Shown here in pieces: positions 1-64,000 of a DNA stretch of 64,000 nucleotides. The stretch is from a phage. Within the stretch, counting starts at the first letter, position 1; every line of letters starts with the position of its first letter. The notes below the pieces were generated by a model. The model ran no database searches, had not been told where the DNA came from, and saw nothing but the letters and a program-made list of their open reading frames with translations. The translations under genes and the position numbers were made by a program. The DNA lies in the sequence record PZ027503.1; one strand, 5' to 3'.

Positions 1-1
1 T

Positions 2-1117
2 AGCGGTTATATTTTAATTAAACCTGAAGATCTTCATTTATATGTCAACGAAGAAACAATAGCTGCAATTGATTATGATCAGATCGCTTTCCAAGCAGCA
101 TCTGCATTAGAGAAAAGAACAATCATTGCGAAGCACATCCCTTCAGGTGCTCAAAAGGAATTTAAAAATAAGACAGAGTTTTGGGGTAAAAGCAAGACTA
201 AAATTGGAGGTTGGCTAGGAGATACAAATGCAGAAAGAGCCTCCAAAAACAAACGTCCCTTCACAAAGGAAGAGTTCGAAATCATTGATAAGCAATACCC
301 GCCAGAAGATATCGGACACACCTTCCAAGCAGCTAAAACAAAAGTCTTAGGTATTCTAAAACATCTACGTTTAGAAAAATATTGCGGAGTTATTGGCGTA
401 GGAAAAACTTTCAGACACGCCTTCAAAATGCCTGTAGAATATAAGTCTGAACGATTAGATATTAAACCACTTCAGCTTTCAGAAACCAAAGATTATCTTG
501 TGGAGTTCCACAATGGTGATGTTGTTACTGTAATAGAGGCTGACGATGAGTTAGAGAAGTATGGTTTCCAAGGTTATAAAGATTATAAAAGGACGGGTAA
601 ATTTTCTTATATCGTAGTGTCTATAGATAAAGATAGTTTACATACTCCTAGTATCCTTTTTAATTTCTACAAAGAGGATGGAGTATTTAAAAATCCAGAT
701 ATAATTCTTATTGACGAGTCTATTGGCGACATATGGATCGTAGATAAAGGTAAAAAGAAAGAAGTTAAAGGTTGGGGAAGTTATTGGTTAGCCTATCAGA
801 TGCTAATGGGAGATAAAACAGATAGTATCCGACCTTATCAAGATTTTGATATTAAGTTCGGAGATATTACTTGTTTTAATCTTCTTTCAGCTTGTAAAAC
901 TCAAGCAGAACTTTTCCAAACAGTTAAAGATACTTACTACTCATGGTTCCCAGATGGTGTTAATTTTACTTCTTGGGATGGAGAAGAAGTCCATATGACA
1001 ACAGATGAATGGATAGAAACAATTTTCCAGTTGGTATACATGAAACGCTGGGATAATGACGATACAACATTTGAGAGTATGCTTCAGTCATACATCTCAC
1101 AACAGGAGGCAGAGTGA
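2..1117 (+). CDS. 5'-3' exonuclease / flap endonuclease family protein (RNase H-like); 5' end lies upstream of window
   Basis: Frame open from window edge to stop at 1115-1117; LMGDKTDSIRPYQDFDIKFGDITCFNLL resembles the H3TH region of FEN-type 5' nucleases. Confidence 0.45.
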   Translation, partial: SGYILIKPEDLHLYVNEETIAAIDYDQIAFQAASALEKRTIIAKHIPSGAQKEFKNKTEFWGKSKTKIGGWLGDTNAERASKNKRPFTKEEFEIIDKQYPPEDIGHTFQAAKTKVLGILKHLRLEKYCGVIGVGKTFRHAFKMPVEYKSERLDIKPLQLSETKDYLVEFHNGDVVTVIEADDELEKYGFQGYKDYKRTGKFSYIVVSIDKDSLHTPSILFNFYKEDGVFKNPDIILIDESIGDIWIVDKGKKKEVKGWGSYWLAYQMLMGDKTDSIRPYQDFDIKFGDITCFNLLSACKTQAELFQTVKDTYYSWFPDGVNFTSWDGEEVHMTTDEWIETIFQLVYMKRWDNDDTTFESMLQSYISQQEAE

Positions 1118-2073
1118 GCAGATTAACAGAAGAGCAGAAAGCAGATATCCTCAGTATGAGTGCAGAGGGTATGTCTTCTCGCAATATTGCAGCAATTGTT
1201 TTAGGTAGTCCAACAAGAAAAAGCACAGTAAATGATTTCCTTGCACGTTTCGGTGCAAGTAAACAAGAGCCAGTTAAAAAGAAACAACCAGTTATTAAAA
1301 TTATTGATGTTGAAACTGCACCAGAGATTGCATATACTTTCCGTCGATTCAAAGCCTTCATTTCTCCAGACCAGGTAATTCGTAGGGGTTATTTGTTATC
1401 TTACTCTTCTGCTGATTTGTATACAGGTGAAGTAGAAGGTAAGAACTTATCTTCTTATCCTCTTTTCGATATTGATCATACAGATGATTGGGAACTTTGC
1501 CAAGATCTTTGGAATCTTCTGAATGAAGCTGATGTTGTTGTGGCTCACAATGGGTACAAGTTTGACCGTGCATACATTAACCAACGCTTCGCATATCATG
1601 ATATGGCTCCACCTTCTAACTATGTAGTTGTTGATACCTTGAAGGCAGCTAAGAAACAGTTTGCACTTCCTTCCAATTCTCTTAAAGAAATGGGAGCGTA
1701 TTTTGAAACAGAAAGTGAAAAACTGGATAACGAGGGGTTCCCTTTATGGAAAGCATGTTGTGAAGGTGATCGTGATGCTTTTGAACGTATGCAGATTTAC
1801 AATGATGGTGATGTTGTTTCACTTCGTGATTTGTATATGAAAATCCTTCCGTGGATTCCACAGCATCCTAACTTATCCGCTTATTACCCAGACGAGAAAG
1901 TCCGTTGTTCTCGTTGCGGCAGTGATCATGTTCACGTTGTTACTGGTAAGCAATACCACACTGCGGTAAGTTCTTTCGATATCATTCGTTGTGAATCTTG
2001 TGGAGGTTTGTCACGTAGTAGAGCAAACACCAGATCCAAAGATAAACGAGCAGCAACCATTATTGGAATCTAA
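1114..2073 (+). CDS. DEDD-type 3'-5' exonuclease (DnaQ-like) with C-terminal Cys4 zinc ribbon
   Basis: Exo motifs IDVETA, VVAHNGYKFD, YNDGD; C-terminal CSRCG...CESCGG; ATGA overlap with upstream gene. Confidence 0.55.
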   Translation: MSRLTEEQKADILSMSAEGMSSRNIAAIVLGSPTRKSTVNDFLARFGASKQEPVKKKQPVIKIIDVETAPEIAYTFRRFKAFISPDQVIRRGYLLSYSSADLYTGEVEGKNLSSYPLFDIDHTDDWELCQDLWNLLNEADVVVAHNGYKFDRAYINQRFAYHDMAPPSNYVVVDTLKAAKKQFALPSNSLKEMGAYFETESEKLDNEGFPLWKACCEGDRDAFERMQIYNDGDVVSLRDLYMKILPWIPQHPNLSAYYPDEKVRCSRCGSDHVHVVTGKQYHTAVSSFDIIRCESCGGLSRSRANTRSKDKRAATIIGI

Positions 2074-2079
2074 TAATCA

Positions 2080-2102
2080 GGGAGCTTATTGCTCCCTTTT
2101 TT
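2080..2102 (+). terminator. intrinsic terminator
   Basis: GGGAGC-ttatt-GCTCCC hairpin followed by TTTTTT. Confidence 0.6.
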
Positions 2103-2103
2103 A

Positions 2104-2132
2104 TTGACAAAAATTTGATATTAGTGTATACT
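2104..2132 (+). promoter_or_regulatory. sigma70-like promoter
   Basis: TTGACA, 17-bp spacer, TATACT. Confidence 0.5.
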
Positions 2133-2159
2133 CTGCTAACCACAATAAAAGGAGGAAAT

Positions 2160-2387
2160 ATGAGCATTACATTAACAGGTAACGAAATTTTCGAACTGTT
2201 TGAAATGTTAGGTTTAAACTATACCATCGAGAAAGACCCAGATTTACTTGATGTTGAAATAACAATTCAAGAAGATACAGCAATCTACAATGATGATGGT
2301 GATGTTATCTATCAAGGTAGGGTAGCTTATTATACAGACTACCCAGAAGAAGGCGCAGTAGGAATTCAGGAGGAAAATTATGTCTAA
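2160..2387 (+). CDS. hypothetical protein
   Basis: AAGGAGG 3 nt upstream of ATG at 2160; track ORF trimmed to this start. Confidence 0.5.
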   Translation: MSITLTGNEIFELFEMLGLNYTIEKDPDLLDVEITIQEDTAIYNDDGDVIYQGRVAYYTDYPEEGAVGIQEENYV

Positions 2388-2781
2388 TGCTTTTGATAAT
2401 CAGGTTGACGGTGATCACTACACAAAAATGGCAATGCAACCTATTGAACTAGCTTATTTGGTTGGTGGCACACCTTGTTTTTGTAAATTGGCAAAATATG
2501 CAACACGTATTAAAGGTGAACGTCAGATTAACCTAGATAAAGCTATTCATTGTATTGAACTAGAAAGAACCCTTATGCAAAATAACACGTATATGGTTCG
2601 TGAAAATTATCCATCTATGACAAATGCAGCTAAACATGATCAAGCTATGCTTCTTATTGATTTCTTCACAAAAGATCCTTTAATACGAGTAGCACTGAAA
2701 CACATGTATAACTCTTCTTATGTAGATGCAATCGAAGCTATTAAACAACTTAAGGAACGTATTAGTGGCGAGCAATACTAA
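2380..2781 (+). CDS. DUF3310-like phage protein
   Basis: GDHY...IELAYLVGG...KLAKYATRIKG pattern recalled for DUF3310; start overlaps upstream stop. Confidence 0.45.
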   Translation: MSNAFDNQVDGDHYTKMAMQPIELAYLVGGTPCFCKLAKYATRIKGERQINLDKAIHCIELERTLMQNNTYMVRENYPSMTNAAKHDQAMLLIDFFTKDPLIRVALKHMYNSSYVDAIEAIKQLKERISGEQY

Positions 2782-2870
2782 ACAATATGGAGCAGGAGAA
2801 GTTTATAAAATATTCAACCGAAAAGGTGATAAACTTTTACTAACTTTGACTATTCCAGAAACAATGTGCA

Positions 2871-2899
2871 AGGCGGGGTTAGACCGCCTTTTGTTTTTT
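2871..2899 (+). terminator. intrinsic terminator
   Basis: AGGCGG-ggttaga-CCGCCT hairpin followed by TTTGTTTTTT. Confidence 0.5.
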
Positions 2900-2948
2900 A
2901 AACACAATATCCCACCAGGGGAATATACAGCTAAAAAGGTGAGCAATA

Positions 2949-3524
2949 TTGGCAGGTGAACCAAAAATAATGTGGGGTGAAGGAACACCCTGGAAAACAC
3001 AAGCTGAATTTTATACTTATCTTAGGGGATGTTTTAGAAAAGCATGGATGAGACACCCTAATAAAATTAAGGTTATCAATGCAAGGCGTTTTAAAGTTGA
3101 TCGAGTAGATAAAGACGGCAATGTAATGATAGACAAGAAAACTGGAAAACCAAAACAAGTTTGGAATTGTGAGTGCGAAATATGTGGACATAGGGGAGGA
3201 ATGAAAGACTTCCAAGTGGATCATATTCACGCAGCAAAACAACTTCAATGTTTTGATGATATTCCTCTTTTTGTTTTCCGTTTGATCTATGTGAAAGAAG
3301 AAGATTTGCGAATGGTTTGTAAATTGTGCAACTCTATTCTTGCTTATGCAGACAAGCAAGGCATATCTTTTGAAGAAGCAAAAGCTGAAAAAGAAGCGAT
3401 AGCTTTGTGTAGAGCTAAGAAAGATAAGGCATGGCTGAAGAAGCGTAAAATAGAACCTGAAAGCACAGTAGCAAAACGCCGTAAACAAATAGTCAAAATC
3501 CTATTGCAGGAAATTGAAAGTTAG
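2949..3524 (+). CDS. HNH endonuclease-like protein
   Basis: CECEICGH...DFQVDHIHAAK resembles HNH motif; TTG start after AAGGTG, alternative ATG at 2970. Confidence 0.4.
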   Translation: MAGEPKIMWGEGTPWKTQAEFYTYLRGCFRKAWMRHPNKIKVINARRFKVDRVDKDGNVMIDKKTGKPKQVWNCECEICGHRGGMKDFQVDHIHAAKQLQCFDDIPLFVFRLIYVKEEDLRMVCKLCNSILAYADKQGISFEEAKAEKEAIALCRAKKDKAWLKKRKIEPESTVAKRRKQIVKILLQEIES

Positions 3525-3561
3525 TATAAGATAACTATACTAAAAAGAGAGAGGAGGTTTT

Positions 3562-4170
3562 ATGCAGATAGTATGTGATTGGGATTTAGTTGTGGCTCCG
3601 TTAGATGTTGCTTGGTTAGAATGGTTGAATAAGATTAGTGGCCTTGGTGTTAAAATCGACACATTCACAAAAAATGCAGATTACGATCTTACCAACTATT
3701 TTCCTGGTTTCAGGGAAGAGTTCAACATAGATCCTTACGGATTTCTGGATAATCCTCATCTCTACGATACAATGGGTTTTGTTCCAGGTATGCCAGATTT
3801 CTTAAAGTATGTTTCAAGGAAAGGTGGCAATCTTTTGATCGCAAGTGTGACAAAAGGTGGTCACTTAAGTTCTAAACATAAACATGTTTTAAGAACATTG
3901 GACACGATTGATTTTAGCAAAGGATCTGGTAACGGCTTTTTTGCTACAAAAGAAAAATATTTATTGCCTTGTGATATAGCCATAGATGACAGGGCTGATA
4001 ACCTACTATATTTTCCAGATGAAGTGGTTAAAATATATTTTAATACGCCTTATAAAGATAACCATCTAGAAGAACTAAAGAAAAAACCAAATGTTGTGAT
4101 CACAGGTTTAGAAGATCAGTGGCTAACATGTTTGGATGTTTTTAACACTTTGAACAATTTTAAAAACTAA
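3562..4170 (+). CDS. HAD-superfamily phosphatase (possible 5'(3')-deoxyribonucleotidase)
   Basis: N-terminal CDWDLV (DxDxV-like), later IASVT, K, and IDDRADN motifs in HAD order; GAGGAGG RBS. Confidence 0.4.
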   Translation: MQIVCDWDLVVAPLDVAWLEWLNKISGLGVKIDTFTKNADYDLTNYFPGFREEFNIDPYGFLDNPHLYDTMGFVPGMPDFLKYVSRKGGNLLIASVTKGGHLSSKHKHVLRTLDTIDFSKGSGNGFFATKEKYLLPCDIAIDDRADNLLYFPDEVVKIYFNTPYKDNHLEELKKKPNVVITGLEDQWLTCLDVFNTLNNFKN

Positions 4171-4179
4171 GGAGAAAAA

Positions 4180-5178
4180 ATGACAAAACAGATTTCGGCT
4201 AGTATTATTGCACATTCCATCACTGAAGACGGAAAAGAGATTGTAACTTTCGAACTTGAATATCCACGTATTATTCATTCAGAACTGATGACTCACCGCC
4301 TGTTCAGTCGTAATGCTGCTTCTAGCCGTGCTATACCTGTTAAAACACTGATCGAAATGGTTCGAAATCAGCCTGCTCGTCCTTATCGTTTTGGGGCTAA
4401 CCAACCTGGTATGCAGGACAAAGGTGTTGATCATGACGCTCTTATTGATGCAGGTTATACTGCTCAAGAGTGGTGGGATCTTGCCGCGCTTAGTGCAGCA
4501 CGTTTTGCAGAAGAATTCTCTTTGGCAGGGTACCACAAACAAGTTGCAAACCGTCTTCTGGAACCTTTCCAACGAATTAAAACAGTTCTGACAGCAACAG
4601 AATATGAAAATTTCTGGTGGCTACGTGATGACAAAGAAGCCGATCCTACTATCGAAGCTTTGGCTAAAGAGATGCACAAAGAGTATGAAGAATCTACACC
4701 AGAAGTGCTGAAACCAGGGCAATGGCACACACCTTATGTAGACCATTTCTATGATACTATTGGCACAGAAGGTGACGATCATTTTGTTTTTGGTGGATAC
4801 TACGTTCAAGATGAATCTGGAGAAGTCGTTGTGCTTACTTTGGAAGAAGCCAAAGCTATTTCAGCTTCGTGTTGTGCACAGGTTAGCTATCGTCGTTTGA
4901 ATGCAACTAAAGATAAAGCTTTAGATATCTATGGTCGTTTGCTGACTGGGCGCAAGGTTCATGCTTCTCCGTTTGAACATCAAGCCACTCCAATGCAAGA
5001 AACATACGAACAATATGGAGAGAACTGTTTTGAAGATTTGTTTATCAATGCTCCTTGGGATTTTAACTCTTGGGAACCAGGTATTACCCATGTAGATCGT
5101 AATGGTAAGTTTTGGTCTGGCAATTTCAAAGGCTGGATTCAACATCGTCAACTTTTAACAAATCATACTAAATGGTGA
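4180..5178 (+). CDS. thyX: flavin-dependent thymidylate synthase (ThyX family)
   Basis: THRLFSRNAASSRA matches the ThyX RHR...S...S.R signature; AAGGAGAAAAA RBS. Confidence 0.7.
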   Translation: MTKQISASIIAHSITEDGKEIVTFELEYPRIIHSELMTHRLFSRNAASSRAIPVKTLIEMVRNQPARPYRFGANQPGMQDKGVDHDALIDAGYTAQEWWDLAALSAARFAEEFSLAGYHKQVANRLLEPFQRIKTVLTATEYENFWWLRDDKEADPTIEALAKEMHKEYEESTPEVLKPGQWHTPYVDHFYDTIGTEGDDHFVFGGYYVQDESGEVVVLTLEEAKAISASCCAQVSYRRLNATKDKALDIYGRLLTGRKVHASPFEHQATPMQETYEQYGENCFEDLFINAPWDFNSWEPGITHVDRNGKFWSGNFKGWIQHRQLLTNHTKW

Positions 5179-5194
5179 TCTGTTTAAATAGTTA

Positions 5195-5222
5195 TTGACT
5201 TTAGTATTAGTTTTAGTATAAT
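5195..5222 (+). promoter_or_regulatory. sigma70-like promoter
   Basis: TTGACT, 16-bp spacer, TATAAT. Confidence 0.5.
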
Positions 5223-5276
5223 ATAGCACAATACTGGGAGGAGGTGAGTCCTCCCGTTCAAAACGAAGGAGAAAAT

Positions 5277-5687
5277 ATGTCATTAGTAAATACTACAACT
5301 TGGGCTACCGTAAGCATGTCTACTGTAATGTCTACCCCTATCTGGAAACTAGAATCAAATAAACACAATGGCAATATCCCACACGAGAAACAAAATGCTG
5401 TTATTAGAGCGTCGCTTGTAATGCTGGGTATGGCTGAAGATTCACACTATTCTGTTGAGCGTAATGTGAATATCCGAAGCAATAACGATAAGCGGGTAGT
5501 GTTTGCAAATACAACGCTTTTCACTTTCCCTGTTTCACCTAATTGTGGTTTTAAACGAATCTACCAAGAAAATGATATTTTTCATTTTGGTGATGAAGAA
5601 TTTACAGGTTGGGGTGCGTCACATATTAAGATGGATGATTTCGGTAACTCTTATGATCCTGCGAAAGCAGATGATACTAATCAATGA
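5277..5687 (+). CDS. hypothetical protein
   Basis: GAAGGAG RBS before ATG at 5277; 5' UTR hairpin GGGAGG/CCTCCC. Confidence 0.5.
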   Translation: MSLVNTTTWATVSMSTVMSTPIWKLESNKHNGNIPHEKQNAVIRASLVMLGMAEDSHYSVERNVNIRSNNDKRVVFANTTLFTFPVSPNCGFKRIYQENDIFHFGDEEFTGWGASHIKMDDFGNSYDPAKADDTNQ

Positions 5688-5695
5688 GAGGGACA

Positions 5696-5938
5696 ATGAC
5701 TGATAATAAATATGAAGGCTGTGAAATCGAAGTCTATTTTGATGAAACTGTTGGTTGTAATGTAACTGTAATTCTAGACACTTCAAAACGTTTATCTCCT
5801 AAAAGACAAGAAGCAGACCGTCGAGCAAAAGCAAAAGGGTTTGATGACATAACTCATTTTGAAGGTTTTCTATATGCTAATGGACTTTTTAATGAAATGA
5901 AGTTTGGTTATGATGTAGATGTTTTGAATATGCATTAA
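5696..5938 (+). CDS. hypothetical protein
   Basis: ORF with GAGAGGG RBS; start chosen at ATG 5696. Confidence 0.45.
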   Translation: MTDNKYEGCEIEVYFDETVGCNVTVILDTSKRLSPKRQEADRRAKAKGFDDITHFEGFLYANGLFNEMKFGYDVDVLNMH

Positions 5939-5954
5939 TAATAGGGAGGAGAAG

Positions 5955-8195
5955 TTGATTCGTTTTGTAACTAAATCTAACGGTAAGACAGAGGAGTTTA
6001 ATCCAGAAAAACTTCGCAAATGGTCTGAATTTGCAGCAGGTAAACTAAACTGGTCTGAAATTGAATTAGAAGCTGTGAAGCGGTGTTATGACGGTGTGTC
6101 TACACGTGATCTGCATAAAGCAATGATTGCAGCGTGTATTGACAAGAAAACACAAGCTTACAGTGATATGGCAGGAAGACTTCTTCTTGGTATGATTTAC
6201 AAACAGGCTCATGGGGGATACCACAGTATCCCTTCACTGAATACCTTTTATCATGATATGGTAGAACGTGGACATTGGGCTAAAATGGATTATACTGATG
6301 AAGAGATCAAAGAAATAGGTAAGATTGTAAAGCATAATAAAAATCTAACTTATGGTTATTCTGTTTTACGTCAGATGGTAGATAAATATCTTATTCGAGA
6401 TGCAGTAAACGATGTGGTGCATGAGTCTCCACAGTTTCTTTTCATTGGTATCGCAATGAAGGTTATGGAGATCCAACCAAAAGAACGCCGTATAGAAGAT
6501 ATTAAAAAACTTTATACTTATGTTAGCGATCTTAAGATTAATCTGCCATCGCCGTATCTGACAACTCTACGAACTCCAATCAAAGGAAGTGCGTCTTGTT
6601 GTTTATTCCGTGCAGACGATACGGCAGAATCTTTAGCCATTGCTAATTACTTAGCTCATGAGTATACGTTGAATAACGCAGGTATTGGTGTTAATCTTCA
6701 AACTCGTGCCACAGGTCAAGGTGTTAAGAATAATCGTATTATTCATGGTGGTCTTCTTCCGTATCTGAAATGGATGGAAGATAGTGTTGGAGCTTCGAAG
6801 CAAGCAAGCCGTGGAGGTAGTGCTACAGTTACTTTTACCATACTTGAACCAGACTTCGACGATCTGATTCGACTGAAGAATCCAACAACACCTATAGATA
6901 AACGAGTAGACAAACTGGATTATTCTATTGTTGTTAACCGTTCGTTCTTGCGTCGAGCAGCAAAAAACGAAGATTGGATGTTAGTTAGTTGTGATGATGC
7001 TCCTGAACTTTATGAAGCTTTGTATAAAAGTGAAGAAGAGTTTGATGCAGTTTATGACAAAGTAAGCCGTCGCCGCATTAAGAAAAAATTTGTTAAGGCT
7101 CGTGATCTTCTGACAGAGATTATTGTTCAACGTGCAGAAACAGGACGTATTTACATGTTCTTTGCTGACAACGTTAACAACCATACACCTTTCCTGGATA
7201 CGGTGTATCAATCAAACCTGTGTCAAGAGATCTTCTTACCAACTAAAGCTTTCCACAGTATGCCGGATCTCTTTACTGGTGAGAATACAGAAGATCAAGA
7301 ATTGGCTTTATGCTTCTTATCTTCTATTGTTGCTGGTCGTGTCTTACCTGAAGAATATGAGGATGTTGCATACTACACTGTATTGACAATTGACAACGTT
7401 ATTGAAACAATGGATTATCCATTTAAACATAACGAAATAACTGCTAAAGCACGTAGATCTATTGGTGTAGGCATTACAAACTTAGCGCATTACTTGGCAA
7501 GTAATTTTGTAAATTATTCAGATGCTTATGCTAAAAAATTAATGCATGAACTTGCAGAACGTCATTACTTCTGGTTGGCAAAAGCCTCTCTGCGTCTGGC
7601 TAAGGAAAAAGGTAATGCGGAATGGATTGATAAGACCAAATGGCCTCAAGGTTGGCTACCAATTGACACTTATGCTAAAACAGTAGATAGTATCGGTAAT
7701 TTTGATCTTAAAATGGACTGGGAAGGCTTACGTGCTGAAATCATTGAACAAGGTGGTATCCGTAACAGTGTCTTGGCTGCTATCGCACCTAATGAGTCCA
7801 GCAGTTTGGTAAGCAATACTACTAACTCTCTGTATCCTGTTCGTGATACTATTATGTATAAACAAAGTCAGAAAGGTAGTGTATTATTTATTGTTCCAGA
7901 CTACGAAAAACTGAAAATGTTCTACCAGTCCGCCTGGGACACTCCGGCTAAAGACCTTGCAGAAATGTATGGTATCTTTACCAAGTTTACGGACCAAGGA
8001 ATTTCTTGTGATTCTTGGCTAGATTATTCTAAATTGGTAGGTGGACGTTTATCAGTGAAAGCTGAGATGCAGTTTATTCTGAATTTTGCTAGACTGGGTG
8101 GTAAGTCGTTGTATTACCTTAATAGTAGAACAAAATCAGCAGACTCTTTAGCACAAGAAGATTCTGATGGTGGTTGTGAAGCTTGCAAGATGTGA
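5955..8195 (+). CDS. nrdA: ribonucleoside-diphosphate reductase large subunit (class Ia, NrdA)
   Basis: 746 aa; N-terminal ATP-cone (VTKSNGKTEEFNPEKL); length and overall pattern typical of NrdA; TTG start after GGGAGGAG. Confidence 0.9.
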   Translation: MIRFVTKSNGKTEEFNPEKLRKWSEFAAGKLNWSEIELEAVKRCYDGVSTRDLHKAMIAACIDKKTQAYSDMAGRLLLGMIYKQAHGGYHSIPSLNTFYHDMVERGHWAKMDYTDEEIKEIGKIVKHNKNLTYGYSVLRQMVDKYLIRDAVNDVVHESPQFLFIGIAMKVMEIQPKERRIEDIKKLYTYVSDLKINLPSPYLTTLRTPIKGSASCCLFRADDTAESLAIANYLAHEYTLNNAGIGVNLQTRATGQGVKNNRIIHGGLLPYLKWMEDSVGASKQASRGGSATVTFTILEPDFDDLIRLKNPTTPIDKRVDKLDYSIVVNRSFLRRAAKNEDWMLVSCDDAPELYEALYKSEEEFDAVYDKVSRRRIKKKFVKARDLLTEIIVQRAETGRIYMFFADNVNNHTPFLDTVYQSNLCQEIFLPTKAFHSMPDLFTGENTEDQELALCFLSSIVAGRVLPEEYEDVAYYTVLTIDNVIETMDYPFKHNEITAKARRSIGVGITNLAHYLASNFVNYSDAYAKKLMHELAERHYFWLAKASLRLAKEKGNAEWIDKTKWPQGWLPIDTYAKTVDSIGNFDLKMDWEGLRAEIIEQGGIRNSVLAAIAPNESSSLVSNTTNSLYPVRDTIMYKQSQKGSVLFIVPDYEKLKMFYQSAWDTPAKDLAEMYGIFTKFTDQGISCDSWLDYSKLVGGRLSVKAEMQFILNFARLGGKSLYYLNSRTKSADSLAQEDSDGGCEACKM

Positions 8196-8203
8196 TGAAA
8201 CTA

Positions 8204-8222
8204 GGGGCTTCGGCCCCTTTTT
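8204..8222 (+). terminator. intrinsic terminator
   Basis: GGGGC-ttcg-GCCCC hairpin followed by TTTTT. Confidence 0.6.
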
Positions 8223-8239
8223 ATTGAGGAGAATTTTAA

Positions 8240-9325
8240 ATGGCAGCAATTAATTTACACAACGAAGTTTACAAAACAGGAAAATATCCAGTATTTTTGG
8301 GGGAGCAATTAGGGATCTTTGATTCTGTTAACGTAACTTATCCAGAAATGCACAAACTCTACAAACTTCAAAAAGCACAAGATTGGGATGAAAACGAAGT
8401 TAACTTGGATCAGACACGTAAAGATTTCGTAGCTTGTTCTAAAAACAACTATGATGTTATGATTAAAAACTTATCGTTCCAATGGGAAAATGATTCTCTT
8501 GCAAAATCAATCATCACTTTGTTCTCTCCATTCTTGAGTAACAATGAAGCCTGTGCTATGATGATGAAGCAGAGTGAAATGGAAGTTCTCCATGCGTTAA
8601 CGTATTCTGAAATAATCCGTCAATGTACTCCAGATCCAATTGAAGTCATCAATCAGATTATGATTAATGATAAAATTTTCAATCGTATGGGTATCATTGC
8701 TGATATCATGGGTCAGTTGGAAGAAGCTGGTCATAAGTATGCTCTAGGATTGATTGAAACTAACGATGAACTTCGATTGCTGATTCTTAAAGGGATGGTA
8801 GCCCTGATTGGATTAGAAGGTATTCAGTTTATATCTTCCTTCTCTGCTACTTTTGCTATGGCAGAACAACAATTGTTTGTTGGGGCTTGTAAGCTGATCC
8901 AGAAAATTATGCTAGATGAAATCTTGCATGTTAAGATGGATTATGCTGTAATTGATGCATTGATGCATGACCCAATTTGGCGTAAAATTTACGAAGACAA
9001 TATTGAAGAGTTGACTTTGATCCTCGACACTGTTGTTGAACAAGAGGAACAGTGGTGTGACTACCTGTTTAGTGAAGGTCGTTTTATTGTAGGTCTTAAC
9101 GCCGAATTGTCTAAACAGTGGGTTTATTTCAATGCTGCTCCTATTTATCGTCGATTGAAAATGAAAGCCAAGTTTAAAGCACCTAAACATAGTCCTTTAG
9201 CTTGGATGGAAAAATGGTTGAATCCTGATTTGATTCAGTCAGCAGCCCAAGAGATTCAGTTAACTAATTACAAATTGAATTCAGCTAACAAAGATCTCTC
9301 TGATGATGAGGAGCTTGACTTCTAA
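8240..9325 (+). CDS. nrdB: ribonucleoside-diphosphate reductase small subunit (NrdB)
   Basis: 361 aa directly after nrdA; di-iron ligand pattern (MEVLHALTYSE) and length typical of NrdB. Confidence 0.85.
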   Translation: MAAINLHNEVYKTGKYPVFLGEQLGIFDSVNVTYPEMHKLYKLQKAQDWDENEVNLDQTRKDFVACSKNNYDVMIKNLSFQWENDSLAKSIITLFSPFLSNNEACAMMMKQSEMEVLHALTYSEIIRQCTPDPIEVINQIMINDKIFNRMGIIADIMGQLEEAGHKYALGLIETNDELRLLILKGMVALIGLEGIQFISSFSATFAMAEQQLFVGACKLIQKIMLDEILHVKMDYAVIDALMHDPIWRKIYEDNIEELTLILDTVVEQEEQWCDYLFSEGRFIVGLNAELSKQWVYFNAAPIYRRLKMKAKFKAPKHSPLAWMEKWLNPDLIQSAAQEIQLTNYKLNSANKDLSDDEELDF

Positions 9326-9534
9326 TGATTTTGAGATGTGTTGGTATAATCGACACATTCAAAGACGTTTTTGACAAAGGGGCTTCTTATGAAGCCTCCG
9401 AAATGAAGAATGGTTTTTGTGATGTATTCGGTAAACGCCTGAAGAAAAACGGCGATCCTTGGCTAGGAGTTATGTCTTGTGGTCATATTATTGTAAATGG
9501 TGTTGCCAAGTTTGAAATAATTAAGGAGGAATAA
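9325..9534 (+). CDS. hypothetical protein
   Basis: ORF in track; start overlaps nrdB stop. Confidence 0.45.
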   Translation: MILRCVGIIDTFKDVFDKGASYEASEMKNGFCDVFGKRLKKNGDPWLGVMSCGHIIVNGVAKFEIIKEE

Positions 9535-9680
9535 TGGCTGAAAAACTTATTTTTTGTCCTGTGTGCGGTGGGACTGGACAGATGGAAGTGGAAATTATGG
9601 TAACATTTCCTTGCCTGAATTGTCATGGTGAGGGACGAGTAGTAGTCTTTGAAAAAGAAGAGGTGGAAGATGGAGAATGA
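9534..9680 (+). CDS. small zinc-ribbon protein (48 aa)
   Basis: Below track cutoff; CPVCGG...CLNCHG; TAATG overlap with upstream stop; GGAGGA RBS. Confidence 0.35.
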   Translation: MAEKLIFCPVCGGTGQMEVEIMVTFPCLNCHGEGRVVVFEKEEVEDGE

Positions 9681-9834
9681 AAAAGAGTATGTCCGTATTC
9701 CACGAGAATTAACAGATCACATTGCAGAAGCAATAGCTTTCGAAGCTAGATGTTGTGGAGGCATTGCTTACGATATTTATGAAGCAATTATTAAAGCTGC
9801 TCAAGAAGAGGAGGAGATGAAAAATGGGTATTGA
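9670..9834 (+). CDS. hypothetical protein
   Basis: ORF in track; start set at ATG 9670 (track begins at TTG 9649). Confidence 0.35.
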   Translation: MENEKEYVRIPRELTDHIAEAIAFEARCCGGIAYDIYEAIIKAAQEEEEMKNGY

Positions 9835-10150
9835 TATCGAATGGCGTATGTTACAGGGTGCACCTTTTAATAAGTGGGAAGAGGCTGTAGGAGAAGATCC
9901 TAGAATTGAAGAAGAATTTGACGGAGATTTTAACTGGTTCTTACAAGAAGGTCTGGACTTAAGTCGCATCTCTCCTTTCTACGATGCTGATGAGTCTTAT
10001 TGCATATATGGTATTTATTTAGAAGGCGGAGAAGGAAGCGTAGCTGTAGATCTTGAGCAATTAAATGAGAATGCAAAAGAAGCCTATGCAGAGCTACTTG
10101 AAAAATATAACATTAAAACGGAAACTATTATTTCTCAACATGTCTGGTAA
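9824..10150 (+). CDS. hypothetical protein
   Basis: ORF in track; acidic protein. Confidence 0.5.
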   Translation: MGIDIEWRMLQGAPFNKWEEAVGEDPRIEEEFDGDFNWFLQEGLDLSRISPFYDADESYCIYGIYLEGGEGSVAVDLEQLNENAKEAYAELLEKYNIKTETIISQHVW

Positions 10151-10159
10151 GGAGAGAAA

Positions 10160-10726
10160 ATGAAAGTAGAAAAAACAAAAATTGAAGGTGCGGTAATTAT
10201 CAAACCAGACGTTTATAAAGATGATCGTGGTTTCTTTTTAGAAACATATAATGAACAAAAATACGAAGATATTATTGGTAGACAAACTTTCGTTCAAGAT
10301 AACATGTCTAAATCAAACTTCGGTGTTTTGCGAGGAATGCACTTCCAAACAAACAACCCGCAAGGTAAGCTTGTTCGTTGTGTAAGTGGAGAAGTATTGG
10401 ATTTCGCTGTAGATTTACGTAAAGATAGTCCAACTTACGGTGCTTGGGACGGTGTTGTTCTTCGTGCACGACACCATACGCAGTTTTGGCTTCCACCTGG
10501 TTTGGCACATGGTTTTATAGTTTTGAGTATGGATGCTATCTTTGAATACAAATGCACAACTCCATACGACCCTTCTAGCGAACAAAGTTTACGTTGGGAT
10601 GATCCTGATATAGGGATCGATTGGGGATTTGATATGATTTTTGATGAAGATTTTAAACCTATTTTATCAACAAAAGATGCAATGGCTAAATCTTTTCAAC
10701 AGCTACGTAGTGAGGGTGTATGCTAA
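10160..10726 (+). CDS. rmlC: dTDP-4-dehydrorhamnose 3,5-epimerase-like cupin (RmlC-like)
   Basis: DDRGFFLETY, LRGMHFQ, KLVRCVSGEVLDFAVDLRKDSPTYG match RmlC hallmark motifs; 188 aa. Confidence 0.75.
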   Translation: MKVEKTKIEGAVIIKPDVYKDDRGFFLETYNEQKYEDIIGRQTFVQDNMSKSNFGVLRGMHFQTNNPQGKLVRCVSGEVLDFAVDLRKDSPTYGAWDGVVLRARHHTQFWLPPGLAHGFIVLSMDAIFEYKCTTPYDPSSEQSLRWDDPDIGIDWGFDMIFDEDFKPILSTKDAMAKSFQQLRSEGVC

Positions 10727-11562
10727 CATATCTGGTATTAGGTGGTAATGGACAACTGGGACAAGCTTTACGTAAAGTGGTTCCTTCGAATGTATCTTTA
10801 ATTTATCCTAAAGAACGTGTAGATATTACAAATTTTGAAGCTGTGCGAAACGCTATTGTTGAAGATTATGTAGACGGTGTTATTAACTGTGCTGCTTATA
10901 CGGCTGTAGATAAAGCAGAACATGATTTTGCTACTGCTTTGGCTGTTAATGCGTATGGACCTGCAAATATTGCGGCAGTGTGCAGCAAACTTAAAATTGA
11001 TTTTGTGCATATTTCTACAGATTATATTTTTAATTATTCTCATCCTATTTTTGAAGATACTACACCTAACCCAATAAACAATTATGGGTATACGAAAGAA
11101 CTTGGTGAAAAAATGGTGCGAGGAGTTAACCCAAATGCATATATTATTCGAACAGCCTCGGTATATAGCGAATTTGGAAATAACTTTCTAAAAACCATGT
11201 TGTCTCGCTATAATGATGGACAACGTGATTTTATTGTTGTTGCTGATCAGTTCTCTTGTCCAACATATGCTCCAGATTTAGCAGAAGCTATTTTTGAAGT
11301 ATTAAAAACAGGTTGGTCAAGGTCTGTTAAGACTTACCATTTTGCAGGAAGCCATCTTATTTCTTGGGCGGAGTTTGCGGAAAAGATCTTGACACAGATG
11401 CCAGAACCTGTTAAGATATCGGCGGTATCAGCTTCAACCTATAATGCTCCAGCAGCACGTCCGGTGAAGTCACAACTAGTAACCAGTCACTATCTTACAA
11501 AATCAGATTTAAATAAAGGTATTGAACAGTCTTTAGCAGTATTACTTAATAAGGAGAGGTAA
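10720..11562 (+). CDS. rmlD: dTDP-4-dehydrorhamnose reductase-like (RmlD-like) NAD(P)-binding protein
   Basis: N-terminal LVLGGNGQLGQAL Rossmann motif, ISTDYIF; 280 aa; overlaps rmlC-like stop. Confidence 0.7.
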   Translation: MLTYLVLGGNGQLGQALRKVVPSNVSLIYPKERVDITNFEAVRNAIVEDYVDGVINCAAYTAVDKAEHDFATALAVNAYGPANIAAVCSKLKIDFVHISTDYIFNYSHPIFEDTTPNPINNYGYTKELGEKMVRGVNPNAYIIRTASVYSEFGNNFLKTMLSRYNDGQRDFIVVADQFSCPTYAPDLAEAIFEVLKTGWSRSVKTYHFAGSHLISWAEFAEKILTQMPEPVKISAVSASTYNAPAARPVKSQLVTSHYLTKSDLNKGIEQSLAVLLNKER

Positions 11563-11822
11563 TGGAATTTGTAATTTTTGGTAAACCTAACTGTCAATTT
11601 TGCGAAATGTCAAAACAACTATTAACCATGCGCAATAAACAGTTTGAATATTTAAGTCTTGATCAAGACTATGATTTAGAATCAATGACTAAAACAGTTG
11701 TTGATCTTACCGGAGTTCCTCCACGCACATTTCCACAAATTCTGTCTGAAGTGAACGGGGAGGTAACATACGTAGGCGGTTTTACCGAACTGCGTGATCT
11801 CATGGCTCAAATTGCGGAGTAA
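11562..11822 (+). CDS. nrdC: glutaredoxin/thioredoxin-like protein (NrdC-like)
   Basis: CQFC active-site pair near N-terminus, 86 aa, resembles T4 NrdC. Confidence 0.6.
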   Translation: MEFVIFGKPNCQFCEMSKQLLTMRNKQFEYLSLDQDYDLESMTKTVVDLTGVPPRTFPQILSEVNGEVTYVGGFTELRDLMAQIAE

Positions 11823-11827
11823 CAATT

Positions 11828-11977
11828 ATGAAAAGTAAACAGAAACGTAAGATCTTTTCTCGTGCTTTGGCAAATGAGCTGAAGTCCAACATAAAGAAAA
11901 CGAAACCAAAACGTGAAACTTCTCCAGAACATCTGTTGTTTAACGAGTTGGATCACGGAGTAGGAGACGACGAATAG
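11828..11977 (+). CDS. small basic protein (49 aa)
   Basis: Below track cutoff; ATG 11828 to TAG 11975-11977. Confidence 0.3.
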   Translation: MKSKQKRKIFSRALANELKSNIKKTKPKRETSPEHLLFNELDHGVGDDE

Positions 11978-11984
11978 GAAGTAA

Positions 11985-12485
11985 ATGGCTAAAGTAGTAG
12001 ATGAGTTTGATATGCTACGAGTCGATGAAGGACTGAAGCTTACTGTTTATCAAGACCATCTTGGTTATTGGACAGTCGGCATAGGACACCTTCTGACTAA
12101 AATAAAAGATAAAGCAAAGGCTATTCAAATCTTAGATAATCTTCTTGGTCGTAAGACTAATGGAGTTATCACAGAAAAAGAAGCCCGTCAAATCTTTGCT
12201 GACGATGTTGCAAAAGTGAAGAGAGACATAAAAAACAGTACTATCTTATCACCAATCTATGATAAGGTTAGTGATACTCGTAAATTGGGAATAATTAACA
12301 TGGTTTTCCAGTTGGGGTTAAAAGGTGCTGAAGGGTTTCAAAATAGCTTGACTTTAATCAGCAATGCATATTATACTCAAGCAGGTAAAAACATGCGTAA
12401 AAGCCGATGGTATAGCCAGACGCCAAACCGTGCTGAACGAGTAATTAAAGTTCTGACTTCTGGAACTTTAGATGCTTACAACTAA
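11985..12485 (+). CDS. T4-type lysozyme (glycoside hydrolase family 24 endolysin)
   Basis: MLRVDEGLKLTVYQDHLGYWTVGIGHLL and KSRWYSQTPNRAERVIKVLTSGTLDAY closely parallel T4 lysozyme. Confidence 0.9.
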   Translation: MAKVVDEFDMLRVDEGLKLTVYQDHLGYWTVGIGHLLTKIKDKAKAIQILDNLLGRKTNGVITEKEARQIFADDVAKVKRDIKNSTILSPIYDKVSDTRKLGIINMVFQLGLKGAEGFQNSLTLISNAYYTQAGKNMRKSRWYSQTPNRAERVIKVLTSGTLDAYN

Positions 12486-12489
12486 TAAA

Positions 12490-12503
12490 GGGGCTTCGGC
12501 CCC
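12490..12503 (+). terminator. terminator-like hairpin (weak U-run)
   Basis: GGGGC-ttcg-GCCCC then TTCTAAAA. Confidence 0.35.
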
Positions 12504-12522
12504 TTCTAAAAGGAGTGCTACT

Positions 12523-13281
12523 ATGGGAAATAAAACCGCAGCTAAAACACAACGGCAGAAACTGGCTAATTCAGCAAAGATTGAAAGCCGTTATGCAGCA
12601 AAAGCGGTAGGTAATGACGATTACCGTTTAGATGAATTTATGCCTGAAGGGGACCAAAATAAGATTGTTCAAAGCATGATCTGGAATGATCTGACTGTTG
12701 TAAATGCTCCGGCAGGGACTGGTAAAACATCTGTTGCTTTATGGAAAGCTTTGCAGATGCTTCGTTCAGGAGACTTCCGTAAACTACTTTTTATCAAGAA
12801 CCCTACTGAAGTCGGAGATGACCAGATTGGTTTCTTGTCTGGGGATAAAACAGATAAACTAGCAGCACACTATGAATCTACAAAACGTATTTTCCAGCAA
12901 TTCATGACAGCCAACAAATTGGAAAACGATATTGGATCAGGTAAGATCGAATTGAATATTCCTAACTATTTGTTGGGGGCTACCCTGGATAATACAATCG
13001 TCATTATTGACGAAGCACAACTTATGTCAACAGAAACACTTAAACTTCTTATTGAACGTGCAGGTATTAATACGCATGTTATTGTATTAGGCGATGTTCG
13101 CCAGACATATGCAATTAAAAAACGTAGCAATGGTCTGCATCAAATTTTGGAACTTTTATATCCAGAAAATGAAGAAGGTGTTCGTGAGCCAATTGTAGAT
13201 TTTATTGGATACGTTGAACTGACAACGGACGATAATAAACGTGGACGTTTGTCTAAACTGATTACTGAAGTGTTTATTTAA
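12523..13281 (+). CDS. phoH: PhoH-like ATPase
   Basis: Walker A NAPAGTGKT, Walker B-like IVIIDEAQ; start set at ATG 12523 after AAAAGGAG. Confidence 0.85.
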   Translation: MGNKTAAKTQRQKLANSAKIESRYAAKAVGNDDYRLDEFMPEGDQNKIVQSMIWNDLTVVNAPAGTGKTSVALWKALQMLRSGDFRKLLFIKNPTEVGDDQIGFLSGDKTDKLAAHYESTKRIFQQFMTANKLENDIGSGKIELNIPNYLLGATLDNTIVIIDEAQLMSTETLKLLIERAGINTHVIVLGDVRQTYAIKKRSNGLHQILELLYPENEEGVREPIVDFIGYVELTTDDNKRGRLSKLITEVFI

Positions 13282-13316
13282 TAACATGGCAGGGAAGCCA
13301 TTTATAAGGAGGATTG

Positions 13317-13817
13317 ATGGGTGTAGCAACAATAGCTATCGGAAGAAGCGGTATAGATGAGTGCTATCAAACGGGACTCGTAAAACCTAACGAATTTCGT
13401 CAAATTTGTGTAAACCATATTGAAAAAGAGATTGCTCTTACTTTAGAGAATATGACCCTCCGAGATAAACTGGAAATGTTTAAATGTTGGTGTCTAGGAG
13501 AAGATTGGCTTTTAAACCATTTTCAAGAACTTTCTGATAGTAAAGAAAGCTTGTTTGATTGTATAATAGGAATAGCTGGCTCCGATCCTAGCCTTCTGCA
13601 CATAACAGAAGAAGAGGCGAAGTTACTGTTCTTAAGTAATTTGTTTAATAAGAAAGCACTGCTTGTTCGTGATTGCAGTGATCTTCTTAATAACCCGCTC
13701 GCAACGTCTGATCAAATTTTTGTTGACAAAGAGACACTACGTGCGATAGAATACATCTGCAAATATGTGAATGGCGGGAAAGCGGTTCTTAAAACGTTAA
13801 CAGAGGAGGAAGAATAG
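13317..13817 (+). CDS. hypothetical protein
   Basis: ORF in track; AAGGAGGA RBS. Confidence 0.5.
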   Translation: MGVATIAIGRSGIDECYQTGLVKPNEFRQICVNHIEKEIALTLENMTLRDKLEMFKCWCLGEDWLLNHFQELSDSKESLFDCIIGIAGSDPSLLHITEEEAKLLFLSNLFNKKALLVRDCSDLLNNPLATSDQIFVDKETLRAIEYICKYVNGGKAVLKTLTEEEE

Positions 13818-14509
13818 TGACGACAATTATTGCGACCAAAAATAAGATTTTGAGTGACGGTAAGGTAACTTTTGGTGGACGTGTAGATTCTATTAATTTC
13901 AAAAAGGTCCGAAAAATTGGAGATTACCTTGTAGGTGGTGCTGGTCGTCTGACCTCCGTGCTTTCTTTCTTTCAATGGTTTGAACAAAATCTACAGTGCG
14001 AAGCAGCACGTGATGCTGTCCCTGGTTTGATGATTCACTCTGATCCAGATAAAGAAGATGAAGAGTTTATTGCACTTGTTGTTCATCCAGACGGACGTAT
14101 TTTCCTGCACGAAGGTAACAACCCAACACGTGCATATCCGATTGATGAAGAATATTATGCGGTAGGAAGCGGGTCAGACTTTGCTTTAGCTGCTCTTGAT
14201 GCAGGAGCAACACCAGAACAGGCTATGGAAGTAGCTAAAAAGCGAGATGCTTTTTCTGGTGGTGAAACATTTATTGAAGAACAAGATGAGATTATTGAAT
14301 TAACAGATGATGATTTAGAAAACTTCTCCAAAGAAGAATTAATCAATCTTTTGAAATTCGGTAATCCCTACGGTGAAGAAGAACCTCGTAACGTGGCAGG
14401 TAACGAGGCGGATACTGAAGAAAAATCTGTTGCAGAAAACAACTTGACTTCTAAATCTGAAAATATTAATCTCGTAAATGTGGCGGATTTCGAAGGAACC
14501 GCTATTTAA
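13817..14509 (+). CDS. HslV/proteasome-like Ntn-hydrolase peptidase with acidic C-terminal tail
   Basis: N-terminal MTTII (Thr right after Met), KKVRK, GGAG, AVGSGSDFALAALDAG parallel HslV; GTG start after GAGGAGGAAG. Confidence 0.55.
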   Translation: MTTIIATKNKILSDGKVTFGGRVDSINFKKVRKIGDYLVGGAGRLTSVLSFFQWFEQNLQCEAARDAVPGLMIHSDPDKEDEEFIALVVHPDGRIFLHEGNNPTRAYPIDEEYYAVGSGSDFALAALDAGATPEQAMEVAKKRDAFSGGETFIEEQDEIIELTDDDLENFSKEELINLLKFGNPYGEEEPRNVAGNEADTEEKSVAENNLTSKSENINLVNVADFEGTAI

Positions 14510-14515
14510 CAAACT

Positions 14516-14529
14516 GCCCCTTCGGGGGC
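14516..14529 (+). terminator. terminator-like hairpin
   Basis: GCCCC-ttcg-GGGGC then ATTTCTT. Confidence 0.35.
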
Positions 14530-14554
14530 ATTTCTTAAACATAGGAGATTAATA

Positions 14555-14989
14555 ATGTTACAAGTTCCTGCTAAGTTTGTTGAAGGCGCTATCCACTCTT
14601 ACCGTCAAACATGTAAGAGGGCAAGAAACTGTTTAGATGGTCTGGTGGCAAAAACCTATACTGTTGAAAAGAAGAAACGTTGGTTTGGCAAAGATGTTTA
14701 CGAAGTTAATATTTTTGGTGAACATAAACTAAACCATGATACTCCTGAAAACATGTTAGAAATATTTCTAAGAGATGACAAAATATCTCCTATGGATTAC
14801 CAACTTTTAAAATTTTATGATTCTTCTTTGGCTATTGATAAGTTTGTTGAAGATATTCTGTCTAGAAAAACAGATAAAAACACTTATCCTCTAGAAGCTG
14901 ATCAAATAGGATTATTAAACGAGATTTCATCCTTTAAAGAGTTGGATAATATTACAAAAGAGGAGATTTTAGATGGCATTAGATTATGA
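14555..14989 (+). CDS. hypothetical protein
   Basis: ORF in track; GGAGA RBS. Confidence 0.5.
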   Translation: MLQVPAKFVEGAIHSYRQTCKRARNCLDGLVAKTYTVEKKKRWFGKDVYEVNIFGEHKLNHDTPENMLEIFLRDDKISPMDYQLLKFYDSSLAIDKFVEDILSRKTDKNTYPLEADQIGLLNEISSFKELDNITKEEILDGIRL

Positions 14990-15482
14990 TCGCCCAACGA
15001 GCGATTATTATCCGACACCGCAAAAAGCAATCAATAGTTTGTTTAGTGTTATAGATTTCAAAAATCTAAAGGAAGAAGGTTGGGTTTTTGCAGAACCTTG
15101 CAGAGGTGAAGCTGAAGCGATTTATCGCCATTTTCCTGAAGGTTCGGAATATTGCGAACTTGAAGAAGGTAAAGATTATTTTAGTCATGAATGGGAAAAT
15201 CGTCCCGACATTATAATCACAAACCCTCCATTTAAGTTAGCAATGGAGTTCTTGGAAAAGAGCTTAAAAGAGGCGGATGTTTGTATTTATCTTCTTCGGT
15301 TGGGCTTCTTGGAGTCAAAGAAACGACGAGAGTTCCATCAAAAGAATCCACCAACAAACCTTATAGTCCTTTCAGAACGGCCTTCGTTTGTTGCAGGTGG
15401 AACAGATAAGACAGCATACGCTTGGTATGTATACGACCCAAAGAATCGTTTGGGCCTCTCTCAACCATTTTATTTTGTTTAA
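14973..15482 (+). CDS. putative N6-adenine DNA methyltransferase (small phage Dam-like)
   Basis: DYYPTP near N-terminus and IIITNPPF motif; 169 aa. Confidence 0.45.
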   Translation: MALDYDRPTSDYYPTPQKAINSLFSVIDFKNLKEEGWVFAEPCRGEAEAIYRHFPEGSEYCELEEGKDYFSHEWENRPDIIITNPPFKLAMEFLEKSLKEADVCIYLLRLGFLESKKRREFHQKNPPTNLIVLSERPSFVAGGTDKTAYAWYVYDPKNRLGLSQPFYFV

Positions 15483-15494
15483 GGAGTGTGAACT

Positions 15495-15731
15495 ATGGGT
15501 AAACTAATTATGACAGTGGCTATTGATTTTGATGAAGTAGATGAAAGCCTCAACCTTTCACTTTCTACTGACGTAGATGGCGAAATGGATAATATTGAAG
15601 CAGCTACTGCTCTTTTCTTCAAAAAAGCCATTGAAGTTTATGCCGAACATGCTGCAAATCAGGCAGTAGATTACGGTGGTATCGTGCGAGCTTTAGTTCA
15701 CTCTACCGAGGGCAATGACTGGGAAGATTAA
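15495..15731 (+). CDS. hypothetical protein
   Basis: ORF in track; acidic. Confidence 0.45.
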   Translation: MGKLIMTVAIDFDEVDESLNLSLSTDVDGEMDNIEAATALFFKKAIEVYAEHAANQAVDYGGIVRALVHSTEGNDWED

Positions 15732-15934
15732 TGGCTTACAATTATTACTGCATTTATGCACATGAAAAGAAAAAAGGTGACACTGGGACTAACGTTTATG
15801 CGGAGTCCGAATCTCATGCAAAAGAGATTGGTGCTATCCTTTTATCACGCTGGACTGGAAATAATTACAGTGCAGAAGATATGTTTGCAGAAGTGGATTC
15901 TAGTATCCAAGAAGACAACATAACAACTACGTGA
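15731..15934 (+). CDS. hypothetical protein
   Basis: ORF in track; ATGG/TAATG-type coupling with upstream gene. Confidence 0.45.
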   Translation: MAYNYYCIYAHEKKKGDTGTNVYAESESHAKEIGAILLSRWTGNNYSAEDMFAEVDSSIQEDNITTT

Positions 15935-15950
15935 TATACTTATACTCCCT

Positions 15951-15978
15951 TTTCGGAGGGAGTATTTTAAGGAGGGAT
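15951..15978 (+). terminator. intrinsic terminator
   Basis: ATACTCCC...GGGAGTAT 8-bp stem followed by TTTT. Confidence 0.5.
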
Positions 15979-15979
15979 T

Positions 15980-16174
15980 ATGCAGAGCGGAGAAGAACTT
16001 TTAGAGAAACAATTCTCAACGCGTCAACAAGCTTTAAGTTATATGGTTTTTCTAAGCAATCTTGATGTGAATGAGATACTTTTACGGCGCGAAGGTAATT
16101 TCTGGAGCGTTAAATATCATGCAACAAGGTCTGTAATCTACCTGGAAGAGGCGGAATTCTCTTTGGTAGAATGA
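15980..16174 (+). CDS. hypothetical protein
   Basis: ORF in track; GGAGGG RBS. Confidence 0.45.
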   Translation: MQSGEELLEKQFSTRQQALSYMVFLSNLDVNEILLRREGNFWSVKYHATRSVIYLEEAEFSLVE

Positions 16175-16188
16175 TCCTAGGAGTAGTT

Positions 16189-16761
16189 ATGCGTTCAACT
16201 TTCACTGGCAAAATAAATGCTGGTTTGATTTTTACAGCAGTAAGCATTCTTAGCAAAAAGTTTAAAGTTGTTAACTTACCTGTGTGTGTCGATTTCGATC
16301 ATGTTTTTGATCCTTCGAACCCCACTCGTTGCATAGTAAGGAGTAATGTTGAAAACCCAACAGAAAATCTTTTTTATGTAACAAAACCATCTCAAAGCAT
16401 ACTTAACCAGGTTGAGGCGAAATTGATACCTAACGGTAAATATTACTCCTTTTTACCTTGTAAGTCGGTTGAAGTAGAGAATAGCAATACTTTCGCTAAT
16501 AACTTGTCTGTATTCGTTTTCTTTGTTTCACAGGAAGACGAAACAGATGAAATGGTAGCAACAGTGAGATCACTTTATGACTCTTTAGGGGTTGTTTATA
16601 GTCAACAAGTGTGCGAAAATAATAAAGCCTGTGTAGATTTCATTATCAACGGTATTTGTGTTTGTAGAGTAGAATCTTTTTGGCTGCACGATACATATGT
16701 GACTGTAGCAGAGGTTATATCTGAACCAAGATTTAGTCATGCGGTTTCGTTAATAATTTGA
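16189..16761 (+). CDS. hypothetical protein
   Basis: ORF in track trimmed to ATG 16189 after AGGAG. Confidence 0.45.
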   Translation: MRSTFTGKINAGLIFTAVSILSKKFKVVNLPVCVDFDHVFDPSNPTRCIVRSNVENPTENLFYVTKPSQSILNQVEAKLIPNGKYYSFLPCKSVEVENSNTFANNLSVFVFFVSQEDETDEMVATVRSLYDSLGVVYSQQVCENNKACVDFIINGICVCRVESFWLHDTYVTVAEVISEPRFSHAVSLII

Positions 16762-16771
16762 GGAGGAAGGA

Positions 16772-17101
16772 ATGGAAATTACTACAGAACAAGCCCTTAT
16801 CGACGAGGGTCGTAAAATCTTAGAAAAGTATTTAGGGGAGATTCATAAAACCCCTGGCTATTTGGGTTGGAGAATTGTTGAAGCTGTAGATTTCCTTCCT
16901 CGTAACAGTAAAAGCGTCGAAATGCGATCTCTTTTCTTATTAGTAAAGGTGGATGGGGATACACCTTTTAAAGATGCCGCAGAACATATTGAAAAAGTTG
17001 AAGAGAAAGCTTATGCAGAGTTTGCCGATCTTGTTTTAGAACAAGAGATTGAAGGGAAGGTGAATATTTTTATTTTCTTAGATTTTGAGGAGGATAAGTG
17101 A
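16772..17101 (+). CDS. hypothetical protein
   Basis: ORF in track; GAGGAGGAAGG RBS. Confidence 0.5.
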   Translation: MEITTEQALIDEGRKILEKYLGEIHKTPGYLGWRIVEAVDFLPRNSKSVEMRSLFLLVKVDGDTPFKDAAEHIEKVEEKAYAEFADLVLEQEIEGKVNIFIFLDFEEDK

Positions 17102-17841
17102 TCATACACAGAGAAATTACTGTTAAAAGCGATCAAGATCTTTTTATAATTGGAGATCTACACGGTTGTTATAATTTGTATGAAAAAGGAAAGGCAAAGT
17201 TAGGTATCAGAGATACAGATGTGGTTGTATCTCTAGGAGATCTTACTGACCGTGGAAAGCAAAACTTTCGTTGTGTTTTAGAATTTACTCGTAAACACAA
17301 TCGCTACGCTATTCGTGGCAATCATGAAGACATGATGATTAAAGGTATGCTAGAAGGAGATCGTAGCTACTACGAGTGTTGGTATCAAAATGGAGGATAT
17401 ACGGTCTTTGAAGAATGTGGTGAAGAAGGAGCTACAGCCTTAGCAATGATGACAGAAGATTTACCTGTTGTTCTCGTTGTTAACTACAGAGGCATGAAAC
17501 TTGCGTTTATTCATGGTGGGTATCCCTCTTCTTTGGAATATCTCCCTGTAACAGATATTCCAGAATACATTTCGAAGATGACAAAAACACAGGAAAACCG
17601 TTTTGCTGAAGCACTTATGTGGGACAGAGATATGGTAGACTGTGCTAAAGAGGGAATGAAACTTCCTGTTGTGATGGGTGTGGATTATGTGTTTCATGGA
17701 CACTCTTATGTAAAAACACCTATTATCAATGCGAATCGTGTTTATATGGATACTGGATCTGTGTTCAATAATAACTTAACATTTGCTTATTTCGATATGG
17801 ACGGTGGTCTTCAATTTTATTCAACTCTTGAGGAGGATTAA
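17098..17841 (+). CDS. Ser/Thr protein phosphatase (calcineurin-like metallophosphoesterase)
   Basis: GDLHG, GDLTDRG, GNHE metallophosphatase motifs in canonical order. Confidence 0.8.
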   Translation: MIIHREITVKSDQDLFIIGDLHGCYNLYEKGKAKLGIRDTDVVVSLGDLTDRGKQNFRCVLEFTRKHNRYAIRGNHEDMMIKGMLEGDRSYYECWYQNGGYTVFEECGEEGATALAMMTEDLPVVLVVNYRGMKLAFIHGGYPSSLEYLPVTDIPEYISKMTKTQENRFAEALMWDRDMVDCAKEGMKLPVVMGVDYVFHGHSYVKTPIINANRVYMDTGSVFNNNLTFAYFDMDGGLQFYSTLEED

Positions 17842-18149
17842 TGTATAAGATTACAATTATTCAAAGTGTAGGTAATATCCGTAAAGAAGTTATCTTAGAA
17901 ACAGAAGATGTTAATCTTGTTCGTGAGATTGTTCTTAAGGAAGATAACCTGCAAGCTGTAGAATCAGATGCACCGAATCTTATGGTGGATCAAGAATATT
18001 CTGAACTTCGTCGTATTTTTGAAGAGATTCAGAAGAAAGAAACACAACCGACCATAAAACCTTTTGGTCCTTATGATCCGAGCAATCCTAGCAGTCCTTG
18101 GATCATGAGAAATACGGAACCGTATACACCTTTTGAAATTACTTGTTGA
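17841..18149 (+). CDS. hypothetical protein
   Basis: ORF in track; ATGA-type overlap. Confidence 0.45.
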   Translation: MYKITIIQSVGNIRKEVILETEDVNLVREIVLKEDNLQAVESDAPNLMVDQEYSELRRIFEEIQKKETQPTIKPFGPYDPSNPSSPWIMRNTEPYTPFEITC

Positions 18150-18156
18150 GGTGATT

Positions 18157-18738
18157 ATGGCAGAACTGTTCTATACGGGAGTTGGAAGTAGAGACATATC
18201 CGAAGAAGAGTGGGCTTTGATGGTAGGCATAGGGAAATGGCTTTCAAACCTTGGGTTTAAATTAAGGTCTGGGAAGGCAGAGGGTAGTGATTCTGCTTTT
18301 GAAACAGGTGTCCAAGAGTCTGAAAATCCTACTAACAAGGAGATTTATGTTCCTTGGGAAAATTTCAAAGGTAATCAGATTCCAGGGGATGTTATTGTTC
18401 TTGCAAAACCAGATACAATGAACTATGCTATCTCTGTGCAATGGATCAAAGATGTTCACCCAGCCTATGAAAAGCTTAAGCAGGGTGCTAGAAAATTGCA
18501 CCAACGTAATGTGCATCAAGTGTTAGGTAGAGATTTGGAGAATCCTGCTCCATCATGTTTCTTGTTGGCTTGTGCTAATACTGATAAACATGGAGATGCA
18601 AAAGGTGGAACAGCTACGGCTTGGAAGATAGCTAAAGCCAATAATGTTCCTTGTTTAAACATTCGTGGGAAAACAAAACAAGAGATTTACGATTTTCTAC
18701 GACCTTTGGTAATGAGGGCAATAACAAGTGATTCCTAA
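18157..18738 (+). CDS. SLOG-superfamily (DprA/LOG-like) Rossmann-fold protein
   Basis: YTGVGSR...RSGKAEGSDSAFETG...KGGTATAWKIA resembles DprA/LOG glycine-rich motifs; start at ATG 18157 after GAGGTGA. Confidence 0.4.
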   Translation: MAELFYTGVGSRDISEEEWALMVGIGKWLSNLGFKLRSGKAEGSDSAFETGVQESENPTNKEIYVPWENFKGNQIPGDVIVLAKPDTMNYAISVQWIKDVHPAYEKLKQGARKLHQRNVHQVLGRDLENPAPSCFLLACANTDKHGDAKGGTATAWKIAKANNVPCLNIRGKTKQEIYDFLRPLVMRAITSDS

Positions 18739-19240
18739 ACGTAAACGTGGTGAACAAAGAACAAACTTGGCAGAAATCTTAGATTACAACATGGTTAATG
18801 ATGTGACAAAAGAAATTCTGCCTGTTGTAGAAGATATTCTTCAAAGAGGGTTACGATTCTGCTCGGATCGGGTGCATTTCATGTGGACACATAAAAGTGA
18901 CTCCGCTTTGAATTTCTATCCTTTGGATTATACTCTGAACAATACAGAGATGAAAGATATCAACAAATACTTAATGGGATATAAAGATATAACCGAAACC
19001 GTTCTTGGAGAATTGGCAGAAATCTTGGCTAACGATATTCTTAGAAATATTAATAAGGCTCTTGACAGAAGCCCAGCAGGAGTAGTAGTATCTTTTGCTG
19101 TGCCAGATATGGTTAAATATGAGTCTACAATACCTAATAAAGCTTATGCCTTTCTTCGGAGAGACGTTCGTGGAAATGTGTTGGAGATGGAGTCAAACTA
19201 CAAGATTGAGGAGGTTTTATGGCAGAGTTCGGATCAGTAA
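18728..19240 (+). CDS. hypothetical protein
   Basis: ORF in track. Confidence 0.45.
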   Translation: MIPKRKRGEQRTNLAEILDYNMVNDVTKEILPVVEDILQRGLRFCSDRVHFMWTHKSDSALNFYPLDYTLNNTEMKDINKYLMGYKDITETVLGELAEILANDILRNINKALDRSPAGVVVSFAVPDMVKYESTIPNKAYAFLRRDVRGNVLEMESNYKIEEVLWQSSDQ

Positions 19241-19509
19241 CAAGTTTTGAAAGTAACTTCGTTACCGCTTGGGAAGCTTGGGATGAAATGGGTGTTGGGG
19301 AACTTTATTTTTACAATGTAACACTACGTCCAGAGTATGCTTACCTGGTACCAGAAGGAACAGTTCAAATTGGCATGTATCTGTCTTCTCAAGATGGTGT
19401 TGTTCAATTTGAGTTTTATTCAAACACAACGGACAACGAATTTACATATCGTGCATTTCATGTCAACATGTCTTTAGGAGAGGAGAAATTTTATGACGAC
19501 CAAGTTTAA
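19219..19509 (+). CDS. hypothetical protein
   Basis: ORF in track. Confidence 0.45.
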   Translation: MAEFGSVTSFESNFVTAWEAWDEMGVGELYFYNVTLRPEYAYLVPEGTVQIGMYLSSQDGVVQFEFYSNTTDNEFTYRAFHVNMSLGEEKFYDDQV

Positions 19510-19690
19510 AACAGTAGAAGAAGCCGTAAAAGCAGCTTATGAGGCTTTAGCGGAAGCAGAGCAGTTAGCAGATGAGACTGGTAAAGGTTTCCGTTTCTCC
19601 CCTGAATATGGGATGGGTGGCTATTATGATCCAGAAGATGAAAATGAGAATACTGGAACAAATTGGCATCCATCTTCTTTAAGTTGTTAA
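19493..19690 (+). CDS. small acidic protein ending in NWHPSSLSC
   Basis: ORF in track; GGAGAGGAG RBS; C-terminal W-x-SS-x-SC shared with next two small genes. Confidence 0.5.
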   Translation: MTTKFKTVEEAVKAAYEALAEAEQLADETGKGFRFSPEYGMGGYYDPEDENENTGTNWHPSSLSC

Positions 19691-19701
19691 TAGGAGGTAA
19701 A

Positions 19702-19971
19702 GTGGGAATCGAAGATATCAAAGGTTATAAACCGCATACCGATGACAAAATTGGTAAAGTGAATGCTATTAAAGATGCTGAAGTTCGATTAGGATTAATC
19801 TTTGATGCTCTAATGTCTGAATTGTGGGCTGAACTGGATGATTGTGAAGATTTGGAAGAGTCTACCAATATATCCACCCGCCTTGACCAAATTTCAATAG
19901 CAAAGACTAAGTTGAAAGAAGCTTCTATGTGGGCCTGTCGTTCCGTTTTCCAACCAGAGGAGAAATACTAA
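19702..19971 (+). CDS. hypothetical protein
   Basis: ORF in track trimmed to GTG 19702 after TAGGAGG. Confidence 0.4.
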   Translation: MGIEDIKGYKPHTDDKIGKVNAIKDAEVRLGLIFDALMSELWAELDDCEDLEESTNISTRLDQISIAKTKLKEASMWACRSVFQPEEKY

Positions 19972-20189
19972 TGAGTGATCGTAATGTTGAAGAATTAACT
20001 GAAAAAGCCCAAGCTATTATGGCTTTAGTGGACGAACTTACAAAAGAAGCTGAAGATGCTGGTTTTGGTCTTAGTTTAGAAAATGACGCAATCTGTTTTG
20101 AAGATTGGCAATCCTCTTCTTGTTATGGTGAAGGTGATGATGGTTTCGTCGTTAATTCTCAAGGCGTTTGGCACAGTAGTAGCTGTTAA
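19971..20189 (+). CDS. small acidic protein with internal WQSSSC and C-terminal VWHSSSC
   Basis: ATG 19971 after GAGGAGAAA; paralogous N-terminal helix with 19493 gene. Confidence 0.5.
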   Translation: MSDRNVEELTEKAQAIMALVDELTKEAEDAGFGLSLENDAICFEDWQSSSCYGEGDDGFVVNSQGVWHSSSC

Positions 20190-20198
20190 GGAGAGATT

Positions 20199-20471
20199 GT
20201 GGAGTCTGAAGGCGAACTGCTGATAAAAAAGAAAGTTAAAGAGATGGAACAAGCACAAAGAAAGTTTCGTAAGGAGATTGAAGAACTTTGTGAACAGTTT
20301 CAGGAACAAGCTTGGATAGGTGACTACGGTAACGGAGAAACTTATTACCCTACAGGAACGCCAGCCGCAGATCACTATATTGATTTCATTTGTGAAGATT
20401 ATGGTGTAGAGTTGGATGAAAATGGTTTAACCACAAGAGGTGTTTGGATCTCTTCTTCCTCAATGTGTTAG
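20199..20471 (+). CDS. small acidic protein ending in VWISSSSMC
   Basis: GTG start after AAGGAGAG; same C-terminal motif class. Confidence 0.5.
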   Translation: MESEGELLIKKKVKEMEQAQRKFRKEIEELCEQFQEQAWIGDYGNGETYYPTGTPAADHYIDFICEDYGVELDENGLTTRGVWISSSSMC

Positions 20472-20480
20472 TAAATAATA

Positions 20481-20502
20481 ACCCGCTTCGGCGGGTTTTT
20501 TA
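20481..20502 (+). terminator. intrinsic terminator
   Basis: ACCCGC-ttcg-GCGGGT hairpin followed by TTTTTT. Confidence 0.6.
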
Positions 20503-20531
20503 TTGACAGGAATCTGGAAGCTTGATAAACT
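20503..20531 (+). promoter_or_regulatory. sigma70-like promoter
   Basis: TTGACA, 17-bp spacer, TAAACT. Confidence 0.45.
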
Positions 20532-20561
20532 TAACCTATCAACCAATAGAGGAGAAATATT

Positions 20562-21503
20562 ATGGTGTTAATTGGTAGCCGTGCATTACAAATTCATGCT
20601 ATGGACATGGGAAAAGACTTGTATCGCCCTTGTGTAGATTTAGATTACCTGTGTACAGAACAAGAGTGGGAAGAATTATCAAAAATGTTCTCTCAAGATG
20701 AGTTTGTTGAACTTGTAGAACGTAAAGGAAACAAAGGCCATGTCAAAATGATAGCTGGTGCACATTTGGAATACGATATTGCTTCTCAAGGAGATAGCAC
20801 AGAAGCTTTGATTAGTTATTGTGAAGATTCTGATGATGTTCGTCGAACTTACGCTGGACATGTTGTTGCTCCTTTAGATGTGCTCTACCTTCTTAAAATG
20901 AGTCATCGTTTTAAAAAAGATAGTCCTCACTTCTTTAAAACTATGAAAGATATTCATTTCATGCGGTCACTGGGCGCAAAGATCCCAGAAAATCTTAAGA
21001 GTATTTATGAGTTGCGTGAGAAAGAAACATACACTTACTCTCATCCGAACTTAAACGTAAAAAGTAAAGACTTTTTTAAAGGTGATGAGGTTCCGTATGT
21101 TTATGATCATGATTCTATCCATGAAGCAATCGCGGTAATGGATGCTCCGGCATATAAATCTTATATGAAAGATGGAAGTGAAGTTATGACCAGCAAAGAA
21201 AAGTTTTTTGCTCAACCAAAACATGTGCGCCTGTTAGGTGTTTATGAAGAAGCGTGTGTTTTGGCTTTGGAACGTTCACAAATTCCTTTCGGTGGAGAGA
21301 TCGGAGGTCCAACCCCTAAGCAAAGTTTTATAATGGCTTTATCTAAAGTCTGCACATCCATCACTAGTGGTTGGTTTAGGGAATATGCTTGGGAAAACTT
21401 TTATGTTGTTATTAAACTATATGAAAACATGGGCGAAAACGACTATGTTGAACGTTTTAAAGCTAATCAACATGTAGTAAAGCCTTTTGAAGGAGGTTAT
21501 TAA
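20562..21503 (+). CDS. hypothetical protein (possible nucleotidyltransferase-like fold, weak)
   Basis: 313 aa; N-terminal IGSRA...VDLDYL loosely resembles GS...DxD of Pol-beta-type NTases but spacing atypical. Confidence 0.5.
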   Translation: MVLIGSRALQIHAMDMGKDLYRPCVDLDYLCTEQEWEELSKMFSQDEFVELVERKGNKGHVKMIAGAHLEYDIASQGDSTEALISYCEDSDDVRRTYAGHVVAPLDVLYLLKMSHRFKKDSPHFFKTMKDIHFMRSLGAKIPENLKSIYELREKETYTYSHPNLNVKSKDFFKGDEVPYVYDHDSIHEAIAVMDAPAYKSYMKDGSEVMTSKEKFFAQPKHVRLLGVYEEACVLALERSQIPFGGEIGGPTPKQSFIMALSKVCTSITSGWFREYAWENFYVVIKLYENMGENDYVERFKANQHVVKPFEGGY

Positions 21504-21504
21504 T

Positions 21505-21900
21505 ATGTGTGGATATCTTTCAGAAAGTTATTTCAAAGTGACGCATGAGGATTTAGAAAAAGCACGATTGAAACTGACAGCTATTATTGAATACTCTAAT
21601 ACTGTTGATCACAGATTAAAGACTACTAAAGTATCTGTTCCTTGTTGGTTAGGTTTACGGCATAAAATAATGTCTCAACATGACCATGTTGTTCGAGAGA
21701 TGCATGGTTGGTGTTGGTTTCACGATGTGGCTCTGCATTTTGGTTATATTACAGAAGAAGAGCATAGATTCTGTGAACTAACATATCGTATTCCAACCCT
21801 TCACGATTTAGATTTGTGGAAGAAAGCAAACGAGATTTTTCTTACAGAAAGTGATTGGCGTAAAGTTATGGCTTGTCTTGAATGGAGGGGTAATGAGTAA
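21505..21900 (+). CDS. hypothetical protein
   Basis: ORF trimmed to ATG 21505 after GAAGGAGG. Confidence 0.5.
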   Translation: MCGYLSESYFKVTHEDLEKARLKLTAIIEYSNTVDHRLKTTKVSVPCWLGLRHKIMSQHDHVVREMHGWCWFHDVALHFGYITEEEHRFCELTYRIPTLHDLDLWKKANEIFLTESDWRKVMACLEWRGNE

Positions 21901-22576
21901 AACAGTTTTGTCTATGTTTGACGGATCTGGGATCATGGTGTTACGTTATGCCGAAGCAGGTCACAAGTGTTTTTGTGTAAACGCTGATGAAGGGGATCAC
22001 GGTAAATACGAGGTTAGGATGGAGCACCCAAACATAACCTATGTGAATGCCTGGATAGATTCTACATTCAACCCTGAAGATCATGGGATACCTAAACCCG
22101 ATATTATTTTTGGATTTCCACCTTGCACTATGTTAGCAGGTAGTGGTAGCAAACACGAACGCAGCACAGAGGAATTGGATGAAGCTTTAGCTAATATTCG
22201 TGTAGTGGAAGCTTTGGGTAACAAATATAATGTTCCTTGGATGATTGAGAACCCAGTAGGTAAACTTTCAACCTTATGGCGTAAACCCGATTTTTACTTT
22301 GATCCTTATGAGTATGGTGGGTATTTGTTTGAAGAGGAAGGAAGCTTTCATCCTAAAATGCCTACCCGTGATGGGTATACAAAGAAAACTTGTATTTGGC
22401 ACGGCAATGGTTTTGTTCAACCAGTTAAGAAACCAGTAGATCATATAGGCTGCTTCTGGGGTTGGAAAAGCTTAGGTGGAGCTAGTGCAAAAACAAAACA
22501 ACTTAGATCACTAACCGCACGTGGTTTTGCTCGTGCAGTGTTTTTGTCTAACAATCTTCTAGATAAGGAGAAATAA
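21893..22576 (+). CDS. C5-cytosine methyltransferase-like catalytic-core protein lacking a target-recognition domain
   Basis: LSMFDGSG (motif I-like), FGFPPC (PC motif), MIENP (ENV-like); only 227 aa; ATG 21893 after GGAGGGG. Confidence 0.35.
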   Translation: MSKTVLSMFDGSGIMVLRYAEAGHKCFCVNADEGDHGKYEVRMEHPNITYVNAWIDSTFNPEDHGIPKPDIIFGFPPCTMLAGSGSKHERSTEELDEALANIRVVEALGNKYNVPWMIENPVGKLSTLWRKPDFYFDPYEYGGYLFEEEGSFHPKMPTRDGYTKKTCIWHGNGFVQPVKKPVDHIGCFWGWKSLGGASAKTKQLRSLTARGFARAVFLSNNLLDKEK

Positions 22577-23229
22577 TGTCAAATTCAAAACCAGTGGTTG
22601 CTTATCAAGTAGATCGTAATGATGGTGAAGGAAGTGTTGTTATTTTCAGTACACACGGTCTTGAGGCTCGTCGAAAAGGTGCATATCGTTTAGAATGTGA
22701 GTTTGAAGACTGCACAAGCCACCGTGTCAAACAATTCGATCAATATGCTGATAAAGGCTTCGTCCCTATCAAAGCGTTACTGGAAGATGGTTGGTGGGTA
22801 TATTCTGCTTTTGATTACTCAAAACTGGAGGAGTCAGCTTCGTGCGCCTCCGAGATCGAATATGATGATTACTATGACACTCTATACCTTCCAGAATGGC
22901 TTGTCTTTTCTCCTGATGAGAGAAGTGTCTGGAAAACGTGGGAAGAAATGGAGAGACATGCGTATAGCATCAATGAAGCTTTAGATCGTAAAGCTTGGTT
23001 TATTGAGGCAGTAAAGGCGGCATACCCCCAATTCTCATTCTGTGATTTCACTGGTGGCCCAGGATACATTACACATACAGCCTCTTTTGAGTTTCCTGGT
23101 TCACGTTATAAGGGTAATGTTTATTGGGACTGGGATGAAAATAAACAACCTTCGGCTCAAGACTTCCGTTGCTATGTTTGTCAAGGCGATCAAGAAGCCC
23201 TTGACAAATACCTACAAAGTCTGGTATAG
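22576..23229 (+). CDS. hypothetical protein
   Basis: ORF in track; TAATG overlap. Confidence 0.5.
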   Translation: MSNSKPVVAYQVDRNDGEGSVVIFSTHGLEARRKGAYRLECEFEDCTSHRVKQFDQYADKGFVPIKALLEDGWWVYSAFDYSKLEESASCASEIEYDDYYDTLYLPEWLVFSPDERSVWKTWEEMERHAYSINEALDRKAWFIEAVKAAYPQFSFCDFTGGPGYITHTASFEFPGSRYKGNVYWDWDENKQPSAQDFRCYVCQGDQEALDKYLQSLV

Positions 23230-23244
23230 TGCCAGCATCTGAAC

Positions 23245-23276
23245 AAAGCCTCCTGTTTCAGGGGGCTTTTCTTTTA
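23245..23276 (+). terminator. intrinsic terminator
   Basis: AAAGCCTCC...GGGGGCTTT 9-bp stem (one G-U) followed by TCTTTTAT. Confidence 0.5.
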
Positions 23277-23287
23277 TAGGAGGGAAT

Positions 23288-23773
23288 ATGTTTCAAGTAA
23301 ATGTCAATGTGCATAATAGTTACTCTGATTGTGAAACGTGTGGCTATAATTCATCTAATGTTATTCGTATTAGTGGCGATTTAGGAGAAGCTTCTTTTGG
23401 AGAAGAAGCAAGTTGCTTTAGTGGTATGGATGCAGAATGGAATGATATTGCACATTGGTTAGTGAGCAAACTAAAAGAAAAAGAGAAACCATTTCCTACT
23501 CTGCTTGATCGTTCTCTTGTGGAAGATGCAGGTAAAGCATACGCAGACTATGCGTATGCAGACGGGAAATATTTGGAAGATGATAAGGCTAACCATTTGC
23601 TTTATGTTTACTATGAAGCTGAATCTGCCTACGATAATTATTACAGCATGTCTAACATCCTACGTCTGTTTGCAGAGTTTGATATTTATTTCGAAGTAGA
23701 ATTTTCAGAAGATGATACTTACGAGTACAATTCTTATGATCCATTTGAGGAGGAAGAATGCCAAGACGAGTGA
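23288..23773 (+). CDS. hypothetical acidic protein
   Basis: ORF in track; GGAGGGA RBS. Confidence 0.5.
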   Translation: MFQVNVNVHNSYSDCETCGYNSSNVIRISGDLGEASFGEEASCFSGMDAEWNDIAHWLVSKLKEKEKPFPTLLDRSLVEDAGKAYADYAYADGKYLEDDKANHLLYVYYEAESAYDNYYSMSNILRLFAEFDIYFEVEFSEDDTYEYNSYDPFEEEECQDE

Positions 23774-24573
23774 TTTTTGTAAGCGGTGCAGGTTTAAGTG
23801 CAGACAGTGGGATTCGAACATTTAGAACAGACACAGATAGTGGTCGTGCTTTATGGGAAGAATATGATTTAGAAGAGGTCTGCGATATTGGAGCTTTCCA
23901 AGCAGGTTATCGTGTTAGAACATCTCCAGATCTTCCAGTGGTCGGTGGTGTAGACGAGAACGGTATGGATTTGTATGCCAAAACACACGAATTTTATAAC
24001 AAAAGACGTGTTGAGCTTAAAGATGTACAACCTAATGCTGCACATATTCAAATAGCAAAGTGGTTTAAGGAATATCCTAACCAAATAGTAAACTTGACAA
24101 CAAACGTTGATGATCTACTAGAGCGAGCAGGTGTAGACAGAGATTCTGTTATTCACGTACACGGCTATCTTCCTGAAGTAGTTTACCGTATGCATCCTGG
24201 AGATTACAAAACACTGGTAGATATTGGTTACAATAGTATAAACATAGATGATTATAACTGGGTGAAGCCTAATGTTGTATTTTTTGGTGAGGCTGCACCT
24301 TTGTATGCAGATATGGCTCACTTGTTCGATACTTTGACCATGCAAGATTTGGTTGTAGTAGTAGGATGTTCAAACCAAGTTATCAATTTTAATTGGGAAT
24401 TATTTCCTGCACTTAGTATGGGTACAAAAATGGTTGTAGTTAACCCTGGAGTTAATTACGAAGAAACACTTCTCTATGAAGATCGTGGAGTTTTTGTTTA
24501 CCGAGAAAAAGCTGCAACAGCCTTCAGCAATGAAGGTTTCATTAAAATGGTCGAAGACCACTTAAACAAATAA
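23758..24573 (+). CDS. Sir2-family (sirtuin/CobB-like) protein lacking the zinc-ribbon cysteines
   Basis: GAGLSADSGIRTFR, QPNAAHIQIAKW, TTNVDDLLERAG, VIHVHG, VVFFGE parallel CobB; the Cys4 segment is absent. Confidence 0.8.
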   Translation: MPRRVIFVSGAGLSADSGIRTFRTDTDSGRALWEEYDLEEVCDIGAFQAGYRVRTSPDLPVVGGVDENGMDLYAKTHEFYNKRRVELKDVQPNAAHIQIAKWFKEYPNQIVNLTTNVDDLLERAGVDRDSVIHVHGYLPEVVYRMHPGDYKTLVDIGYNSINIDDYNWVKPNVVFFGEAAPLYADMAHLFDTLTMQDLVVVVGCSNQVINFNWELFPALSMGTKMVVVNPGVNYEETLLYEDRGVFVYREKAATAFSNEGFIKMVEDHLNK

Positions 24574-24582
24574 ACCACTCAA

Positions 24583-24605
24583 GGGGCTTCGGCCCCTTTC
24601 TTATT
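24583..24605 (+). terminator. intrinsic terminator
   Basis: GGGGC-ttcg-GCCCC followed by TTTCTTATT. Confidence 0.55.
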
Positions 24606-24616
24606 AGGAGAATAAA

Positions 24617-24889
24617 ATGACTGAAGAAATCCGTGATTACTACCTTGCACATTACGTTTACTACTTTGCCAATGCTACACAAAAAGGGGAAGGTAATCTT
24701 TACTTGGCAACAGGACATGGAACAGGCGTTAGGAAATCAAATATTGATAATGCCTTGGCTCAAGTGGCTGCGGGGCTAGAAGATAAACTTCAAACACCTG
24801 TAGTTGTAGTGATGCAAAATATAAGTTACTTAGCAAGTTGTACTGAAACCGAATTTAACGCGTCTGAGACGCAATCTAACGAAGAATAA
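24617..24889 (+). CDS. hypothetical protein
   Basis: ORF in track; AGGAGAATAAA RBS; last gene of plus-strand block. Confidence 0.5.
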   Translation: MTEEIRDYYLAHYVYYFANATQKGEGNLYLATGHGTGVRKSNIDNALAQVAAGLEDKLQTPVVVVMQNISYLASCTETEFNASETQSNEE

Positions 24890-24924
24890 AACAAAGGCAC
24901 CCACTTGGGTGCCTTTTCTATTTT
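24885..24924. terminator. bidirectional terminator at convergent strand switch
   Basis: AGGCACCC-actt-GGGTGCCT hairpin flanked by A-rich 5' side and TTTCTATTTT 3' side. Confidence 0.55.
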
Positions 24925-24958
24925 AGAGCGTCTCTGTTCGATTTAGGTGGGTTCTAGC

Positions 24959-25189
24959 TTACTTGTGTAGTGCTCTCTCGTATAACTCAATGATCAATTC
25001 ATCCTCTACTGTAATACGCGCCATTTGATCCGTCTTAAGTATTGTTGGTTGGTAGTGGTGCATTTCACTATTGATACTACAATCCCATTCGTCATAACCT
25101 AAATACTCTCCTACATGGACCTTAACCATAAAGGGAAACGGGTTATCTACCAAAAATGCCATACAACCTTCTTCGATTTTATTTAACAC
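24959..25189 (-). CDS. hypothetical protein
   Basis: ORF in track; AGGAGG upstream of GTG start. Confidence 0.4.
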   Translation of the reverse strand: MLNKIEEGCMAFLVDNPFPFMVKVHVGEYLGYDEWDCSINSEMHHYQPTILKTDQMARITVEDELIIELYERALHK

Positions 25190-25214
25190 ACGACCTCCTA
25201 TTGCTACAGATATG

Positions 25215-25236
25215 AAAAAACCCGCCGAAGCGGGTT
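25215..25236 (-). terminator. intrinsic terminator (minus strand)
   Basis: ACCCGC-ttcg-GCGGGTT hairpin followed by TTTTTT on minus strand. Confidence 0.55.
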
Positions 25237-25280
25237 CTATTGCTACGATAGGATCACTATCCTATAGTATTGTTTCTGTG

Positions 25281-25562
25281 TCAAGCCTTAGCGTAGAAAA
25301 ACTTCTCATATTCAGATTTTGTTACGATTGTGGGGCAACCTTTTGTTCCATCCTCGATAACAGGGGCTTCTACCATTCTGGTGTTGAATAAGCAATAAGT
25401 TCCACGCATGTAAATACCCAGTTTTGTTTCTACGATGTGCTCTTTACTTACGCTTGAAAACTTAATCTCACCATCGGAGTCTCTTATAGCAATAAGCGCA
25501 TGTTCGGGCCAATCTTTTCCTTTTGCTCCTAAAGCATTATACAATTCTTGAACGAGTTCCAT
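25281..25562 (-). CDS. hypothetical protein
   Basis: ORF in track. Confidence 0.45.
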   Translation of the reverse strand: MELVQELYNALGAKGKDWPEHALIAIRDSDGEIKFSSVSKEHIVETKLGIYMRGTYCLFNTRMVEAPVIEDGTKGCPTIVTKSEYEKFFYAKA

Positions 25563-25574
25563 GTGACCTCCTTA

Positions 25575-25748
25575 TTAAATAACAAATTTTTCTTCTTCTG
25601 GCTTATCGTAATCTGGAGAATAAACATGTGCGGGATTAAAACCTTTAAAATTTCCGCGACCTTTACGTGGACAGTTGAATGTGCGAGCTTGATGATCCCC
25701 AAAAGATTTCCCACAATGCATACATTTAAAATCAGTGCGTTTAGTCAT
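25575..25748 (-). CDS. small zinc-ribbon protein
   Basis: CMHCG...CPRKG; start set at ATG 25748 after AAGGAG; 5' UTR hairpin at 25769-25791. Confidence 0.4.
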   Translation of the reverse strand: MTKRTDFKCMHCGKSFGDHQARTFNCPRKGRGNFKGFNPAHVYSPDYDKPEEEKFVI

Positions 25749-25800
25749 GCCATATCTCCTTTTAAAAGGCTGCACCTATTGAAGATGCAGCTTTGATAGA

Positions 25801-25902
25801 TTATTTAGATGAGTCTAAAATGTCTTTTACTTTTGCCGTGATAACGTCTTGATATTTGTTAATAAGATAGCCTACAACTACACCTACGATAAATGAAACC
25901 AT
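25801..25902 (-). CDS. small hydrophobic peptide (33 aa)
   Basis: Below track cutoff; AAGGAG RBS; MVSFIVGVVVGYLI hydrophobic stretch. Confidence 0.3.
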   Translation of the reverse strand: MVSFIVGVVVGYLINKYQDVITAKVKDILDSSK

Positions 25903-25911
25903 TATTTCTCC

Positions 25912-26520
25912 TTATTTAAGTGGTGAGAGAACAATCTCTCGGTTTTTTAAGAACCAAAGCATGTCATCTTGATCATAATCTGATCCCTCTGTAGTAGAAT
26001 TTTTGATAGAATCAAAAAACCAACGAGGTATACCAAAACAACTTCCAGATGACTGCATGTCTTTCTGCGACATTTTAAATGTGATTGGAAAATCACAATT
26101 ATCAATCTCTCGGATATCTGCTGAAGATAAGATTGTAACTTCAACCAGTTCGTCGTTAGATGTAGTATCGTTGTCTTCCTGAATAATGTCAAATGCTTTT
26201 TGCACATCTTTTGCATCTAATGTTAAACCTGTGGCTTTCTGAAAAGCCGAAACAAAAATTAGAGCTTCTTCAGAGCAAGGGGCTTCCAGCAAATGAGCCA
26301 TAATAGGTGACAAGCAAATGTTAAGATCTTTGTCATACCAACGAACAATCCACACAGGCGTTGCTCCGTTTTGTTTGTCACGAGCCAAAATTGTAACGTG
26401 CTGACCTTCTTCTGGTATATGATACCAACCAGAAAAACCAGGACCTGTAGTAGATTTTTTGACACGTGCTACGTGTCCAACTTCTAAAGGATCTTTACCA
26501 TCCCAAATCTTCTCTTCCAT
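25912..26520 (-). CDS. hypothetical protein
   Basis: ORF in track, 202 aa. Confidence 0.5.
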   Translation of the reverse strand: MEEKIWDGKDPLEVGHVARVKKSTTGPGFSGWYHIPEEGQHVTILARDKQNGATPVWIVRWYDKDLNICLSPIMAHLLEAPCSEEALIFVSAFQKATGLTLDAKDVQKAFDIIQEDNDTTSNDELVEVTILSSADIREIDNCDFPITFKMSQKDMQSSGSCFGIPRWFFDSIKNSTTEGSDYDQDDMLWFLKNREIVLSPLK

Positions 26521-26528
26521 ATAACCTC

Positions 26529-26792
26529 CTAAATAACATCTTTGAAATAGTGAATCACTTCAATATTATGGTACAAAGTGCTTCGCTCTTTTGTGTACTC
26601 TGTTTTAGTAACAAACACTTTTGCAATACCGTACTTATGTGCTGGTAGGTTTGGATTGGTTTGCATAATTTCTTTCACTACACTTATAGTTTCGTGCTCG
26701 GATTCCCAATAAGTGAAGTAACCCTCACTATCAACGATTAAAGACTCGTTTTCAAGATCTACAAAACAGAAAAATATTGACGGATGGCTCAT
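26529..26792 (-). CDS. hypothetical protein
   Basis: ORF in track; ATGA overlap with upstream small gene. Confidence 0.45.
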   Translation of the reverse strand: MSHPSIFFCFVDLENESLIVDSEGYFTYWESEHETISVVKEIMQTNPNLPAHKYGIAKVFVTKTEYTKERSTLYHNIEVIHYFKDVI

Positions 26793-26956
26793 TCTTTTTC
26801 TTCAACCTTCCTCAAAGCTTTTTGATCGAATATGGCGTGTTGCAATTCCCCGTTTTCATCGAACCAAGTTACTTTACAAGATTCACCATAACTTTCTATT
26901 ACTGTCATTTGTTTGTTTGCACCTTTAAGACAAACCACATCACCTACTTGCATCAT
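26789..26956 (-). CDS. small protein, DUF2158-like (55 aa)
   Basis: Below track cutoff; GDVVCLKGANKQMTV pattern; ATGA overlaps on both sides. Confidence 0.35.
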   Translation of the reverse strand: MMQVGDVVCLKGANKQMTVIESYGESCKVTWFDENGELQHAIFDQKALRKVEEKE

Positions 26957-27402
26957 GATTGAGTTCCTTTTTGTTTTTCAATGGCTGCACGAATTTCTGC
27001 TAAAGGCTCTGCTACCAGATCTTCAACTTCTTGGATTTGTTCATTCATTACGTCACGAACCATTTGAATCCGCTCTTCAAGGGAAACAGCAAGTTCATCT
27101 GCATAAGCCATATTAAGAACGTGGTAGAAATTTTCTTGTGCACTTAAAGCACCAGATAACAAATAATCCTGATCTTCCTCTGGTAAAAGCATGTGTTGCT
27201 CATATTCAGCAAAAGTGTTTTTGTTAATCTCAAGCAAAGCACCCATCATAACATCATACTGATAATCTTTATGGCCAGGGTTGTTTAAAATAACATCTTC
27301 AAAGATATTAAGAAGAATCTTAGTAACAAAAGCATTGTTTTCGGCACCTTCCATCTGACGGATTACCGTGATTACTTCTTTTTCTTTAGCGTTTTGGCTC
27401 AT
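26953..27402 (-). CDS. hypothetical protein
   Basis: ORF in track. Confidence 0.5.
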   Translation of the reverse strand: MSQNAKEKEVITVIRQMEGAENNAFVTKILLNIFEDVILNNPGHKDYQYDVMMGALLEINKNTFAEYEQHMLLPEEDQDYLLSGALSAQENFYHVLNMAYADELAVSLEERIQMVRDVMNEQIQEVEDLVAEPLAEIRAAIEKQKGTQS

Positions 27403-27592
27403 AGTGTTTCTCCTCTGATTCTATTTGGATATAACCTGTGGTTTTGCACGGGTTACACTCGTAAATTTGACCTACATCCGCCATAACATATCCTGCACCA
27501 CCACAATAGGGGCAAGGCATAGGAGAACAAGGTGTGGACGTAGTGATTGTTACGACATTATCAATTTCCAACATTTTCGCCATTATTACCAT
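27386..27592 (-). CDS. small zinc-finger protein
   Basis: CPYCGG...CNPC; ORF in track. Confidence 0.4.
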   Translation of the reverse strand: MVIMAKMLEIDNVVTITTSTPCSPMPCPYCGGAGYVMADVGQIYECNPCKTTGYIQIESEEKHYEPKR

Positions 27593-27834
27593 TCCGCTAT
27601 TAACGTCAAACCAAGTGCATCGTTAAAACGCTCAACATTTGAGTATAGGTATGGAGGGGTTATTTGCTCTAAAATTTGTGCTGCTTCCACTTGGTGTTCT
27701 ATGTTTTGAGAAGTTCGGGCATAAACTAAGACACCCATTTTATTCAAAATAAAAACAGAATCAGACCCATCCAGCTTATCAACGGCTGCATACATTTTAG
27801 TCATATTTTCTCCTGGATTACCATTCAGCAACAA
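27586..27834 (-). CDS. hypothetical protein
   Basis: ORF in track. Confidence 0.4.
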   Translation of the reverse strand: MLLNGNPGENMTKMYAAVDKLDGSDSVFILNKMGVLVYARTSQNIEHQVEAAQILEQITPPYLYSNVERFNDALGLTLIAEW

Positions 27835-28033
27835 GACTGGGATTCATTGCAAAAGCTTTGAAAGTTGTTATGTCATGACTAACATTAAAACTAACACCTT
27901 TTACTTTCTCCAGTATTTGAACTTTTGTCTCTCCGTCCCACGGTAGGATGATAACACCATCTCCTGTGATCAACCACCAATGTTTCTCTCCATCTCGTGA
28001 ATCTTTTGCTTTGTATAGAAAATTGGAACTCAT
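27818..28033 (-). CDS. hypothetical protein
   Basis: ORF in track; AGGAGGAAGA RBS; promoter-like TTGACA upstream. Confidence 0.45.
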   Translation of the reverse strand: MSSNFLYKAKDSRDGEKHWWLITGDGVIILPWDGETKVQILEKVKGVSFNVSHDITTFKAFAMNPSLVAEW

Positions 28034-28393
28034 TCTTCCTCCTGTTCGGTATTATTCACCTGTGAGACACAATGTAACACAAGTTTTGTGAGTTTGTCAA
28101 GGATCTAATTACATTCTATAGAAGAAGAGGGTTAATAACCATAGGAATAATCTTACTATAGGTGCAATACTAGTTAAGAGTTAGATTGATAGGTAAGACT
28201 TATCTTAAACAGATAATTGATAGGTGAATCAGCATTGACTTTTTCAAAAAAATATGGTACCCTAAACATATGTTTACGAGCGATAGCGAGTAGTAGATTT
28301 CTATATAATAATGTTTCATGTTACTCACGATAGTGAGGTATGAAACGTAAGTGAAGGTAGATAAACTATGATCATCTATCTACCATCTATTAA

Positions 28394-28603
28394 TCAATAT
28401 AGATCTAATGTTAGACTAACAGTTATCCAACAAACAATAGCAGTCCATATAACAAGTAATGATCTACAAACTACATCCCATTCAAATACATTGTATGTTA
28501 ACCATTCTCCCATCACAACAGAAGAACCCAACCAACATCCAACAACAACTATAATCCAATAAAAGAATCCTACAGTAGAGTATACAGCAAAAGCTTTTAA
28601 CAT
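28394..28603 (-). CDS. small membrane protein
   Basis: Strongly hydrophobic 69-aa ORF; GGAGGA RBS. Confidence 0.45.
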   Translation of the reverse strand: MLKAFAVYSTVGFFYWIIVVVGCWLGSSVVMGEWLTYNVFEWDVVCRSLLVIWTAIVCWITVSLTLDLY

Positions 28604-29016
28604 CTTTCCTCCAGAAGTTGTTCAACAGTTTGACGAGTATGATTGTCCCAGTAAACCTTAGTGAAGTCAAGAGTTCCTTGTTCGTTTCTCTTAGTTTCGA
28701 AGAAGTATCCGCCTTCTCTTTCTACTCTGTCTCTAATGTGCTCTATAAGGTGCTTTTTACAAGATGCTGATAAACAATAGTCATACTCCCCACGAAGCAA
28801 TGCTATAGCTGCAAGTCTGTTATCACCAACTTGAGATATTGTCCAAGAAAGCATACTACCTTTTATACCTAAAGGTGTTTGTCGAATGGAATATCCACCA
28901 TGCCGACTGATAGAAATTATGGCAAGTGGTTCTCCTGTTAGGGATCTTCCTAATGCACCTTCTGTTGGACTTCCTTCAATAACACGTTTGAAAAAAGCTT
29001 TGATCTTACCTAACAT
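28597..29016 (-). CDS. hypothetical protein
   Basis: ORF in track. Confidence 0.5.
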   Translation of the reverse strand: MLGKIKAFFKRVIEGSPTEGALGRSLTGEPLAIISISRHGGYSIRQTPLGIKGSMLSWTISQVGDNRLAAIALLRGEYDYCLSASCKKHLIEHIRDRVEREGGYFFETKRNEQGTLDFTKVYWDNHTRQTVEQLLEERC

Positions 29017-29034
29017 AAGTCCCCCCTTAAAAAC

Positions 29035-29169
29035 TTACTTGTTTAAAGTATCTCTTACTTGTTCTGCTTGACGTTTAGTAATAAAAGTCCCAACCGAAAC
29101 GTTAAATTCATTGACTACAGAGAACGATCCATCACGATTCTCACGAATATTAAACAATTTCTTACTCAT
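29035..29169 (-). CDS. small protein (44 aa)
   Basis: Below track cutoff; AAGGAGG RBS 5 nt before ATG. Confidence 0.35.
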   Translation of the reverse strand: MSKKLFNIRENRDGSFSVVNEFNVSVGTFITKRQAEQVRDTLNK

Positions 29170-29365
29170 TTCTACCTCCTTCGATGCTTTGTGCCGTACC
29201 ATCCCAAGCCATTAGAATATTTGCCAATAGTTCACGAGGCTCTTTAAACCAAACTTCCATTTCATCAAGAATCTCGTCCGTGTCGTAAGTATAACCTGGA
29301 ACACCAAGTTCGCATTTCTTAAGATAGCTTTCTAACCAGCGGTGATAATTCTTAACCCCATTCAT
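29162..29365 (-). CDS. hypothetical protein
   Basis: ORF in track. Confidence 0.4.
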   Translation of the reverse strand: MNGVKNYHRWLESYLKKCELGVPGYTYDTDEILDEMEVWFKEPRELLANILMAWDGTAQSIEGGRNE

Positions 29366-29738
29366 ACTGTGCTACCTTTTCTTTTACCCAATCTACACGA
29401 TCTTTATCATAATGTTGAGTGCCAAGGAAAAGACCATTGTGGAAACTTTCCTCACCGAAAGGATAAATCGGATCTAAACCATCTTCTTCAAATAACATTT
29501 TTAGTCTCTGTGATGTAGATTTCTTAGTTTCTGAGTTGTAGTTTGTGGTTATAAGCCAATCTTCCAAACAACGACACAAACCTTGACGAGAATCCCAAGG
29601 AAAAACGCAATCTCCGACAGGAGCTTGTTCAGCCCATTTCAACCAGCCTTTAAAAAAGTTATACAGTATGTAGTCTTCAGTGTAATACATTAGCGCCTCC
29701 TTTACGTATACAATAACACCCCGAAGAACGGGGTGCAA
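29352..29738 (-). CDS. paralogous small-protein family A member
   Basis: Shares GLC...PF...VDWVKEKV pattern with six other ORFs; AAGGAGG RBS. Confidence 0.55.
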   Translation of the reverse strand: MHPVLRGVIVYVKEALMYYTEDYILYNFFKGWLKWAEQAPVGDCVFPWDSRQGLCRCLEDWLITTNYNSETKKSTSQRLKMLFEEDGLDPIYPFGEESFHNGLFLGTQHYDKDRVDWVKEKVAQYEWG

Positions 29739-29741
29739 CTG

Positions 29742-30353
29742 TTATTTAATCTGTTTGAAAATTTCGTTTGGAACGGTACCGTTTAAAATACCTTCTACGA
29801 TCTCCTGTGCAGACGTGTAAGAGAGTCCAAAAGAAGCTACGCCTAAAATTGCCTCCTTCAAAGGATCTGGCAGGGGTTCAAAATTACCTGCAACAAAGCC
29901 ACCTGCACAAGCAGCGCCTTCATCATCCCAGAAAACAACTGCTACATCGTTACCATGCGAAGTTGTGCGATGTGCAATAACTTCAACTTCGGTGCCTTCT
30001 TTAGGAACAGAATAAGAACTGTCCCAAGAATATCTTTCCAAATCAGGAACAAAGATAACCTTTTCACCTACTGGTGGCAGTTCACAACGATAGTACCAAG
30101 AATTTTTTTCGTTCATTGTTTTATTTTCCTCCACGTCTTCAAAAGTAACGATCCAATCGTAGCCGTAAGAAAACGGATATTTTAGATCTAAAGAATAAGT
30201 TTGACCTAGATCATCCTCAACAAGAACCATCCTGTCAAAGTTTGCGATGTTAGGATTATGTTTAATGATAGGGTATGTTTCCCCTACAGTAAATTGTCCC
30301 AAATGGTAAAGTTCATCTCTCCAAGTAATTTGGATATGAGTGCATTGAATCAT
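29742..30353 (-). CDS. hypothetical protein
   Basis: ORF in track, 203 aa. Confidence 0.5.
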   Translation of the reverse strand: MIQCTHIQITWRDELYHLGQFTVGETYPIIKHNPNIANFDRMVLVEDDLGQTYSLDLKYPFSYGYDWIVTFEDVEENKTMNEKNSWYYRCELPPVGEKVIFVPDLERYSWDSSYSVPKEGTEVEVIAHRTTSHGNDVAVVFWDDEGAACAGGFVAGNFEPLPDPLKEAILGVASFGLSYTSAQEIVEGILNGTVPNEIFKQIK

Positions 30354-30357
30354 AAAA

Positions 30358-30633
30358 TCACCCCCAAGAAATATTTATATATCTTACAATGTTTGCACTG
30401 TCTAAAGCCATGTTTGCACCACACCCACGCTCGCGCCAGTAACTAACAATACCTTCGCAGATACTTTCTTGTATCTTCTTATCACTTGGCATTTCTAGTA
30501 TAAGACTTGGGTTGTGGATGTTTATGTTATAATATCCTTCCTCTGCGGCTTGAGCTACCAACTTACTTACTTTTTCAAAGTACGGGGAATTAGTAGCATC
30601 TGCCATTGTTTTTAAGGTTTGTCTATCCATCAT
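30358..30633 (-). CDS. hypothetical protein
   Basis: ORF in track. Confidence 0.45.
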   Translation of the reverse strand: MMDRQTLKTMADATNSPYFEKVSKLVAQAAEEGYYNINIHNPSLILEMPSDKKIQESICEGIVSYWRERGCGANMALDSANIVRYINISWG

Positions 30634-31028
30634 TCTACCTCATCATAGAAGAAATCCAACTCTTGTTCCAGTTGTTTAACTCGATCCTTAACCCACTGTA
30701 CACGTTTTTCATTAAACATACAACGTTTTTCCTTACACTCTTGCTCAAAAGATTTTGCTGTGTTAAATGGGAAAGTTGTATCTAAGCCAGCGTTTTCAAA
30801 ACTGGCTAATTGCATACCATAAACAGAATATGCTAAAGAATGCTCTGCCCGAAATTCATCACTTATATACATACGCAGACCTCGGCATAAGCCAACATCA
30901 GCGTAACCACTTTCTCTTGGAAAGAGACGGAGGTGTTCTAACCAATTATTATAGAAATCTAAAAGAATCCTCTTACACTTCAAATCAATTGTCATAAAAA
31001 GTTTCTCCTTCATCAAACAAGTTGGCAA
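30630..31028 (-). CDS. paralogous small-protein family A member
   Basis: GLCRGL...PFN...RVQWVKDRV pattern. Confidence 0.5.
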   Translation of the reverse strand: MPTCLMKEKLFMTIDLKCKRILLDFYNNWLEHLRLFPRESGYADVGLCRGLRMYISDEFRAEHSLAYSVYGMQLASFENAGLDTTFPFNTAKSFEQECKEKRCMFNEKRVQWVKDRVKQLEQELDFFYDEVE

Positions 31029-31395
31029 GATTGTTCATGGCAATCTGGGTGGAAAGAAGACAACTGTTTGCAGACACATAAGCACGAGCTATTTTGTAAA
31101 CATAGACTTTCGTATTACAATTGTCTAGGATCGGAAGGCTTTCGTCGATAGCATCTATAACACTAAACATCACATCTAAAACTTTAATGGTGAGTGTTGT
31201 ATTTGTATCTTCGTAACCTTTTTCAATCAGACCTGAATAGAAGGTATAGTCCTCAACAGTTCGTCGTTTAAATTGGCGCATAAAATCGGAACCATCTGTA
31301 GCAGAATTGAACAAATTTTCAAAAAATACGTCCCATCCGGCAAAAAGGGCTGACAGCATGATTAAGTGATCTACAGATTCATTTTCTTGTTTCAT
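30985..31395 (-). CDS. hypothetical protein
   Basis: ORF in track. Confidence 0.45.
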   Translation of the reverse strand: MKQENESVDHLIMLSALFAGWDVFFENLFNSATDGSDFMRQFKRRTVEDYTFYSGLIEKGYEDTNTTLTIKVLDVMFSVIDAIDESLPILDNCNTKVYVYKIARAYVSANSCLLSTQIAMNNLANLFDEGETFYDN

Positions 31396-31403
31396 ATCCT
31401 CTC

Positions 31404-32075
31404 CTATTTAATGTTAAGTCTGGCACACAAACGAGAAACAGTTTTAGCATCCCATTTACCACCACGTGCTGTTGCTATTTTCTTACTGTTGAATTTTTCA
31501 GCAATAGTTTTGTAAGGTGTATTTAAATCTCTAAGGATCTCCAAACGTTCACGGAATGTCTCTGCAAAAGCATCTGCTTTAACAGAGTTGTATTCCATTT
31601 TTCCTTTTCTACGCGCAGCGGCAGTTTTAGGATTAGCACTGCCTAATAAAACACCTTTGCTTTTTGCTACAGCAAGACCCTTTTTAATACGATCAGCAAT
31701 ACCTCTAACCTCTTGTTCAGCCAGAACAGACAGAAGCTGTATAACCATTTTATCTGCATCTGGCATAATGGCTATCTTAACATCAATCATTTCTAGAAGA
31801 GTTGCTACGGAGGCGTTGTTACGACCCAAGCGGTCAACTTTAGCTACCAATAAAGTTGCTCCGGTAGCTTTACACATTTCAACCGCTTTAACCAGTTCCT
31901 TACGTTGCTTCCAATCGCCCTTACCCGAATAGTATTCAGAAAATTGACCAATAACTTCCGCATCAGGCACAGAGTCTAAGAAGTAACGGATATCGTTCTC
32001 TTGGCTCTCCATACCATATTGTGCCTCGCCTTTTTTCTGTTTAGAAAGACGACTGTAAACAACAAACTTTTTCAT
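31404..32075 (-). CDS. small serine recombinase (resolvase/invertase family)
   Basis: YSRLS...SQE catalytic region, KVDRLGRN, LAEQEVRGIADRIKKGLAVAKSKG, C-terminal HTH; start ATG 32075 after AGGAG; TTGACA-17-TAAAGT upstream. Confidence 0.8.
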   Translation of the reverse strand: MKKFVVYSRLSKQKKGEAQYGMESQENDIRYFLDSVPDAEVIGQFSEYYSGKGDWKQRKELVKAVEMCKATGATLLVAKVDRLGRNNASVATLLEMIDVKIAIMPDADKMVIQLLSVLAEQEVRGIADRIKKGLAVAKSKGVLLGSANPKTAAARRKGKMEYNSVKADAFAETFRERLEILRDLNTPYKTIAEKFNSKKIATARGGKWDAKTVSRLCARLNIK

Positions 32076-32145
32076 AACCACTCCTAAACCATTGCTGTAT
32101 TCTCACTTTACAAAATGAATAAACACTTGTCAAGGTATTTATTAT

Positions 32146-32358
32146 TTACAGCCATTCTACTCTTAAGCAGTATTCCTCGACATGTTGTTTACGCTTGTTT
32201 TTGTCTATGTAAGTGTATTCAACAAATGTCCCAAGATAGTCCTTGTCTACATTGTGTGGGCTATTGATTGGACATTTAGTACGACAAACCCGTTGCCACT
32301 GACGAAGAATTACGGCTTTGTTTTTAGGATCAAACGGATGAGGGTAATATACCTTCAT
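32146..32358 (-). CDS. hypothetical protein
   Basis: ORF in track. Confidence 0.45.
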   Translation of the reverse strand: MKVYYPHPFDPKNKAVILRQWQRVCRTKCPINSPHNVDKDYLGTFVEYTYIDKNKRKQHVEEYCLRVEWL

Positions 32359-32682
32359 TCACGCCCCCTGTTTTAGTCGAAAAATATTTTGAATAACTAG
32401 AGATGTATAGTTATCACCTAGTCCCATAAGTTCTACTTCCAAGTTTCGAATATCTTCCACCGTAGGAGGATATGTTGGTAAAAATGCTTGAGCATTGCCA
32501 GATCCAACCTCATTGCTGTAAGCAGTTGTAAAATTGTAAGATACAAAACATGAAACACCTTTTTGTCGGTACCCGATTAATCGACGAATACACCAGATAA
32601 GAGCCAAACCTATGAGAACACCTCCTAAACCAGCTAACAAGAAGGATAAGTTCATAATAGCTTCGTTAACAACTGCTTGCAT
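32359..32682 (-). CDS. membrane protein (one predicted TM helix)
   Basis: NLSFLLAGLGGVLIGLALIWCI hydrophobic segment. Confidence 0.45.
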   Translation of the reverse strand: MQAVVNEAIMNLSFLLAGLGGVLIGLALIWCIRRLIGYRQKGVSCFVSYNFTTAYSNEVGSGNAQAFLPTYPPTVEDIRNLEVELMGLGDNYTSLVIQNIFRLKQGA

Positions 32683-32692
32683 TCTTTTCTCC

Positions 32693-32992
32693 TTAGTTAT
32701 GTAAACCCAAATGTGCTACAACTTCTCTACGATAAGATAACTGCATAGCGATTTTATAGCCAGGATGAAAACCATTTACATCAATGTCATCAAACCAAAC
32801 CTCAAACGAACCGTGCTTAAGAGTCATTAAGTTGATATACCATTCGATAGTATAATGATCGTCAGCAATACCTTCGATGTAAAACTCTCGGCAACAATGA
32901 GATAAATCTTCACTTGTTTCACGTTTCCAGTCTTTGATAGCACCCTTCTCTTTAGCTTTATTCAGAATGTGGATCAGGTCTTCAACTTGCAT
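32693..32992 (-). CDS. hypothetical protein
   Basis: ORF in track. Confidence 0.45.
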   Translation of the reverse strand: MQVEDLIHILNKAKEKGAIKDWKRETSEDLSHCCREFYIEGIADDHYTIEWYINLMTLKHGSFEVWFDDIDVNGFHPGYKIAMQLSYRREVVAHLGLHN

Positions 32993-33044
32993 ATTCTCTC
33001 CTTTGTGGTTAATCTTTATATTTTAAATATTGTACCGTCTTCTG

Positions 33045-33458
33045 TCAAATAGTCTCTTTCTCTAAAACAACTCTTTGGATCACAACATCTTCAATGTTTG
33101 CCAAACAATGACCCAAAGTCAATCCCGCCTTGAAAGGTGCTTGTAGTTTGGATTCGGCTTCTACGCGAACAGAATGTTCCGCTCCGCACATGGTGTAATC
33201 TACACGGTAAACGTTTAAACCTAAGAACATAGATTCTTCTTCCTCACAACAAGGATGAAGTTCAGCCCAGTCCCAAGCATCTCCTTCTAAAGCAAATGGA
33301 GTATTGTAATTGAAGAAAGTGCAGCGCGGATATTCCCCGTTGAAAGAATCTTTCAGCAGAATATATTTCTTACCGTTTGCATGGAAGAGTTCTCCTTTGA
33401 TAACTTTACCTACAAGGATATCACTGTTAGTGGAACGGGTGCAAATAAACTTTTTCAT
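33045..33458 (-). CDS. hypothetical protein
   Basis: ORF in track. Confidence 0.45.
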   Translation of the reverse strand: MKKFICTRSTNSDILVGKVIKGELFHANGKKYILLKDSFNGEYPRCTFFNYNTPFALEGDAWDWAELHPCCEEEESMFLGLNVYRVDYTMCGAEHSVRVEAESKLQAPFKAGLTLGHCLANIEDVVIQRVVLEKETI

Positions 33459-33512
33459 GATTTTCTCCTCTCTGTTTCGATGAGATGATTATGACAAAGA
33501 CAGATCCTTCTG

Positions 33513-33839
33513 TCAACCAATTATTTCTTCTGCTACACGTTCTTTTACCCAGTTCACACGATCCACATTCAAATGACAACGGCCTTTTTCCGCTTCTAAG
33601 GTGTACTTTCCAAAATTACTGTTGAAAGGCAACACCATAACCAAACCTTTGAGGTAGAACTGCTCATGCATTTCATCCAGTACAGGTTCGTATCGTTCGC
33701 TTTCTCCTATGTCGTAAAAATCATAGAGGTTCGTGCACAAACCTGTGCAACGGGTGAACGGTTCACCTTCAGGAGCACCAGCTTCCAACCATGCCAAATA
33801 CGTGCGGTAAAATGTTAATAGCTCTTCGCTCATTTCCAC
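33513..33839 (-). CDS. paralogous small-protein family A member
   Basis: FYRTYLAWLEAGAP...GLC...QFY.KGL...PFN...CHLNVDRVNWVKERV. Confidence 0.55.
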   Translation of the reverse strand: MEMSEELLTFYRTYLAWLEAGAPEGEPFTRCTGLCTNLYDFYDIGESERYEPVLDEMHEQFYLKGLVMVLPFNSNFGKYTLEAEKGRCHLNVDRVNWVKERVAEEIIG

Positions 33840-34042
33840 TCTCCTTCGTGATAGTAAACCTCAAAAGAATAGTAAGTGAACATGCTCATTGTAACACCTG
33901 CCATTTCTGGATCAAAGGGGGTGTTGTTATACATGTCAACTACTGCCTGACCCGCTGCTTTGGCATGTGCTGCTGAATCACAGGCACAAACATCTTTCTC
34001 CCACGGAAACTTGCCATCATACTTAAGACGGACAATCCACAT
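33830..34042 (-). CDS. hypothetical protein
   Basis: ORF in track. Confidence 0.4.
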   Translation of the reverse strand: MWIVRLKYDGKFPWEKDVCACDSAAHAKAAGQAVVDMYNNTPFDPEMAGVTMSMFTYYSFEVYYHEGEWK

Positions 34043-34044
34043 GC

Positions 34045-34272
34045 TTATTCCTCCATCTCAAACCATTCAGGGAACACTTTATGGAAGACACGGGTTGTTT
34101 CCAAAAGGAATTCCAATTCTTTTTCCAGATCTGCGTTCCAATCGTGCACTTTAACATTGATTGCCAATGCACTTGCACGGCGACTCAATTCTTGACAGAT
34201 TGGATCACGCAGAACTATTGAGTCATAAAACTGACAAACAGCCTCAAGTTCATACCAGTTATAATCCGACAT
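34045..34272 (-). CDS. hypothetical protein
   Basis: ORF in track. Confidence 0.4.
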   Translation of the reverse strand: MSDYNWYELEAVCQFYDSIVLRDPICQELSRRASALAINVKVHDWNADLEKELEFLLETTRVFHKVFPEWFEMEE

Positions 34273-34598
34273 TATTCATCCTCCTCTGCAATACGATCTC
34301 TTACCCAATTAATCCTGTCCACGTTCAGGTGACATACCTCTGCATCTGATTCTAAGACATATGCATCGTAGTTCTCATTGAAAGGGAGTTCTTGACTCAA
34401 CCCTTTGTGGTAAAACTGTGAGTGCATTTCATCTGACAAGGTTGTTATAAGAGGATTGTAGCCATCCGCGTGCACATAGTCGAATAAGTTGGCACACAAA
34501 CCGCAATCCCGCCGAAAAGGTTTACCATCAGGAGCACCAACATCAATCCACGCTAGATAAATTTTATAAAACTCCATCAACCTTGCACTTGTTTTCAT
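34272..34598 (-). CDS. paralogous small-protein family A member
   Basis: Near-colinear with 33513 gene (FYKIYLAWIDVGAP...CHLNVDRINWVRDRI). Confidence 0.55.
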   Translation of the reverse strand: MKTSARLMEFYKIYLAWIDVGAPDGKPFRRDCGLCANLFDYVHADGYNPLITTLSDEMHSQFYHKGLSQELPFNENYDAYVLESDAEVCHLNVDRINWVRDRIAEEDE

Positions 34599-34836
34599 TT
34601 AGCCACCTCGTTAGTTTTTCTTGCTCTTTGTTTGCGCGTTCTAAGCTTCTGAACTTTAAACAGAGGGAACGAGAATCCCTACCCATGCACAAGCTTTCAT
34701 CTAAGCTGTGCTCCCCAACCAACCAAAGAGAGTATGTTTGAACATCTAACCCATAGTTTCTGTCTTTCCATAATCTCACCCCAAGAACATCAAAAGGCGC
34801 TTCCGCGACTAAAGAAAGAAACCGATCTTTATTCAT
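34564..34836 (-). CDS. hypothetical protein
   Basis: ORF in track. Confidence 0.4.
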   Translation of the reverse strand: MNKDRFLSLVAEAPFDVLGVRLWKDRNYGLDVQTYSLWLVGEHSLDESLCMGRDSRSLCLKFRSLERANKEQEKLTRWLNENKCKVDGVL

Positions 34837-34898
34837 ATTACACCACCTTGCTCACGTTGATAATGTATGTATACCATACATAAAATAAATGTCAAGGC

Positions 34899-35099
34899 TT
34901 ATCGACACAGATAGTTGTAACGATCTGCTTTATCCTCTGCTTCAGCAAAGTCAGCAATCAAGGAAGTTTTGAGTTCTTCCAACTCTTTCACCCAAGAGTC
35001 GTAATCGTTCTGTGTTTCTCCAATAGTTTGGAGAAAACAATCGTCGTAGCCAATAGACATGGCTAACTCGATAATACGTTCCAGTTTTTCTTCCATCAT
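34899..35099 (-). CDS. hypothetical protein
   Basis: ORF in track. Confidence 0.4.
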   Translation of the reverse strand: MMEEKLERIIELAMSIGYDDCFLQTIGETQNDYDSWVKELEELKTSLIADFAEAEDKADRYNYLCR

Positions 35100-35458
35100 T
35101 TCTCTCCTTCTACAGGCTTCTGTTTAACATAAAAGTAAGCACCACGAGCAAGATACAAATCATGTTCAATATCGCTCACAGGAAAACCATCTGGATTTTT
35201 AAAACCATCTTCTACAGCCAAAATGAGAGATCGTAAACTGATAGCTAACAACTCCATTTGATCTTGTAGTTTTCTATTTTCTGCGTAAAGGTTTTTGCAT
35301 TTTTGTTCTGCATTTTTCCATTGTTCTAATGCATGATCATAGCGGTGCATAAGAATAGCTTTTTCTTGTTCACGCTTAAAAGTTTCTTCGCAAATGAAAC
35401 CTGTGCCTAAACCAGTTTCTTCGTCTTTGACAAACACTTCAACAAAATCTTTAGACAT
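35096..35458 (-). CDS. hypothetical protein
   Basis: Track ORF trimmed to ATG 35458 after AGGAG, removing overlap with upstream gene. Confidence 0.4.
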   Translation of the reverse strand: MSKDFVEVFVKDEETGLGTGFICEETFKREQEKAILMHRYDHALEQWKNAEQKCKNLYAENRKLQDQMELLAISLRSLILAVEDGFKNPDGFPVSDIEHDLYLARGAYFYVKQKPVEGEK

Positions 35459-35459
35459 A

Positions 35460-35750
35460 TTATCTCCTATTTGCTTTAGGATACTCCCAACCCTCTGGGA
35501 GATCTTCTTTACACATCCACTCAAAAGGCCAGCGACAATAACTGTGCCATTTTCCATTGAGATACAAACAATCTTCATCTACTGGTCCACAAGGGTTGAT
35601 AACTACAACACACCCTTTCGCTCGCCAATATTGAACTATTTCAGGGTAAAAACAAGAAACGTCGGTCCACTCCCAAATACGTTCATCATTCAGACGGTAG
35701 GCTGCTGGTAATGTTTCTTTCATAGTATTAAACCTGAGCCAAGGAGTCAC
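35460..35750 (-). CDS. hypothetical Cys/Trp-rich protein
   Basis: ORF in track. Confidence 0.4.
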   Translation of the reverse strand: MTPWLRFNTMKETLPAAYRLNDERIWEWTDVSCFYPEIVQYWRAKGCVVVINPCGPVDEDCLYLNGKWHSYCRWPFEWMCKEDLPEGWEYPKANRR

Positions 35751-36183
35751 GCCAATTACGGCTATCTCCTTCTCCTAAATACCAGTAATCCGCAGCATTA
35801 AAAACTTGATAAGGAATACGCCACGCATAAGCGAAATCTGGAATCTCCGGTTTATGACTGTAACCATAACGCTCGCCATTCGAATCTGTTGCAATATAAT
35901 TAACAAATTCAGGAACCTCTAAAGTTTCACCTTGATACTCTACACGCTTGAAGCCATCTTCCACTTGTTCCTCCCCTTCTACCAGAAGGGCAAGAAGTTT
36001 GATGTGAGGGCAAGTGAAATCTTGTCCTGGATAACGTGAACGGATATCAGTTAACAATGCGATCACAGCATCCGATAACTCTTTATAATCCTCATATCTT
36101 ACAAATGTGCCTTCTGTCGGATCATCAGGACATAAACGCCAAACATCGTTGCAGTTTACAGCATAATGTCGCATTTTAGTCAT
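35728..36183 (-). CDS. hypothetical protein
   Basis: ORF in track. Confidence 0.45.
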   Translation of the reverse strand: MTKMRHYAVNCNDVWRLCPDDPTEGTFVRYEDYKELSDAVIALLTDIRSRYPGQDFTCPHIKLLALLVEGEEQVEDGFKRVEYQGETLEVPEFVNYIATDSNGERYGYSHKPEIPDFAYAWRIPYQVFNAADYWYLGEGDSRNWRDSLAQV

Positions 36184-36193
36184 AAATACCCCC

Positions 36194-36592
36194 TTATCGT
36201 TGCGTACAATCAGCTTCTAGAGTAAGAACATTCGTTATTGTTTTATCATTTTTTAGAAATGCAAACCAAGCCAAAGTGTCTCGATACTCTGTGCGCATCA
36301 TTACTACTTCAGTAGTGCCAATAAACTGTTGTGAACCGTACATAGCACTACCATCTTTACTTTTTTCTCCTGTGTATTGCAGAATGCCACTCATCAAAGC
36401 ACCACCTGAATTTTTAAGGATAAAGGAGTTATCTTTGTTAATGACAACAGAAGCCATTTTCTTAGGACCAGAAATAACTTCACCTTTCAGATTTTTAACA
36501 ACCACCTCTGACACACACTCATAAACTTGAGACGCATTTGCTGTTCCAAGTGATGCAATGAGTAACAATAAACCTACAATGATCTTTTTCAT
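36194..36592 (-). CDS. secreted protein with N-terminal signal peptide
   Basis: MKKIIVGLLLLIASLGTANA then polar mature region; GAGGAG RBS. Confidence 0.5.
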   Translation of the reverse strand: MKKIIVGLLLLIASLGTANASQVYECVSEVVVKNLKGEVISGPKKMASVVINKDNSFILKNSGGALMSGILQYTGEKSKDGSAMYGSQQFIGTTEVVMMRTEYRDTLAWFAFLKNDKTITNVLTLEADCTQR

Positions 36593-36687
36593 ATAAACTC
36601 TCCTCTTTATTTACCCGACGCGCCCCTGTTGGGCGGAAAGGGTTGTACGCAAAATTTTTAGCTCCAATCGTCGGGTGTCCCGACTCC

Positions 36688-36894
36688 TTACGCTTTTAAT
36701 GTTTTAACAGAATGACAAGCTTTGCAAACCATAACCGGAACAAGTTCATCTCCATTATCCGCATAAATCACTGTTTTCTTCATTCTGCCACCACATGAAC
36801 AATACTCCGTATGATCCACTGGAATATTAAATATTCCGTAATCACTTTCATACTGTTTCTTACATATGGACACTGCTTTTGTAAAACAAGACAT
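36688..36894 (-). CDS. small zinc-binding protein
   Basis: CSCGG...CKAC pairs. Confidence 0.4.
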   Translation of the reverse strand: MSCFTKAVSICKKQYESDYGIFNIPVDHTEYCSCGGRMKKTVIYADNGDELVPVMVCKACHSVKTLKA

Positions 36895-36896
36895 AC

Positions 36897-37118
36897 CTAC
36901 TCCGAAAGAACATTCACTTCATCAGAGAAAAATACGTAATCACAACCTTCCCAAACATCTTCTTCAAACCACTCCCATCCCTCAACTTTGGACATTTCTT
37001 CTATCGTAACAAAGAATGTTGTCATGTCATCGCTAACAAGATGTGCTTCAACAACAAAAGGAATCTGAACATTCTCAAAACCAACATAACCCAATACATC
37101 GCAAACTCTAATTTTCAT
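36897..37118 (-). CDS. hypothetical protein (paralog of 42078..42308)
   Basis: Shared KIR...EWF.E...EG.DYVFF pattern. Confidence 0.45.
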   Translation of the reverse strand: MKIRVCDVLGYVGFENVQIPFVVEAHLVSDDMTTFFVTIEEMSKVEGWEWFEEDVWEGCDYVFFSDEVNVLSE

Positions 37119-37119
37119 A

Positions 37120-37320
37120 TTATGCTCCTTTGTAGATTATGTTGGTGCGTTCACACTCTGCCACCAGCAAGCGATTAGCAATGTTGTCCATAGGAACATC
37201 AATCTCTACGCTCCAGGCATTGATATACACTTCTTCAATCTTTGCTCCAAGCGTTTGTGCGATCAGAGCAACAGCCCCAGCATATTCAAGTTTAATCTCA
37301 ATTACCATTTTGCACCTCAA
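37120..37320 (-). CDS. hypothetical protein
   Basis: ORF in track. Confidence 0.4.
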   Translation of the reverse strand: MRCKMVIEIKLEYAGAVALIAQTLGAKIEEVYINAWSVEIDVPMDNIANRLLVAECERTNIIYKGA

Positions 37321-37322
37321 GG

Positions 37323-37559
37323 TTATTTATCTTGCTTGTATCTTACAAGGCGATCACACTCTAGGTCAAGAAATTTCTCCGCATTTCGTTCATGTTTGAG
37401 CACAATACATTGTTCTTTCCAGTCTGTAGCTCTTTGCTGCGCTGCTCCTGGGTCAAAATCCCAAAGCCATGCCGCGAAAAGAACTACCATAACAATTACT
37501 AAGAAACTAAACACTATTGGCATTGCACATCCTCCTGTGTGGCATGGTCTTTTACCCAT
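37323..37559 (-). CDS. small membrane protein
   Basis: MPIVFSFLVIVMVVLFAAWLW hydrophobic helix. Confidence 0.4.
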   Translation of the reverse strand: MGKRPCHTGGCAMPIVFSFLVIVMVVLFAAWLWDFDPGAAQQRATDWKEQCIVLKHERNAEKFLDLECDRLVRYKQDK

Positions 37560-37828
37560 TTTATACGGGCAGCATTCAAATGCAATAGCCCGTTTCTTTG
37601 TGCAAAATCATATTTAAACCAGTCTCCGTCATCAAACGGGTATTCTTCAGACAATCCTGCCTCACGGAATTGCATTTGCATTTCATAATTTAGATCATCA
37701 TAACCTCCAGTCCAAAGGTAGAGGCAACTACATAATCCTTTATCATGCCAGAAAGGATTATTATCTGGAGCACCAGCTAACAGCCAGTTATGATATGCTT
37801 GATAAAATTCTTTAAGTTCTTCTGACAT
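37514..37828 (-). CDS. paralogous small-protein family A member
   Basis: FYQAYHNWLLAGAP...GLC...QF.EAGL...PFD...LHLNAARIKWVKDH. Confidence 0.5.
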   Translation of the reverse strand: MSEELKEFYQAYHNWLLAGAPDNNPFWHDKGLCSCLYLWTGGYDDLNYEMQMQFREAGLSEEYPFDDGDWFKYDFAQRNGLLHLNAARIKWVKDHATQEDVQCQ

Positions 37829-38005
37829 TTAACCTCCTGTGTACAGGGTTGAAAGATACACAGCAAACGCATTCTCGGCTGTTTTCACCTCCTCTTCAAG
37901 ATCTTCACGCTCTGCTGGCGTTAATGCATTCCGCACAGCAGCGTCTGCTTCTCGGATTTTTCTTACTAAACGTGAAACATCTTTCAATTGTTGAAAAGTA
38001 GCCAT
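37829..38005 (-). CDS. small protein (58 aa)
   Basis: Below track cutoff; AGGAG RBS; TAAATG junction with downstream gene. Confidence 0.35.
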   Translation of the reverse strand: MATFQQLKDVSRLVRKIREADAAVRNALTPAEREDLEEEVKTAENAFAVYLSTLYTGG

Positions 38006-38019
38006 AATTTTCTCCTGTT

Positions 38020-38379
38020 TTAGTGAGTATCACGCCATTCGGCAATCTCTTCGGCTAAACGATCACAAGAATCGAAAGCCACTTTACCTTCACCAGGGTA
38101 GTTCCAGAAGACACCCCGTGAATCTGTAATGTTTATATGATACTTGTCCCACATCTCTTTTGCAAGTGGTCGATCAACATATCCTTCAAAATATATTTCA
38201 GTTTCTGCTGAATATGGAGTGTAATCACTGGCAGCAAAAGCATCCTGGAAGATCACCATCACGTTACGTGTTGTGCTTGGGTACATCAATTGGTGAAATT
38301 TCAACAACCTTCCGTTGATCCTAACAACATCTCCTTCAAACAAGGAGATATCTTTTACTTTACGAAATTCTCCGCTCAT
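38020..38379 (-). CDS. hypothetical protein
   Basis: ORF in track. Confidence 0.45.
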   Translation of the reverse strand: MSGEFRKVKDISLFEGDVVRINGRLLKFHQLMYPSTTRNVMVIFQDAFAASDYTPYSAETEIYFEGYVDRPLAKEMWDKYHINITDSRGVFWNYPGEGKVAFDSCDRLAEEIAEWRDTH

Positions 38380-38388
38380 TTTACCCCC

Positions 38389-38580
38389 TTAATACACATC
38401 TCCTACAAACCAGATTTCTGGATCGCCATACTGATCCTTCTCGTAAGATTTATAGACATTACAGCAATATTTCAAAACACCATCGACAAAGATTGTTGAT
38501 CTTTCTTCTGGAATCTCTGTGATTTCACCTTTACGGGTTTCGAAGATGGTATCACCATTTTCAATTAGTCTGATTTTCAT
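38389..38580 (-). CDS. hypothetical protein
   Basis: ORF in track. Confidence 0.4.
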   Translation of the reverse strand: MKIRLIENGDTIFETRKGEITEIPEERSTIFVDGVLKYCCNVYKSYEKDQYGDPEIWFVGDVY

Positions 38581-38779
38581 ATCGTACTTCCTTCAATGCG
38601 AGTAATGCATTCACCAGATTATCAACACCTTGATCATCCAGTGCAATAACATCAAAGTTAAACCCTGTATCAGTTGGGACTTTACGTTTTATGGTGTAAT
38701 AGTCTCCTTCATGACGTTCAACATCCGCGTATGGGTAACTGCTGTTTGGATCATGTTTTACGCGAATAGATGTTTTCAT
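38561..38779 (-). CDS. hypothetical protein
   Basis: ORF in track. Confidence 0.4.
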   Translation of the reverse strand: MKTSIRVKHDPNSSYPYADVERHEGDYYTIKRKVPTDTGFNFDVIALDDQGVDNLVNALLALKEVRYENQTN

Positions 38780-39249
38780 GTTTTGTTCTCCTCTTTAATT
38801 GCAACACGGAACTTATTAGCTTCTCTCACCTGGTGCATGAAGTCTTTCTTCTTCATAATCCAGATGGACATTTCATCCAGTTCTTCTGGGTGAATCTGAA
38901 GATTACGGCGATCAGACAGGAACCAAGTTTTCTCCCACCAGAAGCGTTGATCCTCCTCTTCGTGATATTTATATGTCTCTTTTTCTTCTTCTGTGAGAAG
39001 TTTGAATCGGTTTTTCGCTTCGTACCTCATTGGGGTATGAAAAGGAATGCCATTATCACCATTATACACCGCAGACGTACCCAGACAATAACCAGTTTCT
39101 GCGTCGATCATTTGGTAGTGAAACTCACACTCCAGTTCAACATACTCTAAATCCCCATAAAAATCACTAATCAAGAAAGCAATGTAAGTTTCACCGTGTT
39201 CGGGAACAAATTCTTGCTTTGTCAACATCTCCAGTTTCAAACCTGCCAT
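38776..39249 (-). CDS. hypothetical protein
   Basis: ORF in track, 157 aa. Confidence 0.45.
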   Translation of the reverse strand: MAGLKLEMLTKQEFVPEHGETYIAFLISDFYGDLEYVELECEFHYQMIDAETGYCLGTSAVYNGDNGIPFHTPMRYEAKNRFKLLTEEEKETYKYHEEEDQRFWWEKTWFLSDRRNLQIHPEELDEMSIWIMKKKDFMHQVREANKFRVAIKEENKT

Positions 39250-39261
39250 TGCTTTTTCCTT

Positions 39262-39513
39262 TTAGTCAAACCAGTTGTATTCAGAAGGGTAACGAGCGTA
39301 GTTTGGCTTGTACCCCAGCCTTTTCATCTTAACAGACATACGAGTGAAGCCAAAGGTTGTTTTGCCCTTAGACATAAACTTCTTCCCACTCTTCATTGGC
39401 TTCTTAGGGTCTTTGATCGTCTGGTGTAACGCTCGCGCAAGCCATAAAGTGTATGCGCTCGGCACTTGATTAACTTTCATCTTGTTACCTTTCATCATTT
39501 CACCTCGGACCAA
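39262..39513 (-). CDS. small basic protein
   Basis: Lys/Arg-rich 83-aa ORF. Confidence 0.4.
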   Translation of the reverse strand: MVRGEMMKGNKMKVNQVPSAYTLWLARALHQTIKDPKKPMKSGKKFMSKGKTTFGFTRMSVKMKRLGYKPNYARYPSEYNWFD

Positions 39514-39794
39514 TCAATAGTGATCCACTCATATGCTCCGTTTAGGTCCATTTCTTTATAAACAACAAGCCCACGCTCACGAAGAATTGCTACTGCTTCA
39601 TCCATCCACTTCACCTGATTGTAGATCTGCTCTGGGTGGGTGGGAGAATTATTCAGACCAAAATCAGATGGCGTGAAATTTCTTGAAGAGTTTCCCGCTC
39701 GTGCTTCAGCAAAACATGTCTCGATCACTTCTTCAACAGGGAAGTTGAAGGAAGCTTCTTTTGCAATACGGCGTAACTGTTCGGTCAGATTCAT
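39495..39794 (-). CDS. hypothetical protein
   Basis: ORF in track. Confidence 0.45.
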   Translation of the reverse strand: MNLTEQLRRIAKEASFNFPVEEVIETCFAEARAGNSSRNFTPSDFGLNNSPTHPEQIYNQVKWMDEAVAILRERGLVVYKEMDLNGAYEWITIDWSEVK

Positions 39795-39821
39795 CTTATT
39801 CTCCTTTCGTTGTGCGAAACA

Positions 39822-40259
39822 TTACAGCAGATCTAATGCTTTCAACTCTTCTTTCAATGATTCAGGCAGGTCACATTCAATGTCAATCAGAGATAACAAG
39901 TGACCAACAATGCCTTCCAGATGTTGATACTCACTATAACTTATAAATTCAGAATTGTAAACAGAAACATCCTTAGTTTCTTTCACAACTTCCCCCGCAG
40001 ACACGCACATAAAAAAGTTACGCTCTCCGCGAGCTAACAATATCTCCCAACTCCTGAACGGATACTGTCCAGCTTCAATAATATCCCCGCTGTCCAATAA
40101 AGTCAATGAGCAAACAGACCCTGATTCACTAACATCTTCGACGCGGAAACAAGACCCTTCAATCAAAGCTGCCATTTTGAAATTTTCATCAGAGATCATA
40201 GAGAAAGCTTCACATGCAGCTTTACTTTTGAAACAGTAAACAGCATTAACTTTAAACAT
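39822..40259 (-). CDS. hypothetical protein
   Basis: ORF in track. Confidence 0.45.
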   Translation of the reverse strand: MFKVNAVYCFKSKAACEAFSMISDENFKMAALIEGSCFRVEDVSESGSVCSLTLLDSGDIIEAGQYPFRSWEILLARGERNFFMCVSAGEVVKETKDVSVYNSEFISYSEYQHLEGIVGHLLSLIDIECDLPESLKEELKALDLL

Positions 40260-40271
40260 AACATTCCCCTT

Positions 40272-40727
40272 TTAAACAAAAGATACGCCGATGGTAGCAA
40301 CAACCAAACGTTTATAAACTTCAACCTCTTCTGTAGGATTAGCCATTTTATGCTCTGCTGCTTCTTTCAAAGCTTCTTCATAACTTTCAAATCCAGAAAT
40401 ACAGGTGTCATCAGTCATTACAACATACCACTCTTCTTTTGTTGTATCAACAGGTTCTTCTTGGGGTTTTCCACGACCACCACGAATACCACCGTCAACA
40501 AAATAATCTATATGAGCAGAATTGATTATGTAACGATCCCCATCACTAGCAGTGATAATACCGTCTCTCCCTATCACAACAATTGACAAGATATTACCAT
40601 TTGCATCAGTGCTCAACACCTCGAAAAAATTCTCTCCAATGATAGCAGCCATACTGTTATCAAAGGTAGAATATAATTGCATATAATCTTCATCCTGGAA
40701 ACGGTAGACATGACCTTCTTTGAACAT
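40272..40727 (-). CDS. hypothetical protein (tandem paralog B1)
   Basis: C-terminal WYVVMTDD...EVYKRLVVATIG resembles adjacent gene. Confidence 0.45.
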   Translation of the reverse strand: MFKEGHVYRFQDEDYMQLYSTFDNSMAAIIGENFFEVLSTDANGNILSIVVIGRDGIITASDGDRYIINSAHIDYFVDGGIRGGRGKPQEEPVDTTKEEWYVVMTDDTCISGFESYEEALKEAAEHKMANPTEEVEVYKRLVVATIGVSFV

Positions 40728-40732
40728 TGGCT

Positions 40733-41269
40733 TTACTCCTTATCAATAGTGATTGTGGCGTTTGCTACTGCAACACGAGCGTAAATCTCAACCGTCTTCG
40801 ACGGATAATCCTTCTTAGCTTTTGTAGCGACTTCAGAAGCTTTTTCAAAACTAGAACAAACATCTACACACTCTGATCCTACGATCACAACATGCCATTG
40901 TGGTTCTGCTTTACCCATTGTTTCCTCCTTTACTTCTTCAAAATATTTAAATTCTTCGTTATCAATCAAATAAGTATACGAATTAAACCCTGGGGTAACA
41001 CCTGCTGTATAGAGGGTACCATTGATATAAAACTCAAGAACATGACCATACTTATCATCTGTATTCATAACTTTGAAAACTTCGTTTCCAATTGCTTGAC
41101 AAACAGCAATATTTGCTTTGTCCTGTGTTGCCATAGCTCCTTGGTCAGCAACGCTTTTGAATTTATAAGTAAACCCTACTTTAAACACGATGTGCTCCTT
41201 CTTGTTCAAGAGTAAAAGGAATGATTTCACCGTAGCTGTATCGCATAGCATCCACTTCTTCTTCTGCAC
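40733..41269 (-). CDS. hypothetical protein (tandem paralog B2)
   Basis: C-terminal WHVVIVGS...EIYARVAVANAT resembles adjacent gene. Confidence 0.45.
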   Translation of the reverse strand: MQKKKWMLCDTATVKSFLLLLNKKEHIVFKVGFTYKFKSVADQGAMATQDKANIAVCQAIGNEVFKVMNTDDKYGHVLEFYINGTLYTAGVTPGFNSYTYLIDNEEFKYFEEVKEETMGKAEPQWHVVIVGSECVDVCSSFEKASEVATKAKKDYPSKTVEIYARVAVANATITIDKE

Positions 41270-41375
41270 GTTGTGCTAGTTCTAATGTTGCACAGATTTT
41301 GTAAGGGACAGTGCTGCATTGGCTCCAGCCTGGGGTATTCTTTGTTACTAAATATACAGTAGTTCCTTTATTCAT
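41181..41375 (-). CDS. hypothetical protein
   Basis: ORF in track; overlaps upstream ORF end, start uncertain. Confidence 0.3.
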   Translation of the reverse strand: MNKGTTVYLVTKNTPGWSQCSTVPYKICATLELAQRAEEEVDAMRYSYGEIIPFTLEQEGAHRV

Positions 41376-41829
41376 AACTTTCTCCTCCTAGTTCATCATA
41401 CCATTTCAAAGCGTCTTTTGGAAGCATACCAAAATCTTCTTTCAGTTCTTTTTCAATCTCTTCTTGCATTTCCATCAGCGTTTTCAGTTGACGGACTTTT
41501 TTGTGCATAGCCACATTCCTTTCATTAAGGTTTGTCACTACATTATTTGCACGACTCGGTGGAAATGACAAAGGTTTCACGGGAAGATAATCTTCGATAT
41601 TATCTAGTGCGTTACGAAAATTATGATCCAAGAAACGCACATCTACACGATTGTAATCAGCAGCTACAACAGTGAACACTTTAAACGGCACGTTGGATAA
41701 AGTATGTTGCACACAGACAGTACCCATATTACCTTCAATTTTACTGGTAACTTCCAGCAAACCTGTATGAGCACTAACATAATCGTGAACACATTGCACA
41801 TAAGCTGCCAGTATAGTGAATTGTCTCAT
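41368..41829 (-). CDS. hypothetical protein
   Basis: ORF in track. Confidence 0.45.
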   Translation of the reverse strand: MRQFTILAAYVQCVHDYVSAHTGLLEVTSKIEGNMGTVCVQHTLSNVPFKVFTVVAADYNRVDVRFLDHNFRNALDNIEDYLPVKPLSFPPSRANNVVTNLNERNVAMHKKVRQLKTLMEMQEEIEKELKEDFGMLPKDALKWYDELGGESYE

Positions 41830-42074
41830 TTTCTACCTCCCCATAATGCTAACATTTTATTGAAAATGGAAACGCGTCGTGCGCGAGATGCCATATCATA
41901 GTTCATTCTTTCCGTCTCTGCAAGAAATTGATCTACTGTAATCAACGCTTCTGTTTTCTCTTTCAGAGTTTGCATATTCATCCATTCACATTCGGAGTAC
42001 CAATTATCGAAATACAAACTATCAAGAAGATCCATTGCTGCTTCGTTCTGTTGTGGTGTGATCATTGCACACAA
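41826..42074 (-). CDS. hypothetical protein
   Basis: ORF in track. Confidence 0.4.
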   Translation of the reverse strand: MCAMITPQQNEAAMDLLDSLYFDNWYSECEWMNMQTLKEKTEALITVDQFLAETERMNYDMASRARRVSIFNKMLALWGGRK

Positions 42075-42077
42075 CCT

Positions 42078-42308
42078 TTAATAGACAATTTCATATTCGT
42101 GAGGAAAGAAAACATAATCTTCCCCTTCTCGTGCATCTATCTCGTCCCAAAACCACTCCTGCACTTCCATCATCTTCGAGAATCGCACATGAGCAAGCCC
42201 ACTGTATTCCACTGTAGCTTCCAACACAAGTGGAAATTTTGCATGTGCCAATCCTTTATAACCACCATCATTCTCAATACGAATTTTCATACGTTTCATG
42301 TTATGCAT
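42078..42308 (-). CDS. hypothetical protein (paralog of 36897..37118)
   Basis: Shared EWFWDEIDAREGEDYVFF pattern. Confidence 0.45.
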   Translation of the reverse strand: MHNMKRMKIRIENDGGYKGLAHAKFPLVLEATVEYSGLAHVRFSKMMEVQEWFWDEIDAREGEDYVFFPHEYEIVY

Positions 42309-42510
42309 CTTTCATATTCTCCACGAAGTGACGAGCAACAGGATTCCCGTGGAAATATTCATTGATGAAATCGATCACACACGTTTCACTGCCTGTCACA
42401 ACGGACGGTGCGAAGTTTCGGAACTGCACGAGTACACGACTTGCATTAGCAAGGGTGTGCACACGATCAGTGTTAGCTAAATACAAGGATACAGTTTTCA
42501 TATTTGACAT
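42301..42510 (-). CDS. hypothetical protein
   Basis: ORF in track. Confidence 0.4.
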   Translation of the reverse strand: MSNMKTVSLYLANTDRVHTLANASRVLVQFRNFAPSVVTGSETCVIDFINEYFHGNPVARHFVENMKDA

Positions 42511-42569
42511 TTCAATCTCCTCATTGGCTATCTGTTATGTGCGGTATGCAAACCACTATACAGACATTT

Positions 42570-42953
42570 TTATTCAATGCAAGCATTATTTGCATCTTCA
42601 ATGCGATCTTTCACCCATTGAAGACGTAACGTGTTGGTATGACACGCCAAGTTTATACACTCTGAAAGGTAATCCATGCAATCTGCATTGAACGGAAGAT
42701 TGTAGTCCAGCCCTGCACATGTAAATTGTTTCCTCATTTCATATTTCAAACGGTCTAACAAACTATCCCGCCATCTTCTATCTTCTTCTCTAGTTGTCTC
42801 ACCAACAAAATCATCTACATAATCTACCAGACAACCACATAAGCCACTCGTTGTGCGATTCATTGCAGGATAGTTGGCAATCCATGCTTTATAGAAGCGA
42901 AGCAATGTTGCACTACTCAACGGAATATTATTTGTCATTTTTCTCTCCTTCAT
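42570..42953 (-). CDS. paralogous small-protein family A member
   Basis: FYKAWIANYP...SGLCGCL...QF.CAGLDYNLPFN...RLQWVKDRI. Confidence 0.5.
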   Translation of the reverse strand: MKERKMTNNIPLSSATLLRFYKAWIANYPAMNRTTSGLCGCLVDYVDDFVGETTREEDRRWRDSLLDRLKYEMRKQFTCAGLDYNLPFNADCMDYLSECINLACHTNTLRLQWVKDRIEDANNACIE

Positions 42954-43272
42954 AATCCTGAATTCTATCTAACACCCATTGTATACGATGTTTGTTTTTA
43001 TGGCAAATATGTTTTTTATGTTCGAAGGTGTATTCTTCATAACCACCTTCATTAAACGGGAAATTGTAATCTAGTCCTGCACTAATAAACTGTGATTTCA
43101 TCTCCTGTTGTAGACGAGGTAACAGTTCATCAGGGTATGTTCCCTCTACATACTTAATCAAACATATGCACAAACCACTCGTTGTGTGACCTTCTACCTC
43201 ACCAGTAAGCCAAGCTTTGTAAAACTTCATTAGACGTAAGCTACTCAACGGAACATTTCTACTCTCTTGCAT
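42928..43272 (-). CDS. paralogous small-protein family A member
   Basis: FYKAWLTGE...SGLCICL...QF.SAGLDYNFPFN...RIQWVLDRI; GAGAGGAG RBS. Confidence 0.5.
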   Translation of the reverse strand: MQESRNVPLSSLRLMKFYKAWLTGEVEGHTTSGLCICLIKYVEGTYPDELLPRLQQEMKSQFISAGLDYNFPFNEGGYEEYTFEHKKHICHKNKHRIQWVLDRIQDYEGEKNDK

Positions 43273-43793
43273 GATAATCTCCTCTCATTCTTAGCCATCT
43301 TTCATGGCAATCATCAATCACCAACATCATACGATCAATCTTAGGGAATTACAATCGAATTATCATAGGGGATTCCTATCAATTATCCCATATATACCGA
43401 TTATTTTTGACACCCCACTCTTGTATAAAAAGTAACCCAAAATATCTACGGGGAGAGATTATTTCGGGACACCCTGTTTCATGGCAATCATGGCAAGAAT
43501 ATCTAATAGAATCAATATGATATGGCAAAAATCATGGCGCATACGTAAGAAGTGCTTAACGCGAACTTTCGGGCCGTCAGGTCCACGCAGCGACAATTCC
43601 CAAATATCATGCGAATGAGAATAATTATCATTCGTATTCAATGACTTATGCAAGGCTCATGCCAACATAGCGACAAGGTGGGCCACTTGATTATAAATCA
43701 CACAAACACTTATTTATCAATAGGTTGGCAACTTCATCATATGACGGAACAATGTCAACTAATCCCGCTCATAACAGACAGACTATTATTTAT

Positions 43794-43807
43794 ATGAGAA
43801 TGATTAT
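43794..43807. repeat. ATGAGAATGATTAT direct repeat, copy 1
   Basis: Identical 14-mer at 56494-56507; both within near-palindromic AT-rich sites. Confidence 0.4.
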
Positions 43808-44202
43808 TATTTAAACGTTTATTAACATAAAACCAGAATAAATCAAGAATTTTCTGATTTTATTTACGTTTAAGAGAAGATGCTCAACATCCTACCGGAT
43901 CGCCGTTGGCAATCCTGCGGATATTTACGCCCCCATGATTAAGGTTTATCTCTTTTCTTAGTGCTCAACATTCCCGCCCGTGGCGGTAACATTTCGCCCC
44001 CAAAATTATTGACTTTTATTCTATTATGTGCATAGTGTGCAATGTATCGGAATGATGATAATCATCCTCCCATTGCCCCCAATAATTATTGCCATGCTAA
44101 TGATCTCATATTGTAATTATTACAATGATTATTGTTATTGCGCTAATGTTATGATCTTGGTAATTACATATAATGCTAATAATAAGCCAGCGCAATGAGT
44201 GT

Positions 44203-44218
44203 AAGCGTAATTACGCTT
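44203..44218. repeat. perfect 16-bp palindrome AAGCGTAATTACGCTT
   Basis: Self-complementary over 16 bp. Confidence 0.5.
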
Positions 44219-44379
44219 GCAATTATTGCAAGCTACGCAATAACAAGAAATAACCGTCACCGATGGTTATGATTGTTGGGGTGTAGTTGGCTTATTATTA
44301 GCTCGCTATGTGTCCGGCATAGCGTGCTAATGATGATCCTGGGAATGATTCGTTTTGTAATGATTTCATTCAGTCACTA

Positions 44380-44620
44380 TTATGGCAATAGTTATTATTT
44401 TAATGGTTTCGTTTGTTATTGTTCGTTAGTTGGTTGTTTTGTCGTGTTATCGTTATTTTGCTTAGTATTCATCATGGTTTGATTGTTTGTCGTTATCAAT
44501 CATCTTGCTATTATTCCTTTGATTATGATTAGTTTGCTTATTGTTTTATGTTGTTTGTTGGTTAGTTGTTGCGAACTATTATCAACATTATAATTATGCG
44601 CTTATATTGCATAGATAATC
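44380..44620. repeat. strand-skewed GT-rich low-complexity tract
   Basis: About 240 bp composed mostly of T and G on the plus strand with degenerate GTT/ATT repeats. Confidence 0.4.
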
Positions 44621-44852
44621 ATGGGTAGATGATAATGGTTATCATTGCACTAGAAAGGAGGTAGAAGGGTGTTTTTGATGGTTTGTTGTTGGTTGTTGAT
44701 CGATTTTAACCGCTATAAATGGCTCTCTAACAGCCTGTTACCCTGGGAGGTATGGTTATTCGTTTAATGGTTGATTAGCTCGATACCGCGATTTATTCAA
44801 TTTTGTTCTGTGTCGGTTTTTCATAGGCGAAAGCTATCAACATTGTTCGGGC

Positions 44853-44889
44853 AAAAAGAAAGGGCGCTTGGTGCGCCCTTGTTTTGTTG
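44853..44889. terminator. bidirectional terminator
   Basis: GGGCGC-ttggt-GCGCCC hairpin flanked by AAAAAGAAA and TTGTTTTGTTG. Confidence 0.5.
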
Positions 44890-44893
44890 TCAA

Positions 44894-45313
44894 TTATAAC
44901 GCTTCATAGATTGAGTAGATCCGGTTTGCCAGGTCATTACGAAAGCGGAATTTTTCATCACGTTTGATCATCAGATCCTTAAAACCGCATTCTTTCAGTG
45001 CTTCATTAACTTTACTGCGGCATACTTTCATATTGTCCTGCGCGTCACCAATAAACTTGTTACTATGATGCATTGCTTTGATCTCTTCTTCCAGGACCAG
45101 GGCAACTACACGGATCGGATCAAGCTGATACGCGGTAACATCCATGCGGCATTGTAAACGGCTTTTAACGTCTGCCACCGGATATACTGCAACCTCTTCC
45201 CCGTCAACGTTCACAATAACCAATTTACCATCGATTTCGAAGCCTTTAGCGGCGCTACCGTGACAAAAAGCGTTGTCGAAGGAGTAAGCTGGATTATTTG
45301 ATTTAATGTTCAT
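44894..45313 (-). CDS. hypothetical protein
   Basis: ORF in track; first gene of the GC-richer sub-region. Confidence 0.5.
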   Translation of the reverse strand: MNIKSNNPAYSFDNAFCHGSAAKGFEIDGKLVIVNVDGEEVAVYPVADVKSRLQCRMDVTAYQLDPIRVVALVLEEEIKAMHHSNKFIGDAQDNMKVCRSKVNEALKECGFKDLMIKRDEKFRFRNDLANRIYSIYEAL

Positions 45314-45453
45314 GGTGTTGTCCTTTGTTTCGTTTCGTTGTTTGCTGCCAGTGAGTTAAATATAATATAACGCCGATCCCCTGTCAATAGGGGATAGCGC
45401 ATTATTTACATTTCTTTACGTTAAAGGGCGCTTAGTGCGCCCCTTGTACAATC

Positions 45454-45822
45454 TTACTTTGTGCGGTTGTGAACGTTATCGCGTTCAACCATCAGGGCAA
45501 GGCGGATCAGTTGATCAGTTGTATCGCGTAAATTGTCGGGCCATGTTTTACTGTTCCAGCTATCCATGTTTGATTGTATATAGGTTTCAATGGCTTGATC
45601 CATATTATCAAACAAGTTTTCCTCCAGGCTCTCGGCTGTTTCACACTGGAAAGCATTAGCGACACTATTAATCAATAAGCAAGCCAGTAAATCAGCATTA
45701 CGCCAATTTTTACGGATAGTTTCATCTGTCAGATAACCAACGAGATTAACCTTTGCGCCAGTGGTTGACGTTGCGATCACTTCTTGTGCTTTTTCAAGTG
45801 CTTTAATTGCTGATTTGCTCAT
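45454..45822 (-). CDS. hypothetical protein
   Basis: Track ORF trimmed to ATG 45822 after AAAGAGGAAAA. Confidence 0.45.
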   Translation of the reverse strand: MSKSAIKALEKAQEVIATSTTGAKVNLVGYLTDETIRKNWRNADLLACLLINSVANAFQCETAESLEENLFDNMDQAIETYIQSNMDSWNSKTWPDNLRDTTDQLIRLALMVERDNVHNRTK

Positions 45823-46206
45823 TTTATTTTCCTCTTTGTGGGCTTGCTGTATTGCTCGCCCTACGTGATAAATAATAATGTAAGCGTGATCCGGTGTCAA
45901 TAGGTAGCATTGTAAAGATTTGATAGTTTATTCCTTTGATGTTTTGTTGTTTGATAGATGTTAGCTATCAATATATGGCGGGGTCGTCCGGTGATTATCT
46001 TCCCCTGCTCCCAGGTGCCGCCCGTTCAATAAGTATAACAAAAAACAGGACAAAAACAAGCCCTGTTTATTTATCTTAAAACCAGTTGCCAACCGTTTCC
46101 AATAGGTCACTGACTACCAGGACAACATTGATCAGCACATATTTAATCAGGAAGGGGATTAGCGCCAGCGCCGCTACTATGATCCCCATTGTCATGATTA
46201 CCTTTC

Positions 46207-46497
46207 TCATTGTTGGCGGTTTACGTAAGCTTTACCGTTTACGGTCATCTGTATGGCTTCAAGGTCTGGATCTTCCTTAAGGTCGCGTGCAAGCTCACCG
46301 CAGCGGATACCCTCGAATCCGTAGTATTCTGTTTCCCCGTCCTTAAAAGTTTTAGCGGCAAGGCATAGGCGATAATTAACGCCGATCCGGTTTACCGCGT
46401 TGATATCGGTTAACGCGATGGATTCAGGCAAATCATTAGCCATTACAGGCGCGTTAATACCAACAACCAGGGCAACTACTGCGATCATCTTTTTCAT
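46207..46497 (-). CDS. secreted protein with N-terminal signal peptide
   Basis: MKKMIAVVALVVGINAPVMA signal-like N-terminus; hairpin GGGGCGGTAACGCCCC in leader. Confidence 0.5.
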   Translation of the reverse strand: MKKMIAVVALVVGINAPVMANDLPESIALTDINAVNRIGVNYRLCLAAKTFKDGETEYYGFEGIRCGELARDLKEDPDLEAIQMTVNGKAYVNRQQ

Positions 46498-46552
46498 GCT
46501 TTCTAGCCTCTTCCTATTGCGTTTAATGGGGCGTTACCGCCCCGCTTATGGT

Positions 46553-46789
46553 TTATTGATTGATGTTATAATGAAAATTATTTTCTTCAATAGCTTTTAA
46601 AATAAAAGCCGTGATCGCTTTCGTGTCTACTTGTTCGAACGTATCGGAATAGCACCAATAATGATCATCCCCTACTTTCGGCGGGTAAACCTGGACAAGG
46701 AGATCGCCACCTGGTTGATCTATAAGCTCAACATGTAAGCCGGATGATTCAGCGGTTTTAACGGCGTTTAATACTGTTGCAATACTCAT
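46553..46789 (-). CDS. hypothetical protein
   Basis: ORF in track; AAAGGAA RBS; leader hairpin. Confidence 0.45.
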   Translation of the reverse strand: MSIATVLNAVKTAESSGLHVELIDQPGGDLLVQVYPPKVGDDHYWCYSDTFEQVDTKAITAFILKAIEENNFHYNINQ

Positions 46790-46833
46790 AATCTTTTCCT
46801 TTCTGATGTGGGGCGTTGCCGCCCCTTTGTTGA

Positions 46834-47133
46834 TTAGATCGCTGTTTCCAGTAGTTCGGCTAACGTCTTACCGCCTGATAGTTGGTCTAACGTTTGCTCT
46901 TCTGGCAAGAAATTAGCTGATATTAATCCGACTTGATTCCCTTTGTGCCAATTGGCTTGACGGATGATTCCATCCTTTAAAGATTTTACCGCCATTGTGC
47001 AACCGTCGCCAAATGATTCATTTTTATGATCCATTACTTCATAAGCGCCCAGCTTGCTGCTGTTAGGCACCATCAACGCGAATACATCACCAACAACCAG
47101 TTTTTCTACGGTAACAATAGCGATAGTTTCCAT
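46834..47133 (-). CDS. hypothetical protein
   Basis: ORF in track; GAGGAAAG RBS; leader hairpin. Confidence 0.5.
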   Translation of the reverse strand: METIAIVTVEKLVVGDVFALMVPNSSKLGAYEVMDHKNESFGDGCTMAVKSLKDGIIRQANWHKGNQVGLISANFLPEEQTLDQLSGGKTLAELLETAI

Positions 47134-47151
47134 TTTACTTTCCTCATTATC

Positions 47152-47169
47152 GGCGGCACCATTGCCGCC
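47152..47169 (-). promoter_or_regulatory. 5' leader stem-loop of promoter/stem-loop cassette
   Basis: GGCGGCA-atgg-TGCCGCC on the sense (minus) strand, no U-run, preceded by TTGATC/TATATT promoter-like elements. Confidence 0.5.
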
Positions 47170-47211
47170 CTACGCATTAAATATAAGTTATCTAAGAGAT
47201 TAGATCAAGGA

Positions 47212-47403
47212 TTATTTTGTAAAGATTACAGCTTCATCAAAATTTTCAACATAGTAAGCAAGCTCCTCATTTGCTGCAACCATTCCTAAAAGTTGGCTAT
47301 AAGATAAACCTTTGATCCCTTCCTCGTTGTTTAATGCTTCGATGATTTCATCAACGGGCGCAAAAAACATGTTATTCGATTCCAGGTAGGAGATGGTTTT
47401 CAT
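47212..47403 (-). CDS. hypothetical protein
   Basis: ORF in track. Confidence 0.45.
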   Translation of the reverse strand: MKTISYLESNNMFFAPVDEIIEALNNEEGIKGLSYSQLLGMVAANEELAYYVENFDEAVIFTK

Positions 47404-47424
47404 AATGTTTACCTTTTTCGGGGA

Positions 47425-47480
47425 GCGGCACCATTGCCGCCCTACGTGGTAAATATTAGCACACTGGCGATCTGTGTCAA
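47425..47480 (-). promoter_or_regulatory. promoter plus 5' stem-loop cassette
   Basis: TTGACA (plus tgtcaa 47475-47480), -10-like AT-rich hexamer, then GCGGCAATGGTGCCGC hairpin. Confidence 0.5.
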
Positions 47481-47486
47481 TACTTT

Positions 47487-47873
47487 TTATTCAATATAAA
47501 TCAAATTATCTTCACCAATGTAAGCCGACACGTTCGGCATAAACTTAGCTGCATTGGTTAGGCGGTTCGCCGTGTTAGTGGTGTATATTTCAGGGCGATC
47601 CCAAAAGCCTACGCCGTGACTGTTACGGGTAAAATGTAAATCATTCCCGATCTGGTTGGCTGTTGCGCCGTCGCTCATTGCCTCAGAGATAGCGGCAAGA
47701 TTAGCATTAATAAAGGCTGTTACATCCTGGGCGATCCGTTGATCCGCACTAGGAGAAAAATCATAATCGTCTAAGTTATCAATAAAATTACCTTCATAAT
47801 CCCTTGCTGATTCAGCAAAAATAAAGGCTTCTTTATAGCCGTTGATGATTTCAATAATGATTTCTGTTTTCAT
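47487..47873 (-). CDS. hypothetical protein
   Basis: ORF in track; ATGA overlap. Confidence 0.5.
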   Translation of the reverse strand: MKTEIIIEIINGYKEAFIFAESARDYEGNFIDNLDDYDFSPSADQRIAQDVTAFINANLAAISEAMSDGATANQIGNDLHFTRNSHGVGFWDRPEIYTTNTANRLTNAAKFMPNVSAYIGEDNLIYIE

Positions 47874-48085
47874 GCTGTACGCTCGACAATAATAATAGTT
47901 TGCGGGATCTCGTTTTCTACTACTAACAAGGCTTTTTTCTGTGTGATAGATATTTTAACACGTTGTAAAGTAGCGGTAAAATCTTTCATTTCATTATGCG
48001 CGGATTTAGTACAATGCCAGATCTCAGGTTTACCAACTTGCAAGCCGCGTAAAAATTCCGTTTTACCTGTCTTATTCGTGATCAT
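47870..48085 (-). CDS. hypothetical protein
   Basis: Track ORF trimmed to ATG 48085 after AAGGTGA. Confidence 0.45.
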   Translation of the reverse strand: MITNKTGKTEFLRGLQVGKPEIWHCTKSAHNEMKDFTATLQRVKISITQKKALLVVENEIPQTIIIVERTA

Positions 48086-48095
48086 TTGTTTCACC

Positions 48096-48200
48096 TTAAC
48101 CGATACCGTGGGAAGATAGGATCATATTAGCCATAGTTGCAACTACTCCAACCGATAACGCCAGGCCAACCACTGCAACCGTGAAAATTTTCTCTAACAT
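48096..48200 (-). CDS. small hydrophobic peptide (34 aa)
   Basis: Below track cutoff; GAGGG RBS; directly downstream of a cassette. Confidence 0.35.
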   Translation of the reverse strand: MLEKIFTVAVVGLALSVGVVATMANMILSSHGIG

Positions 48201-48218
48201 GATTCTACCCTCATTAAT

Positions 48219-48280
48219 GGGCGTTGCACCATTGCCCCGCCCTACGTAATACACTTTACCAGATAACAAACCATTGTCAA
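48219..48280 (-). promoter_or_regulatory. promoter plus 5' stem-loop cassette
   Basis: TTGACA at 48275-48280 (minus), nested hairpin GGGCG..GCA-ccat-TGC..CGCCC. Confidence 0.45.
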
Positions 48281-48338
48281 GGTTTATTTACTACATCTTT
48301 TAAGCTGTATTTTTAAAATACAGCTTTCAGGCTGTCAA

Positions 48339-48509
48339 TTACTCTTCATCGTCGCCGTTATAGTATTCAATGCCGTTTTCATCGGTTACGGTGATGTTAA
48401 CGCCACCGATAGCAACACGATCACGGGCAAACGTCATAGCTTCGTTTAAATCTTCAGACCAAAAAATATTGTGACCTTTGCGCGATACATAAAACATAGT
48501 TGGGATCAT
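48339..48509 (-). CDS. hypothetical protein
   Basis: Track ORF trimmed to ATG 48509; the longer N-terminus would translate the leader hairpin. Confidence 0.4.
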   Translation of the reverse strand: MIPTMFYVSRKGHNIFWSEDLNEAMTFARDRVAIGGVNITVTDENGIEYYNGDDEE

Positions 48510-48594
48510 GATTTGTTTCTCTTCTGTTGTGAGCGGTGGACCATTCCGCCGCTCTATGTAATAAACTTTACTACGTTGTTTGCCTACTGTCAAA

Positions 48595-48879
48595 TTATTT
48601 TTTAATGTTTTGCCCTACAAAATTGATCACTTCCTTAAGCTGTCTCTCTGTCATGATCGTACCTGGTAACTCTTCTTTAATTTCTTCCGGTAAATAAATA
48701 TTACCGCGCCAGGTTAACAAACAACCGTTTTGATCTTCGCAGATAGAATAAGAAAACATCCACTCGCAATCATTCTCAAGCTCCCAAAAACACAAAAAGT
48801 CTTCTTTCCCTAAGTTTTCAACGGTTAAACATAATCCGCGACGTGCTGCATAATTAGTTAGGCTTTTTGTGATTTTCAT
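48595..48879 (-). CDS. hypothetical protein
   Basis: Track ORF trimmed to ATG 48879; track start at 48912 lies inside the hairpin loop. Confidence 0.45.
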   Translation of the reverse strand: MKITKSLTNYAARRGLCLTVENLGKEDFLCFWELENDCEWMFSYSICEDQNGCLLTWRGNIYLPEEIKEELPGTIMTERQLKEVINFVGQNIKK

Positions 48880-48959
48880 GATTTTTCTCTCTTCTGTTGT
48901 GAGCGGCACCATTGCCGCCCTACAAGATACATATTATCAGACTACGCGGACTTGTCAAA

Positions 48960-49070
48960 CTATTTTTTCTTTTTCTTTGCTTCCAACCGTCTAAGGTTAC
49001 GGCTTGACTTATTGCGCAAGGCGCTTAGATCGTCGTACCCTTTCCATGCTTGCATATCTTTCGGATTCAT
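48960..49070 (-). CDS. small basic protein (36 aa)
   Basis: AAGGGGGA RBS before ATG 49070; the longer track ORF would overlap the upstream gene by 150 nt. Confidence 0.35.
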   Translation of the reverse strand: MNPKDMQAWKGYDDLSALRNKSSRNLRRLEAKKKKK

Positions 49071-49080
49071 GTTATCCCCC

Positions 49081-49359
49081 TTAACGATTATAAACATTAT
49101 GGATGGCTTCAAAGGCAAGATGACCATAAGCCGCCAAATCGGGATTGATCCAAGCGTTATCCAACATCGTTTCAAGGACTGTGGAATCATCGTATAAAGC
49201 ATCATAGAAATCTGCACGGATGATCGTTTCAATGTCGTCCGGTGTTAGTTTGTCGTTCAACTTGCACACTGTTTCAACGTCAACACCAATTTTCCAATTT
49301 TGTAAATTAGTGGTTAACATTGTTTTCATTTCTTCGGTTGTTAATTTAACGATGGTCAT
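49081..49359 (-). CDS. hypothetical protein
   Basis: ORF in track; cassette immediately upstream. Confidence 0.5.
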   Translation of the reverse strand: MTIVKLTTEEMKTMLTTNLQNWKIGVDVETVCKLNDKLTPDDIETIIRADFYDALYDDSTVLETMLDNAWINPDLAAYGHLAFEAIHNVYNR

Positions 49360-49383
49360 GATTTTTTCTCTCTTCTGTTAGGC

Positions 49384-49400
49384 GGGGCGCTTGTCGCCCC
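49384..49400 (-). promoter_or_regulatory. 5' leader stem-loop (cassette variant)
   Basis: GGGGCG-acaag-CGCCCC with TTGACA about 40 nt upstream on minus strand. Confidence 0.45.
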
Positions 49401-49439
49401 TATGTGATACATCTTATCAGGTTGATTCAGCTTGTCAAA

Positions 49440-49601
49440 CTATTTGTTAGCCGGATTATATGCCAGGACCGCGCCGCTTGCTTTCACGCTTTCCGCTTCA
49501 TAGTTGCGCAGATCGTTTTCTGTAAGATTGAGCGCGATCACTTCCTCAATCTCAACACCAGCGGCAATGGCGATCTCTTTGATAATGTCTGCTGTTTTCA
49601 T
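49440..49601 (-). CDS. hypothetical protein
   Basis: Track ORF trimmed to ATG 49601. Confidence 0.4.
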   Translation of the reverse strand: MKTADIIKEIAIAAGVEIEEVIALNLTENDLRNYEAESVKASGAVLAYNPANK

Positions 49602-49611
49602 GGTATGTACC

Positions 49612-49731
49612 TTATAAGATGATTGATAAGATAGTGACAACGAAAGCGATTATACTGATGGCAAATGTCATCTTTTTACCTTCGGATACTGCCGGATTTT
49701 CTACCGTGTATTCTACTGTGTACTTGCTCAT
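49612..49731 (-). CDS. small hydrophobic peptide (39 aa)
   Basis: Below track cutoff; GAGAGGA RBS; C-terminal hydrophobic helix. Confidence 0.3.
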   Translation of the reverse strand: MSKYTVEYTVENPAVSEGKKMTFAISIIAFVVTILSIIL

Positions 49732-49829
49732 CGTGTAATCCTCTCGTTTGCTTTGGGAACTATTCCCGCCGCCCTATGAATTAAATATACACTATCTCAA
49801 AATGATTGCAAGCCTTTTTCTAAATTATT

Positions 49830-50114
49830 TTATGCAGTAAACAAACCATCATTTACAACGGCGGCGATGATCTCCCGTGCCATTGATTCAGGGAAAGGGG
49901 CGCTATAGTCCTGGCTTGTCTCATCGGTATCGGTGATCCAATGATAAGCTAACGAGTAAAAGCCTTTACTAACTGTTTTCAGTGAGATGATGATCACTCG
50001 GTCAAGCTTATTGGTGAATGTTGCCGTTAATGTGTCACCCTCCTGCGTCATGTTGGACAAGTAAGCGGGATCATTAATCAGGGAAAACATTAGCACGGTG
50101 TTAGCTTTACTCAT
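49830..50114 (-). CDS. hypothetical protein
   Basis: Track ORF trimmed to ATG 50114 after GAGGA. Confidence 0.45.
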   Translation of the reverse strand: MSKANTVLMFSLINDPAYLSNMTQEGDTLTATFTNKLDRVIIISLKTVSKGFYSLAYHWITDTDETSQDYSAPFPESMAREIIAAVVNDGLFTA

Positions 50115-50186
50115 GATTGCATCCTCAAAGGGGGCGCGGCACCATTGCCGCCCTACACGATAACTATAACACAATATAAAACAGGA

Positions 50187-50393
50187 TCAACCTTTATTTT
50201 TCCACGGTGTCAGCTTGTTAATCATTGGTGATAAATAGCGTTTACCAACGTAAAACAGCACGCCAACTGATGCAACGGCGGCGACCTCATGCATAGCCGA
50301 CGGGAAACGGGTATCATAATAAGATCCAATAATAGCAATAGCGGCAACGGCTGCAACGTCGATAATGATTTTTTCTTGTTTTGCGGTGATCAT
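50187..50393 (-). CDS. small membrane protein (two hydrophobic segments)
   Basis: IIIDVAAVAAIAIIG and VAAVASVGVLFYVG segments. Confidence 0.45.
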   Translation of the reverse strand: MITAKQEKIIIDVAAVAAIAIIGSYYDTRFPSAMHEVAAVASVGVLFYVGKRYLSPMINKLTPWKNKG

Positions 50394-50478
50394 AATATTT
50401 ACCTTTTTGTATGGTGGGGAACTATTCCCCGCCTGATGTAATACAGTTTAACAGGTCCGGTTATGGTGTCAACCACTT

Positions 50479-50664
50479 TTAAAGATATTTTATGTTAATG
50501 ATGTTTTCAGGTTTTACCTTGTTATGATGTGCATCAACATAGATCAAACCATCGTCAGAAAAGCCCAGGATCACGCCCTGCGCAATAAAACCGTATTCGT
50601 CACGGTAACGCACGGCTATTTTTAATGTTGCGCTGTAGGCTGTTTTAAGCTCGTTTAAAGTCAT
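50479..50664 (-). CDS. hypothetical protein
   Basis: ORF in track; GAGGA RBS. Confidence 0.45.
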   Translation of the reverse strand: MTLNELKTAYSATLKIAVRYRDEYGFIAQGVILGFSDDGLIYVDAHHNKVKPENIINIKYL

Positions 50665-50685
50665 TTTTGTTTATCCTCTACATGT

Positions 50686-50711
50686 AAAAAGAAAGGGCGC
50701 TTGGTGCGCCC
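50686..50711 (-). terminator. intrinsic terminator (minus strand)
   Basis: GGGCGC-accaa-GCGCCC followed by TTTCTTTTT on minus strand. Confidence 0.55.
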
Positions 50712-50719
50712 TTGTTATG

Positions 50720-50866
50720 TTAATCCTCTAAATCCATCCAATTATATTTGTCACTCTTCCCGCGCTTTGTTTTATTGCGCTTGTCGCCTTTGCGGATCAC
50801 TTCCTCGTTCCAGGCCTTGCGGATCTTGGAAGATTGAATTTTTTCTGCGCGATTAGATGTATTCAT
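50720..50866 (-). CDS. small basic protein (48 aa)
   Basis: Below track cutoff; AAAGAGGAAA RBS. Confidence 0.35.
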   Translation of the reverse strand: MNTSNRAEKIQSSKIRKAWNEEVIRKGDKRNKTKRGKSDKYNWMDLED

Positions 50867-50945
50867 TTTGTTTCCTCTTTATATGAGCGGCACTATTGCC
50901 GCTATATTGTTAATTTAAACTGTTTTGTAAAATTGTCAAGGTTTA

Positions 50946-51299
50946 TCATTCATAAGAGCAAGCAAGGATCACGCCTGCAATATAAAGCCAATAATTTTCC
51001 CTTTCTCGTTGGATTTTATCATCGCTGCTATTCTCTTTAATGTATCCCCAGGATGTTAACAACCGATCTACTTCCCAATACTCGAAAGCTATATTAATAT
51101 TTGACGGTAAACCTTGTAACCATGATGCTATTGCTCTGATAATGTTATGATCGTAACGTTTTTGATTATCGGTGTACCAATATTCAGATTTAAAACAGCG
51201 CATCAATTCCGCGATCTTCTCTTTCTCTTCTGTGATGCCATACTCGCTATAATCAATTGAGGCCAGAATATAAAGTTTAATTGCATTTTGTGCTTTCAT
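50946..51299 (-). CDS. hypothetical protein
   Basis: ORF in track; cassette upstream. Confidence 0.5.
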   Translation of the reverse strand: MKAQNAIKLYILASIDYSEYGITEEKEKIAELMRCFKSEYWYTDNQKRYDHNIIRAIASWLQGLPSNINIAFEYWEVDRLLTSWGYIKENSSDDKIQRERENYWLYIAGVILACSYE

Positions 51300-51319
51300 G
51301 GTGTCTCTCTTCTGTTGTT

Positions 51320-51337
51320 GGCGGCACCATTGCCGCC
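51320..51337 (-). promoter_or_regulatory. 5' leader stem-loop of cassette
   Basis: GGCGGCA-atgg-TGCCGCC. Confidence 0.5.
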
Positions 51338-51376
51338 CTATGTGTTACATCTTACCGGATTTTTAAAACTTGTCAA

Positions 51377-51598
51377 TCATTTTTCTACTATCATTTGATA
51401 CCCTGTTTCCAGGTTAGTAAACACCGTGATCCCGTCCTGGCGTTCACTCATTAGCATACAAGGCGCTAACATCCTTTCTACTGCCTTGCACTCATTGTAA
51501 ACGGCGGTTATGTCTCCTGCGGCCTTGTCTTCTGTGGTGAATGTATCGTTTACGTAAACCTGACCAGCGACAACGGCGACAATAGCGAAAGTGATCAT
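51377..51598 (-). CDS. hypothetical protein
   Basis: ORF in track; N-terminus MITFA shared with next small ORF. Confidence 0.45.
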   Translation of the reverse strand: MITFAIVAVVAGQVYVNDTFTTEDKAAGDITAVYNECKAVERMLAPCMLMSERQDGITVFTNLETGYQMIVEK

Positions 51599-51665
51599 GG
51601 TGTTTCCTTGTTAGTAGTGGTTTCTCTTCTCTATAGCGCCCATTGTAAGGCGCTATAACGAAAAG

Positions 51666-51839
51666 TCAACGATTATTTTTAAGGCTTAAAGTACCTAACT
51701 TGTCAGCATGACGCAGACCAGGGAAGATCCATTTGCCTGATTCATCTTTTACAGGTGCTTTAAACGTAGCGCCCAGGTTGGCGGCGTTAATTTTACGGGC
51801 AACGTTGCGAGCGGCTTCACGGGTAGCGAAAGTGATCAT
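51666..51839 (-). CDS. small protein (57 aa)
   Basis: Below track cutoff; begins MITFA like neighbouring gene. Confidence 0.3.
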   Translation of the reverse strand: MITFATREAARNVARKINAANLGATFKAPVKDESGKWIFPGLRHADKLGTLSLKNNR

Positions 51840-51931
51840 GGTGTTTTCCTCTTCTCTTTGTTAGGCGGTGGACCATTCCGCCGCCTTGATGTAATACAGT
51901 TTACTTTATTTTTGCAGTATTGCAAGCGGTT

Positions 51932-52144
51932 TTATGAAATAATCGTCAAAGTAAAATTGTAATCACCTGATTGATACAATACTTTATCACCGAACGTTCC
52001 AACACGTTTAACATTGCAATATATACCCATAACACTTTTTACATCTTTGATATTCTTCACGCCTGTAATATCTTTATTAAAATGATCGTGATCAGAAAAT
52101 AAAACTTGACTTGCATTTTTTAACAGTGTGCGGATATTAGCCAT
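51932..52144 (-). CDS. hypothetical protein
   Basis: ORF in track; cassette upstream. Confidence 0.45.
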   Translation of the reverse strand: MANIRTLLKNASQVLFSDHDHFNKDITGVKNIKDVKSVMGIYCNVKRVGTFGDKVLYQSGDYNFTLTIIS

Positions 52145-52234
52145 CGTAATAATCTCTCTTCTGTTGTGAGCGGCACCATTGCCGCCCTACGTAATATAGT
52201 TTACTCTTTTTCTTTCCCGTGTCAACAATCTTTT

Positions 52235-52462
52235 TCAGATTAATTCATCCAGGCATAACAGGCGATCAACGTTGAGATCGGTTAGGCTGATGGTTGGCAC
52301 CTGGTAGGATTCGATGTACTCGACGCTTGCATATTCCCCAAAATTAGCAATAGCCCACTTATTCAAGATCTCACATACATCATTAATCTTTTTGTTTGTT
52401 ACGACTGCAATAACCTGGGAAGTGCCAACGGTGCCGGATACGCGAACAATATTGATAGCCAT
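52235..52462 (-). CDS. hypothetical protein
   Basis: ORF in track; N-terminus MAINI shared with 52882 gene. Confidence 0.45.
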   Translation of the reverse strand: MAINIVRVSGTVGTSQVIAVVTNKKINDVCEILNKWAIANFGEYASVEYIESYQVPTISLTDLNVDRLLCLDELI

Positions 52463-52552
52463 AATCTTTAATCTCTCTGTTTTGGCGGGAAACCACTTCC
52501 CGCCCTATGTGATACATCTTACACTAATTTTAAACGTTGTCAACTGTTTTTA

Positions 52553-52792
52553 TTACATTCCAACCATCGCGGCACGGATCGCAGTAGTGCTATATTTGAA
52601 ACCGTCTGGCGTTTTATCTTGTCCAGTTTGTTCCAGAAAAAGCATCATATCCCGCGCCGCATCATTACGATTAGCATTAGCGTTAATAAAATCTTGGGCC
52701 AACCGGTATAACGATTCATCGTTATTAATCCAAAGGCTTACATTCCAATGAGTTTTGTTTTTGTGACCGTTGTACATTTTAGATTTAGCCAT
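52553..52792 (-). CDS. hypothetical protein
   Basis: ORF in track. Confidence 0.45.
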   Translation of the reverse strand: MAKSKMYNGHKNKTHWNVSLWINNDESLYRLAQDFINANANRNDAARDMMLFLEQTGQDKTPDGFKYSTTAIRAAMVGM

Positions 52793-52881
52793 GATTTTTC
52801 TCTCTTTTTCAGTGAGGCGGGAAGTGTTCCCGCTCTCTATGTAATACAGTTTACTCTTTTTATTCGTGCTGTCAATGCTTT

Positions 52882-53247
52882 TTATAAATCTTTTTTACGT
52901 TTTACATCGCTCGCATGACTGTATACAGTGATCCCATTGTCACGGCAAAAACGGGAAAGGTAGGCATAATTTGAAAACTCTTTACCTTCCAGGTTGATAA
53001 CCTTGCTAAACTCTTCTAGGGCAACGGTATCAAAATGATCACCATAGCCATATTGAAACGGAACGTTAACCACCTCGATCAGTTTACCGCCGATCTCAAC
53101 GTCAACCATTAAAGAGAAATATGTGTTACCGTAGGACCGTTGAAACCAGCGACGGGCGCTAATGTGCACCGCTTCAATGCTGGATAATTCAATTTTAGCC
53201 GTGTTAGCCAGGGTAGCATAAGCGGAAACATTGATATTAATAGCCAT
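52882..53247 (-). CDS. hypothetical protein
   Basis: ORF in track. Confidence 0.5.
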   Translation of the reverse strand: MAININVSAYATLANTAKIELSSIEAVHISARRWFQRSYGNTYFSLMVDVEIGGKLIEVVNVPFQYGYGDHFDTVALEEFSKVINLEGKEFSNYAYLSRFCRDNGITVYSHASDVKRKKDL

Positions 53248-53344
53248 GATGATAATCTCTCTTTTTGGTTAGTGGGAAGTATTCCCGATAAAAGTTATTA
53301 TGCTTATACTATCACTCATTGTCAATAGTATAAGACTAAAACTT

Positions 53345-53524
53345 TTAACGATAATCGTTATAGGCTTTATTGACCTGGCGAATGTAACATTCGAAAGCAA
53401 GATCAATGTATTCGTATTCACGCACATAATCACCATAGGTCACTACATACATTTTTAAAGTTTCCTCATAAGCCAGGAGGATCGAATCTAAACCTATAAT
53501 CTCAGTTTTTGCAATGATAGCCAT
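53345..53524 (-). CDS. small protein (59 aa)
   Basis: Below track cutoff; begins MAII; cassette directly upstream. Confidence 0.35.
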   Translation of the reverse strand: MAIIAKTEIIGLDSILLAYEETLKMYVVTYGDYVREYEYIDLAFECYIRQVNKAYNDYR

Positions 53525-53544
53525 GATGTTAACCTTTTATTGTT

Positions 53545-53602
53545 GGCGGCACCATTGCCGCCCTACGTGATAAACTATACCAGAAGTTTAAACAGTGTCA
53601 AC
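53545..53602 (-). promoter_or_regulatory. promoter plus 5' stem-loop cassette (best-resolved copy)
   Basis: Minus strand: TTGACA (53602-53597), 17-bp spacer, TATAGT (53579-53574), 11 nt, GGCGGCA-atgg-TGCCGCC (53562-53545). Confidence 0.55.
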
Positions 53603-53607
53603 CGTTT

Positions 53608-53970
53608 TTATTCGTAAATTTTACCGCTTTCGGCCCATACCATAACGCGGCGCATACTATCCCAAGTGTTTTGATCCAGGTTTAAGCCGTGCAACTCTTC
53701 GGTACTTCCCAGACCAGGTACCGCTTTGTTGTAAGTCGCATATAAGCGCCCTTGATACTCATACGCCAGAGTAAGATCCGTTTGAATCATCTTTTTAAGC
53801 ATAGCATTAAGCATCATATTAGCGGCATGTTGATCACGTTTTAGCGGTAACATATCAATAAGGGCGCGATAAGCTGAAACATGGATATCAACCGTTTCAC
53901 GTGGTAAATTTTTCATATCATCGCGGAAAGATACCAGATTAAATATGATAGTATTGATTTGCTTGCTCAT
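53608..53970 (-). CDS. hypothetical protein
   Basis: ORF in track. Confidence 0.5.
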   Translation of the reverse strand: MSKQINTIIFNLVSFRDDMKNLPRETVDIHVSAYRALIDMLPLKRDQHAANMMLNAMLKKMIQTDLTLAYEYQGRLYATYNKAVPGLGSTEELHGLNLDQNTWDSMRRVMVWAESGKIYE

Positions 53971-54185
53971 TGTGTTACCCTTTTTTGTTTTGGCGGGGAA
54001 GTATTCCGCCGCCCTATGTGATACATCTTATCAGATTAAAAAACGTTGTCAAGAATATTTTTAGAAAATAATATCCGCTACTACAACCCAAAATGGAACG
54101 GCTAGAATGATAGCGTTAATCGTTCCAACCGTCAAGCTATTTTCTTTATTAATCATTGTAAGCCTCTTGCATAATTTCACTATGA

Positions 54186-54201
54186 GCGGCACCATTGCCG
54201 C
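54186..54201 (-). promoter_or_regulatory. 5' leader stem-loop of cassette
   Basis: GCGGCA-atgg-TGCCGC. Confidence 0.45.
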
Positions 54202-54238
54202 CCTACGTGGTAAATATTATGCCAGTGGCGGCGATATG

Positions 54239-54805
54239 TCAAAGACTATTTTCAAAGTTTTCTAGTGCGATCCTTTTTTCTTCCTCTGTCGGCTGATAAT
54301 CAGGAAAAGCATCAACACACAACAACGGCGGGATCTCTTCGTACTCTTCCTCTTCCGTTGTCTCCTCGTCTTCCTCCTGGGCTATGGCTGCAATTTTGGC
54401 TAATTTTCTTTCGGCTTGAATCAATTTACCATCAAGTACGTTTTTTGCCATGTTGTAAGCGGTCCAGGTGATGCGCTTACTTTCCAACGCTTCATCAAGC
54501 GCCGCTATCTTGCTGGGGTATTCATCCAGGACACGAAAAGCCGGATCAATTTTGTACAAAGGATTATCTTTCGCGCCGTCGCTTGCATCTTCCGCACTGG
54601 ATAAATCAGCGTTACCATTTGCCAGCCAGCCAGGGCGCACATAACGCGCTTTTACGTTGCCGTTACTACGTGCTAATCTGTTACCTATTTGCTCACCGCT
54701 ATATCCCGTGGATTCATCGATAAGATGATCGGGAATGATGCGCGGATCATCTGCTTCATGTTTTACCCAAGACTGGATCACATATTCGCGGCCCATATTA
54801 ACCAC
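54239..54805 (-). CDS. hypothetical acidic protein
   Basis: ORF in track, 188 aa with Glu-rich segment. Confidence 0.5.
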   Translation of the reverse strand: MVNMGREYVIQSWVKHEADDPRIIPDHLIDESTGYSGEQIGNRLARSNGNVKARYVRPGWLANGNADLSSAEDASDGAKDNPLYKIDPAFRVLDEYPSKIAALDEALESKRITWTAYNMAKNVLDGKLIQAERKLAKIAAIAQEEDEETTEEEEYEEIPPLLCVDAFPDYQPTEEEKRIALENFENSL

Positions 54806-55055
54806 CTTTTTTCAACAATTGGCATACTTTAAAAAGACTTGCTGAATCCTTGCAAGGGTAGAAAGATGTACGATAATCACGTACGCCAACCTTGCGGATC
54901 TCGATGTTCTCGCATGTTGTTTGATCAAAGATATTTATTTCATCACGCCCCCTTATATAAACATAGTGGGGATGTATTAACGCATATTTTGCTAATCTGT
55001 AAAAAGCGTTATCTTTGAACGCGATCACGTGACCTTTTAATTTGATGTAAAACAT
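54798..55055 (-). CDS. hypothetical protein
   Basis: ORF in track; cassette upstream. Confidence 0.45.
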   Translation of the reverse strand: MFYIKLKGHVIAFKDNAFYRLAKYALIHPHYVYIRGRDEINIFDQTTCENIEIRKVGVRDYRTSFYPCKDSASLFKVCQLLKKGG

Positions 55056-55131
55056 TCTACCACCTTACAAATAGCGGGAACTATTCCCGCTTTATGTAAC
55101 ATATTAACAAATTATTCGTTAATGTCAAGCC

Positions 55132-55404
55132 TTAAAGCAAAAACGCTACATCTTGCGCTTTTAGTGTAGTATCAACCATTTTCGGGCTTTTATAATCAAC
55201 AAAGCGCGCGGTTTTTTCAATAGCGAAACCGAGATAATCTTGCTTGTTGAAATTACACTCTTTCTTAAATGTTTCCCGTGCAATGGCAATCGCTGCGTCC
55301 AGGGATAAACGCCCGTCAATATTGATATTAGCGAAAGATCCGCCACCGCTCATAGGTTTACCAGTTGTGCCAGCTACGATCATTGTTGCGCTATATGATG
55401 CCAT
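55132..55404 (-). CDS. hypothetical protein
   Basis: ORF in track; cassette upstream. Confidence 0.45.
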   Translation of the reverse strand: MASYSATMIVAGTTGKPMSGGGSFANINIDGRLSLDAAIAIARETFKKECNFNKQDYLGFAIEKTARFVDYKSPKMVDTTLKAQDVAFLL

Positions 55405-55494
55405 GATGATAATCTCTCTTCTGTTACGAGCGGGAAACCACTTCCCGCCCTATGTGATACATCTTATCAGGTTGTTGTTTGTTGTCAATACTTT

Positions 55495-55692
55495 TTATTC
55501 TATCCCTGCAATTTGATTAACGCGCTTGCATTTTGTAGCGTGCTGGTCTTCTGTAATGACTCCCATTTCTAACAGGGAATCAATGAAAGATAAAACCGTT
55601 TCATGATCATCCTGGGGATGACTGAACTCAGTAAAACCGTTTACCACGACGCTGATTTGTCCTGCTTTCGCCACAATGTGCAATGTTGCCAT
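55495..55692 (-). CDS. hypothetical protein
   Basis: ORF in track; last gene of the cassette array. Confidence 0.45.
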   Translation of the reverse strand: MATLHIVAKAGQISVVVNGFTEFSHPQDDHETVLSFIDSLLEMGVITEDQHATKCKRVNQIAGIE

Positions 55693-55891
55693 GATTTTAA
55701 CTCCAGGTGATGAATGATGTTTTTTGTTGGTGGACGGTGGATTATGGAGATCCTCACCTTTGCCCGTCCTGCATTGCGCCCCTCCTGTTGTTTATTGTCG
55801 TTGTGCCGCGCCCCCCTCGACAAGATGAATACTACGCCACCAGGTGAGGAACGTCAACCACTTTTTCAATCTTTTTTATTTTCTTTTTTGC

Positions 55892-55920
55892 TTGCTGTAT
55901 ATGAAGGAAACGGCTATCAT
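55892..55920 (+). promoter_or_regulatory. possible sigma70-like promoter
   Basis: TTGCTG, 17-bp spacer, TATCAT upstream of lone plus-strand gene. Confidence 0.3.
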
Positions 55921-55967
55921 CTTTCTACCGCGCCAACCAGGGCGCACAACAAAGAAAGGGCGATACC

Positions 55968-56234
55968 ATGACAAATACTACATTACACCTTATGCACTCA
56001 TTGGGCTGGCAAGGCGGCACGGTGCACCAGGTAGCAAGCGCAACGGGCTTAAAGGTTGAAACAGTTCTCAACCTGGGCGATCATAAGGTGGAAGAGATAG
56101 ATCATTTTGATTCGTTCGCTGATGGTTATTTATGGGCTTGCAGTGGCGGCGGGGAAAGCAAGATACCGCCAGGGGAGCGGGGTAATATGTATTTTTGGTT
56201 AGGTGTCCTATCCTGGCAAGAAGATAAAAAATAA
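55968..56234 (+). CDS. hypothetical protein (lone plus-strand gene inside minus-strand block)
   Basis: 88-aa ORF with AAGGG RBS; GC-richer than surroundings. Confidence 0.45.
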   Translation: MTNTTLHLMHSLGWQGGTVHQVASATGLKVETVLNLGDHKVEEIDHFDSFADGYLWACSGGGESKIPPGERGNMYFWLGVLSWQEDKK

Positions 56235-56262
56235 TCTTGACAAGCCCAGGGATCGGGCTTAT
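56234..56262 (+). promoter_or_regulatory. sigma70-like promoter
   Basis: TTGACA, 17-bp spacer, TATACT; no sizeable ORF downstream. Confidence 0.5.
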
Positions 56263-56269
56263 ACTGTTT

Positions 56270-56480
56270 TACATACAGAAGAGGAAGCGCCACCCCACGG
56301 CGTAAAGGCGGGGCTAACATACCAGGGCGCTGGTTGGAAGGTTGATCGCCGGTAGGCTGGGCGCTATATATTTGTAAAGAAATGTAAAGATAAAATAATC
56401 GCTTGCTTTCCTGGCTGGATCTGTTATTCTTATTACATGGCGAGGGGACACGGGAGCGCGAGACAAACACCACCCCTGCG
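56270..56480 (+). ncRNA. candidate non-coding transcribed region (unclassified)
   Basis: Downstream of consensus promoter; GC-rich with several potential helices; no ORF over 20 codons. Confidence 0.2.
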
Positions 56481-56493
56481 CGTCATTCTCTAG

Positions 56494-56507
56494 ATGAGAA
56501 TGATTAT
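56494..56507. repeat. ATGAGAATGATTAT direct repeat, copy 2
   Basis: Identical to 43794-43807; lies in Fur-box-like near-palindrome GAGAATGATTATCATTC. Confidence 0.4.
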
Positions 56508-56617
56508 CATTCACCTTATTAAATAAGAATCAATCTCATTTATAAACTTAAATGCGAATCATTATCATTTGCATTTCCATATGAGAACTCTTCTCATTCT
56601 CACCTGCATAAATTTTT

Positions 56618-56660
56618 GTAAACTTTAAATTTTGCTTTTGTACTTTCATTTTTGTAAAAG
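56618..56660. repeat. about 40-bp direct repeat, copy 1 (AAACTTTAAATTTTG...TTTTGTAAA)
   Basis: About 35 of 39 positions identical to copy at 56756-56798; period about 138 bp. Confidence 0.5.
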
Positions 56661-56755
56661 CAAAAAAACTTTAAATACTGTGGGCGCGCAAAATTTTTAA
56701 AATTTTCCTTGACTTTTGAGTTTTGTTTTGTATCTAACATTTTAAGATAATTTTC

Positions 56756-56798
56756 CTAAACTTTAAATTTTGGTTTTCAACTTTCACTTTTGTAAATT
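56756..56798. repeat. about 40-bp direct repeat, copy 2
   Basis: See 56618-56660; each copy followed by a shorter related AAAACTTTAAATA motif. Confidence 0.5.
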
Positions 56799-56957
56799 CT
56801 TAAAAAGTTTAAATAATTTGAGGGATTTTTGAGATAATGGATAGTGGGAATTTGATATAACCTTTAATCTTATTAGTAGACCTTCAGGAACCCACTTAGA
56901 TCGAATCCTAGTGATGCAAACTGAAAAAGATAAGGGTTTGTATAGGACAAAATAACA

Positions 56958-56990
56958 GGCTCTCTACGGTGCTGTAGGAGCCTTATTTCT
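56958..56990. terminator. bidirectional terminator-like hairpin
   Basis: GGCTC.CTAC-ggtgct-GTAG.GAGCC followed by TTATTTCT (plus) and TGTTATTTTG (minus). Confidence 0.45.
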
Positions 56991-57038
56991 ATGCTACAAA
57001 GTGACACCTTTGTTCTAAAAATGAAAAAAGTTAAAATA

Positions 57039-57581
57039 TCACAAATATCGTCTTTGCGGTATTTTGTCTGGGAAAAGTATTTCGATCAGTTTATTATGAT
57101 ATTTACCTAAAAGATTCTGCCCTTTCCAGGTGGCAGGGTTTAGCACCCCTGGTTCATACATCCCCATTCCAATTCCGTAAACCTTATCGTAGGGGCTTGC
57201 TTCAACAAACGTTTTGTATTGGTAAAGGTGTAAGTCTGCATACAAATCTGGATTCTGTACATATTTCAAGCATAAACCTCGCATAACAATACGCTCACGG
57301 TTCTCTTCCCATACGTTGTTATCAAAATCCGACACTGCCCTACCCATACGTTTGTAATAAGCTTGGATCTTCTCATCTTTCCGTATCAAACTATGAGTCA
57401 GAATAGCCTGTGCAGTGTTGTGATCATTAAAAAGCAAAGCTTTACGCCACATCATGTATTGTTCGACACAATTAAATGTCTGATTGTAACCTGGTTCGGT
57501 TTCTGTAAAGGGTGCAATATACCAATTACTAAAAACATCTTTATGTGAAAAGAAGAATACATAATCATCAGTTATTCGCAT
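57039..57581 (-). CDS. NADAR-domain protein (YbiA-like, DUF1768)
   Basis: FFFS...FSNW, VEQYMMWRKALLF, KRMGR, VEASPYDKVYGIGMG, NLLGK follow the YbiA/NADAR pattern. Confidence 0.75.
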   Translation of the reverse strand: MRITDDYVFFFSHKDVFSNWYIAPFTETEPGYNQTFNCVEQYMMWRKALLFNDHNTAQAILTHSLIRKDEKIQAYYKRMGRAVSDFDNNVWEENRERIVMRGLCLKYVQNPDLYADLHLYQYKTFVEASPYDKVYGIGMGMYEPGVLNPATWKGQNLLGKYHNKLIEILFPDKIPQRRYL

Positions 57582-57756
57582 TTTTCATACTCTCCAAAAT
57601 TTCACGTTGCCCTTGCTGATAGGCTTTCATCAGAACTACTTTAAGGTTTGTCTCCAAGAGGTCTTCATTGTAATTATACCGCTCCACAACATATGTCAAT
57701 TCATCATAAAGATCAAGAACGGGGTAGAATACAGGGTTATCTGCTAAACGTGCCAT
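57568..57756 (-). CDS. hypothetical protein
   Basis: Track ORF trimmed to ATG 57756 after AAAGGAGAAA. Confidence 0.4.
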   Translation of the reverse strand: MARLADNPVFYPVLDLYDELTYVVERYNYNEDLLETNLKVVLMKAYQQGQREILESMKNANN

Positions 57757-57769
57757 AATTTCTCCTTTG

Positions 57770-58135
57770 TTAGTCCATCCACCAGTAGCCATAAACTGCG
57801 TCTGCGTCGATGAGTTTGTGTTTGTTGTTTCGCATGTAGTCTAAGATAAGTAGACGTTTATTGTATCTGGAGAGATTATGACCCTCTTTTCCGCCATAGT
57901 CAAAATATTTTGCAAGATCTTTGCACTCAAACAAAATTAGTTCGGGAGTTTCTTCACACTGGTCTGTCTGGTACACTTGACGAATGATCATGTATACATC
58001 ATCGTCTTCCGCTAAATGCTCTACTGGTCCACATCCAGCAGGAACAAATTCATAGTCCCATCTGATCAGATGTTTCTCTACTGCTTCAAAGAAGTCCATT
58101 CTTTCGTTGCGCATAATTTGAACGTCAACTAACAT
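57770..58135 (-). CDS. hypothetical protein
   Basis: ORF in track; AGGAGGAAAC RBS. Confidence 0.5.
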   Translation of the reverse strand: MLVDVQIMRNERMDFFEAVEKHLIRWDYEFVPAGCGPVEHLAEDDDVYMIIRQVYQTDQCEETPELILFECKDLAKYFDYGGKEGHNLSRYNKRLLILDYMRNNKHKLIDADAVYGYWWMD

Positions 58136-59136
58136 GTTTCCTCCTGTAATATTCCACCATAAAGTTTATAAATGTTTTGTATTGATGCCAGACAAGATAG
58201 CTCCACTGTTTCTGTGTAGCCGTCTGGCATAGCATATTTGCTCACTGCTTCTGTGTCTAACACCTTTTTGCAATACTTTTCTGAATTTTTGCACTGCTTC
58301 ACAGTGGGGAACTGCCACACTTGAACTTGTCTCATAGTAAACACATTGCGGCTATTCTGTTCTTTGATACGGCGATCACTACTATTGGCAATACCAAACT
58401 TCAGTGCACAAAGAATACCATCTTCATCATAAATATGATTAATGTAACATTGTTGTTGGTTTTGGCCCCCGCACTGCGGACACCCACTCCCCTTATGTAG
58501 CAAACCATCTGCACGCCCTATCTGTTCCCCGTGCTCCTTACATCCATATTTAAACTTACCCATTGTTGAAGGTTTACCGATCCATCCTACCCATATATAT
58601 CCTCTCCTTTCTACTTCCTTTCTTGTTCTATAGGTGGTCTGATCCTCTGTGTATTTGTAACTTGTAGAACAGCGGCAAGGGAGACACCCACGTTTAAGAT
58701 GACTTCCGGTAGCATAGAATTTACCATCACACACCCCAGCTTCCACATATTCATCATGAGAGCAAACAGGACATTCAACCATCCATACTATATCACACCC
58801 TTTACGTTCCCCTGTATTGGTGAAAATAGTGCCTTCCTTAAATTTACCTACCTTCATAAAATCTTGTATGTGTTGCTGGTCTGGAATAGTGATAGCTTTG
58901 CTTCTCTTTTTCGAACGTTCCCTGTAGGCGCACTTAGGACAACCTCGACCATCTTTAAAACTGTGAAACGTTGTAGTATTCCATTCATGACCATGCTCAC
59001 AACGATTGATCATCTTCGTATGCACACCTTTATCTTCTCCATACGTGCCGAGAATGGTAATCCCTTTAGCCTCAGCTATCGGCTTACATTCTTCCATATA
59101 TGTTTCAATACTCTTCTTTACTGGCATATCTAACAA
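58129..59136 (-). CDS. Cys-rich protein with repeated G-x-G-C-P-x-C zinc-ribbon-like motifs
   Basis: CEHGHEW...GRGCPKC, ECPVC, RGCLPCRC, GSGCPQCGG; 335 aa. Confidence 0.45.
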   Translation of the reverse strand: MLDMPVKKSIETYMEECKPIAEAKGITILGTYGEDKGVHTKMINRCEHGHEWNTTTFHSFKDGRGCPKCAYRERSKKRSKAITIPDQQHIQDFMKVGKFKEGTIFTNTGERKGCDIVWMVECPVCSHDEYVEAGVCDGKFYATGSHLKRGCLPCRCSTSYKYTEDQTTYRTRKEVERRGYIWVGWIGKPSTMGKFKYGCKEHGEQIGRADGLLHKGSGCPQCGGQNQQQCYINHIYDEDGILCALKFGIANSSDRRIKEQNSRNVFTMRQVQVWQFPTVKQCKNSEKYCKKVLDTEAVSKYAMPDGYTETVELSCLASIQNIYKLYGGILQEETC

Positions 59137-59164
59137 TTCTCTTCCTATTAAACTGAAATCAATA

Positions 59165-59188
59165 TAACAAAACCCGCCGAAGCGGGTT
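59165..59188 (-). terminator. intrinsic terminator (minus strand)
   Basis: ACCCGC-ttcg-GCGGGTT followed by TTTGTT on minus strand, just after ATPase stop. Confidence 0.5.
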
Positions 59189-59205
59189 TAGCTATTTGTG
59201 CTGTA

Positions 59206-60345
59206 TCAGAATACGCTACCCAGTGTGGTAGATCGCTGCGTTACAGGCTCCAGCACCACTCGCAGAGTGTTTCCTGGTGTAGTGCTCATCACCAGGATCT
59301 TACCACCTTCAATCAGATCACAAGTTAGACCATCAGCAGTTGCACATAGATCAATATGTGGGTCGCCATCTTCGTCTAGGATAACATAACTATTGGTTTC
59401 CATTGCTTCCACTTCATCATCTTTCAAGCTTTGTAGATAGATGTTCAAGGAACAAGCACCCGACAAAAACTTAGTAGGGGTAAAGTCGTGCCAGTTATTG
59501 ATCCAATTCACCTTCAAGGTTTTACCATTAGCTACAATAGAAGCCACATTCCATTTAGCATCATTGCCTAAAGAAATACCCATCATTTCAAGACATTCTT
59601 TAAAAGTCATTTTTGGATAGAAATTCAATTCTTCTACAATGCCTTGAATAACATCGAAAGACAACTCTGTGCTAACATCCCATAAACGTTGGAAGTTATC
59701 TACGTGTTTTTTATTTACCAAGTTCTTATCCAAGTAATCTAACATAGTTTCACTAGACAGTTTATCGTAATTGAAACTGTAGTAGATACGACTAGGACGG
59801 TTTACAAAATATTCCGAGATATAGCCACTATTTTTAGTGAGGATGTAAAGTTTATTCCCACTTCCTGTTCCATCCAACAAGGTCAACAGTGCTTCCTGAT
59901 CTTCTTTCTTAGCGTACACTTTATCAAATTCGTCAAATAAAACAACAGCACGATCTGTAATTTTACTCATAAATTCTAAGAAGCCAGCATCTGTGTAAGG
60001 CTGTGTAACCAAAATGGTTGGAATACCTAAACCTTCTGTGGACATTAGAGACATGCTAATCAGTTTAGCTAACATCGTCTTACCACTGCCTTTTGTCCCT
60101 GTCAGTAACACCCCAGTATTTTTACCTTCTTTACTACGACGAGCAAATGTTTTAATAACATGTGCGGCGCGATCTTTAGTTTCCCCATAAAGAGTGTTCG
60201 GAAGAGAGAAACTTTCGCCACGCACTAAAGAGTAGTTACCGTGCGGATCGCAGTTGACAACCCAAACTCCAGCAGGAAGTTTATTAGCTTCAACACCATA
60301 TTCCTTATTTACAACAGCCACATCTCCAAAAATAGTGTATTTCAT
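59206..60345 (-). CDS. P-loop ATPase (AAA-like)
   Basis: Walker A LTGTKGSGKT, Walker B VVLFDEFD; 379 aa; TAATG coupling to upstream gene. Confidence 0.6.
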   Translation of the reverse strand: MKYTIFGDVAVVNKEYGVEANKLPAGVWVVNCDPHGNYSLVRGESFSLPNTLYGETKDRAAHVIKTFARRSKEGKNTGVLLTGTKGSGKTMLAKLISMSLMSTEGLGIPTILVTQPYTDAGFLEFMSKITDRAVVLFDEFDKVYAKKEDQEALLTLLDGTGSGNKLYILTKNSGYISEYFVNRPSRIYYSFNYDKLSSETMLDYLDKNLVNKKHVDNFQRLWDVSTELSFDVIQGIVEELNFYPKMTFKECLEMMGISLGNDAKWNVASIVANGKTLKVNWINNWHDFTPTKFLSGACSLNIYLQSLKDDEVEAMETNSYVILDEDGDPHIDLCATADGLTCDLIEGGKILVMSTTPGNTLRVVLEPVTQRSTTLGSVF

Positions 60346-60701
60346 TAGAACGTTTCTCCTTTTAAAATAATTACTGTAAACTTTGCAGTTTTTTCACTCT
60401 TAATATTCTTGATTAATAAGTACTCTCCTCCAGGGGCATCTTTGTATTGTTTAATAGCTACTATTTCATTTTTGCAAGTAGCTATAATCGAATAAAAAGG
60501 ACGTTCCGTGTTATCTTCTTTTCCTGTATATGCCTCAACATCTTGGCACTCTTCTAGAACACCATTTCCAGGTGTATAGTAAAATTTGTTGCCTGTGATC
60601 ACAACATCTTTACCAATATCTGTTTTAACTGCTACAAATTTTTGAGCGTAAGTGGTGAAGCTTACGGTAGCCAGCAATGTGGCTAAGATTAATTTTTTCA
60701 T
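60345..60701 (-). CDS. secreted protein with N-terminal signal peptide
   Basis: MKKLILATLLATVSFTTYA signal-like N-terminus; AGGAGGGAAG RBS; start set at ATG 60701. Confidence 0.5.
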   Translation of the reverse strand: MKKLILATLLATVSFTTYAQKFVAVKTDIGKDVVITGNKFYYTPGNGVLEECQDVEAYTGKEDNTERPFYSIIATCKNEIVAIKQYKDAPGGEYLLIKNIKSEKTAKFTVIILKGETF

Positions 60702-60712
60702 AAACTTCCCTC

Positions 60713-60877
60713 CTATTCCCACAACATACAAATCGCAGCGACAAACATATTAGCAATAGCTGCACCAAGAACTATAAACATCGCCAGTTCAGAACAATAT
60801 TCACCAACCAGAGGGGATACTATTGCACAGAGTAGTCCCAATGTCAAACACAAGTTGATGATGAAGTTTAAAATCAT
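60713..60877 (-). CDS. small hydrophobic membrane protein (54 aa)
   Basis: Below track cutoff; AAGGAGAGAAT RBS; two hydrophobic segments. Confidence 0.4.
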   Translation of the reverse strand: MILNFIINLCLTLGLLCAIVSPLVGEYCSELAMFIVLGAAIANMFVAAICMLWE

Positions 60878-60886
60878 ATTCTCTCC

Positions 60887-61078
60887 TTACAACCAACCCT
60901 TTGCCTGGTAGCCTTTAGAAAATCCATTTTCCCATTCTTCGAATTCCTTTTTGTGTGTCATTGGACAGTATGGATTTACTTTATTAAACATACCAAACTT
61001 GAACCCTGCGGTATACCCTTTCTTAAAAGCTATTGATTCTAAAGAGATCATATTCTTTCTCCTCTTAGAACTCGACAA
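60887..61078 (-). CDS. hypothetical protein
   Basis: ORF in track. Confidence 0.4.
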   Translation of the reverse strand: MSSSKRRKNMISLESIAFKKGYTAGFKFGMFNKVNPYCPMTHKKEFEEWENGFSKGYQAKGWL

Positions 61079-61316
61079 TGATTTTGTCTAAGTGTTCTGC
61101 TTCAACTTGGGATAATGTTAACACCTGCACCAAACCTCTGTCAATGCCTAATTTGATCACTTGCAAATAATCACCGAAAAGATCAGAGATTTCAATCTGG
61201 TGTTCAGTAACCACCACGACCTCGTTACCCTTGGTATACTCTCTCCAGATTCGTCCACACTTGTAAATGAAATCTTTCTGGTCTTCACTGATCATCTTAG
61301 GCTTAACGCTTAACAT
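61065..61316 (-). CDS. hypothetical protein
   Basis: ORF in track. Confidence 0.4.
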   Translation of the reverse strand: MLSVKPKMISEDQKDFIYKCGRIWREYTKGNEVVVVTEHQIEISDLFGDYLQVIKLGIDRGLVQVLTLSQVEAEHLDKIIVEF

Positions 61317-61672
61317 TACATACTCCCGTATTCTGGTTCAATATTATGTTTACGACAAATGGTATCCCAACGTTCATTACCAAAACTTCTTCCATGTAGA
61401 GCGTTAAATGCGAAATGCTCTGCCAACCACAATACTACATCATCAGGATCTGTGTCAAGAGGAATTCTAAACTCTCGATCATAACGCATACGCAGAATAA
61501 AATCCTTATCATCTTCAAGGAGATACATGTGACTTTTAGCCCGTGATGCCAAATCAAAGAAAGGAGGCTCATCTTTCCAAACGTGACGCTCAACTTCAAC
61601 ACCATGATCAACTACCAGAGTAGCGATTACCTCTCTCATTTCTTTACTAAACATATTACCTCCATTAACCAA
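61316..61672 (-). CDS. hypothetical protein
   Basis: ORF in track. Confidence 0.45.
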   Translation of the reverse strand: MVNGGNMFSKEMREVIATLVVDHGVEVERHVWKDEPPFFDLASRAKSHMYLLEDDKDFILRMRYDREFRIPLDTDPDDVVLWLAEHFAFNALHGRSFGNERWDTICRKHNIEPEYGSM

Positions 61673-61853
61673 TTAGTTCAACCGATTTGCAAATGTAAAT
61701 CCAAACTGGAGTGAGCATAAGAGCTATACCGAATGCACAATTCCACTTAATTCCCATTTCCTCTATTAGAGACATGATTAAGCCAACAGCACTAATAATC
61801 AGATAGATCCCTAAGAAAGCCATTGTGAAGAATTCAGACATATTTAGCTCCAA
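61665..61853 (-). CDS. small membrane protein
   Basis: Two hydrophobic segments (FFTMAFLGIYLIISAVGLIM, FGIALMLTPVWIYI). Confidence 0.45.
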   Translation of the reverse strand: MELNMSEFFTMAFLGIYLIISAVGLIMSLIEEMGIKWNCAFGIALMLTPVWIYICKSVELIG

Positions 61854-62200
61854 AGATTATCAAAATAACTAGCGAATAAAAGACGGCCCTCTAACCGTGC
61901 CTTCCTTTGATCTTCAGCATACACGATTTCTGGATTACCACTATCAATAAAAGCATTCTCCATCTTTTCTAAAATATTTAACCACTCTCTTCTACCTGTC
62001 TCCTCTTCTTCATCTGTATACGGCGCACTTCTATTTGGATACAAAACACGCATCAGTTTAGTGGGGATCATGACAAACGTGCTATTGTTTGCCTTCTCAC
62101 GGAAGGCTTTAATTCCTGCATAGATTACCTTCCCCAAAGCTGCATCCAAATCCATCAGGTCACTTTCTTCTATTTGAATTTCATCGTGTACAATTTTCAT
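61844..62200 (-). CDS. hypothetical protein
   Basis: ORF in track. Confidence 0.45.
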   Translation of the reverse strand: MKIVHDEIQIEESDLMDLDAALGKVIYAGIKAFREKANNSTFVMIPTKLMRVLYPNRSAPYTDEEEETGRREWLNILEKMENAFIDSGNPEIVYAEDQRKARLEGRLLFASYFDNLWS

Positions 62201-62484
62201 CGTGCCTTCTCCCGATCTGCATCTAATTTCAACAAGAAAGCTGTATACTCTTCCGAACCTTGGTGTAAAAACATGTGATAAGAGCTTACCAGTTTCTTCG
62301 TTGTCGTATAACGTTCCATTTCCCCAACAACACCTCCACCTAGTGTGTAGAGCACAATACCTTCAACTCCAACATAGGTTACTACTTCAACCAAGTCTGT
62401 GTTATCCCAATAGTAGTTAGGTGACACAATAAGATCGCCAACTGCCAGTTTAATGTTTGCTACTTCATCTTGTGAATAATACAT
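62197..62484 (-). CDS. hypothetical protein
   Basis: Track ORF trimmed to ATG 62484 after AGAGAGGAGAA. Confidence 0.4.
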   Translation of the reverse strand: MYYSQDEVANIKLAVGDLIVSPNYYWDNTDLVEVVTYVGVEGIVLYTLGGGVVGEMERYTTTKKLVSSYHMFLHQGSEEYTAFLLKLDADREKAR

Positions 62485-62521
62485 TTGGTTCTCCTCTCTT
62501 AATTGATGGAAATAGTATACC

Positions 62522-63013
62522 TTACCACATAATCTCGCGCAACTCTTTTTCTTCTTTAAAATTACGCAAGTTTTCCAGTGCACGGTTTAGGTCTTCTTCC
62601 GTCTCTGCTTTCTGGACTTTTTCCATCATTTTCGCAACAATATTTTTCTTAACTTGCAAATCTGGAACAGGCATACGTTTTTCCATTTCATAAACTTCTC
62701 GTTTATGACGTTCCTCCATCTCTGCTTTTTCTTTTACCCAATCCGCCTCGTCCATTGCACCTTTGCAGACACAAGTGTAACCTTTAATAGTATAATCACC
62801 ATGTTCAATACCAGGTTGAAGAGCTAAGGCTTCATTACCACAATACGCGCACAACGGACGACCTGGCATTTTCAAAGTTTTGGTAGCCTTAGCGCCACAT
62901 TGACTATCCCAGCTTGTTTTATAACTGGAACCGTTGTCTCCGTGAGAACGACCAACCAAGAAGTTACGGAAGAAACCCATAGCACGTTCGTCAATGTAAT
63001 CAGGGTAAGCCAT
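62522..63013 (-). CDS. hypothetical protein with Cys cluster
   Basis: ORF in track; CAYCG...CVCKG. Confidence 0.45.
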   Translation of the reverse strand: MAYPDYIDERAMGFFRNFLVGRSHGDNGSSYKTSWDSQCGAKATKTLKMPGRPLCAYCGNEALALQPGIEHGDYTIKGYTCVCKGAMDEADWVKEKAEMEERHKREVYEMEKRMPVPDLQVKKNIVAKMMEKVQKAETEEDLNRALENLRNFKEEKELREIMW

Positions 63014-63025
63014 TATATTCTCCTT

Positions 63026-63319
63026 TCACATTAAGACACGTTTTGTGTCGATGGGTGCATTATCAAACATGTTAAGAACATTGTCAAGCAGTTTTACTAA
63101 TTCGTTTGTAATTTGTTCCTTTGAACGGGAGGAAGTGAGCACTTTGCTTTCACCAACAATATGCATAACTTTTATAGGAGCGTCTAAAATGATGTTGTGC
63201 TGACGATCCTCTTCAAAAGAAGCCAACCATTTCTCATTGTTACCGTGCAAGGCTATAATCACACCAAAACCGTTAATTGTTTCAGAAATATTCTTAGTTG
63301 CTAAAGTAATGTTCATCAT
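63026..63319 (-). CDS. hypothetical protein
   Basis: ORF in track; first gene of minus block; TTGATC-16-TATCAT promoter-like element upstream. Confidence 0.45.
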   Translation of the reverse strand: MMNITLATKNISETINGFGVIIALHGNNEKWLASFEEDRQHNIILDAPIKVMHIVGESKVLTSSRSKEQITNELVKLLDNVLNMFDNAPIDTKRVLM

Positions 63320-63375
63320 CTACCTCTCTTGTTAATGTTCATACATGATACCTGAAAATAATTTCAGATCAAGTG

Positions 63376-63403
63376 TTGACATGCTTTTTAGTCCTGTTAA
63401 GAT
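63376..63403 (+). promoter_or_regulatory. sigma70-like promoter at divergent junction
   Basis: TTGACA, 16-bp spacer, TAAGAT. Confidence 0.45.
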
Positions 63404-63433
63404 CAACTCATACAAAACGAGAGGAGAAAACAA

Positions 63434-63862
63434 ATGCAAAACATGACTTGGACCGAAGCTAAAGAAGCGATGCAGAATGGCAAACGTGTGAAGCACGAAT
63501 ACTTCTGTAGTGATGAGTGGTTTGAGATGCAATACGGTGTTATTCTGGATGAGCATGGCTACAATATGTCAAACTGGTTCCGAGGGGAAGCTTGGCAGGA
63601 ACAGGGTTGGTTTGTAATTGAAAAAGAAGACAGTAAGGAAGAAGGCGTGTTGTCTAATGTAGAACGCGAGATGAGGGAAACAAAGATACCTGCTTTGGAT
63701 TTTGTATACCTGGAAGAACTTGTGGCAGCATCTTTTGTAGCAGGAAACCTTTGGAATACACCTGTTAGCCGACTGGAGAACCAAAATAACCCGTCTGCTC
63801 GTAATCACAAGCTTTATAAGGGTAAAGGTCACAACAAATTAAAGAAAGGAAAGAAGAAATGA
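63434..63862 (+). CDS. DUF2829-like protein with basic C-terminal tail
   Basis: N-terminal MTWTEAKEAMQNGKRVKHEYF...GWFVIE resembles DUF2829 pattern; GAGAGGAGAAAAC RBS. Confidence 0.4.
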   Translation: MQNMTWTEAKEAMQNGKRVKHEYFCSDEWFEMQYGVILDEHGYNMSNWFRGEAWQEQGWFVIEKEDSKEEGVLSNVEREMRETKIPALDFVYLEELVAASFVAGNLWNTPVSRLENQNNPSARNHKLYKGKGHNKLKKGKKK

Positions 63863-63999
63863 TCTACAAAAACAAGTTCACTGGTTGTCTCCGTAAATTT
63901 ATCGATAAGAAAGGGTATGTTTCTCTTGACAACGGGGCTACATGGATAGAGAATGGTGCTTCAGAACAATTGATTAAAGCTTTGCCTTACTACGAGGAG
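63859..63999 (+). CDS. hypothetical protein, 3' end beyond window
   Basis: ATGA overlap with upstream stop; frame open to window end. Confidence 0.4.
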   Translation, partial: MIYKNKFTGCLRKFIDKKGYVSLDNGATWIENGASEQLIKALPYYEE

Positions 64000-64000
64000 G

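Follow-up and report, generated by a model that had tools for sequence, protein, structure and literature searches.

A conserved small serine recombinase of phAPEC8-like lytic phages with a predicted DNA-binding end of the large-serine-recombinase kind

Introduction

The small serine recombinases, which include the γδ and Tn3 resolvases, Sin, Hin and Gin, are built on a common plan of about 200 amino acids (aa), in which a catalytic domain is followed by an E-helix and a C-terminal helix-turn-helix (HTH). The conserved set of γδ resolvase comprises Y6, R8, S10, D67, R68 and R71 together with acidic residues of the E-helix. In the large serine integrases, a zinc ribbon and a coiled coil set the choice of the att site and the direction of the reaction. 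Recombination by a phage enzyme at one simple site is also exemplified by Cre-loxP of P1, which cyclises the incoming DNA and resolves dimers.

The gene analysed here lies in a stretch of 64,000 nucleotides of phage DNA (sequence record PZ027503.1; hereafter, the window). The window belongs to Phapecoctavirus, a group of phAPEC8-like virulent myoviruses of E. coli, in agreement with the virulent-phage setting assumed in the original prediction, which had been made by reading the sequence without database searches. DNA surrounding the gene was 99.1% identical to Escherichia phage anhysbys; for some 65 further Phapecoctavirus records, from myoviruses with genomes of about 150 kb (subfamily Stephanstirmvirinae), identity was 95–99%. 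The phAPEC8-like phages have been described as strictly lytic (PMC5374246, PMC10282059).

The gene is already known and is annotated in dozens of public genomes, under the labels “hypothetical protein”, “DNA invertase”, “resolvase”, “serine recombinase” and, spuriously, “methionine ABC transporter”. Named orthologues include phAPEC8_0049 (“putative site-specific recombinase”), phi92 gene 053 (“DNA invertase”) and the copies of ESCO13 (“resolvase”) and UP17 (“serine recombinase”). One paper speculates that the product is a resolvase that keeps concatemers as single genomes (PMC10282059), and two others state that no recombinase is present in such phages (PMC5374246, PMC10269720). Literature searches yielded no experimental work on the gene, the papers being limited to speculation.

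Results

Gene organisation and expression signals

The coding sequence occupies positions 31404..32075 on the minus strand, stop codon included, as defined by the open reading frame (ORF) listing and the sequence, Pfam and PHROG matches and an AlphaFold model. It consists of 672 nt, begins with ATG, ends with a TAG stop codon at 31404–31406 and encodes 223 aa; an alternative GTG start two codons upstream of the ATG would give a product of 225 aa. The minus-strand ORF and its match to the Pfam Resolvase domain confirmed the 223-aa serine recombinase originally proposed, and the motifs quoted for it, VVYSRLSKQ, ESQEND and AKVDRLGRNN, were all found in the translation. A putative ribosome-binding site, AGGAG, was read from the sequence at 32081..32085 on the minus strand, 5 nt ahead of the ATG. 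The gene had also been credited with a promoter of its own, and the σ70-type sequence TTGACA-17-TAAAGT was recovered by a promoter scan at 32105..32133 on the minus strand (read from 32133 to 32105; 10 of 12 matches), in the 70-nt gap that follows the stop codon of the upstream gene. Promoter-like sites across the 6-kb region were not more frequent than expected by chance (20 observed versus 14.9 ± 3.2); the count thus lends it no weight, and its plausibility comes from its location between two genes and from a relative in which it is conserved.

The recombinase gene sits among small genes of unknown function, as had been noted from the sequence. They form a minus-strand array of about 36 kb with some 100 members, which near 25 kb runs convergently towards a plus-strand block for nucleotide metabolism and DNA modification. 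No transposase or plasmid backbone was found beside the gene, the neighbours being small phage proteins of unknown function. The original prediction saw no integrase-type large recombinase, and none is annotated in the 148.1 kb read of the 149.3-kb genome of anhysbys, the closest relative. Defence-system profiles gave no match for the recombinase or for three of the four neighbours checked; one marginal match of the downstream 136-aa protein to Cas6b (E = 0.0056) was treated as noise.

Domain structure of the protein

The catalytic domain and E-helix (residues 1–146; 31638..32075, minus strand) were delimited by an alignment of 39 homologues and by sequence and fold matches. Pfam Resolvase (PF00239) matched residues 5–142 (E = 5e-18, 66 bits, cut-off 23.3), and the best PHROG was PHROG 125, “DNA invertase” (E = 2.6e-32), followed by phrog_95, “integrase”. 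No NCBIfam equivalog was reached, the best being YneB, XisF, Mpi and CcrB, all far under their cut-offs. Among the 39 aligned homologues, which extend down to about 30% identity, Y7, R9, S11, Q25, R58, D81, R82 and R85 were invariant, and E120 and E122 were at least 90% conserved. The invariant residues are the counterparts of the catalytic Ser and of the Arg/Asp constellation in γδ resolvase, and the alignment with the γδ and Tn3 enzymes spans both the DRLGR motif and the E-helix. The two elements that the original prediction had singled out for a proper alignment, the catalytic serine and the DRLGR motif, are therefore present; the serine (S11) and, of the motif, D81, R82 and R85 are invariant in all 39 sequences. 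The AlphaFold model had a pLDDT of 89; its best full-length fold match was Bxb1 integrase, followed by the catalytic domains of Sin, γδ and TP901-1, and the best sequence matches among solved structures were small serine recombinases of the resolvase/invertase group. The protein is, as originally identified, a serine recombinase of resolvase/invertase size with a C-terminal HTH. The gene product is a small serine recombinase with the full catalytic residue set and is predicted to be catalytically intact.

The DNA-binding module (residues 147–223; 31407..31637, minus strand) was defined by a weak PF07508 match, a module-only search, family profiles and the model, in which a long helix (149–172) precedes a three-helix HTH (175–183, 188–197 and 210–219). 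Residues 187–216 matched positions 19–48 of the 102 positions of PF07508 (E = 0.003, 18.2 bits), which is below the cut-off of 21.1; at E ≤ 0.1, Pfam returned only Resolvase and this weak Recombinase match, and neither HTH_7 nor PF20552 was detected. When the C-terminal 77 aa alone were used to query 1.8 billion representatives, the retrieved proteins carried PF07508 and PF20552 above threshold, often in several copies, and one homologue (P0083) has a precomputed PF20552 domain (HTH_62, “recombinase-like HTH”). Alignments of the family profile to the Bxb1 and SPbeta integrases reach into the C-terminal module; those to γδ resolvase and Gin end at about residue 152, that to Tn3 resolvase at about 172 and that to Sin at about 195. 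The DNA-binding end is likely to be a single recombinase-like HTH (HTH_62, or the start of PF07508) rather than HTH_7. Taken together, the model, the module-only search and the profile alignments lead to a predicted architecture in which a resolvase-type catalytic domain and an E-helix are followed by a single recombinase-type HTH, with neither zinc ribbon nor coiled coil. The predicted type of HTH, of the kind found in large serine recombinases, goes beyond the earlier identification, as do the annotations already present in public genomes, the two alternative loci in the subfamily and the mosaic DNA-binding module.

Conservation and position among phages

A translated search found the protein in 163 phage records. 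It is carried at an identity of at least 99%, mostly 100%, by 63 phapecoctavirus records, and phAPEC8_0049 and the other phapecoctavirus copies match the gene of the window in sequence, position and promoter. Identity was 74% in phiWec181/188, 67% in Citrobacter phage Tr1, 57% in phi92 and other Justusliebigvirus, 55% in Klebsiella relatives, 35–39% in Vibrio phages of about 130 kb and 30% in some ICP1 isolates, where the distant homologue lies in a variable block that only some isolates share. Comparison with three relatives revealed 6–9 nucleotide differences in the gene, all synonymous, with no amino-acid change, whereas neighbouring genes accumulate amino-acid changes freely in the same relatives; this substitution pattern indicates strong purifying selection on the recombinase. 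In isolate Schickermooser the copy has six small deletions (19 nt in total) between codons 12 and 80 or so, and is either a real pseudogene or the product of poor sequence. The rV5-like, PVP-SE1-like and CR3-like phages share a conserved terminal non-coding element with the window and are absent among the 163 matching records. Because this sister subfamily has the same genome plan and is not among the matches, the recombinase is not needed for such a replication cycle. As judged from the genomes compared, the gene is fixed and constrained in Stephanstirmvirinae (Phapecoctavirus and the phi92-like phages), yet it is no requirement of this kind of phage.

In phi92 and in Klebsiella phage phi1_175008, the recombinase is located between the orthologues of anhysbys gp181 and gp180, within a block of DNA-methyltransferase, phosphatase and DprA genes. 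Orthologous flanking genes (gp181 is 69% identical to phi92 gp54, and gp180 is 35% identical to gp52) place the corresponding locus of the window at 15935..15979 on the plus strand, a 45-nt intergenic gap that is empty except for a hairpin, ACTCCCTTTTCGGAGGGAGT, at 15944–15963. The same gap in phi92 and phi1_175008 is filled by an orthologous promoter-plus-recombinase unit. The recombinase of the window is 16 kb away from this empty locus and on the opposite strand. In phiWec181 and Tr1 the gene also lies in the early array, with unrelated neighbours. Neither flanking repeats nor att-like remnants were seen at the filled or empty sites.

A promoter-like site of the TTGAC type directly precedes the gene in four of the five copies examined, Tr1 being the one without an evident site. 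In phi92 and the Klebsiella phage the site reads TTGAC(T/A); in phiWec181 the upstream gene is a different one, and its 3′ end contains the homologous promoter, TTGACA-17-TAAAAT. At the phi1_175008 copy, the presumed −10 overlaps with a perfect inverted repeat of 10 nt. DNA homology between the window and phiWec181 (82%) extends from the promoter, 68 nt ahead of the ATG, to about codon 145; the catalytic modules are 95% identical and the DNA-binding modules only 36%. Between lineages in general, identity is 67–95% in the catalytic domain versus about 36–43% in the DNA-binding module, and that of the window is closer to the module of phi92 (43–49%) than to that of phiWec181. Promoter and gene behave as a cassette in which the DNA-binding end has been exchanged between lineages.

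Homologues on plasmids and in bacterial genomes

Full-length homologues (94–99% coverage, 35–40% identity) were present on 109 plasmids, 92 of them non-mobilisable; some of the plasmids are only 5.8–7.3 kb long and carry little besides replication and partition genes. We examined three, Klebsiella pIIIF7SW-P1_2, Marinovum pMaD11 and Synechococcus pIITB3_2. In two of these the homologue is preceded by about 650 nt of non-coding DNA; on the Synechococcus plasmid this stretch is shorter, about 140 nt. A 34-bp dyad built around a central dinucleotide, TATCATTTGTTTGCCG-AA-CGGCAAATTTATGATA, lies 34 nt ahead of the start codon on the Klebsiella plasmid; a 32-bp dyad was found upstream of the gene on the Marinovum plasmid and three copies of CTTGTAACAC upstream of that on the Synechococcus plasmid. 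For the homologues on small plasmids, multimer resolution is presumably a plausible function. More distant bacterial homologues occur near prophage ends and on a small primase-bearing element, contexts that we regard as having no bearing on the role in the phage. Among 5,426 complete E. coli genomes, none contained DNA similar to the recombinase gene, which argues that it is not used for lysogeny.

Searches for recombination sites

The author of the original prediction could not identify crossover-site inverted repeats by eye, and our repeat and dyad searches led to the same result. Inverted and direct repeats around the gene (24–40 kb) and in the whole 64-kb window did not exceed chance; the best pair flanking the recombinase, 30375–30412 and 32511–32548 (38 nt, 74%), belongs to a set of 253 comparable pairs and was attributed to chance. 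Self-comparison of anhysbys (148 kb) revealed no inverted repeat longer than 22 nt. Of two inverted pairs of that length, one is a pair of terminator hairpins, and the other, a perfect match between 11388 and 63079, connects two coding regions and is altered at the second position in the window.

Crossover-type dyads with arms of 12–14 nt and a 2-nt centre, for which a search of 5 kb on either side had been recommended, were counted within that distance and in the whole window, and in both cases the counts equalled those of shuffled sequences. The lone 13+2+13 dyad within 5 kb (31560–31587, CTCTGCAAAAGCA-TC-TGCTTTAACAGAG) lies inside the recombinase gene; a synonymous change costs it a pair in four of five relatives, and neither the window nor anhysbys contains a second copy. 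An AT-rich 33-bp dyad over the −35 (32114–32146) pairs at 10 of 16 positions in each arm around an odd centre; it does not rise above chance and is not conserved in phiWec181. Palindromes at 56.49–56.6 kb were rejected as a single recombination site, since they appear to match the E. coli Fur-box consensus and also occur in T5-like phages that are not among the recombinase matches. Upstream of the recombinase, no res site with crossover and accessory subsites was found in the 70-nt gap, and dyads upstream of 57 viral loci of the family were not enriched (8.4 versus 8.2 of 12 in controls). In two Vibrio-phage loci the inner part of a hairpin is inverted between 9-nt inverted repeats in otherwise collinear sequence, which we interpret as a hairpin flip and not as a product of the recombinase.

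Discussion

The role that we consider most likely, although only tentatively and by analogy, is that of a simple-site resolvase or cyclase acting on phage replicons. The protein would be made early, from a host-type promoter, and as a dimer would bind a short simple site; strands would be exchanged by the subunit rotation usual for serine recombinases, and recombination between two copies of one phage site would leave replicating genomes monomerised or cyclised. We favour this reading because the catalytic set is invariant in 39 homologues and a confident model matches serine-recombinase structures, because the differences between close relatives (6–9) are synonymous without exception and identity is at least 99% in 63 records, and because the promoter is kept at both loci. 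It gains further from the full-length homologues on 109 plasmids, with an upstream dyad of 32–34 bp in two of the three examined, and from the lack of any match to the gene in 5,426 E. coli genomes. The same reading is weakened by the searches for a crossover site, which found none, with dyad scans at chance level, by a 70-nt gap that is too short for a multi-subsite res, and by upstream dyads that are no better than controls in 57 viral loci. It is also weakened by the sister subfamily, which is not among the matches, and by the six deletions of the Schickermooser copy. Moreover, a lytic phage packages its DNA from concatemers, so that monomerisation would be of no obvious benefit. Of the roles put forward originally, resolution thus stands as the best guess, by analogy with the plasmid homologues, but the res-like site that would go with it was not found.

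A possible but doubtful alternative is that the promoter-plus-gene unit is a self-contained mobile or “moron”-like cassette, which persists by moving between phage genomes, possibly by its own activity, and does not serve replication. The unit occupies two loci in two genera, and the window has a precisely empty counterpart, which is consistent with this, as are the different neighbours in every lineage that has the gene in the early array, the modular exchange shown by the phiWec181 homology block from promoter to codon 145 or so, and the restriction of the distant homologue to a variable block of some ICP1 isolates. However, the gene is present in all of the approximately 65 close Phapecoctavirus records and in the listed phi92-like records, at a genus-specific locus, and is not sporadic as homing genes are. 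The filled and empty sites lack flanking repeats and att-like remnants, relocation can be explained by ordinary recombination among co-infecting phages, and the protein is under extreme purifying selection throughout, which points to an advantage for the phage.

Alternatively, the target may be DNA other than that of the phage, such as the host chromosome, a prophage, a satellite, a plasmid or a competing phage, in which case the enzyme would have an early take-over or anti-competitor function. This is unlikely, although an early-type promoter within an early gene array would suit it, no site was found on the phage itself, and the DNA-binding module changes quickly or is exchanged, whereas the catalytic module remains 95% identical, as would be expected if targets change. 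The recombinase has no match to known defence proteins, and the different DNA-binding modules of two E. coli phage lineages argue against a single conserved host site. A further proposal, which we judge improbable, is that a minimal, unregulated recombinase with an exchangeable DNA-binding module drives site-specific exchange between DNA molecules during infection. It could do so either by hopping as a cassette between phage loci, as a single-gene mobile element of virulent phages, or by rearranging host or competitor DNA as an early weapon.

A DNA invertase of the Gin/Hin/Cin kind, flipping a segment such as a tail-fibre or promoter switch, is very unlikely. Relatives are often annotated “DNA invertase”, the best PHROG carries that name, and the phages have a short tail fibre and a chaperone with homology to Mu S and U, which are encoded in the G segment that Gin inverts in Mu (PMC8594841). 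Against this, all structural, tail and tail-fibre genes of anhysbys lie on one strand and there are no opposed alternative cassettes, so that nothing resembles the Mu G segment; the protein has no HTH_7, and in alignments of segments 1–25000 and 30000–34000 of the window with the best-matching relatives, each record shows a single matching place. The original prediction offered an invertase that controls a nearby switch as one option, and this is largely refuted, since no inverted-repeat pair was found within 8 kb, in the 64-kb window or, above 22 nt, in 148 kb of anhysbys. A domesticated DNA-binding regulator without recombination, also among the original options, or an integrase for a cryptic lysogenic or carrier state is least probable of all: a promoter of its own and the phi1_175008 inverted repeat, placed as an autoregulatory operator might be, would suit the former, and the position of distant homologues near prophage ends the latter, but the invariant catalytic Ser, Arg and Asp (superfluous for a pure regulator) and the strong purifying selection disfavour a regulator, and an integrase is opposed by the lack of similar DNA in the 5,426 complete E. 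coli genomes and by a strictly lytic habit (PMC5374246, PMC10282059).

Therapeutic use against pathogenic E. coli has repeatedly been suggested for the phAPEC8-like phages, and genes labelled “recombinase” are routinely taken as a warning of lysogeny. The evidence is that this protein is not an integrase, as there are no host-genome copies and no att-type architecture, and it should not count as a lysogeny marker in therapeutic candidates. Why a strictly lytic phage keeps a site-specific recombinase that rV5-like and related phages do without is a testable question. With 223 aa, one HTH and a DNA-binding end that can be swapped, the family is both compact and modular, and it could be of interest to builders of recombinase tools if its sites are simple. 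What is new here is the predicted type of HTH, the purifying selection, the two loci, the module swap, the absence of a local invertible segment and the homologues on plasmids.

Compared with the resolvase/invertase group, with which it shares its plan, the phage recombinase differs in an HTH that is not HTH_7 and, in the model, in the extra long helix at 149–172. It differs further from the Tn3- and Sin-type resolvases in that no res with accessory sites and no transposase were found, and from the Hin, Gin, Cin and Pin invertases in having no pair of inverted crossover sites, either close to the gene or anywhere in the window and 148 kb of anhysbys, no oppositely oriented alternative gene ends, and tail genes on one strand. 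With the large serine integrases (Bxb1, phiC31, SPbeta SprA and the A118/TP901-1 type) it shares a spacing of 13 residues between the catalytic Ser and the conserved Gln and, probably, the HTH that opens the recombinase domain. Unlike these enzymes of 450–600 aa, it has only 223 aa, lacks the rest of the recombinase domain as well as the zinc ribbon and coiled coil, and has no attP/attB and no prophage copies among the 5,426 complete E. coli genomes. The likeness to Cre is a functional analogy only, since Cre is a tyrosine recombinase of a temperate plasmid-prophage and no lox-like site was found for the phage enzyme. The “recombinase family proteins” of small plasmids have the same length and architecture, at 35–40% identity over 94–99% of the sequence; on the three plasmids examined, their genes have upstream dyads or repeated motifs, whereas the phage copy is preceded by a 70-nt gap without a convincing site. 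The phi92 protein, 57% identical, is encoded at a locus other than that of the phapecoctavirus copies. The recombinase belongs to an uncharacterised small subfamily of a well-known enzyme superfamily.

Repeated elements of the early region

Direct repeats in the DNA of the window led to a paralogous family of early proteins of about 110 aa, with copies at 29352-29690, 30630-30995, 33513-33833, 34272-34598 and approximately 37540-37800. These proteins share a conserved C-terminal motif, RVxWVKxRV, and the single copy tested matched phrog_2510, a family of unknown function. The region of the small serine recombinase is flanked by two copies of the family.

Repeat searches also detected an intergenic unit present in at least nine copies between 47100 and 55500. 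On the minus strand, each unit comprises, in this order, TTGACA-N17-TAAGAT, a GC hairpin with the sequence GGGCGGCAATGGTGCCGCC or a variant of it, a ribosome-binding site and an ATG. The unit resembles an early promoter whose 5′-UTR contains a stem-loop, placed ahead of many small early genes. Two further inverted structures were observed in the window. A terminator hairpin, AACCCGCTTCGGCGGGTTTTTT, occurs as perfect 22-nt inverted copies at 20480-20501 and 25215-25236, and the latter copy marks the convergence point of the metabolic block on the plus strand with the early array on the minus strand. The early region also contains a palindrome cluster at 44166-44311, which has 24-nt arms separated by 98 nt and, in the related Escherichia phage anhysbys, an overlapping 38-nt palindrome, GCAATAATTGCAAGCGTAATTACGCTTACACTTATTGC.

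Recombinase homologues in other phages

The recombinase copy of phage Schickermooser (MK373788, 1500-2150) carries six small deletions, 19 nt in total, within approximately 230 nt of sequence that is otherwise 98% identical, and only a 128-aa C-terminal ORF remains annotated. Either the gene is naturally knocked out in this phage or the deletions stem from a problem with the sequencing. A homologue of 30% identity is encoded at 4001-4756 of Vibrio phage ICP1 2017_DRC_82, in a newly annotated gene block between the former GP30 and GP41. The genes of this block are labeled ‘Annotated with Prodigal’, and this label suggests that the ICP1 isolate has a variable accessory region here. In two Vibrio-phage contigs, L032 and L033, the promoter hairpin upstream of the recombinase (about 2944-2985) is in flipped orientation in one relative to the other, and the two phages are 97% identical apart from this difference. 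The inner segment of approximately 18 nt is inverted between bounding 9-nt inverted repeats, which alters the presumed -10 element from TAATAT to TTATAT.

A conserved non-coding region and a possible genome end

A non-coding region of approximately 800 nt extends from 56235 to 57038, and a promoter read from the sequence, TTGACA-17-TATACT (56229-56266), is directed into it. Nucleotide searches showed that the GC-rich part, at about 56270-56540, shares 70-79% identity with 386 phage records from several subfamilies, in all of which the stretch is without annotation. An Rfam search of the 56235-57038 region gave no match, and no folding signal was found on either of its strands. Palindromes at 56490-56610 (GAGAATGATTATCATT, GCGAATCATTATCATTTGC) fit the E. 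coli Fur-box consensus. Adjoining them at 56611-56820 are two 72-nt AT-rich direct repeats with many AAACTTTAAAT motifs; these repeats resemble iterons and may serve as an origin or a packaging signal.

Within 56490-56610, 55 nt are 84-87% identical to T5-like phages by nucleotide search, and in one record the match falls within the annotated left terminal repeat. The phi92-like phage BME3 has a 342-bp direct terminal repeat, as reported from a PhageTerm analysis, which is located in the homologous non-coding region and includes the same motif as 56490-56610 (PMC12210895). Together, the T5-like match and the BME3 repeat suggest that the physical genome end may lie near 56490-56610.

Follow-up and report, generated by a model that had tools for sequence, protein, structure and literature searches.

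A conserved non-coding region around the direct terminal repeat of a Phapecoctavirus genome, with Fur-box-like palindromes and a candidate structured RNA

The interval and the genome ends

The 64,000-nt stretch of DNA analyzed here (the window) belongs to a Phapecoctavirus, a phAPEC8-like myovirus with a genome of about 150 kb. The interval under study is limited by the start of one minus-strand gene (43272) and the stop of another (44894), and its features are listed in Table 1. The original prediction, made from the letters of the window, had called it AT-rich and without credible coding potential. The GC content of the interval (36.3%) is indeed below that of the window (about 39%), but the AT-richness is only mild. 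The interval matches 74 phage records, 47 of them over at least 80% of its length and mostly at 94-98% identity, so the conservation in relatives that had been proposed as a check is present. At blastn sensitivity the number of matching records rises to 140, including Justusliebigvirus at about 72%.

The interval is non-coding, as predicted. None of its ten longest ORFs matched a PHROG family, whereas all ten flanking genes did; the PHROGs of the latter are of unknown function and these genes contain no Pfam domain, so they offer no DNA-binding candidate. A tRNA/tmRNA scan found nothing. Nearly all records of the listed relatives leave the interval without any annotation, and among them only ETEC-TG, EP57, PsgM04F and WPEC1/2/6 carry short ‘hypothetical proteins’ here. 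Several small proteins, as annotated in ETEC-TG, WPEC1, PsgM04F and EP57, would be in line with the short ORFs that the interval does contain, with the 6-8 ‘hypothetical proteins’ in some records and with ORF 44669-44767, which has the best ribosome-binding site among the internal ORFs (an ideal Shine-Dalgarno sequence and spacing). In relatives, however, this ORF is interrupted or has no start codon, and in close relatives stops, lost start codons and frame-shifting indels disrupt the ORFs; base-pairing and palindromes are conserved, not codons. Given the lack of PHROG matches we rejected coding potential and consider small proteins hardly credible.

Table 1. Features of the interval in window coordinates; carets mark the edges of the repeat
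Feature	Position	Strand	Basis or remark
Leader and promoter region, 285 bp, from the repeat to the first (early, leftward) gene	43273-43557	-	alignment
Promoter-like site TTGTAA-17-TATGAT	43354-43326	-	within the 285-bp leader
Left boundary motif GTGCTT^AAC	43552-43560	+	repeat begins at 43558
Direct terminal repeat, 327 bp	43558-43884		BLAST of relatives' repeats, 97-98% identity
Operator site 1, core TGAGAATAATTATCA (43616-43630)	43611-43635		15/19 to Fur 19-mer
Promoter-like site P_L, TTGCAT-N18-GATAAT	43624-43653	-	-10 inside site 1; towards early genes
IHF consensus WATCAANNNNTTR (TATCAATAGGTTG)	43715-43727	+	roughly midway between sites 1 and 2
Operator site 2, TGAGAATGATTATTA	43795-43809		conserved; not in the original prediction
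Right boundary motif ATGCT^CAAC	43880-43888	+	last base of repeat is 43884
Extra tandem copy, ~80 bp, of the post-boundary module	43885-43965		alignment
Fur-like palindrome GGAATGATGATAATCATCC	44049-44067		15/19; clade-specific
Multi-helix element, candidate non-coding RNA	44175-44324	+	covariation and folding
P1	44175-44189 with 44288-44302	+	helix of the folded element
P2 hairpin	44192-44228	+	includes the 16-bp palindrome of the original prediction
P3	44232-44238 with 44281-44287	+	helix of the folded element
P4	44250-44258 with 44262-44270	+	helix of the folded element
P5	44304-44311 with 44317-44324	+	helix of the folded element
C-depleted spacer (GT tract of the original prediction)	44336-44606	+	composition
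Degenerate upstream operator TGCGAACTATTATCA	44570-44584		right half perfect; 60 bp from site 3
Promoter-like site P_R, TTGCAT-N18-GATAAT	44607-44636	+	-10 inside operator site 3
Operator site 3, TGATAATGGTTATCA	44630-44644		one mismatch to 7-1-7; 14-15/19
Predicted untranslated transcript, ~245 nt, P_R to terminator	44643-44886	+	transcript inferred
Bidirectional intrinsic terminator AAGGGCGC-TTGGT-GCGCCCTT	44860-44880		annotated terminator in Schickermooser

A packaging site was among the functions originally proposed, and this was essentially right: the interval contains the mapped genome ends together with a direct terminal repeat. An exact terminal redundancy of 328-329 bp is found in four relatives (among them 329 bp in Schickermooser, 328 bp in Mt1B1_P17, 328 bp in WPEC1), and the phi92 record (FR775895.2) annotates 343 bp each for DTR-L (1-343) and DTR-R (148270-148612). 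While these relatives have the same sequence at both ends, the permuted or collapsed assembly of the window holds a single copy. From the 97-98% identical relatives we infer that the repeat is present twice in virion DNA and where the ends of this phage lie. A 328-bp repeat was reported in Schickermooser (PMC6563267) and direct terminal repeats are described as present in all Stephanstirmvirinae (PMC12695924); in the papers on relatives the repeats were reported from PhageTerm or coverage. Since short terminal repeats in phi92- and phAPEC8-type phages are already on record, locating the repeat here is routine annotation. The mapped ends are nevertheless useful, as many records of the genus are arbitrarily permuted or have spurious small genes at this place.

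The ends are fixed and sequence-specific. All repeats begin with AACGCGA and end with ...GCT before CAACA, the boundary sequences are conserved between genera in the alignment, and records of several relatives that were sequenced independently have their ends at the repeat edges: those of Mt1B1_P17 and WPEC1 open with AACGCGAATTTTCGGG..., which maps to 43558, and those of ECO340P2 and Ro121lw begin or end at CAACAT of the right boundary. The BME3 record was dropped as independent evidence for both ends on account of an internal redundancy of ~860 bp and a misplaced DTR feature. Both edges carry a repeated TGCT^(N)AAC motif, which is too short for significance alone, as its 24 matches at no more than one mismatch in 64 kb equal chance expectation. 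We therefore rejected GTGCTYAAC as a significant signal and kept it solely for its position at both mapped ends. Beyond the right edge follows a module of CAACAT, a GC hairpin and CGCCCCC. Its extra tandem copy gives rise to a third such motif, GTGCT^CAAC at 43961-43969, after which comes the hairpin CCGCC-CGT-GGCGG (43974-43986). This copy is missing from Schickermooser, phiWec190, phiWec179 and Justusliebigvirus; in WPEC1 it measures 58 bp, and the WPEC1 repeat stops at the first copy. On the other side, the leader holds short tandem repeats and a block (43372-43412) with hardly any change between genera. The first CDS of Schickermooser begins at a distance of 613 nt from the left end, corresponding to the 328/329-bp repeat plus 284-285 nt.

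Fur-box-like palindromes and predicted promoters

The original prediction had noted near-palindromes resembling the enterobacterial Fur box at 43617, at 44049 and near 44634. Direct reading located all three, GAGAATAATTATCATTCG at 43617-43634, GGAATGATGATAATCATCC at 44049-44067 and TGATAATGGTTATCA at 44630-44644, and further TAATTA-core palindromes, likewise predicted, were seen at 44080-44170. The motif common to the phage palindromes is TGAGAATnATTATCA. We compared the interval with 2000 dinucleotide-preserving shuffles. The Fur 7-1-7 consensus TGATAATnATTATCA had two matches at no more than one mismatch and three at no more than two mismatches, whereas the shuffles yielded means of 0.008 and 0.075, respectively. 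Likewise, 11 matches of at least 14/19 to the Fur 19-mer were observed (shuffle mean 0.37, maximum 4). The Fur-box-like palindromes, which reach 14-16/19 and 0-2 mismatches to 7-1-7, are thus statistically non-random. The suspicion that the resemblance might be a coincidence of AT-richness does not hold because dinucleotide-preserving shuffles fail to reproduce it. In a composite genome of ~150 kb the five best sites were confined to two non-coding regions and three of them were conserved across genera; the same motif recurs 12.6 kb away, at 56495 and 56553. Two sites form the -10 of promoter-like sites, and the sites at 43795 and 56553 have no recognizable promoter. The operator cluster that the original prediction had suggested is supported by these observations.

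The individual sites differ in their conservation. The core of site 1 sits in a 25-bp near-palindrome, GCGAATGAGAAT-A-ATTATCATTCGT, and the site is conserved in every genus aligned; it forms an array of NATWAT-like hexamers with indels in multiples of 6. Site 2 is a perfect 7-1-7 sequence, TGATAATGATTATCA, in Justusliebigvirus. Inside the repeat, 179 bp separate sites 1 and 2, and a conserved IHF consensus lies close to their midpoint. phiWec190 and Justusliebigvirus retain its defined letters and differ at N positions; taken alone, this site is weak evidence. The palindrome at 44049 is restricted to the clade of the window and is absent from phiWec190, phiWec179 and Justusliebigvirus. Equivalents of the upstream operator and site 3 are spaced 58-60 bp in Justusliebigvirus and Av-05.

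The arrangement TTGCAT-N18-GATAAT has only two matches in 64 kb, namely P_L and P_R. P_L is limited to the clade of the window in the alignment. At P_R, TGCAT and TTATCATT do not vary, nor does their spacing, among Phapecoctavirus, Justusliebigvirus, Klebsiella phage phi1_175008 and Avunavirus, and the site is conserved into the Vequintavirinae. The promoter scanner missed it, and the case for P_R rests on conservation because only 8/12 positions agree with the sigma-70 consensus. An operator overlaps the predicted -10 at the conserved P_R and at the clade-specific P_L, both of them predictions that match the consensus at 8/12.

From P_R to the terminator the distance is 245-247 nt in all four clades and no ORF is conserved there, suggesting an untranslated transcript. 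Its 3' half (44772-44860) shows high conservation that extends to Vequintavirinae, and the consensus structure of the 245-nt tail is only weak. Strands rich in G and U fold better by composition, which weakens a strand argument for the tail region. The terminator closes the last minus-strand gene (45313-44894), and plus-strand transcripts could end there too.

Upstream of P_R lies the tract (44380-44620) that had been described as almost entirely T and G. This description was overstated: its composition is T 52%, G 18%, A 20% and C 10%, with T+G accounting for just 70%. The sequence of the spacer is not conserved between genera and its C content is 5.5-12% in every clade, so that the property shared across genera is C depletion and not T/G richness. 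Chi acts with a defined polarity, and a Chi-like or RecBCD-related role of the G/T-rich strand was rejected on orientation, as its 5' end and not its 3' end faces the nearby DNA end. That the minus-strand RNA carries a classical Rho rut site was kept as a secondary idea only; C exceeds G there, but the tract is A-rich with few YC dimers.

A covarying folded element beside the repeat

The original prediction had listed a perfect 16-bp palindrome, AAGCGTAATTACGCTT at 44203-44218. Reading of the sequence confirmed it, and we found that it is one hairpin of a covarying element of ~150 nt. This multi-helix element is the main structured feature of the interval and had been missed. Of 1196 cells, 99.2% were paired, and 14 pairs (96 cells) had changed on both sides; slid controls gave 23-52%, and none of 500 shuffles reached the observed value on any of five measures. 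The support from compensatory substitutions was repeated on an independent MAFFT alignment. These data show conserved secondary structure with compensatory substitutions. A long-range pairing, I12 (44129-44142 with 44236-44249), was dropped as it is not conserved in phiWec190.

The fold is also strand-specific. The plus strand folds at -77.6 kcal/mol (z -8.7) compared with -52.6 kcal/mol (z -4.6) for the minus strand, and in 21/21 homologues the plus strand is more stable by ~19 kcal/mol. Canonical pairs amount to 936/944 on the plus strand and 882/944 on the minus strand, while the numbers of G.U pairs are 56 and 2, respectively. G/U-rich composition does not affect this strand argument since the shuffle-based z-scores control for composition. 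A covariance model found one match of at least 140 bits per locus, the weaker ones being antisense overlaps of the same match, and the element is therefore present in a single copy per genome. In metagenomes a pattern scan returned 54 loci, of which only about 10 are true homologues according to the covariance model, the rest being chance matches. Rfam 15 gave no match at gathering score and only chance-level matches at E up to 10, so the element does not fall into a described RNA family. A -10-like hexamer (TATAAT or TACAAT) abuts P1 in most but not all clades; no promoter of the element is conserved across genera, no terminator precedes 44860, and literature searches found no expression data for it. 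Covariation and strand-specific folding suggest that the element is probably a previously undescribed non-coding RNA.

A probable control region at the concatemer junction

We interpret the interval as the terminal or concatemer-junction control region of a Phapecoctavirus genome, equipped with operators, a folded element and gated promoters, and assign this reading a probability of about 70%. The proposed mechanism is described in the orientation of the virion, which is the reverse complement of the window. Replication would generate head-to-tail concatemers with one repeat copy per junction. Terminase would cut at the two boundary motifs and the repeat would be duplicated by fill-in, as in T7-type phages, resulting in the order repeat, 285-bp leader, early genes ... 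last gene, terminator, ~1 kb of non-coding DNA and repeat. Early leftward transcription would begin in or beside the repeat. The palindromes would serve as operators for a single dimeric repressor, which could be host Fur or a protein of the phage; bound at the -10 hexamers, it would gate P_L and P_R. The folded element would most likely be the structured 5' domain of an untranslated plus-strand transcript that crosses the C-poor spacer and ends at the bidirectional terminator. The spacer would make this transcript a poor Rho substrate. On the opposite strand, where C exceeds G, the same composition would serve as a Rho-dependent back-up and keep read-through from the last gene out of the repeat.

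The identity of the repressor allows two readings, and host Fur fits inside the main explanation as one of them. If the palindromes are genuine Fur boxes, Fe2+-Fur would repress P_R and P_L and transcription at the genome end would follow host iron; alternatively, replicating phage DNA may titrate Fur and derepress the host iron regulon. The match to the 19-mer (14-16/19), the 0-1 mismatch to 7-1-7 with the perfect site in Justusliebigvirus, and the hexamer array of site 1 with its indels in multiples of 6 all argue in this direction. Anaerobic ribonucleotide reductases need iron, and the phage encodes one; the composite genome encodes no Fur homologue of its own. In addition, the palindromes overlap a predicted -10 hexamer, as in Fur-repressed promoters (PMC11353095). 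The left half of most phage sites, however, reads GAGAAT instead of GATAAT, an asymmetric right flank, ATCATTTGCAT, is shared by these same sites, which hints at a different or additional protein, and gene regulation does not explain the promoter-less sites inside the repeat. We therefore hold host Fur as a tentative reading whose odds are clearly below even. That the palindromes bind a dimeric protein of the phage itself (early repressor or small terminase subunit), and resemble Fur boxes by convergence, comes close to an even chance in our estimate. Bending by IHF would then bring the two sites of the repeat together in a packaging or recognition complex like that of lambda cosB, for which their spacing and the IHF consensus near the midpoint speak. 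A phage protein would also fit the phage-specific consensus TGAGAATnATTATCA-TTTGCAT, which departs consistently from that of Fur, and the vertical inheritance of the module across two phage subfamilies with different hosts, Escherichia and Klebsiella. It is at odds with this that no candidate was found among the flanking genes, and the motif 12.6 kb away and on promoters is a misfit for a pure packaging signal.

Two further readings concern DNA-level functions. The folded element could act as DNA rather than RNA, either as a single-stranded priming or initiation signal on the plus strand, for which G4 oric and the phiX174 primosome assembly site are models, or as hairpins for processing of the concatemer junction. 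Chung, Nardone and Hinkle reportedly described in 1990 a T7 hairpin intermediate next to its repeat, which would be a precedent. The element lies 290-440 bp from the repeat boundary on the side of the genome's right end, neither promoter nor terminator clearly delimits it, single-stranded DNA tolerates G.T pairs, and in Avunavirus this place is taken by a structured domain that is analogous but not homologous. We nonetheless consider a DNA function unlikely: a cruciform would be strand-symmetric, and the five-helix fold with four invariant G.U positions, strand-specific stability and an apical hairpin of variable length bears the usual signature of structural RNA. A replication origin in the interval, another of the functions originally proposed, found no support. 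A non-coding, mildly AT-rich region by the genome end with repeated short motifs (AATGATT, GCTAAT) and promoters without downstream genes might suggest one, and phiOL and phiOR of T7 are similarly placed. The cumulative skew analysis named in the original prediction, run on the 150-kb composite genome, located no inflection in the interval: GC and AT skew turn only at gene-orientation switches (window 24972 and 63469, the extremes of cumulative GC skew), although skew is a weak test for phages in which it follows transcription. The region contains no DnaA boxes (TTWTNCACA) and no iterons by an unwinding element, and instead of a tandem iteron array the genus has only dispersed short motifs. 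An origin is in our view distinctly improbable.

A conserved, organized non-coding control region around the repeat is common to Stephanstirmvirinae and, in part, to Vequintavirinae. We found no description of it in records or literature, nor of the covariation-supported element without an Rfam family or of the Fur-box-matching operators on conserved predicted promoters; literature searches likewise returned no relevant transcriptomes or non-coding-region descriptions for these phages and no Fur sites in them. The most far-reaching version, in its entirety quite unlikely, would be that a virulent coliphage lineage and its relatives in two subfamilies couple genome-end transcription to host Fur, which would occupy conserved operators in the terminal repeat and on a conserved promoter. 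This promoter would drive a phage non-coding RNA under Fur control similar to that of ryhB, and amplified phage DNA would perhaps titrate Fur. Adjoining it would be a new structured RNA family, with a five-helix core of ~150 nt that is possibly the 5' domain of a C-depleted, Rho-resistant transcript of ~0.7 kb, with a role in processing of the ends, in replication or in takeover of the host. Should Fur bind, a strictly lytic phage would sense or manipulate the iron status of its host, which is rare; this has practical interest because therapy cocktails make wide use of such phages. Should the folded element be an RNA, it would found a new family of phage RNAs that is readily accessible to genetics, since the alignment allows the design of compensatory mutants.

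Among known systems, the repeats of phi92 and the 328-bp repeat of Schickermooser are homologous in sequence and position, with the same gene order flanking both sides and shared boundaries (start AACGCGA..., end ...TTTAAGA-AAG-nGCT). The window differs from them in its one collapsed copy and the ~80-bp tandem duplication of the post-boundary module, and the operators, promoters and folded element are undescribed in the phi92 and Schickermooser records and papers found. The structured RNAs of other phages, phi29 pRNA and T4 RNA C and D, likewise lie near genome ends or are of unknown role. Like these, the element in the window is of 150-185 nt, multi-helix, strongly conserved, single-copy and located in non-coding DNA by a genome end; it shares no sequence or structural homology with them (no Rfam match), and its RNA is a candidate.

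ryhB is a small-RNA gene with a Fur-repressed promoter, and the operator at P_R similarly lies upstream of a predicted untranslated transcript ending at an intrinsic terminator, although this transcript has no similarity to RyhB or any Rfam family. The E. coli Fur box GATAATGATAATCATTATC comprises two overlapping 7-1-7 repeats (PMC11353095). The phage sites resemble it in their score (14-16/19, 0-2 mismatches to 7-1-7), the hexamer array and the -10 overlap. They differ in that they belong to a virulent phage, that their left half is usually GAGAAT and that two of them lie inside a terminal repeat without obvious promoter. In lambda cosB, the IHF site I1 lies between binding sites of the terminase subunit gpNu1. 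In the window, too, two candidate protein-binding repeats near the DNA ends flank a conserved IHF consensus, but its ends are repeat-type rather than cohesive, the spacing is 179 bp and the repeated motif is also found on promoters elsewhere.

T7/T3-type ends comprise a 160-bp repeat, pac signals, phiOL/phiOR and a hairpin intermediate at the concatemer junction. The phage studied here, a myovirus of 150 kb, is not related to them and relies on host RNA polymerase; it also differs by a repeat twice as long, the absence of sequence similarity and ~1 kb of non-coding DNA on one side. It nevertheless shares with T7/T3 a short exact repeat with fixed ends, flanking non-coding DNA with gene-less promoters and palindromes, early genes directly after one repeat copy and, by implication, staggered cutting of concatemers followed by fill-in.

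Conserved non-coding region and terminal repeat

With megablast, 74 phage records matched the interval 43273-44852; in 47 of these the match spanned 80% or more of its length, usually with 94-98% identity. Phapecoctavirus accounted for nearly all records (phAPEC8-like myoviruses of ~150 kb, subfamily Stephanstirmvirinae). At blastn sensitivity 140 records matched, including Justusliebigvirus (phi92-like) at ~72% and a handful of Klebsiella and Citrobacter relatives. On one side the interval is bordered by the start of a minus-strand gene (42928-43272), on the other by the stop of a second one, also on the minus strand (44894-45313). PHROG families were matched by 10/10 flanking genes and by 0/10 of the largest internal ORFs, and most relatives' records carry no annotation in the interval. 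Among the internal ORFs just one (44669-44767, + strand) is preceded by a good ribosome-binding site (ideal Shine-Dalgarno AAAGGAGG, 7-nt spacing); it would encode a hydrophobic product of 32 aa from a GTG start just downstream of the promoter-like site P_R. In Schickermooser a stop codon cuts this ORF short, and phiWec190 lacks its start codon, so a real gene is improbable; the block GGAAAGGAGG is conserved in its own right. Because the internal ORFs lack PHROG matches, the records are mostly unannotated and 44669-44767 is broken in relatives, the original prediction of a non-coding interval stands. The palindromes it quoted were all recovered where it had placed them, while its term AT-rich was too strong (GC 36.3% vs ~39% in the window). 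Neither tRNAs nor Rfam families were found in the window. The first two genes beside the repeat (42570-43272, minus; 114 and 127 aa) are paralogous: each matches phrog_2510 (unknown function), and the DNA of their 3' ends is nearly identical.

Many database records start or stop within the region. We fetched both record ends for Schickermooser, Mt1B1_P17 and WPEC1 and found exact terminal redundancies of 329, 328 and 328 bp, respectively; the phi92 record has an annotated DTR-L (1-343) and DTR-R (148270-148612). A 328-bp terminal repeat was reported for Schickermooser (Korf et al., PMC6563267), and Stephanstirmvirinae genomes are described as carrying direct terminal repeats at their ends (2025 paper, PMC12695924). 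The relatives' repeats align to the window at 97-98% identity. The repeat and its edges are established here through homology to records that contain both genome ends, the window being a junction form with a single copy. TGCT(N)AAC is common to both edges and is alone too short for significance. A tandem duplication of ~80 bp (43885-43965) of the post-boundary module (CAACAT, GC hairpin, CGCCCCC) creates a third TGCT(N)AAC copy; it is not present in Schickermooser, phiWec190 or Justusliebigvirus. WPEC1 has a 58-bp version, and because its repeat stops at the first module copy we placed the window's repeat end at 43884. The small hairpin of this module varies in sequence among phages with its pairing kept (CCGCC/GGCGG vs ATCGC/GCGAT). 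Schickermooser and phi92 are recorded as the reverse complement of the window, in the order repeat, 285-bp leader, first small early genes, and on to the last gene, terminator, ~1 kb of non-coding DNA and repeat. Concatemers would be cut T7-style at both boundary motifs, the repeat being duplicated by fill-in.

In the BME3 record (PP239276.1) the repeat and the folded element seem to be present a second time toward the right end, an internal redundancy of ~860 bp, and the annotated 'DTR-L' does not match the true terminal 342 bp. The early-gene leader holds tandem repeats at 43338-43387 (24-bp unit x2.1, ATCATAGGGAATTACAATCGAATT) and 43479-43496 (TCATGGCAA x2), and a 20-nt direct repeat, CCaTcTTTCATGGCAATCAT, in two copies 177 bp apart.

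The region had also been proposed as a replication origin, which found no support. For a ~150-kb composite genome (the window plus the remainder of the 97.8%-identical phage ECO340P1), cumulative GC skew, a weak origin test in such phages, had its turning points at window positions 24972 and 63469, both of them switches in gene orientation, rather than at the region, which contains no DnaA box.

Features of the region (window coordinates)
Feature	Position	Strand	Description
Site 1	43616		predicted operator
P_L	43653-43624	minus	promoter-like, toward early genes; -10 within palindrome
Site 2	43795		predicted operator
Terminal repeat	43558-43884		located by homology
Left repeat boundary			...AAGAAGTGCTT^AACGCGAA; kept across genera
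Right repeat boundary			...TTTAAGAGAAGATGCT^CAACAT; kept across genera; Justusliebigvirus ...AAAGTAGGCT^CAACAA
Folded element	44175-44324	+	five predicted helices
Helix P1			closes a junction
Helix P2			hairpin
Helices P3 and P4			P3 runs into hairpin P4
Helix P5			3' of P1
P_R	44607-44636	+	promoter-like; -10 within palindrome
Site 3	44630		predicted operator
Terminator	44853-44888	both	bidirectional

Predicted Fur-like operators and promoter-like sites

Scanning the 64-kb window with the Fur 7-1-7 consensus TGATAATnATTATCA gave six matches with at most two mismatches, three of them in the region (sites 1, 2 and 3, the Fur-like operator palindromes) and two in a second non-coding region (56495, 56553). 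With at most one mismatch, only sites 1 and 3 and the site at 56495 matched in the composite genome. Dinucleotide-preserving shuffles of the region produced 0.008 sites at this threshold and 0.075 with at most two mismatches, where the region itself has two and three; the Fur 19-mer was matched at 14/19 or better 11 times vs a shuffle mean of 0.37. Since shuffles give far fewer sites, AT-richness does not explain the resemblance, which had been considered possibly coincidental on that ground. Sites 1-3 are kept in phiWec190, phiWec179 and Justusliebigvirus, the last with a perfect TGATAATGATTATCA as site 2; site 1 is a hexamer array whose length differs between clades in multiples of six. The palindrome at 44049 is missing from more distant relatives. 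Sites 1-3 are thus conserved, non-random predicted operators.

The 64 kb contain just two matches to TTGCAT-N17-19-GANAAT, namely P_L and P_R. P_R is kept at fixed spacing in Phapecoctavirus, Justusliebigvirus (TTGCAT-N18-AAGAAT), Klebsiella phage phi1_175008 and the Vequintavirinae phages Av-05 and 24-2-1 (TTGCAT-N18-GAGAAT), and wherever it is kept a second operator lies 58-60 bp upstream. The argument for P_R is its conservation, as it agrees with the sigma-70 consensus at only 8/12 positions; P_L is specific to its clade. The distance from operator to terminator end is 245-247 nt in 4/4 clades, so that a conserved predicted promoter is followed by a tail of constant length. The 3' half of this tail (44772-44860) is ~80% identical even in Avunavirus; no conserved ORF was found in its 245 nt, and its consensus fold is weak. 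The terminator is nearly exactly repeated ~5.8 kb off, at 50686-50721 (97% over 36 nt).

One dimeric repressor would gate both P_L and P_R, and sites 1 and 2 inside the repeat are possibly joined in an IHF-bent complex. That this repressor is host Fur, whose consensus with its usual -10/-35 overlap is documented (PMC11353095), is conceivable at odds clearly below even. A phage protein as repressor is close to an even bet. The consensus of the phage sites, TGAGAATnATTATCA, shows a slight asymmetry and in many cases continues into TTTGCAT. The composite genome encodes no Fur homologue.

The second non-coding region (56235-57038, ~800 bp, between convergent genes) carries the palindrome twice, 58 bp apart, as TGAGAATGATTATCA at 56495 (16/19 to the Fur 19-mer, minus strand) and TGCGAATCATTATCA at 56553. 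A near-consensus promoter, TTGACA-17-TATACT (56237-56265, +), faces a GC-rich untranslated stretch there; AAACTTTAAATTTT and TTTTGTAAA are repeated, and no Rfam match was obtained in this region.

A covarying folded element

The perfect 16-bp palindrome of the original prediction is the tip of one hairpin in a larger structure, for which RNAalifold on a MAFFT alignment of 14 homologues predicted helices P1-P5. In this alignment pairing held in 98.2% of cells, both partners had changed in 12 pairs, and the observed score was reached by 0/500 shuffles; slid controls paired at 23-52%. Compensatory changes are seen in P1 (AAGCCA/TGGCTT, AACGCA/TGCGTT, ACCGCA/TGCGGT, AACACA/TGTGTT) and P5 (CGCTATG/CATAGCG, CGCTACG/CGTAGCG, GCCTACG/CGTAGGC), and P4 retains pairing through near-complete sequence turnover. 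A covariance model built from the alignment found exactly one strong match per genome and ~10 further homologues out of a metagenome pattern scan. In the model-based alignment of 24 sequences pairing reaches 99.2% (1196 cells in all), with two-sided changes at 14 pairs and in 96 cells; each of the five measures came out above 500/500 shuffles. Having been fitted to the model, this alignment favours the structure, and the MAFFT result serves as the independent check. No Rfam family matches the element.

Canonical cells number 936/944 on the + strand (56 G.U included) vs 882/944 on the minus strand (2 G.U), and in 21/21 homologues the + strand folds ~19 kcal/mol better. For the window's own copy, folding gave -77.6 kcal/mol (z -8.7) on the + strand and -52.6 (z -4.6) on the minus strand. 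We consider it reasonably probable (about 60%) that this covarying + strand element acts as RNA; it would be the 5' domain of a + strand non-coding transcript. No promoter common to all clades was found for it, TATAAT or TACAAT abutting P1 in several, and no terminator was found before 44860. Action at the DNA level is unlikely. P2 and P3 face competition from an alternative hairpin that is perfectly conserved, GCTTGCAA-nnn-TTGCAAGC (44214-44232); RNAalifold picks one or the other according to the sequence set, so that the element may be a conformational switch. In the window this invariant palindrome reads GCTTGCAA-TTA-TTGCAAGC, its hairpin being mutually exclusive with P2 and P3.

Between the element and P_R lies a spacer of 255-433 nt, not alignable between genera, whose + strand is C-depleted in every clade (C 5.5-12%, G 14-19%). 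The description of 44380-44620 as almost entirely T and G was overstated (T 52%, G 18%, A 20%, C 10%). The C-poor spacer might let an untranslated + strand transcript evade Rho; alternatively, the minus-strand RNA would be C>G and unstructured, and Rho would halt last-gene read-through before the repeat.

Relation to known phages

Av-05 (Avunavirus; locus 1-1340) and phage 24-2-1 have an unannotated region of >1.2 kb that shares the right-hand module, comprising two operators at a 60-bp distance, the promoter-like site, a ~247-nt tail and the same terminator. Both also have an analogous, non-homologous structured domain, which in Av-05 sits at the relative position of the folded element (669-892 of the locus, -100.4 kcal/mol, z -7.9). 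This suggests that the architecture predates the Stephanstirmvirinae/Vequintavirinae split. We found no description of the operators, the Vequintavirinae-shared promoter module or the folded element in the records and papers searched. The repeat itself is already known from phi92 and Schickermooser, and the whole is a control region at a terminal repeat in which unusual, conserved elements are embedded.

Follow-up and report, generated by a model that had tools for sequence, protein, structure and literature searches.

Two identical 14-mers lie 12,700 bp apart in a 64,000-nucleotide stretch of DNA (hereafter, the window) from a phAPEC8-like (Phapecoctavirus) E. coli myovirus, one on each side of a block of small genes. 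The question was whether they mark the recombinogenic boundaries of an exchanged module, as a preliminary description of the sequence had proposed, or are sites of another kind.

The 14-mers as cores of Fur-box-like palindromes

Both copies of ATGAGAATGATTAT (43794-43807 and 56494-56507) were exact and spaced as reported. By chance, about 15 same-strand pairs of exact 14-mers would occur in 64 kb of this composition; the single pair, taken alone, is within chance, as the preliminary description had allowed in relying on the combined evidence. The family as a whole exceeds chance: eight members with up to two mismatches were found against 1.28 expected, a number reached in 0 of 100 shuffles, and seven of them fell in the two non-coding spacers. 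The related ATGCGAAT...ATTATCATT sites were also recovered, at 43609-43632 and 56552-56569.

Each 14-mer forms the core of a 19-bp palindrome with the consensus AATGAGAATnATTMTCATT. A Fur matrix was derived solely from 11 sites in E. coli K-12, located by the coordinates that Chen et al. 2007 list in Table 4 (PMC2189734); several of these sites are predictions of their model and not footprinted sites. With this matrix, the seven phage boxes (L1-L3 and R1-R4) scored 12.4-23.8 bits, compared with 14.4-20.8 bits for the K-12 sites (leave-one-out), and box R1 differed from the footprinted fecI operator (TATGAGAATGGTTATCATT) at 2 of 19 bases. Six matches of at least 14 bits were found in the window, all in the two spacers, against a simulation mean of 0.33; in the complete 149,471-bp genome of the relative 536P1, all six such matches lay in the same two regions. 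The boxes were among the best-conserved columns of diverging non-coding DNA in Phapecoctavirus, Justusliebigvirus, Certrevirus, Mydovirus, and Vequintavirus. We consider that the palindromes are probably Fur-box-type sites for host Fur (the ferric uptake regulator), placed in two control regions flanking the early-gene block; Fur as the binder, and any effect of its binding, we infer from sequence. A host factor is favored because the same motif occurs in the unrelated phage T5 and because a tblastn search with an approximate Fur sequence detected no homologue in either the window or 536P1.

When compared with E. coli Fur operators (Fur box GATAATGATAATCATTATC, 7-1-7 TGATAATnATTATCA; fecI, sufA, entC), the phage sites shared the 19-bp palindrome, matrix scores that match or exceed those of real sites, secondary hits offset by 6 bp at R1 and R3 (56508 and 56566), a feature of natural Fur clusters (PMC2189734), and, for one copy (L3), a position over a promoter -10 hexamer. 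However, they belong to a virulent phage, where they occupy a terminal repeat and a phased 29-bp array and do not overlap one another at an iron-uptake promoter. One of their half-sites is nearly always GAGAAT, whereas the Fur consensus is GATAAT and G occurs in only 2 of the 11 K-12 sites, a bias that could reflect a different protein.

Fur sites have also been reported upstream of prophage DNA-packaging genes, with nohB a hit in Fur titration and nohA in a Fur gel shift (PMC2189734, Table 4). In DLP12, the nohB site is 43 bp to the left of cosN and, like those described here, is a strong Fur box within phage non-coding DNA near a genome end; however, nohB/nohA represent a single site in a temperate lambdoid prophage beside a cohesive-end site, whereas here several sites occur in the direct terminal repeat of a virulent myovirus. 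A comparable arrangement occurs in 'repeat region 3' of the T5 left terminal repeat (AY587007), which adjoins the injection stop signal as well as the 7.9% nick and contains direct repeat C in addition to palindromes E, G, and I (Davison, bioRxiv 10.1101/866236). Palindromes E, G, and I carry the same motif (AAATGAGAATCATTATCATTTGCATTT, 15-24 bits), likewise clustered within a terminal repeat and conserved despite being non-coding. The T5 repeat, in contrast, is 10 kb long with pre-early genes, its palindromes are 36-58 bp apart as opposed to 29 bp here, and its repeat-region function was assigned by Davison to DnaA boxes (bioRxiv 10.1101/866236), of which the window has no cluster. The motif is AT-rich and common across viral contigs, with exact matches in more than 120.

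Organization of the two flanking spacers

Table 1. Features of the block and its flanking spacers (window coordinates; strand left empty where none applies).
Feature	Position	Strand	Basis
Left non-coding spacer, putative genome-terminus region	43273..44893		Gene-free in relatives; DNA-level conservation
Putative equivalent of 328-bp direct terminal repeat (physical genome ends)	43558..43884		Homology to Mt1B1_P17
Fur-box-like palindrome L1, AATGAGAATAATTATCATT	43614..43632		23.8 bits, K-12 Fur matrix
Fur-box-like palindrome L2, holding the left 14-mer	43793..43811		18.5 bits
Structured element, three-way junction and 3' hairpin	44175..44324	+	Covariation, conservation
Promoter TTGCAT-18-GATAAT with overlapping Fur-box-like palindrome L3 (44628-44646)	44607..44646	+	21.5 bits for L3
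Conserved non-coding transcript region	44647..44888	+	Nucleotide-level conservation; ends at bidirectional terminator 44860-44880
Hyperplastic block, ~31 small genes	44894..55692	-	ORF calls, composition, unknown-function PHROG families
Cassettes, at least 13 copies	45857..55488	-	TTGACA-16/17-TAnnnT, ~8 nt, TAGGGCGG, GC hairpin, ribosome-binding site
Right spacer, conserved regulatory hub	55693..57038		Cross-subfamily conservation
88-aa ORF, helix-turn-helix-like stretch (by eye)	55968..56234	+	phrog_19316, unknown-function family
Promoter P1 TTGACA-17-TATACT (56237-56265), then RNA-like RNA1 (56271-56355)	56237..56355	+	11/12 promoter-consensus match
Direct repeat TTGTAAAGAAATGTAAAGA, promoter P2, hairpin RNA2 (56439-56484)	56372..56490	+	Cross-subfamily conservation of all
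Phased array of Fur-box-like palindromes R1-R4	56493..56598		Centers 56502, 56531, 56560, 56589
AT-rich stretch, two 72-nt direct repeats	56611..56820		Repeat family D15, 82% identical

Relatives annotate no genes in the left spacer, and no conserved ORF was found there; its DNA is conserved in Phapecoctavirus and partly in Justusliebigvirus. In Mt1B1_P17 (MT496970), the first 328 bp equal the last 328 bp exactly and align at 98% to 43558-43884, and at least eight other records begin or end at these two edges; by this homology, the present genome would carry its terminal repeat here. Direct terminal repeats are known in Stephanstirmvirinae (PMC12695924), with a length of 342 bp in phage BME3 (PMC12210895); these two papers give their existence and length, and the two Fur-box-like palindromes they contain are not described there. 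L1 falls within the repeat, about 65 bp in from the left edge, and is kept in phiWec186, PsgM04F, and PaulScherrer. L2, also inside, lies about 82 bp from the right edge, and its homologue in Justusliebigvirus PaulScherrer (TGATAATGATTATCA) is a perfect copy of the published 7-1-7 Fur consensus.

The structured element downstream is probably an RNA. Its model has 60 predicted pairs, 13 of which showed compensatory double changes among six sequences; 97.8% of cells were paired, compared with 25-52% when partners were slid, and 0 of 500 shuffles attained any of these measures. The G-U pairs were compatible with the + strand only, and no Rfam family matched. Further right, both promoter hexamers (TTGCAT and the -10) as well as the L3 box are conserved as far as Justusliebigvirus. 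L3 extends over the -10 hexamer and over the position expected for the transcription start, the classical placement for repression by Fur; such overlap is clear and conserved for L3 only and is not seen for L1, L2, or R1-R4. The 32-codon ORF at 44669-44767, within the non-coding transcript region, is truncated in both phiWec186 and PsgM04F, where a stop codon interrupts it.

The core of the right spacer (~56230-56600) showed 70-77% identity in Justusliebigvirus and in the Vequintavirinae genera Certrevirus, Mydovirus, and Vequintavirus. The adjoining 88-aa ORF is transcribed divergently from the block and had no Pfam match; it is present in Stephanstirmvirinae and a few others (Pectobacterium CB7, Citrobacter Tr1), was carried by none of the T5-like phages, and was undetected in Mydovirus and Vequintavirus. 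RNA1 contains a 29-nt core (CCACCCCACGGCGnAAAGGCGGGGCTAAC) that is invariant across subfamilies; a single pair covaries, the apical loop varies in length, and indels of 1-6 nt exclude coding. P2, like P1 a conserved sigma-70 promoter, comprises TTGCTT at 56403-56408 and a -10 hexamer at ~56425-56430. In RNA2, the loop GAGACAAACACC is conserved, the stems vary in sequence with some pairing kept, and covariation is weak (two pairs). Boxes R1-R4 scored 21.1, 15.8, 18.8, and 12.4 bits, respectively, the right 14-mer lying within R1, and their spacing of exactly 29 bp is identical in 536P1, phiTE, CR8, and Mydo. T5-like phages align to 56522-56576 with 81-87% identity. Beyond the array, positions 56620-56819 form the 200-bp window of lowest GC (21.5%) in the 64 kb; conservation of this AT-rich part was not seen beyond Stephanstirmvirinae.

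A putative role for host Fur and the competing readings

If host Fur binds these sites, phage DNA entering an iron-replete cell would have its boxes occupied by Fe2+-Fur dimers, and the bound protein would repress or obstruct overlapping and upstream promoters, including the conserved promoter overlapped by L3, which would drive the non-coding transcript. Alternatively, Fur might have an architectural role at the DNA ends and at the hub. By either route, early transcription and the expression of the non-coding RNAs on the flanks would be tied to the iron status of the host. Replicating phage DNA might additionally titrate Fur, an effect of no obvious benefit to T5, since that phage destroys host DNA early.

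The boxes might instead be operators or recognition sites of a phage-encoded dimeric DNA-binding protein that merely resemble Fur boxes, a reading we consider unlikely. Candidates would be the 88-aa protein, a small terminase subunit, or a terminus-binding protein. The systematic GAGAAT half-site is consistent with this, as is the exact 29-bp phase, which resembles iteron or operator arrays more than natural Fur clusters with their 3- or 6-bp overlaps; moreover, L1 and L2 sit within reach of a packaging or end-processing protein, and a conserved small helix-turn-helix-like ORF adjoins the hub. However, T5-like phages, Mydovirus, and Vequintavirus bear boxes with no detected 88-aa protein, the box scores equal those of genuine Fur operators, and the unrelated phage families that share the motif have the enterobacterial host as their common factor.

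It appears more doubtful still that the right spacer is a replication origin, in which P1 and P2 would yield primer or activator transcripts, the palindromes would serve as iterons, and the unwinding element would be the repeat region of 21.5% GC. End replication or packaging would then be the task of the left boxes, an arrangement compatible with any box-binding protein. Origins of T7 and T4 have a promoter-plus-AT-rich layout, and the order seen here, two strong conserved promoters followed by the phased array and then the lowest-GC 200 bp with its 72-nt direct repeats, may recall it. Against an origin stand the lack of a DnaA-box cluster in the window and the confinement of the AT-rich part to Stephanstirmvirinae; GC skew in the window tracks transcription direction and is uninformative on this point.

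Composition and turnover of the hyperplastic block

The block consists of small, fast-evolving early genes. Its GC content (41.2%) exceeds that of the window (38.9%), as the preliminary description had claimed, but the shift is modest (11th of 532 windows of 10.8 kb). The same description spoke of AT-rich bounding regions; the left spacer (36.6%) is AT-rich as a whole, but of the right spacer (40.2%) only the right half is. The distinct intergenic architecture it noted is evident in the median spacer, 81.5 bp in the block and 12 bp outside, and each block gene has a promoter and a hairpin of its own. Codon analysis revealed a significant difference in GC3, 0.414 for 31 block genes versus 0.329 for 110 other genes (Mann-Whitney p=1.8e-8) and 0.365 for 37 neighboring genes (p=0.002); GC1 and GC2 did not differ between block and other genes, and the whole shift sits at third codon positions.

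Cassettes were defined from repeat families D1-D8 and a promoter scan. The strict pattern occurs in 13 copies, all on the minus strand and all within 45.8-55.5 kb, and 14 of the window's 15 minus-strand TAGGGCG motifs fall in the cassette region; the hairpin stems vary in sequence with pairing maintained. Both spacers and the intervening block were retained in all seven relatives compared, with a mosaic of gene presence and absence inside the block; it is a hotspot at which close relatives have gained, lost, or replaced genes. Clustered homology breakpoints (n=32) were all inside the block, and 28 were located in intergenic cassettes or at most 12 nt from a gene end (32% expected; binomial P=9e-11). 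Neither 14-mer coincided with any of the 32, the outcome that the preliminary description had itself named as counting against its proposal. The block evolves separately from the boxes, and cassettes would be gained and lost through recombination at its own repeated promoter/hairpin units.

The description of a separately evolving segment thus stands as regards distinct GC3 and gene turnover, whereas the proposal of a horizontally exchanged 12.7-kb module with recombinogenic boundaries at the 14-mers is highly improbable. Distinct GC3 and variable gene content agree with it; however, the block was swapped or absent as a unit in 0 of 7 relatives, the breakpoints are internal and unrelated to the 14-mers, an exact pair is expected by chance, and the 14-mer sites are conserved palindromes with three more copies within the right spacer and equivalents in phages that do not have such a block layout. 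That the matches are functionless chance similarity in AT-rich non-coding DNA is the least credible reading of all, for although the motif is AT-rich and frequent in viral contigs and the left spacer is poor in GC, 0 of 500 simulations from each spacer's own composition reached the observed box counts, and the sites are conserved across two subfamilies while their flanks diverge.

The cassettes invite comparison with the PeSL cassettes described in phages of the T4 type (Arbiol et al. 2010, PMC2839356; Comeau et al. 2014, PMC4122927). Unlike in PeSL, the phage group here is Stephanstirmvirinae and the hairpin, which has no U-tract, follows the -10 hexamer and sits at the transcript 5' end, so it is not a terminator upstream of the promoter. 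In both systems, a repeated sigma-70 early promoter and a GC-rich stem-loop stand between orphan genes of a hyperplastic region, and indel breakpoints between relatives are located in the promoter/stem-loop units.

Fur-box-like palindromes in the two non-coding spacers

The 14.5 kb around the boundary repeats matched E. coli myoviruses of the genus Phapecoctavirus (phAPEC8-like, Stephanstirmvirinae), whose genomes are about 150 kb. The best match showed 94-97% identity across 94-99% of the 14.5-kb query; in the best-matching records, all annotated features were hypothetical proteins. The + strand carried the genes as far as about 25 kb and the - strand those beyond, the exceptions being two non-coding spacers (left, 43273-44893; right, 55693-57038), in which the GC skew was positive. 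PHROG assigned function unknown to the flanking and block proteins throughout, and a Pfam search of ten of them gave the NADAR domain of the first gene right of the right spacer as the sole match (E=8e-36); some records label this gene 'GTP cyclohydrolase II'. A tRNA scan of the whole window found none.

The preliminary description had reported an identical 14-mer in both spacers, at 43794-43807 and 56494-56507, and had conceded that a single pair could arise by chance. Both copies were exact, and the concession was justified, since about 15 exact pairs are expected in 64 kb and one such pair is therefore uninformative. When up to two mismatches were allowed, the 14-mer family had 8 matches against 1.28 expected, 7 of them in the two spacers. 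Each 14-mer was the core of a 19-bp palindrome resembling the box of Fur, the host ferric uptake regulator, and five of the six window matches to the 7-1-7 Fur consensus with two mismatches or fewer, three of them with a single mismatch, were located in the spacers.

The palindromes (L1-L3 in the left spacer, R1-R4 in the right) were scored with a Fur matrix built from only 11 E. coli K-12 sites (nohB, fepD-entS, entC, ydhY, sufA, ydiE, fecI, yeiT, cir, fadD, and yebN), located by the centres that Chen et al. 2007 (PMC2189734) give for strong sites. Each left out in turn, the K-12 sites scored 14.4-20.8 bits, compared with 12.4-23.8 bits for the phage boxes. All six window matches of at least 14 bits fell in the two spacers, against 0.33 in simulations, and simulations using each spacer's own composition never reached the observed counts. 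The same was observed in the complete genome of 536P1 (149,471 bp), where all six matches of at least 14 bits lay in the two homologous regions. Box R1 differed from the footprinted fecI operator at 2 of 19 bases. Fur operators can occur as clusters of overlapping sites shifted by 3 or 6 bp; in the right spacer, weaker matches (8.7-9.9 bits) were offset by 6 bp, at 56508 and 56566, from the main array with its 29-bp spacing. The Fur-box-type motif is widespread in viral contigs, contigs of every size being among the matches listed for the exact box pattern.

Features of the left spacer, block, and right spacer. Boxes are given by centre, with Fur-matrix score.
Feature	Position	Strand	Remarks
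Terminal-repeat equivalent	43558-43884		One collapsed copy
L1	43623		23.8 bits
L2	43802		18.5 bits; left 14-mer
Variable segment	43890-44100		Begins at the terminal repeat's right edge
Structured element	44175-44324	+	About 150 nt: 15-bp closing stem, two internal hairpins, 3' hairpin; about 290 bp inside the genome end
L3	44637		21.5 bits
Bidirectional terminator	44853-44888		36 nt; left end of block
Block	44894-55692	-	About 31 small genes
88-aa ORF	55968-56234	+	Hub order 1; phrog_19316; divergent from block
P1, then RNA1	56271-56355 (RNA1)	+	Hub order 2; 29-nt core invariant
Direct repeat TTGTAAAGAAATGTAAAGA			Hub order 3
P2, then hairpin			Hub order 4; conserved loop
R1	56502		Hub order 5; 21.1 bits; right 14-mer
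R2	56531		Hub order 5; 15.8 bits
R3	56560		Hub order 5; 18.8 bits
R4	56589		Hub order 5; 12.4 bits
AT-rich stretch	56611-56820		Hub order 6; two 72-nt direct repeats, 82% identical; holds the most AT-rich 200 bp of the window (21.5% GC)
NADAR-domain gene	57039-57581	-	First gene right of hub

Probable genome terminus and the right-hand hub

Judged from the ends of deposited genomes, the left spacer is probably the genome terminus, which would place the terminus inside the window independently of any role for Fur. Many records of the genus start or end at the equivalents of window 43558 or 43884, and in the Mt1B1_P17 record the first 328 bp are exactly the last 328 bp and align to this interval at 98%. 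Direct terminal repeats have been reported for the subfamily (PMC12695924, PMC12210895). Both L1 and L2 fell inside the terminal-repeat equivalent, L1 at 65 bp from one edge and L2 at 82 bp from the other. A possible leftward promoter overlapping L1 was rejected, its -35 hexamer not being conserved. In the Justusliebigvirus record of Klebsiella phage FKP3, the opening sequence, with an L1-type box in it, recurs exactly 500 bp on (no difference over the 80 nt compared, 1-80 and 501-580); the record probably gives a terminal repeat twice in succession.

Of the 60 pairs predicted in the structured element farther inside the left spacer, 13 showed compensatory changes among 6 sequences, and none of 500 shuffles matched the observed values; the element's G-U pairs were consistent with the + strand. 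A structured RNA-like element without an Rfam family is strongly supported here, so that the window holds at least one such well-supported element whether or not Fur binds. A search of Rfam 15 over 43.0-57.5 kb (E≤1) gave two chance-level matches (E ~0.8), neither at the conserved structured elements. To the right of this element lay a conserved promoter, TTGCAT-18-GATAAT, whose expected start site and -10 hexamer are both covered by L3. The next 240 nt or so, as far as the bidirectional terminator, are non-coding and also conserved. Stop codons or frame-shifting indels in relatives ruled out a 32-codon ORF downstream of L3 as a gene, and likewise the minus-strand ORFs across RNA1 and RNA2, the RNA-like elements that follow promoters P1 and P2 in the right spacer.

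The core of this right-hand hub (about 56230-56600) was retained at 70-77% identity in Justusliebigvirus and in Vequintavirinae phages with Pectobacterium, Cronobacter, Proteus, Klebsiella, and E. coli as hosts. The centres of R1-R4 were exactly 29 bp apart, and the spacing was identical in 536P1, phiTE, CR8, and Mydo. RNA1 was preceded by a near-consensus promoter, and its 29-nt core, CCACCCCACGGCGnAAAGGCGGGGCTAAC, was invariant from Phapecoctavirus to Certrevirus and Mydovirus; a pseudoknot pairing CCCC with GGGG is possible, and the invariant sequence gives no covariation. Covariation was weak (one pair in RNA1, two in RNA2), and the status of both as RNAs therefore rests mainly on the conserved promoters and variable-length loops. 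Immediately 5' of the P2 -35 hexamer, at 56372-56390, a direct repeat (TGTAAAGA/GTAAAGA, 11 bp apart) was kept in all subfamilies; it may resemble tandem response-regulator sites of the OmpR/PhoB type. In a Raoultella phage Ro1-like contig, an ORF (MKKVYGVGVND..., L028 6772-7181, minus strand) was inserted directly after RNA1, in the position expected for P2 and the palindrome array, and looks like a free-standing homing-endonuclease-type insertion.

Motif sharing with other phages and candidate binders

The motif extended beyond these subfamilies. T5-like phages matched 56522-56576 at 81-87%, and in the left terminal repeat of T5, palindromes E, G, and I and 'direct repeat C' scored 15-24 bits with the Fur matrix (L008 669-838 = AY587007 9468-9637). 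These T5 elements sit beside the 7.9% nick and the injection stop signal (bioRxiv 10.1101/866236). The stop signal is an unexplained, 60-year-old puzzle. In the DLP12 prophage of E. coli K-12, a strong Fur site, GATGATAATTATTATCATT, was found upstream of nohD (L009 ~1590-1610), 43 bp left of the cosN cohesive-end sequence GGGCGGCGACCT, and is another Fur box beside a phage genome end. For this DLP12 site (nohB), Chen et al. reported a positive Fur-titration result, and for the nohA site of the Qin prophage a gel shift with Fur (PMC2189734). In the library searched, no paper connected Fur with T5 pre-early DNA or these phage families. The main interest lies in the boundary repeats: these virulent phages carry Fur-box-like arrays both in their terminal repeat and in a non-coding hub conserved across subfamilies, and share them with T5.

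We consider that host Fur probably binds the phage boxes. The clearest regulatory effect would be expected at the 44.6-kb promoter, whose -10 hexamer L3 overlaps; L1, L2, and R1-R4 had no convincing conserved promoter overlap. We are less sure that binding at the phased array and in the terminal repeat would have a regulatory or structural role. The systematic GAGAAT half-site, the 29-bp phasing, and the want of promoter overlap at most boxes speak against Fur, and two alternatives have to be weighed. Binding by a phage-encoded protein seems unlikely to us. The 88-aa ORF of the hub has a helix-turn-helix-like stretch (GLKVETVLNL), and its N-terminal part matches the 143-aa PHROG phrog_33408. 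By tblastn, Pectobacterium phage CB7 and Citrobacter phage Tr1 also matched part of the N-terminal region. The protein was not found in T5-like phages, which share the motif, so a shared host factor is the simplest reading; nor did tblastn of the window and 536P1 with a Fur query find a phage-encoded Fur homologue. Still more doubtful is an origin-type array, which would be compatible with either binder: the AT-rich segment with its 72-nt repeats directly after the palindromes has a layout that looks like a replication origin, and a DnaA-box cluster of the kind that Davison proposed for T5 (bioRxiv 10.1101/866236) is absent from the window.

If Fur truly binds, the DNA ends and the early control hub would be the points at which a large group of therapeutic-candidate coliphages sense host iron status or borrow an abundant host protein; in that case, scarce iron in the gut or in infected tissue could alter the outcome of infection. 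A broader proposal, which we put forward more tentatively, concerns several groups of virulent enterobacterial phages that are unrelated to one another (Stephanstirmvirinae, Vequintavirinae, and T5-like Demerecviridae, the lambdoid cos-proximal site being a relative). Host Fur may have been recruited to conserved phased arrays in their terminal repeats and early control regions. There it might switch early non-coding RNAs in response to iron, or play an architectural part when DNA ends are handled or DNA enters the cell.

The GC-richer block and its cassettes

The block between the spacers had been described as GC-richer, with a different intergenic architecture, and as a separately evolving or exchanged module with recombinogenic boundaries at the 14-mers. 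The observation and the separate evolution of a compositionally distinct region were borne out, and the recombinogenic boundaries were not. GC content was 41.2% in the block versus 38.9% in the window; GC1 and GC2 were equal, and the excess was wholly third-position (GC3 0.414 versus 0.329, p=1.8e-8). Intergenic spacers had a median length of 81.5 bp within the block, against 12 bp elsewhere. The GC3 excess might come from exchange within a pool of GC-richer genes, from codon use that resembles the host's and serves immediate expression, or from a bias associated with recombination.

Local BLAST of the window against seven relatives (UP17, P3322, ESCO25, ZCKP1, tuntematon, PsgM04F, and PNJ1809-36) revealed that both spacers and the intervening block were kept in all seven, with mosaic gene content. 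Of 32 homology breakpoint clusters, 28 were in a spacer or no more than 12 nt from the end of a gene, against 32% expected (P=9e-11); 47188-47424, for example, was lost between the repeat copies 47151-47197 and 47423-47469. No breakpoint in the seven relatives lay at either 14-mer, and a module with recombinogenic boundaries there is therefore unsupported; presence/absence or exchange of the block as a unit with junctions at the repeats, as in a mobile module or island bounded by direct repeats, was not found.

The block spacers held a repeated minus-strand unit composed of an A-rich stretch, TTGACA, 16-17 nt, TAnnnT, about 8 nt, TAGGGCGG, a ribosome-binding site, and ATG, in which TAGGGCGG begins a GC hairpin whose stem sequence varies while the pairing is kept. 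A strict pattern gave 13 copies, and hence at least 13 cassettes, all within 45.8-55.5 kb. As in the PeSL cassettes of T4-type phages, a repeated sigma-70-like early promoter lies between orphan genes of a hyperplastic region, and indel or replacement breakpoints between relatives fall in the cassettes (PMC2839356, PMC4122927). However, PeSL cassettes carry a terminator stem-loop upstream of the promoter, which the block cassettes do not; their hairpin lies about 8 nt after the -10 hexamer, at the transcript 5' end and ahead of the ribosome-binding site, and has no U-tract on the coding strand. As a hyperplastic region the block is ordinary, though its cassettes are a PeSL-type variant in a new phage family, and this result on cassette shuffling stands independently of Fur. 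The bidirectional terminator at its left end has a 97% identical copy mid-block, at 50686-50721.
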